NCBI RefSeq assembly: GCF_009914755.1
Contig: NC_060927.1
Length of the DNA: 64,000 nucleotides
Direction: 5' to 3' (one strand)
DNA from: the human T2T-CHM13v2.0 reference genome, Homo sapiens
The position numbers and the translations under genes are program-made. The notes under the pieces were generated by a model, which worked only from the letters and a program-made list of their open reading frames with translations, made no database searches and had not been told where the DNA came from. Each line of letters opens with the position of its first letter. Position 1 is the first letter of the stretch. This document shows positions 1 through 64,000 of this stretch, one piece after another.

Positions 1-1309
1 CGGCTTCCTGTTTCTGTGCGTGTCATCCTTCCCCTTCAAGACTGTGGTCACCGTGAGGGCCAGGGCCATGCCTGTTCCTGATTCTCATTTGTGTCTCTGG
101 TGTTTAGTATATGCTTACCTAGAATTTGATTAATGAATGACGGCATATCCATTTTACAGATGAGAAAGTTGAGGCTCAAGAACATCGTGTAACTTGCTCG
201 GTATTAGATAGTGATGGTTTGAAGCGATCTGGCTGGTCGCTGGGTGCACACTCTTAACCACTTCACTATGGTTCTTCTCTCATGGTAGCTCTCCAACAGC
301 AGGAGTGAGAGACAACTTTAGGACAGGTGTAACCAGAATCCCAGGGGTTATCCTAGAAGGTGGTGTCAGGAACATGCTTGCCTATGGGCCTTCTTACTGT
401 ATTGCATAAAATACTCAGTTTTTCTGACTCGCCTTTAGTAAAGACCTTAGCAATATTTGAAGCACAGTTGTCAGTAGGAAAGGGTGGGTGTTTATACTTT
501 TTTAAAAAGGAGTCTATATCATATTTATCTTGTGGTCTGCCATGCCCACCGCTCTTCTTCAGCTTCAGTTATGCAAAATTCACACTTCTCCTCTTGACTG
601 CCTCTCTCTTACCTGTTCAGTTTCTTTTCTGTGTTCGAGATTGCTTAGAATTTTTCCCCATTACTACAGCCTGCTTCCCACCTGTATCCCCCAGCCAGCT
701 TGTTCTGGATTTTGTCAACAACAGTTCCAGCGTTTAGTGAGGGCTGGACTGAAGGAAAGCCTTGGAAAAGGCTGCGTGATGAAAGGTGAAGATACCTAAT
801 GGGCAGGCAGTCATCAGGGTTAATTCAAAGGCTGGAAGAAGGGCTCACCTGGAGGACTGGAAATGTCTTTGAGCTGAAGGTCATGTGCAGGTGGAACGAA
901 GAGGGTGAGCCTTTTGGGGTGAACTGCAAGTATTTGATAAGATCCCTGTCCCCATGGTTGGGGAAGTCTTGATAAGCATCCTCAATGTGATGGAAGGATC
1001 AAGGAACCCGTGGCTCTACCTGTCCAGCATGGCAGCAACATGACACAGCCAAGTTATTGATTATTGGTTGCCCAGCTGTCATCACTCAACATCTTCTGTT
1101 AGTTATAGCTGTAATTTGCACTAGTTGTCAATGCCAGTTTTGACTTTCCTAGTCAATAAAGTGTTCGGAGAGTGGCGACTAAGGCTGAGCACTACCCATA
1201 ATCATGAGTATTACAGAGGCAAGCCCCCTTGCCCACCCACCTGCAGGTGATGACACACCCTAGGAAATCACTCAATTCTTTGGAGGACCCTGAATAAAAG
1301 CTCAAGTCC

Positions 1310-1745
1310 ATCTGTTCATCTGTCCGTCCATCCATCCACCATTCCATCCATCCATCCATCCATCCATCCATCCAGACATGCATACATCCATCCACCCACC
1401 TACCCATCTATCCACCCACCACCCACCCATCTATCCATCCAACCCACTCTCTTATGCACCCAGCTATCATCCACCTAGCCACCCACCAACCCATTTATAC
1501 ATCCACTCACCCATGCATCTATCCACCCATTCACTCATCTACCCATCTATCCACCCACCCGTGGATCCATTTATCTATCCCTCCACCCCCTCACTCACTC
1601 ATCCATTTCTCCACCCACTCAGCCATCCCTTCACCGACTCAACCATCCATTCATTCATCCACCTGCCCACCCACCCATCTTTCCATCCACCCATCTATCC
1701 ACCCACCCACCTATGTATCCATCCACTGCTTGTCCTTCTGTTCAT
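1310..1745. repeat. (CCAT/CCAC)n degenerate simple repeat
   Basis: Visible tandem tetramers. Confidence 0.95.
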
Positions 1746-2641
1746 TTATTCCACAAAGACTCATTAACCACCTACTAGATTCTGGGGAGGTATCTGCTCT
1801 AGTAATTGAGAACATGGTTTCTGGAATCTGATTCCCTGGGCTCAAATTGAGCTGCCTCCTAGCTAGCTGCTTGGGTAAGTTATAGAAACTGTGCTTTGAT
1901 TTTCTTATCTGAAAATTGGCTATTAATAGCTTCTACTCTTGCAGATATAGTGAGGATTAAATAAGATGTCACGTTAAAAGTGCATCATCGACACTCAATA
2001 GAGATTAGGTTTTACCATTCATTATTATTCTTTGCAGATGCTGCAGATAACGTGGAGAGCATATGAAAGGCACATGTTTTAACCAATAGTGACATACAGG
2101 TGCTAAGTTCTGCAGTAGGGGAAGGGCAGAAAGCCATGGAGAGGGCCTGGCCCAATCCTGGAGCCTCAGAAAAAAGTTCGCCTTTGAATTGCTGTTTTAG
2201 CTGAGACTTAGTAGTTGGAGATCCCAGACAGGAGGTGACAGAGTTAGCCAGGGAAAAATTGGGTCCTGGCACCCATGGCAGAGTTGAGTGATCCAGTCTT
2301 TCTCTCTCCTCTGGCTGGAAGTCCACCAGATCTGGGAATGTCCAGTTGGGGGAGGGGGCTGACAATGATCATGACCTTCACCTGTCCTCACATGTCCTCT
2401 GTGTATCTGCAAAGCCTCTGCCTCAGTCTCCTCTTCTGGAAAGTGGGATTGGAAACCACATCTGCTTCTCTCCCAGGACTTCTAGGAAGACAAGATTAGA
2501 TGGCAGGTGAGAGCTCTTTGAAAATGAAAACATTCTGCTATTTGAATGCAAAGTGTTCTTCTTTGCCTGTGATGTTTCCTAATCTGTGAAATCATACTGG
2601 ACCTCGAAGCTGTGTATTAAAAAAAAAAAAAATAGCAAAGT

Positions 2642-2955
2642 GGCTGGGCAGGGTGGCTCATGCCTGTAGTCCTAGCACTTTGAGAGGCTGAGGGGGTTGG
2701 ATCACTTGAGGCCAGGAGTTCGATACCAGCCTGGCCAATATGTGAAACCCCATCTCTACTAAAAATACAAAAATTAGCCAGGTGTGGTGGCATCTGCCTG
2801 TAGTTCCAGCTACTCAGGAGGCTGAGGCACAAGAATCATTTGAGCTCAGGAGGCAGAGGTTGCAGTGAGCCGAGATGGCACCACTGCACTCCAGCCTGGG
2901 CGACAGAGCGAGGCTCTGTCTGAAAACAGAAAAAAAAAAAAAAAAAAAAAAAAAA
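2642..2955 (+). mobile_element. Alu (S-like)
   Basis: Dimeric Alu with polyA; AGCAAAGT repeated on both flanks. Confidence 0.95.
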
Positions 2956-3852
2956 GCAAAGTTAACACTTCCTCCATCTCTCCCCTAGGGGAGGCAATTT
3001 GTCAAAGATTGTTGTTGGATTTTACACACAGGGAAATCTAAGGAAGGTGTGGAAACCAGACCAGGACTCTCGTCTCCCTGTTTACAGGGTCTTAAATGGG
3101 GGAGCCACTTTGGGTTCTTTCCACAAGATTGCTTTGTAAAAAAAACAAGAAACAAACAAAAAACTCAAAAAAACAGCCCTGACCTAAATATTCACAAGGG
3201 ACCTTAGGCAATATCTGCAAACAAAAGTGAATGATGAGTGGAATCTGTCATCTTTACAACTAAGACAGCTCCAGAGTTGAAGCAAGTGGAAATATCTCTA
3301 GAGACAGAGACTTGGGCGGGTTTTGCCAGTTACAAGCTATGAGAACCTGGGCAGGTTTACCTCTCTGAGCTTCTGTGACCTTGTAAAATAGGCAGCTTTG
3401 CGCTAAACTTGCAGGAGGAATCCCAGCATCCTCCTGTGCACAAGGCTGGTTTCTTCCCATCCTTTTCCTTGTTCTGCCTCTCTCCTCCTCTCCAAGAAAT
3501 GAATACATTTGGACCCAGTAGGGGCCTATGTTTGCAAAAGCTCGCAGGTGATTCTCATGCAGCCAGCCTGGCTCTGGCACTGAGGTCTTGGACACTTCTG
3601 GAGGCACATTTACTAATGAGGAAGGTCACTGTGTGCTGAAGGCATGATTCATCTTCCATTCCTTTCTTCCATGAAGCAAGGTGCATGGGTTGACTGAGCT
3701 GGGAGAGTCCACAGTGTCAGCCTCCCCCACGCTTCCCTCCCTCCTTATTCCTTGTGTGCTGTACTTTGTCTTGATTTCCTGTACTCTGCATCAAGCCAGG
3801 AGATGGTAAGATCTCAAAAAAATCATTTTTTTGGGAAATGGGACTAAGAGGG

Positions 3853-4152
3853 TTTTGGTTTGCCTGTTTGTTTGAGACAGGGTCTGTCACCCAGGCTGGA
3901 GTGCAGTGGCGTGACCTTGGCTCACTGCAGCCTTGACCTTCTGGGCTCAGGTGATCCTCCCACCTCAGCCTCCTGAGTAGCTGGGACTGCAGGTGCACAC
4001 CGCCATGCCTGATTAATTTGTCTATTTTTTGTAGAGACGAGGATTCACCATGTTGCCTAGGCTGGTCTCAAACTCCTAGGCTCAAGCAGTCCTCCATCCA
4101 CCTCGGCCTCCCAAAGTGCTGGGATTACAGGCATGAGCTGCTGTGCCTGGCC
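3853..4152 (-). mobile_element. Alu (J-like)
   Basis: Reverse Alu consensus. Confidence 0.9.
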
Positions 4153-4605
4153 AAGGTTTTTTTTTATTATTATTATGAAAAATTTTCAATATACATAAAA
4201 GTAGAGAGACTAGTTTAATGAGCTATCATATACCCATCACATAGGTTTAAAAACTGTTAACGTTTGCAATATTTACTCCATTTGTTTTTCTGAAGTATTT
4301 AAAAATTAGTTTACAGTAGTTTTGTAATTGCATCATGATATTCACCCCTACGTAATTTACTTTCCCTTTAAAAACATGAGGGCATTTTTTATATGATCAT
4401 TGTCATACCTAATCAAATTACCAGTAATTCCTTAATATCCTCTAAGATCAAGTTTACATTCAGATGTCTTCTCCTCAAAATGTCAATTGTGATTATTTTT
4501 TCTTTGAGCAAAGATAATAAGATCTCAAGATTTAATGACAGAGATTCCATGTTAGCCCTGATGTCTAAGCTCTGTGGTCCATTGTGGCTTTACTTGAAAG
4601 TCTCA

Positions 4606-4965
<360 letters not shown>

Positions 4966-5495
4966 CTACTGAACAAAAACCATGGGATACCAATGCTAGA
5001 GGAAGAAGCATCATCCTCAGTTTCTACTAACTCAACCATGCATGAGATGGGGACTTGGTGTCCAAGAGAAGAGCCTCTTTTTAGGTCTTCAGCCTTGGTC
5101 AAACCATTTCTGAATTCCTCATACACATATAATCAGGTGCTATGAGTGGTACTGATTGGATAATCTTTCTGTCGTTTCCTGTGCTAGGAAGGAAAATACA
5201 TGTACAGCCAACTTCCTTGAGGGTTCGTTCTTTTGCATCAGGGTGTCTCAAACTCCTGCCCTTAAAACACCTGCAAGAGAATCATCCAGGCGGCTTGCTC
5301 ACTCTGCATGCAGACCCTTTAGAATCAGAGTCAGAATCCCTGGGGCTGGAGCCACAAAATGAAATGACATTTCAACAAGTTTGTCATCACGTAAGAGAGA
5401 ATAGGTGAGTATTTGGATACCTATAATACAAAGTAGATTCAAAAAGAATGACGATTATTTTAAATGTTGTGTTTTTAAAAATTTAATACAGAAAA

Positions 5496-5838
5496 GGCTG
5501 GGCACGGTGGCTCACGCCTGTAATCCTAGCACTTTGGGAGGCCAAGGTGGGTGGATCATTTGAGGTCAGGAGTTCAAGACCAGCCTGGCCAACAAGGTGA
5601 AACCCCACCTCTACTAAAAATATAAAAATTAGCCAGGCGGTAGTGGTGCGCGCCTGTAATCCCAGCTACAGGGGAAGCTGAGGCAGGAGAATTGCTTAAG
5701 CCTGGGAGGCGGAGGTTTGGTGAGCTGAGATCGTACCACTGCACTGCAATGTGGGTGACAATTGTTTAACCACCACCAAAATGGGTTCTGAGTCCAAATA
5801 TTAATATGAAGGACATTGGTGACATTGTCTCAAAAAAA
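5496..5838 (+). mobile_element. Alu carrying a non-Alu insert near its 3' end
   Basis: TSD-like TTAATACAGAAAAG on both sides; 5761-5823 is not Alu sequence. Confidence 0.9.
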
Positions 5839-6174
5839 TTAATACAGAAAAGTACAAAAAGGGAGAGAAATCACCCCAAATCTCACGACCCCAAGAAATA
5901 AACCTCCTAATATTAAGTGAACAGCATTCCTTGCTGTGCACAAAGATGGCTAGAGACATGAACAGACACTTCTGATCACACAAAATGAGATTTTAAAAAC
6001 AAGAAGTAGCAAATTGAATGCTGTGTAAATTTATCAGAAGAAAAAGAAATGGAAGTGAAACAGAAGGAACTGGTCAACTCAGGTAAATGTAGTTTTTCCT
6101 CACTAAAAATCAGTTTCTAGAACATCTAAGAAATCAAAGATGATGAAAAATATTAAGATGTTTTATATATATGT

Positions 6175-6632
6175 AAAAGTCTTCACAGTTGATTGATCAT
6201 CTCATGAAAAATTTGTACAGTCACTGCAAATAAAGTCATTGCAAAATCTTTACTCCTTTTGCTTTTTGCCAGCACTGACATTGGCCTTTGCAGTCTCTTG
6301 ACTTCATTCTGCCCTCGCATTCCTTTTGCTGTTTTCTTGAGGTCATTTCTTCTCATGCCAGCTGTGTCTTGCAAGTCTATGTTCGAGTTCATTTTTCTTT
6401 GCATAATTCAAAGAACCAGATAGCATGCCAAAGCCCATTGTTTAACCACCACCAACACGGGTTCTGAGTCCAACTATTAATATGAAGATGACACCTATTG
6501 TGGTCTTGTACATTTTGTTGCCTTTCCGGGGTGAAGGACATTGGTGACCATTTGTTTCCTCTGGAGTGGTCGATTGGTCATGAACTTCCTGGTCCAGATA
6601 GTTACTGTGTCATTTATCATGGTGGTTGATCC
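6175..6632 (-). pseudogene. RPS24: RPS24 processed pseudogene, degenerate
   Basis: Hand translation: [31 protein letters not shown] / [28 protein letters not shown] / AGKK; intronless, with an internal deletion. Confidence 0.88.
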
Positions 6633-7024
6633 TCAGGTAGTTAGGGAGGAAAATAAGCAAGAAGTTATATATTTAAAACCACGTTTCAATTTTAGACCTG
6701 ATTAATTGACTTAATAAAGGGCATTAGCGCTTCTACTTCCTACAGTCCCTCCCTTTACCTCTGGAAACTAGTTATTTCTAGGTTATTTTATGTTGTTAAG
6801 GTTGACCACCTTCTCTTTCTGTTCTGCAATCATAGCCCTATTTTTAAATGGATTCACCTCTCATAATTAGCCTTTTGTCATGGTCATTCAATTCACAAGT
6901 TGCTTATTTTTTAATTTCTTGGCTGACTAAATTTCATTATGAAGACTTTTTTTTAAAAAAGAGCTCAGAAATACTGTACTCTTTAAGTTCTTCAACATGT
7001 GATCATGTCTTTTGCCTATTTTGA

Positions 7025-7433
<409 letters not shown>

Positions 7434-7800
7434 CATTGTGCTTTGTACTAACCCCCTTTCCCTGGTCTCTTCCAGCTTGTCTTCTTCTCTCCCAGTAGTT
7501 TCTTCATGAAGAGGCCATGTGCTATATTCCATGAGATATTTCACACTCAAAGAAGACTTCTTTTATACTCTTTTGATAATTTGTCTGGGAATCACTGTCT
7601 TGATTTATAAGGGAGTTTGTAATAAATACAGTAAAAGAGAAACACACAACGTATTTTGAGACATCAGAGAAGAGAGAAACCAATTCTATTAATATTTGGG
7701 GTTAGCAGGGAAGGCTTAGTTAAGAGGTAACATTTGAACTAAGCCTTGAAATAAGGGAAGGATTTGGACATGCAGTAATGGGGAGAGAGTAGAAGCAAGA

Positions 7801-8260
7801 CATGATGGTTAGTGTTATGTATCAATTGGACTTGGTTGTGGGGTGCCCAGATATTTGGCTACACATTATTCTGGGTGTGTCTCTGAGATATTCTGGATGA
7901 GGATAACATTTAATTGGTAGACTGAATAAAGCAGATTGTCCTCCCCAATGTGGGTGAGCCTCATCCAATCCACTGAAGGCCTGAACAAAACAAAAAGGTA
8001 GAGTCACAGAGAATTTGCTCTTTTTACCTGATTATATTTGAGCTGGGACATCAATCTTGTCCTGACTTTAGATGTGGACTCGAGTTGGAACTATATCATT
8101 GGCTGTCCTGGGTCCCCAGCTTGCTGGCTGCAGACTTCAGGACTCCTTAGCCTCCATAACCATGTGAGCCATCCCTTACAACTAATCAATCTGTCTCTCT
8201 CTATGTGTATAGCTCTACCTCTATCTCTCTGCTCTTTCTCTGGAGAACCTAGAACAATAC
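7801..8260 (+). mobile_element. MLT2-type (ERVL) solo LTR
   Basis: TGATGGTTA...GGAGAACC..AATACA termini; GCAGATTGTCCTCCCCAATGTGGGTG motif. Confidence 0.75.
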
Positions 8261-8837
8261 ACAAGGTTATATTAGAGAAGAGGATGACCCAAGGAAAAGC
8301 ATGGAGGCAGAAAAATGCAAAGAGGGTTTGGGAAGACTGGGGTCCTGACGGGGAGTTTGGATTTCACTGTGTGTAGCATGGAGAATCCTTGAAAATATTC
8401 AAGAGGTGAAAATTGTATTTGTGGAAGAACACCAGGAGTATGTGAAAAGAAAAACACTCACTCCATTTTAACTCCACTGAAGGAGGCATCAAAGGGATGC
8501 ACTGGGGACATGGGGTGGAGGGTAGTTGAGGCCATATCTGGAGGATCTTTACTTCTAGGCTGAGTCTGAAGTTATCTTTCTGGGGAGTGGGAGATTACAA
8601 ATCTTTGAGCTCCACTCAAGAGATGGTTTTGCTAACAATGGCAGGGTGACGGTGGTGGTGGTGGTGGTGGGAAACTGGTAGCATGAATTCTAATTGGGCT
8701 TCTGTTATTCTAGCCGAGAAAGTTGGGGAATGGACTTTCGGTAGAATAATACAGACCTGGGAATCAACTGCATGGAGGAGGTAGTTATAGGTGATGAGAT
8801 GGCTCAGGGACAAAGTTTGGTAGAAGGAGAAAAGATA

Positions 8838-8917
8838 CTAGGCTGGTACAAAAATAATTGCTGTTTTTGCCATTACTTTTAATGGCAAAATCCACAGTTA
8901 CTTTTGCACCAACCTAA
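8838..8917. mobile_element. MADE1 mariner MITE (80-bp palindrome)
   Basis: TAGGCTGGTACAAAA...TTTTGCACCAACCTAA inverted repeats, flanked by TA. Confidence 0.9.
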
Positions 8918-10583
8918 TAGGATGCAAACTTCGGAGCCATCTGCATCAGAGGGATTGATGAAGATCAGCAAAGTTTGGGAACACAGGAAAGGAGCGGGGA
9001 GGGTAATGACTTGAGGGCATAGCAGGGATAATCAAGGTTTTTCTTGTTAGCATGTGGAGACTTAAGCATGATTATATGTTAAATGCCTGGCACATACATG
9101 GTGCAAAATATTTATGAGTGAAATGACAAGTGAAGGTGGTGAGTCACGGGAGTTCCAAGGGAACGGGTGATAAAGGGAGGTCTCAAATGAGGCACAAGTG
9201 GAGAAGGTAGCTTGGGAAAGGAGAAGGATGCTTCTCCTTATAACATGGGAAAGGCAGAGGAAGAGAGTCAAGGTACAGTGATCTAGGGGTGAGATGGAAG
9301 TGAGTTGAGAGAACTCAACTCTGGGCTCTGAAACCCCTAGGAATGGGTTTGGGGGGCTTTGAGATATGGAAGAGGTTTAAAGTTAATTGTTATAGCAAAT
9401 ATGGTTTGGAATTTATTTGTGATGCTTAAAAATATTGCTGAACAGAAGTGAAGTCTACCCTAGAGTTGGATGGTGAGATTATTTAGTGGAACTACCAGAT
9501 CCATGTTGTGATTCTTTCTAGTATCATTCAGCAGCCCTTGGGCAATTGCGAGGCAAGTCATCAATGGGGTATGGAGATTTTCCAGGTGGGTGTGGTTGAA
9601 GGCAGGGAAGAACAAGTTTAGGAGCACATTACAAGAAGAAGGTGACTGTAAGGTCCAGGCTGAGCAGGAAGGTAAAGCAAGAAGGAAACATGAGGTTGTG
9701 AAGAGAAGTTTAGAGGGATGAGGAGGCAGGAGAGATGAGAGTTGCAGGATGTAGCTAGAGTGGCGATGTTAGATCTTGGGGCCAGAGAGCTTTACAATGA
9801 GTATGAAGATCAAAGGGCATTAGAATCAAGCTATAAAGAGCCACTGTTTGATGTTGGGATGTTAGGATGCTGCAGGTGGATGTCTGCACATTGATGGTGA
9901 GAACATGGTCACCCTGGCCCTGCTGGGTCTTTGCTAAAGAGACTGTGCTCTGTTCTTGGGGCCGTTTTCATCACCTGATTAGAGCAGTGGTTCCCAAATG
10001 GTGTTCTTTGGACCATCTTTATAAAATGTTCATAGGTCAAGGATAAAATGGAAAAACAGAGAAAATGTCACAGAAATGTGCCCATTGGTGAAAGACCACC
10101 AGCTGTCCTTTTTGGAGGACTGTTCTTTATTCTAAAAATGTATATATTCTATTCTATTAAAATATTTTTGTATTTGCATTTTTTTCTCTTTTATGAAATG
10201 CCATGGGGTAGAAATTTGTAATGTATCCAATTCTCCTGTCTTCATGCGTTGCCCTGTGGTGGGGGAGGGGATGTGGCTAGTACTGGCCAAGAGGCTGGGG
10301 GCAGAGGTGCAGTGTTAGACTTCTAGCCTGGAGCATTTAATTCTTAGTACAAGACTCTCTAGCATTCTTCTCCTTCTGTTCCCTGCTTGGTGATACTCGA
10401 GGTAATGCAGCCCCCATTAGCCTTAGTCTTAGGGCAAGTTTGATGGAAAACAGAGCACCCCACACCTCCCTGCAGATGTAGCATGAGTGAGAAAAACAAC
10501 TACTGATGTTTGAAGTTACCAAGATTTAGGAGTTGTTTGTTATTGCAGCAAAACCTCACCTATTCTGACCAATCATGGTGGAA

Positions 10584-10587
<4 letters not shown>

Positions 10588-10627
<40 letters not shown>
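10588..10627. repeat. (TG)n microsatellite
   Basis: About 20 pure TG units. Confidence 0.97.
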
Positions 10628-10633
<6 letters not shown>

Positions 10634-11781
10634 GTAGTTTAAAAAAGTTCCTTCTTACCAAAAAGAAAAAAAAGTAGCAACCTTATGTTGGTTCTCAAAT
10701 TAATAAAATATTTTTACTGGTTTATAAAATAGAAAAATCTGAGAATCTGTAGCTTAGAGAACTACAGTGTGGGATGTCTATAAGGACCAGGTTATTTTAT
10801 CAGCTCCTAACACCCCTTAATAGAAGCTTAGCCAAGACTTGGACTATTTCAGTCTTTCCCATTCCACATTCCATGGACTCTTGAAGAGACATTGATGAAA
10901 CGGTGCAGCCATGAACCACCCTCACTCAATCCTAGTGGCAGAATCTCCCTTTTACTGCAGAATGAGCTTCTTGCTACAGTGATACTTGAACCCCTTAGAT
11001 ATATCCTGTACTAATTATATTAAAACACGACCAATGCTTTTGCTTTGTTGTCCCCCAAATTAAACACCTTAATCATGAGAACCCAGAGAATTGGATTTAG
11101 TGTGACTGATTCCAAACTGCCAGTAAGAACACAATTAGGTTATATTTTTCTCCAGTTCAAATAAAAGAAAATTGACAGTAAAATGCTGATCAATATGTGT
11201 AGCTCAGGAGGTAGAGCCTGCTTTGAGATGCAGAAGTGTTTGTTTTTTTTAGATCTATATTCTTGAGTAAAGAAAAAATCCATCTCTCTTTCCTAGAGGG
11301 GAAGACTTTCAGAGTTGGGCTTGGCAACAGCCTATCAGAGGCTGAATTAAACAAATAGGTACCTCCCTTGAGTGAATGGTGCGTTTCTCCTGTTCAGGGA
11401 ACCGTGCTTTTATGGTGGAGTTTGCTTTCTGTCTTGGTCTCCGGATGTGTGTATCTGTGGGTGGATGTCTGCATGTAAATGGCAGTGTATACCTGTGTGG
11501 GTGTGTACAAAATTCCATGTGAATCTCAGCTTTGTGGGAATCTCCGGGTCTTGAGCCCAGCAGATGCCATTTGAAGAAAAATCACTTGAAAATGAGACAG
11601 AAAGAATGGAAACTAAATCCTAGCTCTAAAGGCACCAGACTGATTAAAAACAAAACTCTGGATCTTCTTTGTTTTGGACTCTACCTACCTCCAAATGACA
11701 TTTCTCTTTCCTATGAAATGATTAGAATGAGAGATCCTGAGCATGAAAGAGCAGATACTGTGTGATTGTGTGTATGTGAGG

Positions 11782-11998
11782 GTGTCAGCTGTGACACTGC
11801 TGACATTTCGGCTCAGCAATTTCTCTGTTGTATGTGTGGGGGTTCCCTGTGCATTTTAGGATGTTGAGCGGCATCCCTGGATCCCTGGACTCACTGGATG
11901 CAGTAACACAACTCCCCCCAAGTACAGACAACCCCCAGTGTCTCCAGATATTGCCTAATGTCCCCAGGGGGCAAAATAGCCCCATCTGAGAACTGCTG
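11782..11998. mobile_element. MER20-like hAT DNA transposon
   Basis: AGGATGTT.AGCGGCATCCCTGG and TCTCCAGATATTGCC..ATGTCCCC motifs. Confidence 0.65.
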
Positions 11999-12060
11999 CT
12001 TTCATAAAGTACAATGTCAGGTGAAATAGGTGGAGGCTGTTTGTAGTCAGCAGTTAGTAG

Positions 12061-12475
<415 letters not shown>

Positions 12476-12916
12476 AGTATGTTCAGTTTGTAAGAAAAGT
12501 ACTGTGTTGACCTCTTCTATGTGCACATTTCTTTAAGTAATAATTCAATAAAGCATTTAGAAAAATTGGTCATAATAGGAGTGATTTGTAGAGTGATTGG
12601 CATGAAAGCTGATCACCTTAATTTGAACTACTCTGAAATGAGCACCTGGGGCCACCAAGAGGAACCTTTCAAGGTGTCATAGCCAAGGATAGGAGTGTGT
12701 TGTGTACATCTCTGCATAAAGGATTTGCTGGTTACGTGGAAGGATGAAGCCTCCTTCTGAGGACACAGGCAGCAAGGCAAGTGGAAGCTCAAAGCATTGA
12801 GCTTTCTAAATGGACTTTGCTAAAATCTTGTGGATGACTCATGCTCTTAACATACACCTATGTACATATTGTCCATATAAACATTAATTCTGTAACAAGG
12901 CCCACACATAAGGGTA

Positions 12917-13209
12917 TTTTTTTGTTTTGAGACAGTCTTGCTTTATTGCCCAGGCTAGAGTACAGTGACATAATCGTGACTCACTGCAACCTCCACCTCC
13001 TGGGTTCAAGCAATGCTTGTGCCTCAGCCCCCCGAGTAGCTGGGACTACAGGTGCACACCACCATGCCTGGCTAATTTTTGTATTTTTAGTAGAGACAGG
13101 GTTTCACCATGTTGGCCAGGCTGGTCTCAAACTCCTGGCCTCAAGTGATCTGCCCACCTCAGCCTCCCAAAGTGTTGGGATTACAGGTGTGAGCCACTGT
13201 GTCTGGGCC
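12917..13209 (-). mobile_element. Alu (S-like)
   Basis: Reverse Alu consensus. Confidence 0.9.
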
Positions 13210-13341
13210 CACATGTAAGGTTTGAGTTGAGATAGAGAAACTCTGGCAGGACTGAGGAATTTGGCCACAGTCTCTGGGAAATATGCACAATTTCTGGAAT
13301 CTTCTCTACTTCCAGAGTTCCCACTTTCTATCTGTCTCCTA

Positions 13342-13728
<387 letters not shown>

Positions 13729-14359
13729 TCAGAGTTGACTCTAACACAAATTTGGTAAGAGCCCAAGGTCTGGCTGGGCAAGCACCTTGATCGGCCTCAT
13801 CCTGCAGCGTCTACTAGAATGAAGAGCACTTTTTTCTTTACTCATGAAAATGTTTTGTGCTTCGTACCTACAAGTACAATTTGAGTTAATTCTGCAAAAT
13901 TTGCCGCATAACTCTGCCTGTATTCTTAGCATTTTTCCTTGGAGAGATTTCTCAGCACATCATCTTTGGACTATGTGGAATTGGAAATTTACTTAGAGTC
14001 AACAACAAGTACAGGAAAGTCAGTTCTTAGTCAAGAGTTAGGTTTTCAAAGACAGTGGATAAAATAAAAAATCTAGTACAGTCAAGATTATACGTGCAAA
14101 TCCCCTCATCATTCATAAAGTTTAGCCGTCAGTCTTACCGTGGCTCACCAGGTCCAATCCATACTTCTTCCTCCACGATTGGAGCAGAGGGTGATTTTTT
14201 TTATGAGCAACTGATGAAGTCATTTAGAGACCATTTGCAGTAGGAGCCCTGTGTACTAGAGACCAATTAATGTGCCCTCATGGCACCATTTCTGCCTCTC
14301 TCCCTCTTTGTTCTTGCCAAGTACCCATAGTTCATTTTCCATAGATTAAAAGAGCCCAA

Positions 14360-15420
<1,061 letters not shown>

Positions 15421-15475
15421 GTGCAAAGAAAAAACAGCCCAAGTTGCAATTTTATTCAACACTTGATTGGCTTTA

Positions 15476-16970
<1,495 letters not shown>

Positions 16971-17339
16971 TATACATACATACATACATACATACATGCA
17001 TACATACACACACACACACACATGCACATACATACATACCCAGGCTCTACCTCCTGTGATTCTGACTCAGTAGGGTGGGGTATACCCTAGGGATCCTGCT
17101 GTTCAGCCTGGTCTGGGATCCACTTTTCACTGGGAACTGAGACACTGGCTGTGAGCCTTTCTGTCCTGTGATGTAGAGGTCATGGCGACACAGGCTGAAG
17201 CTTAAGGAGACCTGACTGTACGTTAGGTATTGTGCTGAACATCATCTCTTACTCTCACAGCAACATCCTTAGAAGGTTAATGGTGTGTCCCCGCTCTACA
17301 GATGAGGAACTGAGCTTTCAGAGGAGTTTAGCTTGTTCG

Positions 17340-18016
17340 AAACTTATTCTTCCTATTGGAAACTTTGTACCCTTTGAGCAGTGTCTCCTATCCCCTACGT
17401 TTCCTCCACCCCAGCCCCTGATAACCACTGTCCTACTCTCTATTTCTGTGAGTTCAACTTCTTTAGATTCCACATATAAGTAAAATCATGCAGTATCTGT
17501 CTTTCTGTGCCTGGCTTATATCACTTAACACAATGTCTTTCAAGTTCATCTATGTTGTTGAAAATGACAGGATTTCTTTCTTTTTTAAGAGTTAATAGTA
17601 TTCCGTTGTGTGTATATAGTACATTTGTTTTATCCTTTCATCCACTGATGGACACTTAGGTTGATTCTATATCTTGGGTATTGTGAATAGAGCTGCAGTG
17701 AACATAGGAATGTAGGGATCCCTTCGAAATATTGATTTCGATTTTTTTTTTGTCTATACCCAGAAGTTGGGTTGCTGGATTATATGCTTTGAAATCTATA
17801 GCACAGCAGCGTGACTATAGTCAATAATAATGTATCTTTCAAAATAACTAAGAGGCTACATTTCAAATGTCTCATCATAAAAATTGTCAGTAAATTAGGG
17901 GATGGACATGTTAATTAGTTTGATCTAATCATCCCACATTGTATACACATATCAAAACATCACATAAATGTGTACAATTATGATTTGTCAATTAAAATAA
18001 TGTTAGTTAAAAAAAT
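17340..18016. mobile_element. L1MA-type 3' end with 5' inversion, inserted in a MIR
   Basis: Minus segment 17340-17788, plus segment 17790-18016; MIR halves on both flanks. Confidence 0.72.
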
Positions 18017-19936
18017 AAGTAACTTGTTCAAAGCCCCAGTTGGGATTGATGGAGCCGGGACATGCACCAAGGCTTTTGCTCTCAGGCTCACAGAGTCCTT
18101 GGGCCACGAATGTTGAAGCCCTACCTGAGATTTCTACTGAGATCAGTGTAGGGATTCAATGTCTCAGAATCATCCCATCCTCCAGGGCCCACAAGTCCAT
18201 GACCTTTGCCTCTACCCCCGACCCTGCTGACCTGAAATGTGGCCCCTGCTTTCATTTCTGGGAGCATACAACACTTACACCAAGCATTTATGGGTTTTAT
18301 TGACTTCATTTGAGATGTGGGGCCATGGAGAGGGTCCCATGATCCTTGCTTGGTGTTGGCCAACTCATTGAATTCTCTCTTTGACTTCACCCTTCCCTTT
18401 TCTACTCACCTCCTCTGTCATGGATTGCTCTGGGAATTCTGAGCCCTAGTTCCTTTATTTTGCAGATAACCTTCACTCTTCTCTGCAACGAATCCCAAAA
18501 GTATGTAGTTGAGCTGACTGCAAGGTGCTTGAGATGCCAGAGACTCCACAAATGGGATTTGGCCTCTGGAAAGTGGTGGTAGTTCCAGATTTATGTGGAT
18601 GTTACTTTGTTTTTCCCTATAAAATATATTCTTTAAATTATCAAGCTCTTGGCTCCTGGATGCAGTCCTTTGCTGGTGGCAGTGGGCTGGGTACTGTCAC
18701 CGGGGAGAAATGCTGCCCACTTAGAGAAAGAGAAACTGGTTCTCTTTAAGAGGCAGAGGGAGGTTTCCAGTGCCAGTTTGTTTGGAGGCAAAATGGCTGT
18801 TGTATTAAAATTGCCCAAACTTGGGCTGGTGCCTTGTGTGTTTAGAGCTCAAAGCCATGATTGTTTTCATTTTCTTTTTCTTTTTTTTTTTTTTGGTGGT
18901 CGGTTTTCCAACCTTTTGCTTGGTAGGTTTCTGCTAATAGCTTCGACCTCAAGAGTCCCATTATACAGACACTAATAGTACCTACTATGTGTCAGTCTGT
19001 AGTGCCTACTATGTTCCAGGCATTGGAGATAATATAATGATGAACAAATAAACATGGCACTTGGAAAAGAGAGTCTAGTTCCCACTCTCAGCCCACCCCA
19101 AAGAGAGGCGAGAATTTGGCTTCCAAAGATCTCAGATGCCCTTGCATCGTCTCCATGAAGAGGGCGGGTGAAGCCTTGGTGTCTGAAGATAATTTGGCTG
19201 GACAATCCCCAAGGTTTGGAACGATGGGAAGGAGCTGCCATCTGTGTTTAAGGTGAGAAGCGGGGAGTGGCTGGATATCAGAGGAAGCCAAGATGAAGAG
19301 AAGGTTTTTGTGAGCTCCTATGCATAGTGGAGACCTGTTACAGTGAGGGTCCCTGGGGCTGAGCCTGTGGGTCAGTGGAATGATGCTGTGAGGAGGGTCT
19401 TGTTATAGCAGATGGCCCAAAAAAGGCTGATGGATCATGAGCAGCTGGAATAATGGAGAGTTCGGAGGAAGTAGTTCCTACCTGGCTTTCCAACAGTGTG
19501 TAAGCCCAGAATTCTTACATAAGCCCATGGAGAAGGGAAAGGAATGCTGGTAACGACAAGATTGAATTCTCCACCTGCCAGGCATCCAGGGACTCAGAGC
19601 AGATTTAACTGAAATTACAGAAATAGGAATGTGACATTTCCTACATCCGGGTGCGCTGGAGCAAATGTATTCCCTCTCTGGTTTGTGGGGAAGGAGAATG
19701 CTAACAGACAAGACTCCAGGTTTTCGCTCTTAAACCTGGTGCCTAGAAATGCATTTTCTACTGGATGCAGACAGAAGCTCCATATAGACATATCCATCGC
19801 TGCATCTCTCATGCCTTGTGTTCTCCCTAATTTTCCCTTTTTAAACCACAGAGGAAGAAAATTCCAGCATCACTTCTGGCCTCTCAAGAGTGAGTTAGGT
19901 GGCCAGGTGGGGTTATTCATGCCTGTAATCTCATAA

Positions 19937-20834
19937 TGAAGGGATGGCCTGCCCCTCCACACCTGTGGGTATTTCTAGTCAGGTGGGATGAGAGACAAAA
20001 AAGAAATAAGACACAAAGTATAGAGAAACAACAGTGAGCCCAGGGGACCGGCGCTCAGCATACCAAGGACCTGCACTGGCACCGGTCTCTGAGTTCCCTC
20101 AGTTTTTATTGATTATCATCTTCATTACTTCAGCAAAAAGGAACGTAGTAAGAGGGCAGGGTGATAATAAGGAGAAGGTCAGCAACAAACATGTGACTAA
20201 TAGAATCTATGTCATAATGAAGTTCAAGGGAAGGTACTATGACTGGACATGCACGTAAGCCAGATTTATGTTTCTCTCCACTCAAACATCTCAGTGGAGT
20301 AAAGAATAACAAGGCAGCATTGCTGCAAACATGTCTCACCTCCCACCATAGGGCGGTTTTTCTCCCATCTCAGAATTGAACAAATGTACAATCGGGTTTT
20401 ATACCGAGACATTCAGTTCCCAGGGGCAGGCAGGAGACAGTGGCCTTCCTCTAACTCAACTGCAAGAGGCTTTCCGCTTTGACTAGTCCACCTCAGCACA
20501 GACCCTTTATGGGTGTCGGGCTGGGGGACCGTCAGGTCTTTCTCATCCCACGAGGCCACTTTTCAGACTATCACATGGGGAGAAACCTTGGACAATACCC
20601 AGCTTTCAAGGACAGGACTCCCTGCGGCTTTCCACAGTGCATTGTGCCCCTGGTTTATTGAGACTAGAGAATGGGGATGACTTTTACCAAGTATATTGCT
20701 TGCAAACATTTTGTTAACAAGGCACGTCCTGCACAGCCCTACATCCCTTAAACCTTGATTTCATACAACACATGTTTTTTGAGCTCCAGGTTGGGTCAAA
20801 GTGGTTGGGGCAAAGTGGCTGGGGCAAAGCTACA
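19937..20834 (-). mobile_element. HERV-K(HML-2) LTR5A-like LTR, 5'-truncated
   Basis: Intact 3' end (...CCCTTCA on minus). It begins at the internal TGTAGCTTTGCCCCAGCCAC and lacks the TGTAGGGAAAAG start. AATAAA at 20105-20110 and 20654-20659 (minus). Confidence 0.85.
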
Positions 20835-23029
20835 GCCAATTCAAGCCAGCAATAAGGACCTTCAAAATGACCAAAATATGACTTGGTCCTTACCGTTGCT
20901 TTTACAACCTCAAAATCCTGCTCAGGTCACCTGCAAGGCACTCAGATTGTTAATCCATCAACTGCTCATAGAGATGACTCCAAACCACACAAACCCAAAC
21001 TATCTGCATTTTTTAATCAATTCAGTTAAGCCTTATGGGCAAAACTTCAGAATTCAAGTAAAACAGAAGGTCTGTCTGAACATTTTCTTCAGTCAGCTGA
21101 AATTGGATGGAGGTTTCGTTGTGGTCCCTCAAGGAATAAACCATTATTTGACCCTTTCTCTTCCAGGTGAATTCTTACCCATTCCTAAGGTATAAGTCCT
21201 GTGTCACCTCCTCTCCTGAGAAGCTTTTTCTGTTGACCCCACCCAACTGTCCCTTCAGTCTCCTTGTAGTATTTGGAGGATACAAATCAGCACATATCAT
21301 AGTGAAATGTGGTTTTACACATCAGAATCTCCTGCTATATTGTGAGGTTCATGGAGACAAAGACAATGTCTCATTTCTTTATTGCTGCATTTCTAGCCCC
21401 AAACACAGCATCTGATATCATACAATAGACATCCAACCAGGATTTGAAGAATGACTTACTGAATTATATTAATAAATATAACCTTTTCATCTAGGTGTTA
21501 GATTAGGAAGGGAATGGTAGATATCATGCCTTTTGCCAAGTTGATTAAATATTAATTGGAAAGTACTGCACGTCACATGAGCTTTAATCAAAAGACAATC
21601 TACATTTGTAACATCTAACTTTGACTTAATTAGGTTGATAACTACATATGCTATTCAGGACAGTAAAAAGACATGAGAAAATGAGAAGAACTATGGATCT
21701 AGAATGAAAGGGCGTGTATTTGAGTCCTAGTTCTGCTTCCAGCCTGTTGTGTGAGCTAAGACAAAAGCACAAGATCACAAGATGCCATGAATCACAATTT
21801 TCACCATTTATAAATGTGAATCTAGATAATACTGACTCTAGTCATCTCATAGGATTGTTGTATTGAATGTATAAGATGCTGTATTGGAAATAATTCACAA
21901 AGTATATGGATTGAACAAATGAGGTGTTTTATACTTAGCAATAGATAACAAGAAAAGCATAGGTTCTGGCATCAGATAGACAGTTTTGGACACATCTCCA
22001 ACCCTCTCCAACCTTAACAAGTCACTTACTCTCTCTGAGTTTCTACTTTTGCATCTATAGAACGAAAGTATTAACACATACTAGCAGGGTTGTGATGAAG
22101 ATTAAATGTGATAATACATACAAAATGCCTAATGCAGGGCTTCACACACAGTAGATGCTAAATAAATGTCTGTTTTCCTCCGTTCTTCCTAGTCTATTTG
22201 TATTTTTAGCTTCAATGTGTGGTGTTTAAGCTTCATCTGGAAAATGCGATCCTAAAATATCTACTGTACTATATTGCAATATATAGTGCTATCAGTTGTG
22301 AATAATTGGTTGTTGTGTTTATTAGAAAATAGTTGATATATACAAAACAAATGTTCTTGATAAAAGCAGAGACATCAAGGAAAATTTTATTTTTTAACAA
22401 AACTAAAAATAAACCCACTCGGCATGACTACTATTTAAAAAAAAAAAAAAGGAAAATAGCAAGTGTTGGCAAGGATGTGGAGAAATTGGAACCTTTGTCC
22501 ACTGTTGGTGGGAATGTAAAATGGTGTAGCTGCTGTGGAAAACAGTATTTCTAATTCAAATATTAAGCTCTATAATGTTTAAAAATTGGTCTCTCATCTA
22601 CTCACAGTATTTGCTTAAAGCTATAAATAATAGCTATGATTTAATGGAAAGACTAACACCACTAAAAGGTTTTCAAATGCTTGGCTATTTTATGACAAAT
22701 GGGAATAATAATAATAACATATATACATATATACACATAATAATAATATGTATATATGTTATTATTATATTTATATATGTTATTACATATATATATATAG
22801 AGAGAGAGAGGAAACTAAGAATGTTTAGCCCTGTGTCTGGCATATATAAAACTGTCAACAAATGTTAGATGTTTTTGTTACTATAAAGTTATGTAAATAT
22901 TTTTTGTGACCTTAGAAAATCTGACTTTGTTCCATAAGTAAGGTTTTGCTGTGTAACCAATGCGTAAGTTATTATTTAACCACACATTCATAACATATAT
23001 ATTTTTTAAATATCTAGAATTTGGGAGTC

Positions 23030-23590
23030 TGACAGATTGCATTTTCCAAAGCCAGAAAACAATATCTCCCATTCCACATGCTCTGTGACCATGCCCCTCC
23101 TCCATGCTGGGGAGGAGTCAAAGTCTCCTCCTCTTGAATCTGGTCTGGACTTAGTGACTGGCTTGCAACCAACAGCATGAGAAAGCCATGTTACAGCCTG
23201 ACTTCTGAGGCTGGGTCATGAGCCTTGCAGCTTCAGCCTTGGCCTCTTGGAGCACTCACTCTCAGGACAGACCCTCCCTGCTGGAGTACTTCCTGTCGGT
23301 TCCAGCTCCACCTGTCCTTGTGCAGTTCCAGCTAAGACGCCAGAGCAGCAGACATGTGAGAAGGGGCAGTGGGTCCTCCAACTCCTGCTTCTAGAGCCCA
23401 GACGGTCTAGTCTGAGACTAGTCAACCCAGCTGAGACCCCAGGCATGGAAGAAAGAGGCCCCTCTTTTGCTTCTTTTTCAGTGTCCCTACCCACGGAGTC
23501 TGTGAACATAATAAAATGATTATTTTACACAACTAAGTTGTGAGAGCTGTGGGGGACAGTGGGACTGTAAGTTATGGGTAACTGGAACAA
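23030..23590. mobile_element. MLT1-type (MaLR) LTR remnant
   Basis: CTTGAATCTGG..GACTTAGTGACT and CTTCTGAGGCTGGGTCAT motifs. Confidence 0.55.
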
Positions 23591-26240
23591 TGATTTAGTT
23601 ATTTGTTCTTGTACACTTTCAACTTGAACTTCCAAATTTATGGGCCCCATTCTGAAACTGGTCTACATCTGCACAGAGATGTCTCTGCTGTTGAGTAGAC
23701 CAATCTGACCAGCTTTTCAAGCCAACAACATTAAAAGCCATTCAGAGGACAACACATTGTGAAGTCGCCTTCTCTTGTGAGAAATGCATTAAAAAGAAAC
23801 TAAGACCTACTAGAGTTGTTCTGTCAAATACAGGGGCTATTGAGCACTTGAAATGTGTCTGGTCCAAACTGAGATGTGCCTTCAGTGTAAAGTAACATTT
23901 AGAAGATAGTGTATAGAAAGAGTAAGATGTCTTATTAATTTTTATATTAATTACTAATGAAATGATAATATTTTAGATATATTGAGATAAATAAAATATA
24001 TTATTAAAATTAACTTCACCTGTTTCTTTTTACTTTCTTTAAGATAGCTGCTATAAAATTTAAAATTATAAATGTCACTTGCACTATATTTCTAGCCCTG
24101 TACTAAAGGGTCTTTACAAAATATCTTGGTTTTATAATGTTGGCACAGTAAAGAAGGGGGACAAAACCATCTTTCACTCCAGACAGACAAGAATTTGCTT
24201 TATCCTGTTTGTCTGAAATTGGAGTCAATGGTCCTAATGGGTGGGATAGACCTTATGTCATTCTCCTAACATTGACTGGGCTCATTGAACCACAGACCAG
24301 GCAGAAAAAATAAAATAACACTTAAAGGACATTTTAAAACATAATAAAAATGGGAAGGAATATTTTCATTATTTCTAAATAAAATAGCAAAAATCCATCA
24401 ATCATGTTCCTGAATGAATTTCTAACACCTAAGACTGTGCTTACTGAGGAAAAATAAATAGAAAAGTTGAGCAATTATCTTGTAAACGTAAAGAAATGTG
24501 ACTCCATCTCAAAACAAAAAACAAAAAAACAAGAAATAGATGAGCTTACATGGGTCTCAGCAGCTACATTTTCCTCTGATTTCTGCTTATTTTCCAACAC
24601 CCTAAATGTTCAGAATAATAAAACAATGTGCCACTCTAAGTGGAGCAATGACAACATAGATACCAATGGTTCAGAAAGCATGGTCAAAGGGCCCCTCGTG
24701 TTTCCAAGATCCTTTTGGGAGGGTCACAAAGTTAAAGTTATTTTTCCAATTACACCAAAATGTCTTTTTTTTTTTTTTTCATTCTTATTCTCTCCCAAGT
24801 TGTGGTAAAGTTATCAAGAAGCCACATGGCAAGTGACATCACCACAGACTGAATACAGAGACAGATTGGAAATCCAGCTGCCTTCCAGTAAGCTAAATAT
24901 GCTAAACAATGCTACTTTCTCACTAATATTTTTTGTTTGGGAAAATACAGTTATTTTTCATAAAGAAATATGTCATGAATGTTAACTTTAGTGAGTTTAT
25001 TGTTGTTATTTTGAAATAAGATAAACAATTTTTAATATTCTTAGTTCTAATTTCTAATTTGGTAAATAATAATACATGGAAACCACATAAACAAAAGCTC
25101 TTCAAGGTTCCCAATAATCTTTTAAGAGTGTAAAGGTTGAGAGGTGCAGGAAATTGAGAGATTTTGGTTAAAAGGTACAATCTTTCAGTTATAAGTGAGT
25201 AAGTTCGGGAGTTCTAATGTACAAGATGGTAATTATAGTTAATAGCACTATATAATATACTAGAAATTTGCTAAAAGAGTAGATGTTAAATGTTCTCGCC
25301 ACATACAAAAAAATGGTAACTATATGAGGTGATGGACATATTAACTGACTTGATTCTAGTATCATTTCACAATGTATACATATATATCAACTCATTATAT
25401 TGTACATCTCAAATTATACAATTCTATTTGTCAATTATACCCCAATAAAGTTGGGGTGGGGGGAAGAATATAATGTTATCCTTAGGCCAAAATGTTTGAG
25501 AACCAGTGGTATATACATGAATCAACCTTAAAATAGGCACCAGTGGGGCAAAGTGGTTTTCCATAATTTAAAATTAACTAAAAACCATGGGATTTAAAAA
25601 TCCTTCTGGCATTTGTATTATGTAATAAAGATGGTCCCTATCACATCCCAGTCCCCTAGCTCACAATTCTCTCTATAATATACATTTTCTCCACAGACAA
25701 TGACATGACTAATAGATAACTTCTGTTTGCCCAGCATATCCCCAGGGGTGTGTCCAGAGTTATGTGCAAGCCATTGGTGGCTAACTATAACTCCCACATT
25801 CTCAGCCACATAGGGAAGCATCTGAATGACCTGTAGTAAGAATAGTCTTAGATTCTCTTCAGTTATTTTGTTAACCATTTACAAATATAGATAGCTTAGT
25901 AATAGTAACAAATTGTCTGCAATTTAGCTCATGATTAACAACTACTTTGACATCCCTGCACACTAGACACAGACCACATTTTCAGTTAGTTCAAATTCAC
26001 TGATTAAAAAATAAAACAGCCATAATGAATCATTAATGCATTCCAGAAACTGTATCTTTAAAAAGCAGATCTGCCTGGCATTTATTATAATAAATGTCTA
26101 TTTTATATATACATTTTTGACCTACTTTAAGTGGCATAGATGAGAAAAACTTTCATGACTTAGGTGCAATTAAATATTGCTAACATTTGATCCATTTTGC
26201 CATGTTCTTTTAAAGTAAAGAAATAACATTCAGTACTTAC

Positions 26241-26294
26241 ATATCTGCCTTCCTCACCAGGATGACCGGGTAACCCATCAAAACCCTTCTCTCC
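26241..26294 (-). pseudogene. COL6A4P1: 54-bp triple-helix exon (GEKGFDGLPGHPGEEGRY); last collagen exon seen
   Basis: Classic 54-nt phase-0 collagen exon, ctcag acceptor, GTAAGT donor. Confidence 0.9.
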
Positions 26295-27870
26295 CTGAGA
26301 AGACAAGAAATCAAAATAAATAACTTGGCCTCTAAATTATTTATTTCTCAAATCTATATGAAATAAAAATTATTACTAATAGATACCCTTGTCTCACGGA
26401 GTTGTCATTTTATGGAGAATGTACTGAATATCAGGCACAATGTGCAGAGATGTACAGAAACAAATATTCTTGTCCAGTGTTACAGTGAAAACATGCATAC
26501 CTGTTTGTCTTAATAGTATATCAAACTATTCTTATTTTCCAAAATACCTTCTTAAGTCATTCTCTTGTAAAAATCCAAATCAAGACTAGTTTCTAGTTAA
26601 AAGCTTAAGGAAAACTGTTACTCTTAAAGAAGCTTTCAACCTTGTTTTACAAAACATCAGTAAGCAAAGCTCTTCCTGCCTATCTTATTCATGAGAAATG
26701 GTTGTTTATTTCTGTATGACTCAACTGTCCAGTTTTGTTTTGTCCTTTTACTACTTCTTACACACCGAAACACACAAACCATTTCCTCTCAAGGAAGTTT
26801 GGCTTGCCATGTTATAGTCAGATGTGTTTATTTAGTCTAAAAGCTGGTCAGTAAGACTTGGAAGGCATATTTTATTTGTGATCAACAAAGATATAAAAGT
26901 CATTATGACCATCTACTGAATTCTTGCAAACAGAAACAGCAGAGAAGTCAAAAATTTAAAATACTCCCATCTTTGGCCTTAGAGGCACCGGCACAAGCTG
27001 CAAAGAAACGTATCAAGAAGCTCCTAAACCTGATTTGCTGATTCTCCAATCTGTTAATGAATAACAACATGACAGGGAAAAGTCTAATGCTAAGGCATGA
27101 TTACAATTTATTTTTCAAACAGTAATTATAAACTTTATACTATTCTAAATTTAAAAGATTGATCTGCAAAGCCCTGAAGAGCTCATTCCAACAACCTCAT
27201 GGAAAATCTTCCAAAGAGAACATGTAAAAAGATGACACAAAGCCAGCGGGTGTAATTTAACCTTACCTGTGTGTCTGTGATTATACCCTCATTATAAAGC
27301 TTCAATCCCTGTGATAATGGAACCTTGCCAGCCCTGAATATCTGAGGACCATTTCTAATGAGATACTCTCCCTTAGAAGTGTTAGGTAGTAATTTTCCTA
27401 TTGGTTAACCTAGAATTAACAGAGATGCAACTCTTTTCTCAGAGTTTGATGCTGTAGAAAAGAATGTTAGATGGGAGAGAGGCATTTACTACTATAAAGA
27501 AAGCAGATGTTGGACAAGTGAAAATACGGTAGATAAGTGAAAACTTCTGTGCAGTGGCAGAATTTGTGACATTATTTGTCAAATGAGCACAAGAAGGTAG
27601 CATAATATGGTGGAAATCATGTGGGACTTAGAGTTAGGGAGACATAGGGGCTTAACTCCCAAATGCATCTTCATAATGATGCAATTTTGGGAAAGTGATG
27701 TCACCTCTCTGAGCCTCAATTTCACACATGTAAAATAACATCTACAGAAAGTGTTTGTTAGGGGGGTAAAATTAGAAAATGCTGTTAAATACATAACACA
27801 GTCTGGTATGTAGCGGGTACTGAAATATCGTCTCTCTCCTTCCCCCTATCCACACCTGACAAATTCTTAC

Positions 27871-27963
27871 CTTCCTCCCAGAACTCCCATAATCACCTCT
27901 GTACCCATCTTCTCCAAAACACTTTGCATATATATTGCAGCATGTTCTTTCCACAATTGTATC
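27871..27963 (-). pseudogene. COL6A4P1: Junction exon (93 nt; DTIVERTCCNIYAKCF-GEDGYRGDYGSSGRK)
   Basis: Cys cluster followed by 5 Gly-X-Y triplets; canonical splice sites. Confidence 0.88.
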
Positions 27964-28114
27964 CTGAAAAACAGATCCATATCACATACGATTTTCTCAT
28001 CTGTGTTAGTCTATATCACATTACACACTAAGAAGACAAAATTCTCTCAATGTTTTTAAAATTATTATAATTAATAGAACTCAGCAAAGGATGGCATTTT
28101 TAAAAAGTACTTAC

Positions 28115-28260
28115 AAGTTGCTTCAGTAAGACGCTTGGGAGGGATCGCAGTTTGATGCTCAGAGGTTGCTTATATGCAAACCCTCTGCCAAATTCCAGCT
28201 CCTGGAGCTCTTCTAATTTATGGACAACTTCCAGGCCAATGATTAGGAGTCCAGAGAATC
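28115..28260 (-). pseudogene. COL6A4P1: VWA N1 exon c (146 nt; GFSGLLIIGLEVVHKLEELQELEFGRGFAYKQPLSIKLRSLPSVLLKQL)
   Basis: Hand translation; EFGRGF motif typical of collagen VI long chains; GTAAGT donor. Confidence 0.85.
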
Positions 28261-30234
28261 CTTCACAATTTCAACAGGTGGGAGATTACTTTCATGTCTT
28301 TTGAATGGTCTTTGTCTCAGCCCCACATATTCATCCATCATTCCACCATTACCATAGCCTTCACCTGTCTTGTCTCAAACTGCATTTTGTTACAATTAAA
28401 ACTAGTTTGTGGCATGCCTTCTTGAAGAATTTGTCTGATACCTTTCAATCCCACCAGCTGAAAGTTGAACAGAACCACAAAGGACTCTCATAGCTCTCTT
28501 ATAGCCCCCATTTTGTCATTTCACAGACGGTTTTCAGCCCTCGTTGTATTAAATTAGATCCTTCTAAGCCTATCCCTGAAGTTGACTTTTGGTTTACACT
28601 TAGGAATTGTGGCAGTCACTGTGGCTGTTCACAGATGTTCTGGCTCCCCTTCTTAAGGGCACATGATAGGATCGCATGTCTTCAGTCAGGTTATAAACAC
28701 TCATTGAGGCTCAATTCCTTACCTGTAAAGTATTATCTATCTCATGAAAGTTAGAAGTGACCATATGGCTTGCTCTAGCTAATTAAATGTGAGCAGAAGT
28801 GACATGTGTTAATCCCCAGGAGAAATTTTAAGAGTAGTGCACAATTTGCCCCATTTCCTTTCCCTTGCCACAGCAATTACAAAAACAGCTGTTGGGATAG
28901 ACCCTCCTTCAGCCTGGGTTCTTGAATGGTGAGCAGGAGGCAAAGATGAATCACTTCTTGCTACTTTAAGTCACTGAGGTTTGGAGGTTGTTATTGCTGC
29001 ATAATCTAGCCTATCCTACCAACGCAGGCATTAAGAGATCATCTGGATTTGTCCACAGAACAAAAATACAAATGAACAAGGGTATTTTGGTAATTCAACT
29101 AGAAATCACCTTGTTTGTCGAATTTCAAAACAAATATTACTGTTAATAGTTTGAACAGTAAATTCTTGGCACATACATGCCAATCAGCTTTTTGCTATGG
29201 TAAACAAGCTGCTTGAGAACTGTGTGGTTAAAAGTTGTGTACATATTCTTAATTATTCCTTAAAACTAAATTCTTTGAAATGGAATTTCTGATCTAGCAT
29301 AGCATGTAAGCCAAGTTTAGTCTCTTGTTACATACTCTCAAATCCCCTCCAGAAAACATGCAAGAATTTAAACTTCCAGTGGCGATCTATGTAGTGAATT
29401 AAGATGGGAGTAAGGTGTCATAAAAAGATATTCTAGCACATGATTAACCAATGGAAAACATTGTCCCCAGCAAAATATGTTGAATAGACTCGACTGAAGA
29501 GGAAAAGAGGTGAAAGGAACTTGAGCAAGTCAAGTTGCTGGTTGTGCATCCTCAGGTTGCTTTTGAGCCTTTACATGGCACAAAGTGGGAATGGTGAGAG
29601 TCATAGTGTACAGTTGAACAAGTTGTGCTGCACAAGAACACCCATCTGAGAGAGCTAATGCACGGCCAAATCCAGCCAGCATACCCCTCACCACCCAGGA
29701 GCCCAATACACTTGCATCCATGCAGTGTATTGGATGTCCTTCTCTAATTGCACAAAGATGCCATATAGACTAGCAGCAGGAGCTTTTGAAGATGGAGAAG
29801 GAGGAAGAATTAAGAGCAAAGAGGGCAGAATTACAATGCAAAGAGCAGAGCCCAGCTTTAGACTGACTCCAGAGTTTAGGAGAAAACGACATATGGACCC
29901 CAGATTGGGCTAAAAGAACAAACAGCCCCTCTCACCATTTAAGTAGGAGTTGTACCTTCAACCTCCAACCCTCAAAAGCTAGTCCTGTCTGAGTCAGAAG
30001 ACCCCGGTCAGTGTCAGGGACATTGTTGAAGAAGGCAGGGAGTTTCAGCCCCAAAACATCCTCTGGCTCATACAAAGAATGAGACTGGGCATCAGCCTCA
30101 TGAGCACTGAGCCCCACGCACTGGGTGAACACACAGGAAGCTTCATAGAGTCCAGTGCCATCTGGAGAGCTGAGTGCCTCAGTTCCAGTGGGAGGAGGGA
30201 GGGAGGCCCACACTGGGCAACCCTATGCACTTAC

Positions 30235-30313
30235 CTCTGCTGTGGAGAAACTCCGATGTTTTTTTCAGTCTTTTTAAATCATCATCCAGTCCATCTGTAA
30301 ACACTAAAAGGAC
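30235..30313 (-). pseudogene. COL6A4P1: VWA N1 exon b (79 nt; VLLVFTDGLDDDLKRLKKTSEFLHSR)
   Basis: acag acceptor, AGAG|GTAAG donor; phase 0 to 1. Confidence 0.85.
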
Positions 30314-30339
30314 CTGTTGTTTATGAGAAAGGGGGTTGG

Positions 30340-30530
30340 CAGAACCAGACAGGGAGGGAGGGAGAAAAGAGAAGTAGGAAGGAGGGAGGGTGGGGAAGGA
30401 AGAGAAAAGGAAGGTGATAAGACAGTGAGAGCGGGGAGGAAAAGGGAAAGGAGGGAAGAGGAGGGAAGGGAAGGAGGAAAGGGAAGGAGGCAGGAAGAAG
30501 GGAGGGAACAGAGGGGAAGGGGAGAAGGAA
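30340..30530. repeat. GA-rich low-complexity tract
   Basis: Nearly pure purine on the plus strand. Confidence 0.9.
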
Positions 30531-31561
30531 TGCATAAAATGGATATTATAAATTGTACATTTCCTTAAAATTCAAGAGTGAGTTTTTCTGGTTATGCCTA
30601 GCCTTTCACCCTGTTCCTTTTTACTTATTCTTTTATTACGCATTCATCTTTATTTCAACTTCCCCATCCCCCTGGGAAAAAAAAAGAGGATTTGAATCGG
30701 CTGAACTTATTTAAAAATACCTTCCAAAAATGCTTATAATATTTATCCTTATCAACAAAAAATACCAAAATATTAACAGAGAGGTGTGTGTGCATGTGTG
30801 GTGTATGCAGTGTGGGCAGGGATGGAGGGGAGGAGATGTGGGGGTGGTTGTTGCTAATTTCTGTTATACTTTGTAATGTATTTTCTACAATTGAAATGTG
30901 TTTATTTGCTCATAAGAAATTTTTAATTTAAAACAGGAATAAAAAATAAAACATGGATGATATTAGTCAAAAAATACATCCATTGGATGCATAACAACGT
31001 AAATGTAAGTTATGAAGTTTGGGGATGTCATTTCCTATTATGTGATGTGATAAACATCACTTAAAAGCTTTCCATCTCTGTGGGCTTTTGTGAGTATATA
31101 GTTCAGAGACAGCAGAAGGGAGGGAGAGGCTTGAGGGGTGAGCTGTACTAAATAGCTCTCACTAAAGACAGTTCAAGATGCTGACTGGAAAAATAGCAAG
31201 CCTACTCTAAATGGTAATGAGTGACCATAAAAAGCTAAGGAGTCTTAAAACACCTTCCAAGTTGTCTTGGAAATGAATTTATGTTATGGAAGAATATGAA
31301 TCACTAAACTGTGGGCAATTTGAGAGCAGGGACTTTATTCTTATATTCCTACTAGCATTATTGAGCATAGAACATCTAGGGCTTAAAAAATATTTGTTGT
31401 TGAATGAAAACACATCTCTTGTTGGTTTTATTGTGTAACAGGATGGCTTTCCTCTGTGTAAGATCACCAATTAAGAACAATTTAGTTGGCCTCAGTCACA
31501 AAGCCTTATCCATTCTACCCTACCTGATGGCTCCATAGCAAGGGTTCTCAGCATTTATTAC

Positions 31562-31896
31562 CTTTACATTAGCAGAAGAGAGATGAATAGCATTATCTCC
31601 CAAGGACTGCAAAAAGTTCACATCCATATTGTTATTCCTGGCAGCCTGATGAACCAAGAACTTCTGGATGATCTCATAACTGTATTTTTCAAAGCCTGAG
31701 TCAAAGGTAAGCTGGCCATTTGAGCCAGGCACCAAGTAGCGGAATCTTGGGTCGATCTGATCAGAAATGCCACGGCTGATGTTAGAAAGTAAAGCCAACT
31801 GTTGCATCAGCTCTGGCAGTAACCCTTGAAGCTTCTGCTGAATTTTCTTTGAAGGAGTTGAGATATCAATTCCTACAGACAAATCCAGGTTGCATC
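31562..31896 (-). pseudogene. COL6A4P1: VWA N1 exon a (335 nt)
   Basis: GCNLDLSVGIDIS...SSANVK within ORF 31520..31939; phase 1 to 0. Confidence 0.85.
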
Positions 31897-33903
31897 CTTT
31901 GAAGGTGAAGAAAATAAAATTAGTCATCTGCAGGTGCATAACTAAGCCCAGAAGATATCAGCCAATCCAGCCCTAAAAGACAAACCCCCAGCCAACCCAC
32001 AGAAGCATAAGCTAAATAGTGGTAGTTTAAGTTTTGGGATTGTTTGTTACACAGCAAAAGCTAATTGATACAATACATCCTGTTTCATAGCTTTATGCCT
32101 CTGCAGATCCTACTCCCTTTGCCTAAAGTGTCTTTTCCCATCTTCCCACCCCAGTCTGGTCCTTCAAGTAGTAGTTCAAGTGCCTGCCCCACCCCACCCC
32201 ACTCACCAAGCACTCTCTGGTTTTTGTCCTCACCTCCTCATGTTAAGTTATTAAATGCCCGTGCATGCTCATTGTTACTTTATTTGACCTTCTTCCTGAC
32301 TAAACAAGGATTCCTTGATGGTAATGACTATGCCGTCTAATTTTCCAATTGCCTAATACAGATGTTCATTAAATGTTTGACAAATCAATGAAGAAAAGGA
32401 TATAAATGAGCCTTAAGTCTCTTTCAACAATAACTGGAATTATTTCCTTCTTCCCTGATAGTGTTTTTCCTCATTCACCACCCATGCCTATACCTTGTTT
32501 CAGCAGCATGGGAGCATATTAGAAAATGTCAGGAAAAAATCACTCCCAATTATCTGTTTCTTATATCTAAAAATAGTTAAGCCCTCTTGGGTAGCTTTTC
32601 TCTGGAATTTGAAGGCCAATTAATATTTCAGGCTATACCTATACACTTACCAGTATATAATAAAATTTTGCACAAAATTCCACTAAGGATCAAAAGTTGA
32701 TGGTCAGAGACACATCTGAGTTGGAATCTGGTTGGATGAATTAAAATGTAACAACCTTAAAAGGGCACCTATTAATTACTTCTGCACAACAAGCATAACT
32801 TAGGACTGTCCAAGGCAATCCAGGACATGCCAACATTTTCTCCTTAGATCATCACACACTAGAGTATATGATGATGTAAGGATCTGTGTCTATAACAGAA
32901 TCTATATACCTGTATCAGAATCTGCAAGAACAGAACTGCAAATGGGGAGGAACAATTTGAGGGAAAATAAATATGTAGTAGACCATTCACCATGGACAGT
33001 AGCTTAAAGTTTCCCAAAAACCTGAGATCAGAGCTGAGCCATGAGCATTCAGTCCCCTAAATGTCATACTCCATGCTAGCTGGTAAGATATATTTCTGGA
33101 ACTGCCAAGACAGAAAATGCCTTCATCTCCTCCTTTCACATAAAATATCTTAGTTTGGTTTGGTTTTTTAAATATGTAATTCAAATTTATAAAAATGAGC
33201 CTTCACAGATGTAAATCCCATTTCTATATTGGACCTAATTTCAGAAAAAAAGGAATTTCCTTTTTGTAGTATGGCATATTATTCCAACATTTCTAATTCA
33301 CATTTTCACCAGGAACATTTCCAGCTGGCTCTGTTCTATAATTGACAAATGCAAGAAGCAATTTCTTTCCCTTTTAATGGAGAGGATTAAATCTTGCCAG
33401 GTAATCTCTAAGGTCTTTTTCAGGTTTATGATTCTAGAATTCTATAATTAATTAGAGTCTAGCCCTTATTAAAGTGTCTAGCTAATTTCATCAAAAAATT
33501 TAAAGACAAAGTTGAAGATAAACATAAATCCTAACTTACTATAAGGGGCAAAATAAACTGAAAAAAGAAGCTGAATCCTATATCTCCTCTTCTCCCCAGT
33601 GTAATACCTACCTGCGTATAAACAAAAAATAGGACTTTGGTGACTAAAAAACTCTGAACTACTTAATGTAGGACATGCCATAATTCATGCTTCTTTTAAA
33701 AATAATTGTACATGTGCATTCTTTTCAGATGATTTTCAAATTTGGCTAGACTACTGCAAAGTAGTTATATTTTTTTGTCAATATAAGCAAAGATATTAAT
33801 TTAATGTCCTAGAAAATTGGACTTCAAAGTTTTGGTGGAATGCAGGGTTCTCATCCTAGTCCTCCAAAATTAAGTCTCTGTTTCCAAAATAAGACCTAGC
33901 CCA

Positions 33904-34214
<311 letters not shown>

Positions 34215-35029
34215 ATCTTGACCCAAGTATGGCCCTAGTTTCTCATAGAGAGGCTTCATAGGCATACATAATGCTTAGTGGTTGGACTTTTGACACCAAA
34301 CTGCTGGGGAATTCAAACTCAGCCTCTATTACTTCCTGTCTATGTTTCTTAACCTCTCCCTTCTTGTTTTTTTTTTTTCAGTCTGGAAATTGAGTATCAT
34401 AATGATAGCACGTGCTTCACATGGGTTTGATGTGAATGTTAGATGAATGTATACCATCTAACACATTAGAAATAGTGCTTTGCATTCAACCTTGAGTTTT
34501 AAAAAAAAGGAAAAAAATAGTGCTACATACATAATGGAAAAAAACAAGTAAGAATCTAGACTGTGCCCCACCTGGAGCCTGCCCTGCCTTTAGAATGCCA
34601 GTTAGATGGAATAAAATGTGTCCTTCTTACTTGAGTTTTCTATTACTTGTAGGCAAAAACATCCTACCTGATAAGAGGATTTTTCTTAATACTGCTTGTT
34701 ATCTCAGACTTGTTGTGAGAAATCAAGTAAAATAAAGGATGAGAAAGTGCTCTATAAATGTCAAGAGCCCATATTCTGCCTCCCAGCAGAAGGCTGAAGG
34801 TGGCAGGACCTCATCAAGAGGCACACAGTTAAGTAAGAACATAGAGGTGAGTAGCCTCTTCTTTTCAGCCTAAAACTACAAAAAAAAAAAAAAAAACCTT
34901 CTAGATCCAATTAAATGCACATCTATTTAGGGACATAATAACAAAATGATTTCCTGTATTCACATGATCACTTGAAGGAATTTTGAGTTTTATGGGTTCC
35001 ATTATATATCCTTTGACATAATTCCTTGC

Positions 35030-35250
35030 TATGCTCGAAGTTATACCATTCTATCACATTCTGTGCTATCCTGTACTATACCATACCATACATATTGTAT
35101 TTCACTATACTATGCTTTATTGTGCTTCATTGTACTGTACTATACTATACCACACTACACTATCCTATCCTATCCTACCCTACCCTACCCTACCCTACCC
35201 TACCCTACCCTATCCTATCCTATCCTATCCTTTCCTATCCTATCCTACTA
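35030..35250. repeat. Compound pentamer repeat (TATAC)n/(CCTAT)n/(CCTAC)n
   Basis: Visible 5-mer arrays. Confidence 0.93.
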
Positions 35251-35996
35251 CTCAATGTATGATGAGGCCTGCAAAATCTGCGTCACCTGGGAGCTTGTTA
35301 GAAATCCAGAATGCCGATCTGCTGAATTCAGAATCTGCATTTTAACAAGATCCCTAGATGATTCAAATGTATGCTTAAGTTTGGGAGCCCTTCAATCACC
35401 CACTGAAAGGCAAGTCTTGGGGAAGAAAAGCGGACCCCAACTGTCAAAAGGAACAACCCCTGTCTTTGCGCCTTGCAGCTTTGGATAAAAACTTGAGGAG
35501 ACGGAATGGGATTAAGGATGACCTTGGCCATATGGAAGAAGATTGGCAACAAAGTAGGCAGACCCCTGTACAGAGCCTCATGGAGAAGACACTGTATTCT
35601 ATTTCATAAGAGAGACTGTCTAACTGACATTATTCTCTGCTTCTATTTCCCTCTTGACATGGCCAAACCTTCAGCACGTTGTGTTTACACATTCCAATCT
35701 GGTTTTGCCTATGCTATAAGGAATTAAAGGAGGAGTTGTGAGGACTTCCTAGAGACAGAGTTCTAAGAAGCTTCAGGCCTTCAGAAACCAAAGTGATGAC
35801 AACCATGGGAATGATTAAAAGAATCCCCAGGGGAGGGTGAACAACAGTGTCAGGAGTTCAGGCCCTACAGGGTGATCTCCTGCTCCCCTTCTTGCCTAGT
35901 TAGAAGGATCAGAGTTTTACTTTATTAAGAGAACCAACAGGATCTCTAACACCTATGATGAGCTTGTGGATCAAATAACAATTCTCTGTCACTCAC

Positions 35997-36417
35997 CTTG
36001 TGGATCACAGACCTTAGAAAGAATTTCCTTCTCCAGGTTCTGCAGGGCCTCAAAATTTACATCATGGTACACTTTGTCCTCATCATTAGTTATCTCCAAA
36101 AGCTGCGATTTTTTGGCTTCTCCCACCCCAATGGCAAAAATAATTGTGTTTTTGTCCCTGAGGGCTTTGGCTGGTATGATTACATTATCTTGGGCCACCC
36201 CATCGGTGATCACAATCAAATATTGTTGAACACTGGGTCTCCCTCCTTTTGAACTGTCAAAAAAAGGCAGAGTGAAATTCAGAGCTTTCCCAGTGCGGGT
36301 GCCATCCCTCATCTGCTGAACATCAAAGATGGCCCTGTAAATGTCCACCTTTGAGGATTATTGGTTGAGCCTGAATTCTTCCTGGGGGATTGAGCTGAAC
36401 TGCAAAAGGCCAATTTG
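35997..36417 (-). pseudogene. COL6A4P1: VWA exon N2, 3' portion (after SVA); TAA at 36358-36360
   Basis: QIGLLQFSSIPQEEFRLNQ*SSKVDIYRAI...VCDPQ, G|GTGAGT donor. Removing the SVA and one TSD restores a 555-nt phase 1-1 exon. Confidence 0.9.
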
Positions 36418-38689
36418 TTTTTTTTTTGTTTTTTTTTTTTTTAATTTTTATTTTTTTTATTGATCATTCTTGGGTGTTTCTCGCAGAGGGGGATTTGGCA
36501 GGGTCATAGGACAATAGTGGAGGGAAGGTCGGCAGATAAACAAGTGAACAAAAGTCTCTGGTTTTCCTAGGCAGAGGACCCTGCGGCCTTCCGCAGTGTT
36601 TGTGTCCCTGGGTACTTGAGATTAGGGAGTGGTGATGACTCTTAACGAGCATGCTGCCTTCAAGCATCTGTTTAACAAAGCACAACTTGCACCGCCCTTA
36701 ATCCATTTAACCCTGAGTGGACACAGCACATGTTTCAGAGAGCACAGGGTTGGGGGTAAGGTCACCGATCAACAGGATCCCAAGGCAGAAGAATTTATCT
36801 TAGTACAGAACAAAATGAAAAGTCTCCCATGTCTACCTCTTTCTACACAGACACGGCAACCATCCGATTTCTCAATCTTTTCCCCAACTTTCCCCCCTTT
36901 CTATTCCACAAAACCGCCATTGTCATCATGGCCCATTCTCAATGAGCTGTTGGGTACACCTCCCAGACGGGGTGGTGGCCGGGCAGAGGGGCTCCTCACT
37001 TCCCAGTAGGGGCGGCCGGGCAGAGGCGCCCCTCACCTCCCGGACGGGGCGGCTGGCCGGGCAGGGGGCTGACCCCCCCACCTCCCTCCCGGACAGGGCG
37101 ACTGGCCAGGCGGGGGGCTGACCCCCCCACCTCCCTCCCGGACGGGGCGGCTGGCCGGGCGGGGGGCTGACCCCCCCACCTCCCTGCCCGGGCGGGGGGC
37201 TGACCCCCCACCTCCCTCCCAGATGGGGCGGCTGGCCGGGCGGGGGGCTGACCCCCCCACCTCCCTCCTGGACGGGGCGGCTGGCCGGGCAGAGGGGCTC
37301 CTCACTTCCCAGTAGGGGCGGCCGGGCAGAGGCGCCCCTCACCTCCCGGACGGGGTGGCTGGCCGGGTGGGGGGCTGACCCCCCCACCTCTCTCCAGGAC
37401 GGGGCGGCTGGCCGGGCGGGGGGCTGACCCCCCCACCTCCCTCCCGGACGGGGCGGCTGGCCGGGCGGGGTGCTGACCCCCCAACCTCTCTCCAGGACGG
37501 GGCGGCTGGCCGGGCGGGGGGCTGAGCCCCCCACCTCCCTCCTGGACGGGGTGGCTGGCCCGGCAGAGGGGCTCCTCACTTCCCAGTAGGGGCGGCTGGG
37601 CAGAGGCGCCCCTCACCTCCCGGACGGGGCGGCTGGCCGGGTGGGGGGCTGACCCCCCCACCTCCCTCCCGGACGGGGCGGCTGCCGGGCGGAGACGCTC
37701 CTCACTTCCCAGACGGGGTGGCTGCCGGGCAGAGGGGCTCCTCACTTCTCAGACGGGGCGGTTGCTGGGTGGAGGGGCTCCTCACTTCTCAGACGGGGCG
37801 GTTGCTGGGCGGAGGGTCTCCTCACTTCTCAGACGGGGCGGCTGGGCAGAGACGCTCCTCACCTCCCAGACGGGGTCGCAGCCGGGCAGAGGCGCTCCTC
37901 ACATCCCAGACGGGGCGGCGGGGCAGAGGCGCTCCCCACATCTCAGACGATGGGCGGCCGGGCAGAGACGCTCCTCACTTCCCAGATGGGATGGCAGCCG
38001 GGAAGAGGCGCTCCTCACTTCCTAGATGGGATGGCGGCCGGGCAGAGACGCTCCTCACTTTCCAGACTGGGCAGCCAGGCAGAGGGGCTCCTCACGTCCC
38101 AGACGATGGGCGGCCAGGCAGAGACGCTCCTCACTTCCTAGACGGGGTGGCGGCCGGGCAGAGGCTGCAATCTCGGCACTTCGGGAGGCCAAGGCAGGCG
38201 GCTGGGAGATGGAGGTTGTAGCGAGCTGAGATCACACCATTGCACTCCAGCCTGGGCACCATTGAGCACTGAGTGAACCAGACTCTGTCTGCAATCCCGG
38301 CACCTCGGGAGGCCGAGGCTGGCGGATCACTAGCGGTTAGGAGCTGGAGACCAGCCCTGCCAACACAGCGAAACCCCGTCTCCACCAAAAAAGTACGAAA
38401 ACCAGTCAGGCGTGGTGGCGTGCGCCTGCAACCGCAGGCACTCGGCAGGCTGAGGCAGGAGAATCAGGCAGGGAGGTTGCAGTGAGCCGAGATGGCAGCA
38501 GTACAGTCCAGCTTCGGCTCGGCATCAGAGGGAGACCGTGGAAAGAGAGGGAGAGGGAGACCGAGAGGGAGAGGGGAGAGGGGAGAAGGGAGAGGGAAGA
38601 GGGAAGAGGGGAGAGGGGAGAGGGGAGAGGGGAGAGGGAGAGGGAGAGGGAGAGGCAGGGCTGGTCTTAAAGGGAGAAGAGCATGCTCC
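36418..38689 (-). mobile_element. Full-length SVA retrotransposon with 34-bp 5' extension
   Basis: On the minus strand: (CCCTCT)n ~38530-38655, Alu-like ~38160-38530, GC-rich VNTR ~36950-38160, SINE-R ~36460-36950, AATAAA 36456-36461, polyA. TSD CAAAAGGCCAATTTG at 36403-36417 and 38690-38704. Confidence 0.97.
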
Positions 38690-38838
38690 CAAAAGGCCAA
38701 TTTGAATTCCATCAGTACCAATATTAGATTGGTTCACCATGCTCTCCACAAATCTTTTCATCTTTTCAAAGTCTTTTGGGGAGATAGATTCTGAACCATC
38801 TATCAGGAAGATAATGTCAGCTTTACTATTCTTACAGG
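38690..38838 (-). pseudogene. COL6A4P1: VWA exon N2, 5' portion (before SVA)
   Basis: ACKNSKADIIFLIDGSES...GIQIGLL, then runs into the SVA. Confidence 0.9.
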
Positions 38839-39189
38839 CTGGGGAAAAAGGAAACAGAACAGAACATTCATTAGAAATCTGAAACCAAAAAAAAACAAAA
38901 AACAAAAAAAGAATCTGAAGCCAATTAATTACAAGTCCCCAGGGACAGTCTGGAATGGCATATATACAACATGAAAATATTTTAGAAGGGAGTGGAAGAG
39001 GAATTCAATGAAACAAATATTCTGCAACCCAGCAGAGTTGCTCTGCAATTCAGAGTAGTCTCAAAATAAGATACAGCTGTATGATAAATATATAAAACTT
39101 GACCATCTTGCTTCATTCTAGGTTGTGGTCACTTTGAGTGTCCGATACTAAGCTGCCAACCAGTGAATCCATGATTAAAGAATGAAGCT

Positions 39190-39315
39190 GGCTAGGTGTG
39201 GTGGCCCACACCTATAATCCTAGCACTTTGGGAGGCTGAGGCAGAAGGATTGCTTGAGCCCAGGAGTTCAAGACCAGCCTGGACAACACAGCAAGATCCA
39301 GTCTTGGGGAAAAAA
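39190..39315 (+). mobile_element. FLAM/Alu monomer with TSD AAAGAATGAAGCT
   Basis: Left monomer only, direct repeats on both flanks. Confidence 0.85.
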
Positions 39316-39402
39316 TGCGTAAAAGAATGAAGCTTACTTAAATAAATCAGGTACATATTCTTGGAGAGGTGGGAAAGGAGATTGAAAAAGAAAAAGTCTT
39401 AC

Positions 39403-39948
39403 CCTCTGAGGAGCAGATGTCCTGTACCACTTCTTTTTGGATGTCCTTCAGTAAATCAAACTCATACACAAAAAATATCTTGTCTTTAGCTATTTCCTTA
39501 AGCTCATCAATGTTAGCTTCTCTTATTCCAATGGCATAAATGTTAACTCCATTTGCCCTCAATCCCTCTGCAGCCTCAGCCACCGAGTCTGAAGATTTAC
39601 CATCAGTGATGACTATAACATATCGAGCAACATTGATTCGGCCGGTGTCTGCAAAAACCTGAGTCATGTTGTTCAAGGCCTCACCGGTTTTGGTGCCACC
39701 TCCCCCCTGCTGGATGTTATCAATGGCTACCTTCAGCTCTGTCACACTGGGATACTGGCTGAGGATAAATTTACTTTTAATTTTGTCTGAGTACTGAATG
39801 ATTCCAAACTGTACTCTGTTGGGCCCGATCTGGAACATCTTTATCACTTCATTCATGAACACCTTCATCTCAAGAAAATCTTCTGGATAGATGCTGCCAG
39901 ACCCATCAATAAGGAAGTAAATATCTGCCTTTTCGATGTGCACACAAC
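39403..39948 (-). pseudogene. COL6A4P1: VWA exon N3 (546 nt, open)
   Basis: ADIYFLIDGSGS MIDAS motif, IVITDG; canonical splice sites. Confidence 0.9.
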
Positions 39949-40653
39949 CTAGGCAATAAAAAGAAGCAAGAACCCATCATAACAGAGTCTGAGATGGTGA
40001 AGAACCAGAGCGATTGATCCCAATCTCCAACCGTATTCTCTCAGTACTCTTTGTTCCCTTGACAGCACCTGTGACTCTGCCTACAGGCACTCTTTGGCCA
40101 AGAGCATGATCAGCTGGCACACTAGGAAGACCAGAATGCCTGGGAGTGAGTCCAGAAGCAGCCACCACCCAATAACTGGCAGAGGTTGGTGGATAAAGAC
40201 CCCAGCTCCCTTGTTCATTGCATAGAACCACTCTAAGGTAAGTCCTGCATGGTTTCCCTGAGTCCCCAGTTGCCTGTAGCAGTAACCTGTAGATTACTCC
40301 TCATCCCGAATTGGTTCTTAAATCTCCACTCTCCTATAAGCATCCCCTGGCATCACCACCCAGATAAATAATTTGCATCCAAATCATTGTCTCAGAGTCT
40401 GTTTCTGATCAACCCCACTTAAGACACGAAGGAAATGTAACTTGACATTTCTCAAATGGGGAAGTTAAGGAAATGAAAGTAAAATCAGAGCACATTTGAA
40501 GCTATGAATTGTTTCATATTCCATTATCCCTGCCTCCCATCCAAGTTGTGCTTTTTAAGTACATGGGCAAAAGTGTGTACATCCTAAAATTTAATTTAAT
40601 TTAATAATTTGACAAGTTAATTTAAAACATTCTCTATTAAATGAGCCTGAATT

Positions 40654-41292
40654 AGGAAACAACAGATGCTAGTGAGGCTGTGGAGAAATAGGAACGCTTT
40701 TATACTGTTGGTGGGAATGTAAATAAGTTCAATAACTGTGGAAGACGGTATGGCAATTCCTCAAGGATCTAGAACCAGAAATGCCATTTGACCCAGCAAT
40801 CCCATTACTGAGTATATACCCAAAGGAATGTAAATTATTCTACTATAAAGACACATGCACATATCTGTTTATTGCCATATTATTTACAATAGCAATGACA
40901 TGGAACCAACCAAAATGCCCATCAATGATAGACTGGATAAAGAAAATGTGGTACATATATACCGTGGAATACTATGCAGCCATAAAAAGGAATGAGATAA
41001 TGTCCTTTGCAGGGACATGGATGAAGCTGGAAGCCATCATTCTCAGCAAACTAACACAGTAGCAGAAAACCAAACACCGCATGTTCTCATTCATAAGTGG
41101 GAGTTGAACATTGAGAATAGATGGACACTGAGAGGGAAACAGCACACACCAGGGCCTGTCGGGGGGTGGTGGGTTGAGGGGAGGGAACTTAGAGGACAAG
41201 TCAATAGGTGCAGCAAACCACCATGGCACACGTATACCTACGTAACAAACCTGCACGTTCTGCACATGTATCCCATTTTTTTTTAGAAGAAA
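40654..41292 (+). mobile_element. 5'-truncated older L1PA 3' end
   Basis: ORF2 C-terminus (PFDPAIPLL..WNQPKCPSMIDWIKKMWYIYT) plus G-rich 3'UTR. Confidence 0.92.
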
Positions 41293-43828
41293 TTGTTTTA
41301 AAAAAGAGTCTGAATTAAATCAGTCACCTTGTGTTAAAGCCCAGCCTCCAGGGCAAGTGGCTCTAAATTTAATCCTGTCTCCTCGGTTACTAGCAAGCTT
41401 GGCCCCCTTGCATCTCAGTTTCCTGATCTATAAAATGAGGATGTTGACACCTACTCAGTAAGCTTATTGTGAGAAGACAGTAATATCATGTAAACAGAGC
41501 AGAGCTCAGTATTAAAGATGTAGAGTTAAAAGTAGCTGGTGTTTTATTATTTTTGTCATCTAGCAGATTCCTCTAAAAAATATATGTATATATTTTCTCC
41601 ACTCCCTCTCAATAAGGGCAGCCCAGCCTTGAGTTGTTAATCTCTGGATTCCCTTGGCCCCAGGAAGAGCCTTTTCATTTCTCGGCTGAAAGGGAAGTTG
41701 TCTAAGGTGGGAATTGGGCTCCCTGCTCAGGTCTTCATGTGGGAGGACCTAGGTCCATGCAATATGTGTGGCATACTTAAAAAACCCTTGTTGTTTATAT
41801 GAATGAAATTCAAATGTAATTGGGTGTCCTATATTTCATCTGGCAATGCTATCCTAAAGGGGCATTCATTGGAAAGGAATGTAGCTTAAAGCGGGTAGAG
41901 AAAGGAGTCATTTACCCCATGGTAAGTGTTTGCTGAATTCTGGAGAGTAGGGGCGAAATTATGGAAAAATAAGGCAAAAACCCAAACTTTGCTGGACTCC
42001 AGCATCCACTGGTGACACATACATGGCTACCCAGCGTCAGAGAAAAGGACCACCGTGCAGGAAAGGGCATCTCTGCAGCTAGCCCCTATAGGAGCAGCCC
42101 AAGGAGGCTTCACTATAATCCAGGGCCCTTGGATTGTCAAGAGGAGCCGAGGACCCTAAATATTGCCTGCACTGTACATTCTTGTCAGTCTTAGCAGATT
42201 GGGGGAAAAGAGAAAGAGAATATTTCTTACAGTCTGGAGGTTGCCGAGCATTCACATCAATCATACACATAAAGTGCTTAGCAGAGTATCTGACACATGG
42301 CAAATGGCCAGTAAATAGTAGATATTATGATCATTGTGATCATCCAAGACAAAATTCTGGTAAAATCATCATAGCTTCTATTTACCTCTAGGCTACTCCC
42401 TTCCCCAACCCATCTAGACTTTGGGCTACTTTTTCTGATTGCAAGTTTCTTTTTAGCTTCTCTGCAGTATCAAAAAACAACAACAACAACAACTCTCAGC
42501 TCTTCATATTGTGAACTAGTAGTGCTCGTCTTCTGTCCTTCTCATCCACAGAATATAGGCAGATAGGCACACGGAAATGAAATTCACATTATAACAATTT
42601 TGTATCTCATTCCTAGAACTGAGAAAGGAACTAAAAATATAGGTCAAAGAGAAAGATAGAAATTTATTTAGATATTTCAGATTTCTAGACCTCAGCACAA
42701 GTAATCAAGAAATTACCAGATCACTCAGTGTTTAACAAGAAAAAAAGCTCAGTGATTTTCCCTTGAAAACATAATTACAGCCTTGAATTTTTACCTCAAT
42801 TATGTACATTTCAACGATTCTAATTTAAATCTATGATTCTAATTTGAATCTAAGAAATACTAGCATGGGTAGACAAAAATAGATTAGAAGACAGACAGAC
42901 ACAAAGATTTTCATAACAGCCAGTAAGTGCCAAATCTAGGATTTAAAATTTGGGCATTCATATGCCAAAGTGCACACACTTAACCACTATGTTTTTTCTG
43001 GTGTGTGTGTTTTTTTGTTTAACTGGGTATGTAGTAGGAACTCTCCTGACCAACCTCCACTTTAGTGACTCCCAGATAAATCAATGTTCTCCCTTCCCTC
43101 TGTAAAGCATGAGTGATGCTCCCATAAAACAATGAGTGCCTGAAGTTCCGCTTCAACCAGTGAAAGAACAAGCTTACCAAGATGAAGGCGGGTTTGTCCC
43201 CAGCTTGTTTATGGCAGTTTTGTTGTTATAATTACATAATTAATCAAATATTGTGCAAATCAGCAGGATTTGAGTGTGAGTAAAAGAGATTTATTGCATC
43301 TATGAAAACCAGCTTAACTGCTTTAAAGACTCAATAAAAGAGTTATTTTTTAAAAAATTGCCAGTGTACTAGATAGCATTACAAAAGATTGCATTTTTAA
43401 GATTATAAAAATCAATAGCTATTTCTGTTTCTGTTTTGAATTGTTTCAAAAGTCACTCTCCTTTAAAGAAACTGAAACTGGAAATTATTGATAACATAAC
43501 ATTGGATGGTTTATAAAGAAAATACATGAAATCCAATCAGCAGGGCTCATACTCAAAGAAGCCTTGGCCCTATACCAAAAGATTGGCAAATTAACATTCA
43601 TTTATATGTATTAAGTTAATTTTTTAAATTTCATGTGAGAAACAATAGTTTCTGAGAAGAAAATAAATAAATAAGAAAATAACATTTTAAAAATTCAAGT
43701 ATGTTTGTATCCTTTTTAAAGTAGTTGCCTGCTTCAGTGACTTAAGATTTGATCAGTCCACACTCGGTTCCTTAGGGCTTCTACTGTAAATATACACAAC
43801 TCTTCATCAAACTGTTAAAACAGAAGGG

Positions 43829-44106
43829 GGCCAGACATGGTGGCTCACACCTGTAATCCCAGAGCTTTGGGAGGCCAAGTATCAAGGATCACTTCAGGCC
43901 AGAAATTCGAGACCTGCCTGGGCAACATAATGAGACCCTGTCTCTGCAAAAAAGATTATAAAATTAGCTGGGCATGGGAGTGCATGCCTGTAGTCTCAGC
44001 TACTTAGGACGGTGAGGCTGGAGGATCACTTAACCCCAGAAGTTCAAGGTTACAGTGAGCTATGATTGTGCCACTGCACTCCAGTCTGAGTGACAGTGCA
44101 AGATCA
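43829..44106 (+). mobile_element. Alu (J-like)
   Basis: Diverged dimeric Alu. Confidence 0.85.
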
Positions 44107-44356
44107 AAATTTACATAATTTTTAAAAGGGATGAAGGATAAGATGGGAGGTGCTAGAAATGTTGCCTTTTTACTTCATATTCTCCTGCATTGTTTGGCAT
44201 CAAGATAAACAAAGTTTCAGTTTCTGGTTTTTTAATGAATTGACTTCAAAATCTTTTCTTTGTTGGAGGATAGACGAGATGGGTACATGGAGCAATTAAA
44301 AAAACTAAGAAAAGTTTTTTGTTTAAAAACATCAAATTTGGAAAAGACCCTCCTAC

Positions 44357-44986
44357 CTTCTTGTAGGGGATAGCTCGTCCCACTAATGGAAACTTTACTG
44401 TCCACCATCTCAGAGCAGAGCTGGTGTGTAAGCTTGCTTCCTACTATGGAGAGCTGCAAAAAGGATTCCAGGGGGACTGAATTCTTCCAAGGAGGATATG
44501 ATGCTATCTTCTCCAGGTCCTTACTCTCTGAGACATTGTGGGTGCCCACTGCATAGATGGTGACGCCTGCCCTTCGGAGGTGGGAAGCGGGTCTAGATAC
44601 TCTGTCTTGGGAGAAGCCTTCCGTGATGACTACAGCTATCTGCTGCACACCGTGGTTGGACCGGCTACCCTTCTCCTGAATGAAAACCTCGTTCCTCAGG
44701 AAATCTAATGCAGCACCAGTCTTCGTCCTTCCTTTTCTTTCCCGGTAGGTTAATTTGTCCAAATGCTCCAAGATTTTGGCTGGATTCTGAAATGCATCCA
44801 GTGAAAATTCAAGTCGTGGTTCCTCACTGTAGAAGACCAAGCCAAGTCTCACAGTATCAGGACGAATGTTTAGAGAACTGACAATGGTCTTTAGGAAATT
44901 GACAACTTGTTGGAAATTGGGTTGCCTAACCCTGCTAAATTCCTCAATGAGGAATATTAAGTCAGCCGGGACAGCAGTTGCGCACG
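44357..44986 (-). pseudogene. COL6A4P1: VWA exon N4 (630 nt, open)
   Basis: ACATAVPADLIFLIEEFS... continuous with ORF 44232..44852; gcag acceptor, GAAG|GTAGG donor. Confidence 0.9.
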
Positions 44987-47209
44987 CTGCAAACAGACAA
45001 AATCAGGAAGAACGGCTTTAGCATAACAGCATTAATATAACATAAAGACAACATTAATATATAAAAGCTGTACTATGATGTATTTTATATGTTACATAAT
45101 ATATTTATTATTACAATTATAATAATATATATCATATGAACTTATATTTCTACATTTTATAATTTAAAAGAAGCCTTTATTTGGCATGATCGTCAAAGAA
45201 CATCACAGGGTTCATACCTATTTCAGAAATTCTCATGTGGAAGAGTATTCACATCACTTGCAAAATATTTAAATATATGAATATTGACAGTAAAGTGCTT
45301 CAAGATTGCTTTTCAATTTATCTAAGTCCATCAGAAGAATCTGAGTCTTGACTAATTTTTCTTCATTCTTCTAGTTTCAAGAGACTCTAGGTCAAATTCT
45401 CATTTATAGGCCTGAAACCTCCCAAAAGATGAAAATTAACTGTGGCTGTTAATTTCTAAACCCTTCTCTGATGAATATCATGTCATTTTAACAGAGGCAG
45501 CCTGAAATGTTGCATGTTTCTATGAAAAATCTTTATCCAAATATTAGGCCAGCTGGCTGTTTCATTTTGCTACAGAAGAACTTTCCCTTCGACTTACCTC
45601 AGAAGGAATAAAACATAAACTCGCTGCCAAGAAGAATGCAAACACCACTCTCTCTATTTGAGACAGTGCCTATTGCAGGGAAACCCACTGTGTCCACATA
45701 GTTTCAAGGTCCGTATCTGCTTTGATCTGTGAAAAAGGAAATCTCCCTAGCAGAGAGCCAAAACCATACATGCAGAAGCTTGAAACCACTGTGCAAACAA
45801 CTGAATATTGTGAAACAAGGTTTAGGGGCAATAGAATAACCTTTTAACTTTCTCTTTTGTCTCCTGGTGTCCTGAAATTTCCCCTGTGGTCCTTTTTCAT
45901 AAAGAATCAAAATTCAATCCTAGATTTTAAAAAAGGGTGTTGTCCACAATTTTAGCAAATCTAAAACACCAACGCTAGAAACTCCAGACATCTTTGACAG
46001 CTCCCTTCCTTCACCTTCTTGTACCAAATGCTGTTATTCTCCTTTCAAATTGTCTTCAGGATTCCTTCCCTTTCCTCATTATCAAAGCCACCCTTGGGCT
46101 GGGCCCAGACATCCTCTCCATGTGGCCAGATGACAGCTCAGCCTTAAAGTCTTTCTGAGTCTGAGGTGCCATTTGGAACCCCACCTGCCCTCTGAAGGTT
46201 TCCTGAAAGACTGCTTTGGTCATGTCATACTTCTTGCTTAAAAGCTGCCCACCAATTACTTCTAGTGTCTTTGGGATCCTGTAGTCAGGGTCTATCATAC
46301 CTAATCCAATCTCATCTCTCACTACTTCTATACTCTTCCACTGATCCAAATTGGCTCCATTTTTAAACTTTCTTCCACATTCATCCAGACCATTCCCATT
46401 TCCATACCCTTACCAGGAGTGTAGACCCCTTATATGGTTCTTCCCCTTGCCCAGAGTACCCTCCTCCTTTCTCCTATATATTAAAATAATACCTGTTATA
46501 GAGGGACCAGCACAATTCCTTCCAGCCCACATCCTCTAGTATGTCCTCCTTTTGTACTATCTATCTCTGCTTAATATAGTATCTCCATAAGGTGCTTCTT
46601 AGTTCCTTATTACCTCTGTTTGGATTTTCCTCTTCTTGTCACATATGTGTTTGTCTTTTTTCTGCCCATAAATTTCCAAGGACCCCAAGCTCTAATTGTT
46701 GATAGGTCTGGGCAGAGGTGTGACAATTCTGAGAAAGGAAAAATTGGCCACTTCTAGTTGTGGGGCTCAAAGGATGCTTCATCAAGAGGGTAACTTAAGA
46801 ACTGAAGGGTAAATTTTGACTGTGGGCATCACAAGCTGATATTATAGTGTATTCAAGAGCAGAGACAGAGGTTGGAAAGGATGATATACATACAGCAAAT
46901 TATGAGTAGTTCAGCTTGGTCGGTGAATAGAATGTGTACAAAGACTTAGCAGGAGATAAGGCTCAGTGGTTCTCAGCCAAGAGTGGTACCTATCTACAAA
47001 GGACATTTTGGAAATGTATGGGGATGTTTTGGATTACCATAATGATTCAGGGATGATACTGGCAGAAACTAGGGATATTAAACCTCTGACAATGCACAGG
47101 ACAATTCTACACTATGAATTGTCCTAACCAAAATGCCATTAGTAACTCCCTTGAGTGTCTTGGATGCCAACATAAGGAAGTACTTTATCTAATCTATGGG
47201 GAGAAGCCT

Positions 47210-47700
47210 GAGTGCTCCTTCTCCTGGAAAAGGTATATGGTAATTTAGATTCTTACTCAGAAATATTATCTCCTTACTCCTTATTTCCATGGGAAGATAT
47301 ACTTTTCTACTCTACTGATCTCAGCATAGCCATATGACTGGCTTGAGCCAATGAAATGTTAGCAGGTGATGCAGCAGAGGTTTGAGAAATGCTTATGCAA
47401 TTGGTTTTCTCTCTGGTACCTCTGCAATTACCAGGAGAAGAATATGCCCAGACTAGCCTGATGATCCCAGGAATAAGAAGAGAGATATGTGGAGCAGAGC
47501 CAAACCTAGATCAACCAACACCCAGACAAATCCCAAATCTGTGAAGAGGCCCAGACAATATCAGCAAAGCTGTTTGTTTGGGCCCAGCCAAGATCAGCTG
47601 TTCCTCAACCGATCTGTGAGAATAAGTGATTCTTTTCAGCCACTGACTTTTCACCCAGTTTGTTATGCAGCATCATTGTGACCATAGTTAACTAAAACAA
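47210..47700. mobile_element. MLT1-type LTR remnant
   Basis: GCCATATGACTGGCTT..GCCAATGAAATG and TTGTTATGCAGCA motifs. Confidence 0.55.
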
Positions 47701-47864
47701 GGTTGTGCCTGAGGCATCTCATGCTTCCTACTCTTCCCTGTCTGCTAGTGCTAGTGCCCCAGTACTGAGGAATCCAGAATACCCACCTTCTCTGCTCTTT
47801 CCCCAGACCTTCCTCTTACACTGAGATCTCCCAGTGGCTCACATATTCTAGGACCAAACTTTAC

Positions 47865-48470
47865 CTCCTACAGCCTCCTCGTTGGCTGTAATCCTGTGTT
47901 CCTGCTGTCTAGTCCCTTGGATCACCACATTCATATCTTCTACTATGTGTCTGACTTCATCTTCTCTCTGCACATCATAGACAAGGTCTGGGGATCCCGT
48001 CCCTTCCAGTTCTCTCCTGTCAAAGTCCTGCACACCCACAGACATAACTTTCACACCTTTCTCTCTTAGTCTCTGTGCAGCATCCTGGACTTCATCCTCT
48101 GATTTGCCTGAATTAATGACCACTGCATACTGGGGAATGCCCTGGAGAAACCTGCTTCCTGCTTCCTCCTGGAAGAATGTCTGAAGAAGGTATCACAGTG
48201 CCTTGCCTGTCCTCCTGGAGCAACCCAGGGGCACAAAATGCTCATGAATGTGAGCTATCATCTCATTCTGGGTCTTGTAGGTATTGAGCAAAAACTCAGT
48301 GTGACCTTGGTCACCATACTGAGCCAGCCCAATTTGGTACTTGTCCCTGCCAACCTCCAGCATGCCAACCACTCTGGAGAGGAAATTCTGCATCCTCTGG
48401 AAACTGGCCCGTGATGTGTCTTGTGATGTGTCAGCAAGAAAGACCATGTCTGCATAGGCTTTGATGAATT
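47865..48470 (-). pseudogene. COL6A4P1: VWA exon N5 (606 nt, in-frame TGA at 48193-48195)
   Basis: ORFs 48193..48447 and 47848..48123 are in the same frame either side of KAL*YLLQTFF; canonical splice sites. Confidence 0.88.
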
Positions 48471-49171
48471 CTGGAAGTAAAGGGAAAGGGAGACCAGGGG
48501 GCCAGAAAAAGACAAAAGGAGAAAGTAAATCAAATCAAACTCTCATGAAAATTGAATATAAGGATCGTTTTGTGTGCCCAATGTGAGAGGTAGAAGTCCT
48601 ATCTTTATACAACTCTCTGTATATTGTACTTCCCTTCCTCTATGTGGGACTCTATCACAAGGCTTTTCCTCTCTTATAGCCTGCTGCCTTGTTGTCTGTT
48701 TTATTATACTAACCTACCTTTCAATTACTCTTGTTCAAACAATAGAGGAGGCAAGGGAAGTTAACTGAGGATACATTTTATGCTAGAGCTTTTTATACAT
48801 TTTATCTGATTTAATCCTCATAAGCCTTTCTTCTAGACAAGTATTATTTTCTTTGTGAAGATGAGAAAATTGAAGTGAAAAAGTGAAGCCACTTGTCCTT
48901 GCTGACACAACTAGAAAGTGGCAAAGACAGGATTAAAAAACAGGTCTTCTGGCTTTCAAAACCCATGCTGTTTCCTTTGAACAACATGGCAAGATGTTCC
49001 TTTCTACCCACAAGAACTCCATCCGGCCTTCAATCCTTTCCCCTAGGAAGCCTCCCCAGGTTCTCCAGTGATGCTGGGCACTCCTTTCCCTCCCATACAC
49101 CCAGCATATTCTGGGTTATATTTTAGTAAGCTGGCATGGTTGGAATCTTGGGTTCTAACACAGCTTCTTAC

Positions 49172-49760
49172 CTTTTATCTTACCCTCCACTGCTGAGCAC
49201 AGAGTCTGAAGAATACTTCCTGAAAAATCCTGCAGGATATTGAAGTTTTCAGTGTTGAAGAGAAACTTCTCAAATGGCTCACTGGTTATTTTTTGCAACT
49301 CTTGGACATCCTGGACATTGACCCCTACCACATAACACAACAACTCCATCTTCTTTCAACCGGTCAGCCACCTCCTGGACCTCATCATTTGACTCCCCGT
49401 CAGTCACCAGGATAACTATCTGAGGAACTCTGTCCTTGGCCCGACTGCCAGACTCCTCAGTCAAATAGTTGGTCCTGATAAACTCCAGGGCGCTCCCTGT
49501 GTTTGTGCCTCCTGTGCGGTATGGCAGATTCTGGATCTGCTCCAAGATCATGCTCTTCAGAGGGTGCTGGTTCAGCTGGAAGGCTGGGTAGATGTTGTCA
49601 TTATACTGGGCAAGTCCCACTCGGACACGGTCACTGCTGATGTCAAGCCCCAAGATGACGGAGTAAAGGAAGTTCTTGACTTTCTGGAAGTTTTGGGGTC
49701 CGATGCTAGTTGAACTGTCTACTAGAAACACAATGTCTGCCAGGGCTGCTTCTCTGCAAG
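49172..49760 (-). pseudogene. COL6A4P1: VWA exon N6 (589 nt, +1 frameshift at ~49335)
   Basis: DIVFLVDSSTS MIDAS motif. GTG T TAT GTG carries an extra T, splitting the domain between ORFs 49279..49731 and 49155..49349. An alternative donor exists at 49184. Confidence 0.88.
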
Positions 49761-51993
49761 CTATAAGAGAGACGGCAAAAGGGATTGGATTACTGGATCT
49801 TCACTCAAAATGCTTTGAACCATTGAACAAATGGTTCAAGCTGCTTGGAACCAACGCAGAAAAGAAGAATAATGGCAGGCAGCCTATACTTAGTGGTCCT
49901 CAGACGCTACCCTCACCCCAAATGACAATGTGCTCAGAGCAATAACATTAACATCCCCCTGTACCTTTCCTTCTCTCTGCTCCATCACCTTCTGAGATTT
50001 CAGACCTGCTCTACCGATACTTCCAACCTTGAAATCCACTTAGATAATCCCTTAAATTTTATTAAGAAGAAAAGCACTCTGTAAATTAAGCAACATGCTG
50101 AGAAAGGGAATGTATTCTTTCCAGTCAGAAAAAGCCATCAGCCTCCTATCTTTTGACAAAGAAACCTCATATCTAGGAGTGTGCTGGCACCAGCTGGTCA
50201 GAAAGCTGGAATATATCCCATGTTCCTTGACACATCTTATTGCAGCTCTATCATTTAATAGCTCTGTGACCTATTTAACACTCACTTCTTTGAGATTTAA
50301 TTTTCCTCTCTGCAGCACTGAAATCTTTACACCAACCCTCATACTCTCCCAAGGTTGTTTTGAGGATAAAATAAGATAATCTACTGCAGCAGACAATGTC
50401 ATGTTCTGCTCAGTCCTTTTGGATTTCTTTTTTACCATTCTATGCACTGCTCTTTGGAAAACTACCCTCCAGCTAGTAAAGCTACTTTTCTCACAATATT
50501 TAAAAGCCCAGATCCTTGCTTGACCCAGATTCAGGGTCAAGACAACTTTGAGGCATAATGTACACCAAACTCCCCTGCAGGATCAGGCTAAAATCCCTTA
50601 CAGAATTTTTGCCTGAAATCACACCCTTCCTTACTTTTCTCTACTTCTCTGTCCTGAATACCCCACATCCTTACTGACCATTGCCCCGGGAGCTCTTCCT
50701 TAGCAAATCATGTGTATCCAAATTCTTGTTTCAGGCCCTGCTCCCCAGGAATACAACCTAACAGCCCTGCTCTAGTGGAATGGCTCTGCTCTAAAAGATC
50801 TGGGATCAAGTCCCTAGTTCTGCAATCCACTTGTGGTAACTTTGGCTTCAGTTTTCTTATCTGAAAAATGCAAACAATAATACTAATTACCCTACGTATC
50901 TAACAAAGTTGAGATGATCAGTCAGATGAGCAATATAAATAAGTTTTGAAAACTATACAACGCCAGGCAAATAGTAGCTATTATTACTATGAATATAAAA
51001 TTTCTTTGTAAACCTTGAAGTGCTGTACAAAAGGAAGATATATAATATTTATTTGCCCATACAAATGCAATACTACCACCACACACCTGCTGCATCAATG
51101 GGTCAAAAGTTTTAGCACTTCTTCCAATTAAAATACCCTATACAGAAATACCAAAATAATGAATAAATCATGAAGAGTCTGTCCTTTTGTGGGTTTTGAT
51201 GGAGCCCACAAGCATTCTTCTCTTTCTCTACTCAAAGTTGTATGCTTTATTATGGAGGTTAGTAATTAATTTATAAAGAATTTTCACCATTTTATGCCCT
51301 ATCACCAATAGAAGCACAAAGTTGATGACAGGCATATCATCATCACAGGTTATGACAAGTAATAACAGGTAATGTTTATGAGTACCTCTGGTTGGCCAGG
51401 TATAGTGCCAAGCACTTTACTTGCACAATTTTGTTTAATGTTTTTAACAACTCTCTGAGGCAGGTACTATCATCCTAGGAAGAAAATTTAGATTCAGAGA
51501 GGTAAAGTAACTTGTCTAAGATTACCCTTTCTCTACTTTGTAAGATTTGAACACAGATCTTTATTTTCCCTAAATTAATAATCTATAATCTTAACCAGTA
51601 TATTAAACCAACAGGCTTGCAGTTAAATTAGCAAACATCCTAGGGGAACTACTGCCCCTCTCCCTTCCCATCCTTCATCCAGGCAACATGGGTAAGTTAA
51701 CCTAGGAATAATAATGTCATTCTAGAAACAAATAAATCTTCATTCAAAAATGGACTTATACTATATCGTATATAGAACCAGCATAAGGCCCACAGGATTT
51801 ATAAAAAGAGCTGATGAGGCTTTGGTCAGTGATTGAAGAGGAGCATAGGGTTGGCTTCATGAAATTTTAATTTTAAAATTAAAACATGCACACATATGAA
51901 AAATAAGAAGGATGGGCAGAGGGATGAATAAGAGACCAAGCTTTGAGTTTCATGACTTCCAGATCAGAAATTAAGAATAAAAAGCCTTTGTAC

Positions 51994-52596
51994 CTGGAGA
52001 GACGTGGTCAACATGTGGAGCTGCCTTTGCCAACGTATCACAGAGTTCCTGCCGCAGCTTCTGGGCGAGATTGCTCAGACCAGAGAAGTTAGGAACAAAG
52101 GAGGTAAAATTCTCCTGAGGACTACTGGCAATTTCCCTGAGCTCTGCCCAAACTGCATCTCTGACGCCAATAGCATAAAGCAGGATGCCTGCCTTCCTCA
52201 ATGCCTTCGCAGGTCCATGGACATGGTCCTCAACTGGCCCACTGCTGATCACCACGGCGATCTGAGGTACCTCTTGGCTTGCCCGGCTCCCTGATGCTTC
52301 CTGGAAGTGGTGGTCTAGAATGAACTTCAGGGCCAGGCCCATCTTCTTGCCCCCAGGCTTAAATTGAAACTGCCGAATGTGTCTCAACACATCACCTTTG
52401 CGGTGGTAGGTGGAAAGCAAGAACTCTGAATGGGGCACATCGCTATACTTGGCCAGACCCACACGGATGGTCTCACTGCTGACGTTGAAGCTGTTTACCA
52501 GAATGTACAAGAAGTTCCGCACACTGCGTGCATGTTGGGGGTTGATGTTGGTGTCCACCAGAAACACAACATCTCCCAGAGAGGCTTCCCTGCAGA
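51994..52596 (-). pseudogene. COL6A4P1: VWA exon N7 (603 nt, open, phase 1-1)
   Basis: ctag acceptor, CCAG|GTAC donor; matches ORF 51971..52567 (DVVFLVD...IAVVISSG...LYAIGV). Confidence 0.9.
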
Positions 52597-55297
52597 CTAG
52601 GAAAGAGAGTCACTTTCAGATAAAACATAACAAATGACAGTTACTGGCTGGAATCCCATCTCTCCAGACTCAGAGCCTTTACTCCCCACAGATCTGCCTG
52701 CACAGCATGCAGCCTAGACACACCATCATCTTCCCTTGTATTCCCATGGCTACCATCTTCCCCTGCTCACCTACCACTCTCTGTTCCATTCTAATAGACA
52801 TTTGGCCCTTCAGTTAGATCACCCACCCTGCTTTCCATTCATCCCTTGACCTAAATAAAAGAACCCAGTTTTCTACCAGTAGTGGATGCTGTTGGTACCC
52901 ACCTAGATCGCCTTTACTGGTTGGCACACCTATCCCCCAGCTGCTTTAAGTACTACCTGTGACTTTCTCCAGAGTCCTAACCTTGGCTGAAGGGAGTGGC
53001 CTCAATTGGAGACGCCTGGGATGTTACACCACTACCACCACCCTGGGTGGCCAATGTCTAATCAACATGGAGATACAAATGCCTGGCCCACTTGCCTTCA
53101 GTGAAACAACCCTGCAGTGTTATTTAGACTCCATCACCACCTCTCATGACTCAGGCCAAGGCTTGACTTTACCTATTGTCTTCATCCCCTACTCTAACCC
53201 ACTTCTGTTACTCCCTTACAGATTTTTTTCCTAAAGAGTACTTTCTCAAAATAATGCACTCAAATCCCTGTCCCAAACTCTGCTTCCAGGGAACCTGACC
53301 TAAGACATCAGCTTTCCAGCTTTGACTTCTGTACTCCCTGGCCACCACCAGCCCCTTTTAGTTTGATCGTTGGCATTCCTATACTTGTGGCTCACATTTG
53401 TCTTTTGGCTCCCTGAGCTCAAGCTGCACTATGCAGCTACTTCTCCCCAGCCCCAGCTACAAGCCTGGAAACCACCATCTCAACAGTGGCCAGGCCCATT
53501 GGTACCCCATCTGGGCCCATCCTGGCCTCCAGCATGGAAGACATCAGACACCAAGTGGCTGCAGGACTGGAGCAAATTTTGGTAAATTCTCATAGGATCA
53601 TGTTCTTTTATCTTTGTTTGTAATGTAACATTCATGATTGTGCTTATTTAGTTAATGGCAATTTCCCCAACTAGACTGTGAGATCCATGAGAACAGATAA
53701 CCATGTATTTTGTTTGTTTGTTCACCACATGAGCATCTAGCATAGAGCAGATACCCAAAAATATTGAGGAAGGAAAGAATAGAGGAAAAGAGAGAAAGGA
53801 AAGAGACAGCACTTATAAGGATGGAAATCTTGAACATTAATGAAAACAAATAATGGAATTAAAATTTTAGTGCTAGAAATAATTATATGAGACTGTAGCT
53901 GCTAGACATGTGGCAACTGAGCACGTGAAATGTAGCTAGTATAACAGAAACTGAACTTCATATTTTACTGAATTTTGATTTATTTTAATTCAGAGAGTCA
54001 CATGCAGCTGGTGGCCCCTGTATTGGACAGTACAAGTATAAAATAAGGAGTCCAATTCAGCTATCTCAAAGAGAAGGAAAATAAGACCTGGAAAGGCAAA
54101 GTAACTCATGTAAATCCATTCAAAGAGCCAGAATTAGGACCCAGGTCTCCTGATATCTAGTCCATACCCTGAACTGCCATGAAGATTAAATTAGAAATCC
54201 ATATTACAGAAAGGCAAAGACCAAGTGAGAGTCTAGACAGAGAGGGCTTGGGGAGGTTGGTATAATCCAGGGACACTTAATCCACTTGTCACTTCTGGAG
54301 TCCTGGGTCCCACCTCTCAGAAGTTTGCATAACATTGGTCATAAAGCCAAGTGGAATCTGATCATGGAAAAGGCAGACAATAAATGAACTTCAGGTCCTT
54401 TAAGCTTTATTTCCCTTCAACCCTCCAAAGTGCAGTCTTACTGGGAGAATTCAATGACTGTTCCAGGGATGGCTGACTGGCTTGTCGCCTTAACATCTCT
54501 TTCAGGGGTGATCAAATGCAAACCACGAAGTGTTTCCCTGATCTTTCAAATCAGAGGAAACCACACAGCTGTAGAATATTTTCAAGGCAAGTAAGTTTCA
54601 GTTCTATCATATGCAACTTGAGAGATGTATTACATTTTCGTAGACTGTCACTTTCTTAACCCCTCCACTAGTTCTTTGAATGTTTTAGAAGGTGTTTGAA
54701 ACATGAAAAGACTGTCACAGCTTCTGTTCACAAGTGAAGGGAGTCAGAGCCAAAAGGAAAACTGAGAGAGCTTCATGGTTTTTTTTTCCCCCAACAAATA
54801 ACAGCCTGTGTAATTATATTTGAATATTTAAACCTCAATATTGTCTCACTGGCACTTCAGGCTACTCAAATAATCTTCTTCTGATGAGACTTTCATCTTG
54901 GAAAGTCCCAACAATCTATTAAAATAACTGCAAAAAATTGCAGATGTGTCACTAGCACTCAGTGAAGCGATCCGTCTTGTGATGATAATTACTCCTCAGA
55001 ACAGCTCTGCCGAAGAGAAAAGGCAGAATGCAGAACAGACTCCTGTTTACAAAAGCGTTTGAGAACCTAGTAATACATTTCAGAGTATGGAAGTTTTTAA
55101 TATCTATTTTTTTGTCATTTGGGGTTAAGTACTGAAAAAACAAGTGCCCACCATTCACTATAAGCTTCCAGATTCTGACTAAATTCTCCTTCAATGAATC
55201 GATTGCCTCTTATTAATTCTGAAGCTTCTGTAATATTTCCTTTTAAGATGGTCACTACCACTAGATGGTTTTCAGCTTAAAGAAACCCAGGTATTAC

Positions 55298-55383
55298 CAA
55301 TCCTCTGTGACTTGAAGCCAAAACCAGCTTCAAGGAGGATGATCCCCCAAAATATCTTCCAAGTCTCCATTCTAGATGTGGAC
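55298..55383 (-). pseudogene. COL6A4P1: COL6A4 start/signal-peptide exon (ATG at 55370; METWKIFWGIILLEAGFGFKSQRI)
   Basis: Polypyrimidine tract + AG acceptor, 13 nt of UTR, 73 coding nt, phase-1 GT donor; hydrophobic leader. Not in the ORF track; translated by hand. Confidence 0.85.
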
Positions 55384-58300
55384 CTAGAGAAAAGAAGAAA
55401 CCTTGTAATTAAAAAATGTGCCTTCATGCACTTAAAATGTGTCCAACACATTGACTATAAATTATGCCTCATGAAGTTGATTTTTTTAAAGCATAAGGAT
55501 GTCTTTCCCCACATCAACATAGGCTTTATCAAAATAAAGAGGGAAATGTTCCCACATTGTTTCAATTGTGCAAGGAAAATGGTCTTGCTGATCCAACTCG
55601 GGAAGAATTTTGTAAACACCCAGAGTGTACACCTCAGACTTCACTATTTAAAGTTGTCCAGATGTGGCTATAAAAGGAGAAAGCATACAGGACATGGCAT
55701 AGAACTTCCATTTCACACACTGCATTCATTTGGTGGGTCATAAACATTTCTGAATGATTTTGTTTGTATATTTATGCAAGAGTGGAATAACCTGATAAAC
55801 AGTTGTGGTATGCTAAAATATTCAAGTATCTCAGGAGCACATCTGCCTGGTCAAATAAGCCTAGTCTGAAAATACCTCATACATTCTCAAAAAAAAAAAA
55901 AAGCAGAACATCAGACCTCCCTCCCCAAAGCTTAGATCCATTTCCAAAGGGGTCCATGGAAATTGTCTACTCTCAATTCCATTTCTATTTTTTTTACTCT
56001 AAGAAAGTCCATTTGTTTAAAAATAAGAACATAATAATCCCATTGAATGAGAGGTTCCAAGTGGAACAGGGAATACCTCATCTTTATATTCTTGGCCAGC
56101 CAATCTCACAGCTGCCTTCAGCAGAATGTATGTGGTTAAAAAGCAAGGACTCTTGGAGATAGACTGCCTGGGCTTGAGTCTTCGATCCACTATCTAATAG
56201 TGGATCTTAGGCAAATTGCTTCACTTTTCTCTGCCTTGGTTTCCCCATTTGTAAAATAGGGGCAATAATAGCACCTACCTTATAGTGTTATCAGGATTGA
56301 GTTCATTATTATAAAACACTTTACCCATTCCTGGCACACAGAAGGCACTCTTTAGGTGTTTGTTAAATAAAATAAACCTTCTTGGAGCCCCAATATGTAA
56401 TTCAAAAGAATTCAAAAGAATTCTTCCATGTCTTTGCCATTGTGAATAGTTAAAGCACATTCTTAAACAAACCAAAGAGTTTAAGCAAGAATCTCTAGCA
56501 TGTCTAAATCACTTCCTAGTCTTGGGTTCTTTAAATAGAATATTGTGTGGAAGTGATCATCACAACACCCAGGAATAGCAGACACCCAACAGCTGCGTTT
56601 CTCTTTCCAGAAAGTGTTAAGTGAAAACCACCCCCCACTCCCTAAAAACACATCTTGACTGTTCATGCTCAACTTACTCCTTAAGAGGGATTCAAAAATT
56701 TGAGATAACCATATTTATTTTATTTACTTTATTATTTACACCAACAGAAAATACTGGGAGAAGTCTTGACTTTAAAGGAAGCCCATAGGCCTTGATTCTG
56801 GTTTGAGCTTGGCTATTTGCTCTGCAGACTTGAGCAAGCTGTTTCAACTTTCAGGTTTTATGTGATGAGTCTAGAGGTCTTAGCTCTGATTTGAGACAAC
56901 TACTGTATTGACCACTGTATTACAAACATGCCCTAGGGAATTGGTCCAGTGTTTTTCCAGGAAATAGATGTGCTATAATTAGATTTCTCTGTTCCTCAGT
57001 TTCTACATAACTTCCCACTAGTGCCTCCTCCCGGAGGTGTATAAGTAACTAAAGGAAAGGTACTTTAAGACTTTAGATATCCTATCCTTCAATAAACTTT
57101 TACCTAAGGGTAAAAAAAAAAATGCATGAATCTTAAAGAATAGATTGCCCTAGTGAATTAATAACTGTATGAGGGTAAAGAGCTTGAGAGTCTGAAGGTG
57201 TGAAAAATGATCCAAAATAAATTAATGGATCATCAACATGATCCTCATCATCATCATTGCAATAAAATATTACACTTCCAATTTTGAAACACTTGGGTTA
57301 ATAAAGTTATTGGAAAAAACAAAACCTTTAAGTAAAGGTTTTACTGTATAAAACCTAAATATAGATATTATGTCTACATTTTCATTTTCCATTATGTCCC
57401 AATTATTACTATTCATGCGATTAGTCATAAAAAATGAGCATTTTTAGCTAATTGTAAATAAAGCACTAGAGCTGTTTATGAAACTCTAGTGGGAAAGTCA
57501 AAATGATAAACATTTATAAACGGTTGTAAACATTTTACAGCTGGGCAAGTCTGTGTTATATCAATGAAGAGTTAAGTATCTATGTATTAGAGATTTAATA
57601 TCTACGTGATATGTACTATTTCATTAAGATGTTTATATCTTAAGCTGCTGAAGAGATTTTGCATCTGAACACATGGGACTCCTCATGGAGGCAAGAAATA
57701 AAGCCATTAAATGAAATGGAATTAGATAGGGATAGCATAGAATACTGATTCTTTCTGCAAATAACTTTAATAGTTTTGCAATAGAAAAGATTTCTCTCAA
57801 AAATATATTGCTCAAATAGTTAACCAACTAAAACCGTCTATTTTTTAGATTCATTTATTCAGTTTAAAAATTACTTTGCAACTACCATAGTAACAATTGA
57901 CTCAGGAAGAATCATCAGAGATTGCTAAAACCACTGGGTAAAAGTTTGTTACACAACAGAATATGAATATATTTTCAAAGTATCTTCTGAAAAATTACTT
58001 AGAAATTACAAAGGGCAAAAAAGTACCATTACGATGGAGAAGCCTGATGGACATGACTTAACCAAGTGATCAATTACATCAATAATAACAGGATAAACCA
58101 ACATCATCACCTCCTGATATTATGCATGAGAAAACTTAACATCACTTATATAGTATTTCTCCTTAAAATCCATGACCTAAATCTGATAACGAGAAAACAA
58201 TCACATAAACCAAAACTTGAGGACAGTCTAAAAAATAACTGGCCTGTGCGTCTCAAAAATATTCATATCATGAAAGACAAAGCAAAGGAATTGATTCAGA

Positions 58301-58444
58301 TTATAGGAGTCCAAAGAGACATAACATATAAAGGCAATTCATGATCCTGGTTTGGGGGGAAAAATGCTATAAAAGCCATTGAATGAGACAGTAGACAAAA
58401 TGTTAATATGGACAGAATATTATATAATAATACTGTATCAAGGT

Positions 58445-58638
<194 letters not shown>

Positions 58639-59674
58639 TACGGTATCAATGTTAAATTTAATAACTTTGATTATTGTGTTGTAGTCATGTAAGAGAATGG
58701 CCTTCTTATTTAAAAATACACACTGATGCATTGTGGAGCAAAGGACCTTACTATCAGCAACTTACTCTCAAATGCTTGGCAAAATTATAATGATTCATAG
58801 AGAGAGGAATAAAGCATTGCAATACATTTGCAACTTTTTACTGAGTGTTTATTGTTTGCCAGACTAAACTTCAGGCCCTAGAAATAACAGACTAAAAGAA
58901 ACCATTCTTTTTCTCAGAGAACTAGTGGAGAGAGAGATGGATAAATTGTAATATTGTGGGATAAGCAAAATAAAATAGAAAGCTATACAAAGTGCTGAGG
59001 AACACAGTGTGTGAGCACCTGTCTTCACCTGGGTGAAGAGTTTACAGAGCAGATGATTCCAGAGTGAAGACTTGAAGGATGAGTAGAAATTTGCAAGTGA
59101 GAATGTGAAGAAAGGGAGTTCCAGGAAGAAGAACAGCATGTACATGCAAGGACACTGGAGAGGTACTAGACACTCCAAACACAGCCTGCCCACAGATTCA
59201 GGAGCTCAGGTTTAGGAGTGCTGGGGATGTGGTTAGGCCTTCATTAGAGCTCATGCACCTGTGCTGTCCAAGCTCTTAAGGCTTGATAAGTCTCATAGAG
59301 ATCTTTTCTGAAATGACTGAACTTAAAAGGTGGGATAGAAGAGGGGACCCGAGCAGAATTCCTCAGTCTTCAAAAACAAACCTCCTTAACTTCATTTAAT
59401 TAAAGTAGCAATGCTTTATATACCAGTCTCCTTCAAGGTTTTTGTTCTTCCTCTGTGGAATGCTCAACTATAAAATACGAAGATTCCATCTCTAATGTCC
59501 TATGCCAGTGACTCTTAAACTTCAGCATTGCATCAGAGTTACCCAGAGGACCTGTTAAAGCCCAGTTTGTTGGCCCCTACCTCCAGAGTTTCTGATTTTG
59601 TAAGTGTAGTGTGAACCCTTAGAATCTGCCTGCTGAGCTGGTCCGAGGAACCATATTTCAAAAACCATTCTTTA

Positions 59675-60057
59675 GGCCGGGCATAGTGGCTCATGACTAT
59701 AATCCTAGCACTTTGGGAGACCAAGGCAGGAGGAGTGCCTGAGCCCAGGAGCTGGAAACCAGCCTGGGAAAAATAAAGAGACCCTGTCTCTACAAAAATA
59801 AAAATAAAAATTAGCCTGGTGTGGTGGTGTGTGCCTGTTGTCCCAGCTTCTCAGGAGGCAAAGGTGGGAGAATTGACTGAGTCCAGAAGTCGAGGCTGCA
59901 ACAAGCCATGATCATGCCACTGCACTCCAGCCTGGGTGACAGAGAGGGAAGGGAAGGGGAAGGGGAAGGGGAAGGGAGAAAGAGAGAAAGAGAGAGAGAA
60001 AGAAAGGAAAGGAAAAGAAAAGAAAAGAAAAGAAAAGAAAAGGAAAAGAAAAGAAAC
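59675..60057 (+). mobile_element. Alu (J-like) with expanded (GGGAAG)n/(GAAAA)n tail
   Basis: Alu body followed by purine microsatellite. Confidence 0.88.
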
Positions 60058-61216
60058 TAGTCTCCCATGCATTTAGCATGCAGTGGTTCCTGCTCAAGCG
60101 AGTGTCTGCCCCACTTGCTTTCAATAGCCTCTTTAATTCCCTATGGAGAAAATCAAGTGTCTATTTTCAAGTAAGTGAGAAAAGAGAAGAGATTATTGAT
60201 TTTAAAATGTTTTTTAAATTACTGAGGTAAGCAGAAGCTTCAAAATATTTGGATGAAATACTCAATGCAAATATGCAAAATTAATTTAACACATTTTTTC
60301 CATTTTCTTTCTATTTATTCTCTGAAATCCAGAGCTGTGCTCTCTCTTTTCTTTCTGTTCACTTTAACAGGGTTATTACAATAACTGGATTTTTGGCTTT
60401 CTAATGAGATAGTCTTACAGTGTTCCACATCTGGGCAGGAAGCTCCAGAAGGCAAACAATTGAGAAACGTGAATAGATTCTTCTGTACACTTCACGTTAA
60501 ACTCTACATAACATGTTTGACAGTAAAAAAAATAAAAATAAAAAACTAAAGTTTAGCCTTAATTTATTGCATAAACATTAACATTTGTTTTCTGTGCTCA
60601 TTCACAAATCTTACAATGGCTCAGATAAATCTATAACTTTGTTGTAAAATATTTAAGGGAGGCTATGTCAAACATTTCAATGACAATTAATGTGTCAGTA
60701 GTCTCAGAAAAAAATAACAAGATGCAGAATCTTGGAGCTTTCCTCCAGAGAAGGGTAAGGATTAAAATGCCAGAGTTCAGCGGAGCTCTGTGCAAAGCAA
60801 TAAATGGCTGTTGATGGTTATGATACTCCCATCAGCTGTGGAAATTAGTAGATTGGTACATAATTAATTTGTGAGGTACTTAAAATTTTGGAACACTACA
60901 CTAAGAAAATAAGAGAAAAGACCAAATAAATAAAATGAGAAATGAAAGTGGTGACATTACAAGAGATGCTTCAGAAATGAAAAAAATGAAAAAGAACTAT
61001 TATGAATAATTATATGGCAACAAATTGGATAACCTAGAGGAAATGGATAAATGCCTAAAAAAATGCAACTTACGGAGGGAGGAGCCAAGATGGCCGAATA
61101 GGAACAGCCCCGGTCTACAGCTCCCAGCGTGAGCGACGCAGAAGATGGGTGATTTCTGCATTTCCATCTGAGGTACCGGGTTTATCTCACTAGGAGTGTC
61201 AGACAGTGGGCGCAGG

Positions 61217-61525
61217 TCAGTGGGTGTGCGCACCATGCGTGAGCCCAAGCAGGGCGAGGCATTGCCTCACTTGGGAAGCGCAAGGGGTCAGGGAGTTCCT
61301 TTTCTGAGTCAAAGAAAGGGGTGACGGACGGCACCTGGAAAATCGGGTCACTCCCACCCGAATACTGCGCTTTTCCGACGGGCTTAAAAAACGGCGCACC
61401 ACGAGATTATATCCCGCACCTGGCTCGGAGGGTCCTACGCCCACGGAGTCTCGCTGATTGCTAGCACAGCAGTCTGAGATCAAACTGCAAGGCGGCAGCG
61501 AGGCTGGGGGAGGGGCGCCCGCCAT
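61217..61525 (-). CDS. L1 antisense ORF0 (102-codon variant) downstream of the antisense promoter
   Basis: MAGAPPPASLPPCSLISDCCASNQRDSVGVGPSEPG...RFSR; ATG in GCAATGG context; GT donors after nt 106 (61420) and nt 191 (61335). Confidence 0.85.
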   Translation of the reverse strand: MAGAPPPASLPPCSLISDCCASNQRDSVGVGPSEPGAGYNLVVRRFLSPSEKRSIRVGVTRFSRCRPSPLSLTQKRNSLTPCASQVRQCLALLGLTHGAHTH

Positions 61526-61980
61526 TGCCCAGGCTTGCTTAGGTAAACAAAGCAGCCGGAAAGCTCGAACTGGGTGGAGCCCACCACAGCTCAAGGAGGC
61601 CTGCCTGCCTCTGTAGGCTCCACCTCTGGGGGCAGGGCACAGACAAACAAAAAGACAGCAGTAACCTCTGCAGACTTAAATGTCCCTGTCTGACAGCTTT
61701 GAAGAGAGCAGTGGTTCTCCTAGCACGCAGCTGGAGATCTGAGAACGGGCAGACTGCCTCCTCAAGTGGGTCCCTGACCCCTGACCCCCGAGCAGCCTAA
61801 CTGGGAGGCACTCCCCAGCAGGGGCAGACTGACACCTCACACGGTCGGGTACTCCAACAGACCTGCAGCTGAGGGTCCTGTCTGTTAGAAGGAAAACTAA
61901 CAAACAGAAAGGACATCCACACCAAAAACCCATCTGTACATCACCATCATCAAAGACCAAAAGTAGATAAAACCACAAAG

Positions 61981-62997
61981 ATGGGGAAAAAACAGAACAG
62001 AATAACTGGAAACTCTAAAAAGCAGAGCGCCTCTCCTCCTCCAAAGGAATGCAGTTCCTCACCAGCAACGGAACAAAGCTGGATGGAGAATGACTTTGAC
62101 GAGCTGAGAGAAGAAGGCTTCAGACGATCAAATTACTCTGAGCTACGGGAGAACATTCAAACCAAAGGCAAAGAAGTTGAAAACTTTGAAAAAAATTTAG
62201 AAGAATGTATAACTAGAATAACCAATACAGAGAAGTGCTTAAAGGAGCTGATGGAGCTGAAAACCAAGGCTCGAGAACTACGTGAAGAATGCAGAAGCCT
62301 CAGGAGCCGATGCGATCAACTGGAAGAAAGGGTATCAGCGATGGAAGATGAAATGAATGAAATGAAGTGAGAAGGGAAGTCTAGAGAAAAAAGAATAAAA
62401 AGAAATGAGCAAAGCCTCCAAGAAATATGGGACTATGTGAAAAGACCAAATCTACGTCTGATTGGTGTACCTGAAAGTGATGGGGAGAATGGAACCAAGT
62501 TGGAAAACACTTTGCAGGATATCATCCAGGAGAACTTCCCCAATCTAGCAAGGCAGGCCAACCTTCAGATTCAGGAAATACAGAGAACGCCACAAAGATA
62601 CTCCTCGAGAAGAGCAACTCCAAGACACATAATTGTCAGATTCACCAAAGTTGAAATGAAGGAAAAAATGTTAAGGGCAGCCAGAGAGAAAGGTCGGGTT
62701 ACCCTCAAAGGGAAGCCCATCAGACTAACAGCGGATCTCTCAGCAGAAACCCTACAAGCCAGAAGAGAGTGGGGGCCAATATTCAACATTCTTAAAGAAA
62801 AGAATTTTCAACCCAGAATTTCATATCCAGCCAAACTAAGCTTCATAAGTGAAGGAGAAATAAAATCCTTTACAGACAAGCAAATGCTGAGAGATTTTGT
62901 CACCACCAGGCCTGCCTTACAAGAGCTCCTGAAGGAAGCACTAAACATGGAAAGGAACAACCGGTACCAGCCACTGCAAAATCATGCCAAAATGTAA
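61981..62997 (+). pseudogene. L1 ORF1p (338 codons) with premature TGA at 62368-62370
   Basis: ORFs 61981..62370 and 62437..62997 share a frame; AAG TGA GAA where CGA (Arg130) is expected. Confidence 0.95.
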
Positions 62998-63045
62998 AGA
63001 CCATCGAGACTAGGAAGAAACTGCATCAACTAACAAGCAAAATAA

Positions 63046-64000
<955 letters not shown>

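What the first reader, a model, noticed from the sequence alone, without database searches (positions are those of the whole stretch)
19901..20860. Candidate base-level breakpoint at ~20834 inside a truncated LTR5A
Seen: an Alu begins at 19901 and is interrupted after about 35 bp by the LTR. The LTR stops abruptly at ...GCAAAGCTACA|GCCAATTC, with no 5' terminus, no second TSD and no remainder of the Alu. Composition shifts from Alu-dense to AT-rich and Alu-poor, and the collagen gene ends about 5.4 kb away. Established: COL6A4 was split by a chromosome 3 pericentric inversion in African apes and humans. Inference: this is the junction between duplicated sequence and COL6A4 intron.
Basis: partly seen in the sequence, partly recalled or inferred. 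Interest (0 to 1): 0.72.

Follow-up and report, generated by a model that had tools for sequence, protein, structure and literature searches.

The report
Exact cut that split human COL6A4
At this base a retroviral repeat inside a duplicated block is joined to an intron of the broken collagen gene COL6A4, with the matching halves of both joined to each other 118 million bases away on the other arm of chromosome 3; it is likely the break of the long-known ape inversion that disabled the gene, and likely already published.

Summary
All 15 LTR-bearing paralogues of the duplicon continue into the LTR there; the window switches to single-copy COL6A4 intron. The reciprocal junction is at chr3:132,956,452/3. 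There the LTR's first 106 bp join the last 47 bp of an intron and the next collagen exon, on the opposite strand. Sixteen LTR bases are in neither junction. The two flanking exons are consecutive in 4 of 10 homologous proteins tested. No homology above background joins the partners, so end joining is likely. Two corrections: the Alu remainder and second target site are also missing in intact paralogues (an older deletion), and the element is the 3' LTR of a truncated HML-2 provirus, not a solo LTR. The split ~237-kb copy is circularly permuted against three linear paralogues, and its outer ends appear to split an old SINE. Human DNA alone therefore does not fix whether insertion or inversion cut the intron. 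The inversion is in print; base-level mapping in Muzny 2006 is recalled, not checked.

The parts
1..20835 (.). Arm of an interchromosomal segmental duplication. It begins outside the window at chr3:15,125,022-24 (about window -2978) and is 23.8 kb long.
   Evidence: 94-97% identity to paralogues on chr3, 4, 7, 8, 11, 12, 16
19901..19933 (+). First 33 bp of an Alu, cut off by the older proviral insertion plus deletion
   Evidence: intact Alu in the empty sites L023/L039 (chr12) and L025/L040 (chr16)
19937..20835 (-). Last 899 bp of a 1021-bp HML-2 LTR (3' LTR of a 5'-truncated provirus). The first 106 bp lie at chr3:132,956,347-132,956,452; 16 bp are in neither place.
   Evidence: probably the entry HML2.LTR158, LTR5A, span 898, in the PMC3228705 supplement
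20835..20836 (.). Junction LTR | COL6A4 intron (chr3:15,148,835/6). Reciprocal junction at chr3:132,956,452/3.
20836..26240 (-). 5' part (5,405 bp) of the cut COL6A4 intron; single copy. An intron end of 47 bp with its acceptor site lies at chr3:132,956,453-132,956,499.
26241..26294 (-). Last exon of the 5' gene half (54 bp, Gly-X-Y). It directly precedes the 72-bp exon at chr3:132,956,500-132,956,571 in intact proteins.
26241..55370 (-). COL6A4P1 coding exons in the window, collinear with intact COL6A4 residues 1 to about 1443 of P0004
   Evidence: tblastn

Best explanation
Window 20835/20836 and chr3:132,956,452/3 are a reciprocal pair of junctions at which one HML-2 LTR and one COL6A4 intron have swapped halves on opposite strands, likely made by end joining when the chromosome 3 pericentric inversion of African apes and humans split the gene. 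Shown: both junctions, the 106 + 16 + 899 bp accounting of the LTR, the opposite orientation, consecutive flanking exons, and no homology above background. Likely order (inferred): (1) a provirus inserted into an Alu of the duplicon ancestor and lost its 5' part with about 490 bp of host DNA; (2) the duplicon spread; (3) a circularly permuted copy of about 237 kb, from a circle or a tandem pair, landed in an old SINE on the RBSN side; (4) two double-strand breaks, one in the LTR and one 47 bp or slightly more upstream of a collagen exon, were joined crosswise with 16 bp of LTR lost, inverting the interval (117.8 Mb today) and leaving COL6A4P1 and COL6A4P2. Confidence that the intron was cut at this point is about 0.97; the stated confidence is for this order of events.
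For: Paralogues leave the window at 20835 and continue the LTR. The continuation is found at 3q22 and not at 3p25, and the left flank at 3p25 and not at 3q22. Against intact L035 the 3q piece ends at 6998 and the window piece starts at 7015. Both host flanks are nearest to the same paralogue among 6 compared, chr11:67.9 Mb, at 97.7% and 97.8%. The flanking exons are consecutive with 0 residues between them in P0004, P0006, P0010 and P0013. Alignment score of intron flanks to the LTR break region is 18; 74 of 196 and 94 of 213 control windows reach it. The outer duplicon edges joined score 27.9-35.0 bits on a SINE profile over 20 trial boundaries, against a mean of 20.2 for 300 controls. The 356-bp overlap at the two outer ends is only 94.9% identical, like separate paralogues (93.8-97.5%), which fits ends of an inserted segment slightly better than one molecule broken later. 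The inversion and split gene are stated in PMC9513866, PMC4777857 and PMC4316388 (passages).
Against: No orangutan or macaque DNA could be examined, so the intact intron, any host bases lost and any short microhomology are unknown. 6 of 10 proteins gave no gap-0 result: two end before the helix, three align elsewhere, and P0009 was scored as overlapping although its preceding 18 residues resemble the exon. 11 of 300 SINE controls reach 25 bits or more (maximum 39.6) and 24 extend past the join. The same four junctions arise if the copy landed in the intron first or if all happened at once (rivals 1 and 2). The identity argument is weak: the binomial tail is 0.002-0.08, and was computed for 18 mismatches, whereas the trimmed alignment has 16.
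Confidence: 0.57

Rival explanations
1. The duplicon copy arrived as a circle opened inside the LTR and landed in the COL6A4 intron, so 20835/20836 is an insertion edge. The inversion came later, with breaks in the SINE and inside the duplicon at its present outer ends (chr3:15,125,022 and 132,742,874-80).
For: The split copy is circularly permuted against three linear paralogues. A circle opened in the LTR gives ends 16 bp apart directly. The overlap of about 360 bp at the outer ends resembles a staggered-break duplication.
Against: A staggered break should leave two copies no more different than the copy is from its nearest paralogue (about 2.3%); they differ by about 5% (weak). My recall of Muzny 2006 is that it favoured insertion in the SINE first (not checked).
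Confidence: 0.2
2. One event: a circle of about 237 kb was cut twice (in the LTR and near the present outer ends), and its two arcs patched two host breaks, so that insertion, inversion and loss of COL6A4 happened together.
For: There are exactly two cuts in the circle and two in the host, each pair nearly flush. One event replaces two, and the circular permutation is shown at six sampled points of the 3q arm.
Against: It needs four simultaneous breaks. The 5% difference in the overlap suggests two source copies or an older opening. A tandem pair of duplicons can give the same order without a circle, a caveat raised in PMC7188851 (passages).
Confidence: 0.19
3. The inversion arose by non-allelic homologous recombination between repeats or duplicons at the two breakpoints.
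For: Segmental duplications sit at both ends, and PMC11312596 reads such enrichment as NAHR for many ape inversions (passage).
Against: The joined partners (LTR and intron) are single-copy versus repeat and share no similarity above background. The two duplicon arms are complementary, not homologous, apart from about 360 bp.
Confidence: 0.02
4. The LTR is an ordinarily truncated solo LTR or the edge of a duplication, unrelated to the split of COL6A4.
For: It is listed as a solo LTR in the PMC3228705 supplement (match by strand, length and approximate position).
Against: The missing LTR start, with polypurine tract and Rec-coding sequence upstream, is fused 47 bp before the very next COL6A4 exon on the other arm.
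Confidence: 0.02

Closest known systems
Chromosome 3 pericentric inversion of African apes and humans that split COL6A4 into COL6A4P1 and COL6A4P2 (passages in PMC9513866, PMC4777857, PMC4316388; Gara 2008, Fitzgerald 2008 and Wagener 2009 seen only as reference-list entries)
   Same: Same gene, same two halves, same chromosome arms; the junction pair found here is the point of the split.
   Different: The passages read give no base position, LTR or repair mechanism.
Muzny et al. 2006, human chromosome 3 sequence paper (recalled only; not held)
   Same: As recalled: breakpoints mapped against macaque, a MIR split by a segmental duplication, an LTR5 at the other breakpoint, and insertion before inversion. 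My independently show a SINE-like element cut at the outer edges.
   Different: I recall LTR5B there, against LTR5A. I do not recall the 16-bp loss, the exon adjacency or the circular permutation, and could not check any of this.
HML2.LTR158 of Subramanian et al. 2011 (PMC3228705; passages and supplement row)
   Same: chr3, minus strand, span 898, type LTR5A; position fits by a rough recalled coordinate offset.
   Different: Listed as a solo LTR. Here it is the larger piece of a broken proviral 3' LTR. No row was found for the 106-bp piece (start-coordinate prefixes 12990-12994 searched).
eccDNA-mediated duplication (Takahashi and Innan 2020, PMC7188851; abstract, passages and supplement rows)
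   Same: A duplicate whose segment order is circularly permuted against its donors.
   Different: Their three cases (C1 on chr2, C2 at TCAF genes, C3a on chr1; each about 20 kb where a size was seen) are not this locus. This copy is about 237 kb, is split across an inversion, and has donors flanked by direct repeats, close to a pattern that paper set aside as ambiguous.
Duplicon family at 3p25.1, 3p12.3 and 3q21.3 evolutionary breakpoints (passage in PMC1794428; the label 7E/FAM86/ALG1L duplicon is recalled)
   Same: Paralogues found at chr3:75.6 and 128.5 Mb, chr4, 7, 8, 11, 12 and 16.
   Different: The passage is at band level only.

Membership tests
Reciprocal inversion breakpoint pair | Both broken partners have their halves swapped at two junctions | tested here: met
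   LTR 106 + 16 + 899 = 1021 bp; flanking exons consecutive in 4 of 10 proteins
Reciprocal inversion breakpoint pair | The two junctions lie on one chromosome in opposite orientation | tested here: met
   Gene and LTR sense are minus at C3:15.149 Mb and plus at C3:132.956 Mb. That the centromere lies between them is recalled.
Reciprocal inversion breakpoint pair | Outgroup DNA is continuous across each cut | not testable with these tools
   No non-human primate genome is held (no relatives); only protein-level continuity was tested
Reciprocal inversion breakpoint pair | The cut was made by the inversion, not by an earlier insertion | tested here: inconclusive
   Four junctions fit three orders of events
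NAHR-mediated inversion | Extended homology between the recombining partners | tested here: not met
   Score 18; 74 of 196 and 94 of 213 controls reach it; both intron flanks are single copy
HERV-K (HML-2) element | Rec-coding sequence upstream of the LTR | tested here: met
   Pfam HERV-K_REC, E 5.1e-9, 36.5 bits against a cut-off of 27.5, in 1 of 5 open frames scanned on the 3q piece; purine tract before the LTR start
LTR5A subgroup | Subgroup-specific insertions defined in PMC3228705 | not tested
   No reference alignment was readable; the label rests on the catalogue row
Solo LTR | LTR alone between target-site duplications, without internal sequence | tested here: not met
   About 900 bp of internal sequence precedes the LTR and no second target site exists in 4 of 4 filled paralogues examined
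eccDNA-mediated duplication | Segment order circularly permuted against the donor | tested here: met
   Same hand-over through a flanking direct repeat against C11:67.72-67.98, C4:3.89-4.13 and C3:75.40-75.65 Mb; only five 1.5-kb interior probes over 213 kb
eccDNA-mediated duplication | A tandem-pair source is excluded | tested here: inconclusive
   The overlapping ends differ by about 5%, and chr8 holds paired units

The most novel reading that the evidence does not exclude
A circle of about 237 kb, popped out of a duplicon through its flanking direct repeats, was cut twice, and its two arcs patched two chromosome breaks. Duplication, the 118-Mb pericentric inversion and the loss of COL6A4 were then one circle-mediated event, repaired by end joining inside a retroviral LTR rather than by recombination between duplicons.
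Probability: 0.19. Interest if true: 0.65.

Novelty: already known. Interest (0 to 1): 0.33.

Why it matters
It pins the loss of a human and African ape gene to a base pair and shows that a duplicon at both ends of a large evolutionary inversion need not mean recombination between duplicons: here one copy was broken in two without homology. The event itself is in print, and base-level mapping probably is too (recalled). The part that may be new is the circular permutation of the split copy. It makes the order of insertion and inversion an open question that complete orangutan, gibbon and macaque genomes can answer directly.

Tried and rejected
Patchy similarity seen by eye between the intron flanks and the LTR break region was not above background, so microhomology was not claimed. 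A plain blastn test for a split SINE found no spanning hit; a profile built from 30 local copies gave modest support. The intron flanks at the LTR junction did not match that profile. A search with window 1-15500 scored only 1 candidate and was uninformative about the left edge. The Rec frame had no PDB sequence match. Probe L045 had no chr11 or chr4 match, only 3 matches in all. Primary papers were not held: Gara 2008, Muzny 2006 (10, 16), Fitzgerald 2008 (36, 45), Darai-Ramqvist 2008 (37), Fitzgerald 2013 (72). Ten full-text searches listed no paper that, in listing or passages read, gives this junction; this is no proof of absence, because the key journals are outside the library. The inversion tables of PMC12058530 were too large to read and may hold coordinates; its main text has no 'COL6A4'. 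PMC3627024 and PMC2736999 (passages) gave no position. Earlier scan notes were not available.

Full report
1. Observation. The window shows an Alu head at 19901-19933, three further bases, and an LTR on the minus strand from 19937. A search of the genome with the left flank (18500-19935) gave 18 places: the window and 17 paralogues at 94-97%. Fifteen carry the LTR; two (chr12, chr16) are empty sites with the whole Alu. The 15 align to the window up to 20835 (20815 or 20830 for three, by end effects) and then continue into further LTR sequence, while the window changes to unrelated DNA. 14 of 15 share the base at 20835, so the junction is 20835/20836. The right flank is single copy apart from short repeats. 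GC falls from 0.436 to 0.349, and Alu-like cover from 15.1% to 1.9%.

2. The other half. The sequence that follows the junction in a chr11 paralogue was found at C3:132,955,864-132,956,452, starting at query base 17. Read directly, this place has proviral internal sequence, a purine tract, 106 bp of LTR start, an abrupt change, 47 bp ending in an acceptor site, and a 72-bp Gly-X-Y exon. Against intact paralogue L035 the 3q piece ends at 6998 and the window piece starts at 7015, so 16 bp are in neither; 106 + 16 + 899 equals the 1021 bp of the intact LTR. The left flank has no match at 3q22 and the continuation none at 3p25. Both host flanks are nearest to the same paralogue of six compared, at 97.7% and 97.8%. 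The DNA right of the 3q junction is single copy.

3. The gene. A search with one VWA exon returned 44 proteins; I tested 10. In four (P0004, P0006, P0010, P0013) the last window exon (26294-26241) and the first 3q exon are consecutive with no residue between. Two proteins end before the helix, three align elsewhere, and P0009 was scored as overlapping. tblastn with P0004 places residues 1-1441 in order on the window's minus strand and 1444 onward in order on the 3q plus strand. So one intron and one LTR have swapped halves, in opposite orientation, 117.8 Mb apart. That is the signature of an inversion; that it is pericentric and shared with African apes comes from print (passages in PMC9513866, PMC4777857, PMC4316388), not from my data.

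4. The Alu remainder is not next to the 3' gene half. In both empty sites 488-489 bp of host DNA, including the rest of the Alu, stand where the four filled paralogues examined have 1,907-1,923 bp of element. The loss predates the spread of the filled copies and says nothing about this break. The element is the 3' LTR of a 5'-truncated HML-2 provirus, with a Pfam Rec match upstream. It is probably the entry listed as solo LTR5A HML2.LTR158; the coordinate match rests on a recalled offset, and the subgroup's diagnostic insertions were not tested.

5. Repair. The intron flanks are no more like the LTR break region than controls are (score 18; 74 of 196 and 94 of 213 reach it). With a 16-bp loss and no homology, end joining is the likely route (inference). 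Short microhomology cannot be excluded without the ancestral intron.

6. The outer edges. The duplicon begins at chr3:15,125,022-24 and ends at 132,742,874-80, 23.8 + 213.6 kb. The single-copy DNA outside the two edges, joined, scores 27.9-35.0 bits on a profile of local old SINE copies, against 17.9 for the left piece alone and a mean of 20.2 for 300 controls, 11 of which reach 25. This is modest support for a split MIR-like element (family name recalled). Both edges fall in the same segment of about 360 bp, 94.9% identical between them.

7. Circular permutation. On chr11, in one orientation, the 3q arm maps as follows: 132.7429 to 67.9554 Mb; 132.765 to both 67.9775 and 67.7170; 132.790 to 67.742; 132.850 to 67.795; 132.900 to 67.864; 132.9555 to 67.924. 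The 3p arm then runs from 67.925 to 67.9558. The chr4 (3.888-4.126 Mb) and 3p12 (75.398-75.651 Mb) copies give the same order. One probe had no chr11 or chr4 match. The split copy thus starts near the end of the linear unit, passes through a direct repeat that flanks the linear copies, and comes round to its start. A circle or a tandem pair was the source. The sampling is coarse, with five interior probes.

8. Order of events. Two cuts in the duplicon and two in the host give the same four junctions under three histories: insertion into the SINE, then inversion at LTR and intron (0.57); insertion into the intron, then inversion at the SINE (0.20); or one step (0.19). The 5% difference in the overlap, against about 2.3% to the nearest paralogue near the LTR, leans to the first, but weakly. 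In all three the COL6A4 intron was cut at 20835/20836. A divergence of 2-3% would suit roughly 10-15 million years at a recalled rate near 0.1% per million years per lineage; this is a rough estimate.

9. What is known. The inversion and the split gene are established. I recall that Muzny et al. 2006 mapped both breakpoints against macaque and named a split MIR, a duplication inserted before the inversion and an LTR5; the paper is not held, so this is recall. Ten searches listed nothing with the junction, but the key journals are not in the library, and the ape-genome inversion tables could not be read. The three circle cases in PMC7188851 are other loci.

10. Verdict. The event is already known, and its base-level position probably is too. 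What may be new is the circular permutation of the split copy and the resulting doubt over the order of events. Interest 0.33.

Noticed in passing
window 36418-38689: A GC-rich insert of about 2.3 kb with poly(T), VNTR and purine-rich short repeats (SVA-like; family recalled) sits inside a COL6A4 VWA coding exon. A direct repeat flanks it at 36403 and 38690, and the reading frame resumes across it.
   Followed up: partly
window 26241-39770: The RefSeq model of COL6A4P1 stops at 39771, but coding exons of the gene continue to 26241: 38845-38672, 36417-35995, 31900-31556, 30322-30203, 28261-28115, 27963-27871, 26294-26241.
   Followed up: yes
L031:3500-3571 (chr3:132,956,500-571) and window 49172-49760: The first exon of the 3' half has an in-frame stop where the intact proteins have Arg or Gln; the exon at 49172-49760 changes frame near 49340. 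Both fit decay after the split.
   Followed up: partly
L042:4874-5236 and L041:7022-7382: Both outer ends of the split duplicon fall in the same segment of about 360 bp, 94.5-94.9% identical; in several chr8, chr12 and 3q21 paralogues this unit is present twice, 7-9 kb apart.
   Followed up: partly
L023/L039 (chr12:8.37 Mb) and L025/L040 (chr16:5.30 Mb): Two paralogues lack the provirus and keep the whole Alu; they mark branches that left before the insertion and could root a tree of the family.
   Followed up: no
window 20789-20829: A 14-bp unit is present about three times inside the LTR; paralogues L017 and L021 have one copy fewer.
   Followed up: no
window 61245-64000: A long masked A-rich stretch, probably an L1 (composition; family not tested).
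   Followed up: no

What the first reader, a model, noticed from the sequence alone, without database searches (positions are those of the whole stretch)
35997..38838. SVA inserted inside the VWA N2 coding exon
Seen: the exon is split at QIGLL with a perfect 15-bp TSD, and excision restores a 555-nt exon. Exonic SVA insertions are rare. A separate TAA 43-45 bp beyond the TSD suggests tolerance in an already dead gene. From memory, the human 'DVWA' model has no such interruption, so this may be a lineage-specific or polymorphic allele (inference).
Basis: partly seen in the sequence, partly recalled or inferred. Interest (0 to 1): 0.7.

Follow-up and report, generated by a model that had tools for sequence, protein, structure and literature searches.

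The report
Catalogued SVA splitting dead collagen exon
A full-length SVA jumping element, already listed in a published catalogue, splits one exon of the broken human collagen gene COL6A4P1; it likely landed after the gene was dead and likely has no effect, but it shares a short captured tag with two sister copies that likely points to a parent element missing from this genome.

Summary
Structure confirmed: a 2,272-nt full-length SVA in gene-sense orientation, with a perfect 15-bp TSD, splits the sixth VWA exon (N2) of COL6A4P1. Excision restores a 555-nt AG/GT exon with one TAA. The element is not new. Damert 2018 lists it as hs_SVA_DR (hg19 chr3:15203555-15204051) with no chimpanzee or gorilla orthologue entered (mapping cross-checked). 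It is not among 83 reference SVAs found absent in 608 genomes. So it is likely human-specific and fixed. The gene was already dead: split across chr3, with a frameshift in N6 and a TGA in N5 upstream. DVWA's frame ends in N6, so the DVWA argument is moot. Neither donor site holds an SVA. This is likely a three-member 5'-transduction group from a vanished source. Ordinary mechanism, modest curiosity.

The parts
38705..38838 (-). 5' part of the COL6A4P1 VWA N2 exon, after an AG acceptor
   Evidence: 76-78% identical to mammalian alpha4(VI) chains
38690..38704 (-). Upstream TSD copy (15 bp, encodes QIGLL); the cut site is one mismatch from the L1 endonuclease TT|AAAA consensus
   Evidence: consensus recalled
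38656..38689 (-). Non-SVA 5' tag: one extra G, then 30 nt identical to chr11:129,872,839-868 or 33 nt with one mismatch to chr9:33,789,787-819; likely a 5' transduction
   Evidence: shared by SVAs on chr1 and chr19
38544..38655 (-). SVA hexamer/heptamer repeat
38130..38543 (-). SVA Alu-like domain; the exon frame read into the insert stops at a TGA here
36961..38165 (-). SVA VNTR (37-49-nt units)
36460..36960 (-). SINE-R; equals hs_SVA_DR hg19 chr3:15203555-15204051 in Damert 2018
36418..36461 (-). AATAAA at 36461 and poly(A) tail; no 3' transduction
36403..36417 (-). Downstream TSD copy
35997..36402 (-). 3' part of the N2 exon, followed by a GT donor
36358..36360 (-). In-frame TAA where marmot has Tyr
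48193..48195 (-). Upstream lesion: TGA in the N5 exon (Trp in marmot)
49279..49355 (-). Upstream lesion: frameshift in the N6 exon and the stop that likely ends the DVWA frame
26241..26297 (-). Last alpha4(VI)-matching collagen exon in the window; later residues map to chr3:132.99 Mb, + strand

Best explanation
A full-length SVA with a perfect 15-bp target-site duplication sits in gene-sense orientation inside the N2 exon of the COL6A4P1 pseudogene; it was likely inserted by L1 machinery on the human line after the gene had been broken, is likely fixed and neutral, and likely descends from a source SVA that once sat at a chr11/chr9 duplicated site and is absent from this genome. Shown: anatomy, TSD, exon restoration, upstream frameshift and TGA, the split of the gene between 15.2 and 133.0 Mb, the captured 5' tag, two sister SVAs with the same tag, and empty donor sites. 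From papers: subfamily SVA_DR, no ape orthologue entered, not found absent in 608 genomes, inversion shared with apes. Inferred: target-primed reverse transcription; transcription of the source starting about 13-21 nt upstream of its own target site and copying that flank into the offspring; the extra G coming from the cap; loss of the source by drift; insertion near the human-chimpanzee split; neutrality.
For: TSD, poly(A) and endonuclease-like site. Catalogue row without orthologue, in a table where shared elements carry one. Distance to the neighbouring SVA is 98,985 nt here and 99,003 nt in hg19. The four chr3 polymorphic reference SVAs lie at 42.8, 58.5, 133.8 and 194.4 Mb, none at 15.2 Mb. 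Gene split and upstream lesions (passages in PMC4777857 and PMC11919215). Tag in 3 SVAs with three different TSDs of 15, 12 and 8 nt. The trio shares two Alu-like letters found in only 1 of 19 other copies, and the sisters are the best Alu-like matches, 97.2% and 97.0%. The donor match ends 11-13 nt after a TT|AAGA site, as a source TSD would; such a site falls 9-20 nt before 11% of arbitrary ends. 13 private substitutions in 932 nt (1.4%, 95% interval 0.7-2.4%) argue against a very recent insertion.
Against: No ape or pangenome sequence was seen; human specificity rests on a blank LiftOver cell in panTro4/gorGor5. The polymorphism screen covered 608 subjects, all reported as white, and only SVAs in a human-specific track. 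The Alu-like tree does not make the trio a clade (4% of bootstrap trees; L018, L014 and L022 fall with them; no starred branch). No source SVA was found. The donor cannot be fixed: all three copies carry the chr11 letter at one position, but the window copy carries the chr9 letter at another. 1.4% private divergence is high for a human-only element against a recalled 0.6% genome average per lineage.
Confidence: 0.82

Rival explanations
1. The SVA predates the human-chimpanzee split: it is either present in Pan and missed by LiftOver, or was polymorphic in the ancestor and lost in Pan.
For: 1.4% private substitutions, against 0.6% and 0.9% in the sisters. SVA_DR includes elements shared with chimpanzee, among them the neighbour about 99 kb away.
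Against: No orthologue is entered in Damert 2018. The intervals of the three copies overlap. The chr1 sister likely equals hg19 chr1:26923492, also without orthologue (offset recalled, not cross-checked).
Confidence: 0.15
2. It is a presence/absence polymorphism in living humans.
For: Human-specific SVA_D elements can be polymorphic; non-European samples were not covered by the list read.
Against: Present in hg19 and CHM13; not among 83 reference SVAs absent in any of 608 genomes; many private substitutions; 85% of those polymorphisms were E/F/F1.
Confidence: 0.06
3. The 5' tag came by reverse-transcriptase template switching onto a pre-mRNA or DNA, once in a common parent, with no SVA ever at the chr11/chr9 site.
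For: No SVA at either donor. The tag is on the same strand as nearby TMEM45-family and trypsin exons, so a pre-mRNA template is possible. The endonuclease-like site has an 11% background.
Against: Two different 5' start points within the tag (30-33 nt and 25 nt), two of the three copies with an extra G, fit transcription starting in the flank. No parent with a longer tag and its own TSD exists among the 7 matches. Missing sources are reported for 16% of transduction-carrying insertions (PMC12593883 section 10).
Confidence: 0.15
4. The sense-strand SVA is functional: its polyadenylation signal terminates COL6A4P1/DVWA transcripts and affects the osteoarthritis-associated locus.
For: Sense orientation and AATAAA at 36461. 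82% of SVAs in annotated exons are sense-oriented (PMC10380656 passage).
Against: The RefSeq transcript ends at 39771; the DVWA frame ends three exons upstream; COL6A4 was not found in the held supplement of the exonisation screen; a fixed element cannot drive an association.
Confidence: 0.07

Closest known systems
SVA_D, subgroup hs_SVA_DR (Damert 2018, PMC6139936)
   Same: Same element by coordinates; full canonical anatomy; SINE-R 97.8-98.4% identical to the 29 best other copies fetched.
   Different: The rows seen give only position, subfamily and orthologue status: nothing on the host exon or the 5' tag.
5'-transducing SVA groups (Damert 2009 and Hancks 2009, recalled, not readable; Kirby 2025, PMC12593883, abstract and section 10 read)
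   Same: Unique flank between TSD and hexamer, shared by several copies, traceable to an origin where the source may be missing.
   Different: Very short tag (25-33 nt), three members in CHM13, origin in a chr11/chr9 duplication so the donor is ambiguous; not a spliced exon as in SVA_F1/MAST2.
COL6A4P1/DVWA, 5' half of the split COL6A4 gene (passages in PMC4777857, PMC11919215, PMC6031366, PMC10049728, PMC4323016)
   Same: Same locus; inversion-split pseudogene.
   Different: The passages read do not mention the SVA, the N5 TGA or the N2 TAA.
Disease-causing SVA insertions (PMC8149882 introduction passage)
   Same: TPRT insertion into a gene in a way that would destroy the frame.
   Different: Here the gene was already broken and the insertion is in the reference genomes.

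Membership tests
SVA retrotransposon | 5' hexamer repeat | tested here: met
   38544-38655
SVA retrotransposon | Alu-like domain | tested here: met
   91-97% to other SVA copies over 431 nt; 65-75% to ordinary Alu-type repeats
SVA retrotransposon | GC-rich VNTR | tested here: met
SVA retrotransposon | SINE-R at the 3' end | tested here: met
   2020 first-look candidates genome-wide, best 98%; coordinates match a published SINE-R. HERV-K origin is from the literature, not tested
SVA retrotransposon | Poly(A) signal, tail and TSD | tested here: met
SVA_D / hs_SVA_DR | Diagnostic SINE-R substitutions against the published consensus | not tested
   Label taken from Damert 2018 Additional file 2 by coordinate; Additional file 3 not read
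Human-specific SVA | Empty orthologous site in chimpanzee and gorilla | not testable with these tools
   No ape genome held; blank orthologue cells only
Reference SVA presence/absence polymorphism | Empty allele in human genomes | tested here: inconclusive
   Not in the list of 83 from 608 European-ancestry genomes; other populations not seen
5'-transduction group | Non-SVA sequence inside the TSDs, 5' of the hexamer, with a genomic origin elsewhere | tested here: met
5'-transduction group | Several independent insertions share the tag | tested here: met
   3 of 7 pattern matches are SVA starts with different TSDs
5'-transduction group | Members descend from one source (shared substitutions) | tested here: inconclusive
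   Two near-private shared letters, but no supported clade
5'-transduction group | Source SVA at the origin (confirmatory; published groups are also inferred without it) | tested here: inconclusive
   Absent at both sites in CHM13; other haplotypes and apes not seen
COL6A4 VWA exon | Collinear high identity to mammalian alpha4(VI), above paralogue level | tested here: met
   72-89% to squirrel and marmot across exons; paralogous loci at most 48%

The most novel reading that the evidence does not exclude
An undescribed three-member SVA_D family (chr3 COL6A4P1 exon, chr1, chr19) marks a ghost source element that sat in the chr11q24/chr9p13 duplicated segment upstream of TMEM45-family and trypsin exons, was active around or after the human-chimpanzee split, never fixed, and may still survive in some human, archaic or ape haplotype.
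Probability: 0.35. Interest if true: 0.35.

Novelty: new member of a known kind. Interest (0 to 1): 0.2.

Why it matters
Little follows for collagen biology or osteoarthritis: the insertion lies downstream of lesions that already end the frame. It is a clean example of an SVA fixed inside former coding sequence once selection was gone, and it orders events (inversion first, SVA later). The 5' tag gives an exact address at which to look for a lost source element, a cheap test of how many SVAs came from sources that never fixed.

Tried and rejected
Paper searches (all 10 used). COL6A4+SVA: 4 papers hold both terms, 2 listed, both unrelated by listing. COL6A4P1+pseudogene+inversion: 1. COL6A4+orangutan+gorilla+chimpanzee: 0. 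PRSS3+segmental duplication+chromosome 11+TMEM45B, 3 of 4 terms: 1, listing only. SVA+transduction+TMEM45B+PRSS3, 3 of 4 terms: 13 hold, 12 listed, none on retrotransposons by listing. Damert 2009, Hancks 2009 and Fitzgerald 2008 were not held; their supplements, above all the Damert 2009 list of 5'-transduced SVAs, may already contain this trio. Chu 2023 (PMC10681720): passages only, its element lists are off-library. Tang 2018 (PMC6191304): outline only. Kirby 2025 supplements: no hit for gene names or donor coordinates; '1516' occurs 4 times, 2 seen (a chr1 row), 2 not seen. Chimpanzee source at the chr9 donor: 60 of 140 chr9 places in Damert file 2 seen; nearest are panTro4 34,360,086 and 34,610,629 (pt_SVA_D5c), which I could not convert; chr11 and gorilla rows not examined. 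No primate COL6A4 protein among 25 hits, so the TAA and frameshift could not be dated. 13 of 16 matches to the short junction pattern and L049 are not SVA starts. No sister with a 3' transduction of the donor flank (2 matches, both donors). Rejected: chance repeat, DVWA protein disruption, recent near-identical sibling (best SINE-R 98.4%).

Full report
Observation. On the minus strand the exon starts after an AG at 38838, runs 149 nt to the end of a 15-mer at 38690, and resumes at 36402 after a second identical 15-mer, ending before a GT at 35997. The two copies cannot be extended and occur nowhere else in the window. Removing the insert and one copy gives 555 nt, open except for a TAA at 36360-36358. 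Mammalian alpha4(VI) chains run through the site without a break, and marmot has Tyr at the TAA. [quoted passage not shown] Reading into it stops at a TGA about 55 codons on. It is the sixth VWA exon, followed by a multi-exon VWA and collagen exons, hence N2 if the recalled count of seven N-terminal domains holds.

State of the gene. Squirrel alpha4(VI) residues up to 1219 map to this window, ending at 26241; residues 1419-1526 map at 79% to chr3:132.99 Mb on the other strand. Passages in PMC4777857 and PMC11919215 attribute this to a pericentric inversion in humans and modern apes. Upstream of the SVA there is a frameshift in the N6 exon near 49345 and a TGA in the N5 exon at 48195. PMC4323016 places DVWA Tyr169 and Cys260 in exon 3 (passage). 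In my translation of that exon a Tyr and a Cys lie 91 residues apart with a stop 16 residues later, which fits a recalled length of 276. So the DVWA frame likely never reaches the SVA exon, and the RefSeq transcript ends at 39771.

Already catalogued. Damert 2018 (PMC6139936; parts 1-2 of 5 of the text, passages, and part 20 of 22 plus searches of Additional file 2 read) lists hs_SVA_DR at hg19 chr3:15203555-15204051 with empty chimpanzee and gorilla cells, in a table where shared elements carry coordinates. The identity does not rest on my recalled offset: the same table has an SVA 99,003 nt away, and CHM13 has one 98,985 nt away. Pfaff 2021 (PMC8149882; passages and part 1 of 2 of supplement 1) lists 83 reference SVAs absent in at least one of 608 genomes; its four chr3 entries are far from 15.2 Mb. 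That cohort was all reported as white, and only human-specific-track SVAs were screened. The copy has 13 private substitutions in 932 nt (1.4%, 0.7-2.4%), and its best SINE-R relative among 40 scored of 2020 candidates is 98.4% identical. It is therefore likely old, fixed and human-specific, and later than the inversion. I saw no ape sequence, and an insertion just before the human-chimpanzee split is not excluded.

The 34 nt between the upstream TSD and the hexamer are not SVA. They match chr11:129,872,839-868 exactly over 30 nt and chr9:33,789,787 onward over 33 nt with one mismatch. These two loci are 94% identical over 8.2 kb. They lie 18.5 kb before a TMEM45-family exon and 25 kb before trypsin exons on the same strand (the names TMEM45B and PRSS3 are recalled). 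Of 7 genome matches to the tag, 3 are SVA starts (this one, chr1:26,433,319 and chr19:60,579,424) and 4 are the donor sites and their inverted arms. The sisters have their own TSDs of 12 and 8 nt and a 25-nt version of the tag. They are the closest Alu-like relatives seen, 97.2% and 97.0%, and the three share two letters found in 1 of 19 other copies. Against this, a tree of 22 Alu-like rows does not resolve them as a clade (10 of the other fetched loci lacked a full Alu-like match and were left out, and L030 duplicates L051). Neither donor holds an SVA. The donor match ends 11-13 nt after a TT|AAGA site, where a source element's TSD would lie; 11% of arbitrary ends have such a site.

Mechanism. 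Most likely an SVA_D once inserted at the chr11 or chr9 site, was transcribed from just upstream, and gave at least three offspring before it was lost or became rare. Kirby 2025 reports such missing sources for 16% of transduction-carrying insertions (section 10). One offspring was inserted by L1 proteins at a near-consensus site in a dead exon and drifted to fixation. The donor is ambiguous: all three copies have the chr11 letter at one position, and the window copy has the chr9 letter at another. Template switching is the rival for the tag.

Novelty. The element is known as a catalogue row. I found no statement of its exon-splitting position or of this trio in the searches or in the supplements searched, but the 2009 papers that catalogued 5'-transduced reference SVAs could not be read and may hold it. 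All mechanisms are textbook. Interest 0.2.

Noticed in passing
L003:1310-1530 and 2466-2686; L004:1331-1533 and 2422-2624: Both donor sites lie at the inner end of a 205-223-nt inverted repeat (88-91% identical arms) about 0.9 kb apart, enclosing Alu-type repeats.
   Followed up: no
L050:524-2044 (chr19:60,579,423 onward): The chr19 sister is 3'-truncated: poly(A) follows only about 142 nt of SINE-R.
   Followed up: partly
L051:520-2681 (chr1:26,433,319 onward): The chr1 sister is full length; it likely equals hs_SVA_DR hg19 chr1:26923492-26923988, without ape orthologue (offset recalled).
   Followed up: partly
window 47869-48471: A VWA exon (N5) with an in-frame TGA at 48195 that is not in the RefSeq model.
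   Followed up: partly
window 26241-31900: Further COL6A4P1 exons (N1 pieces, two collagen exons) beyond the annotated end; the annotated enhancer 31478-32677 overlaps one.
   Followed up: partly
window 39771: The RefSeq 3' end lies mid-exon in an A-rich stretch a few bases after ATTAAA, possibly internal priming.
   Followed up: no
window 55299-55370: Weak match (E 8.5e-4) to residues 1-25 of P0012, likely the signal-peptide exon.
   Followed up: no
L041:2601-4476 (chr3:15,063,600-15,065,475): A second SVA about 99 kb away, listed by Damert 2018 as SVA_DR shared with chimpanzee.
   Followed up: partly
window 61245-64000: Long masked repeat whose frames look like an L1 5' region (resemblance recalled).
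   Followed up: no
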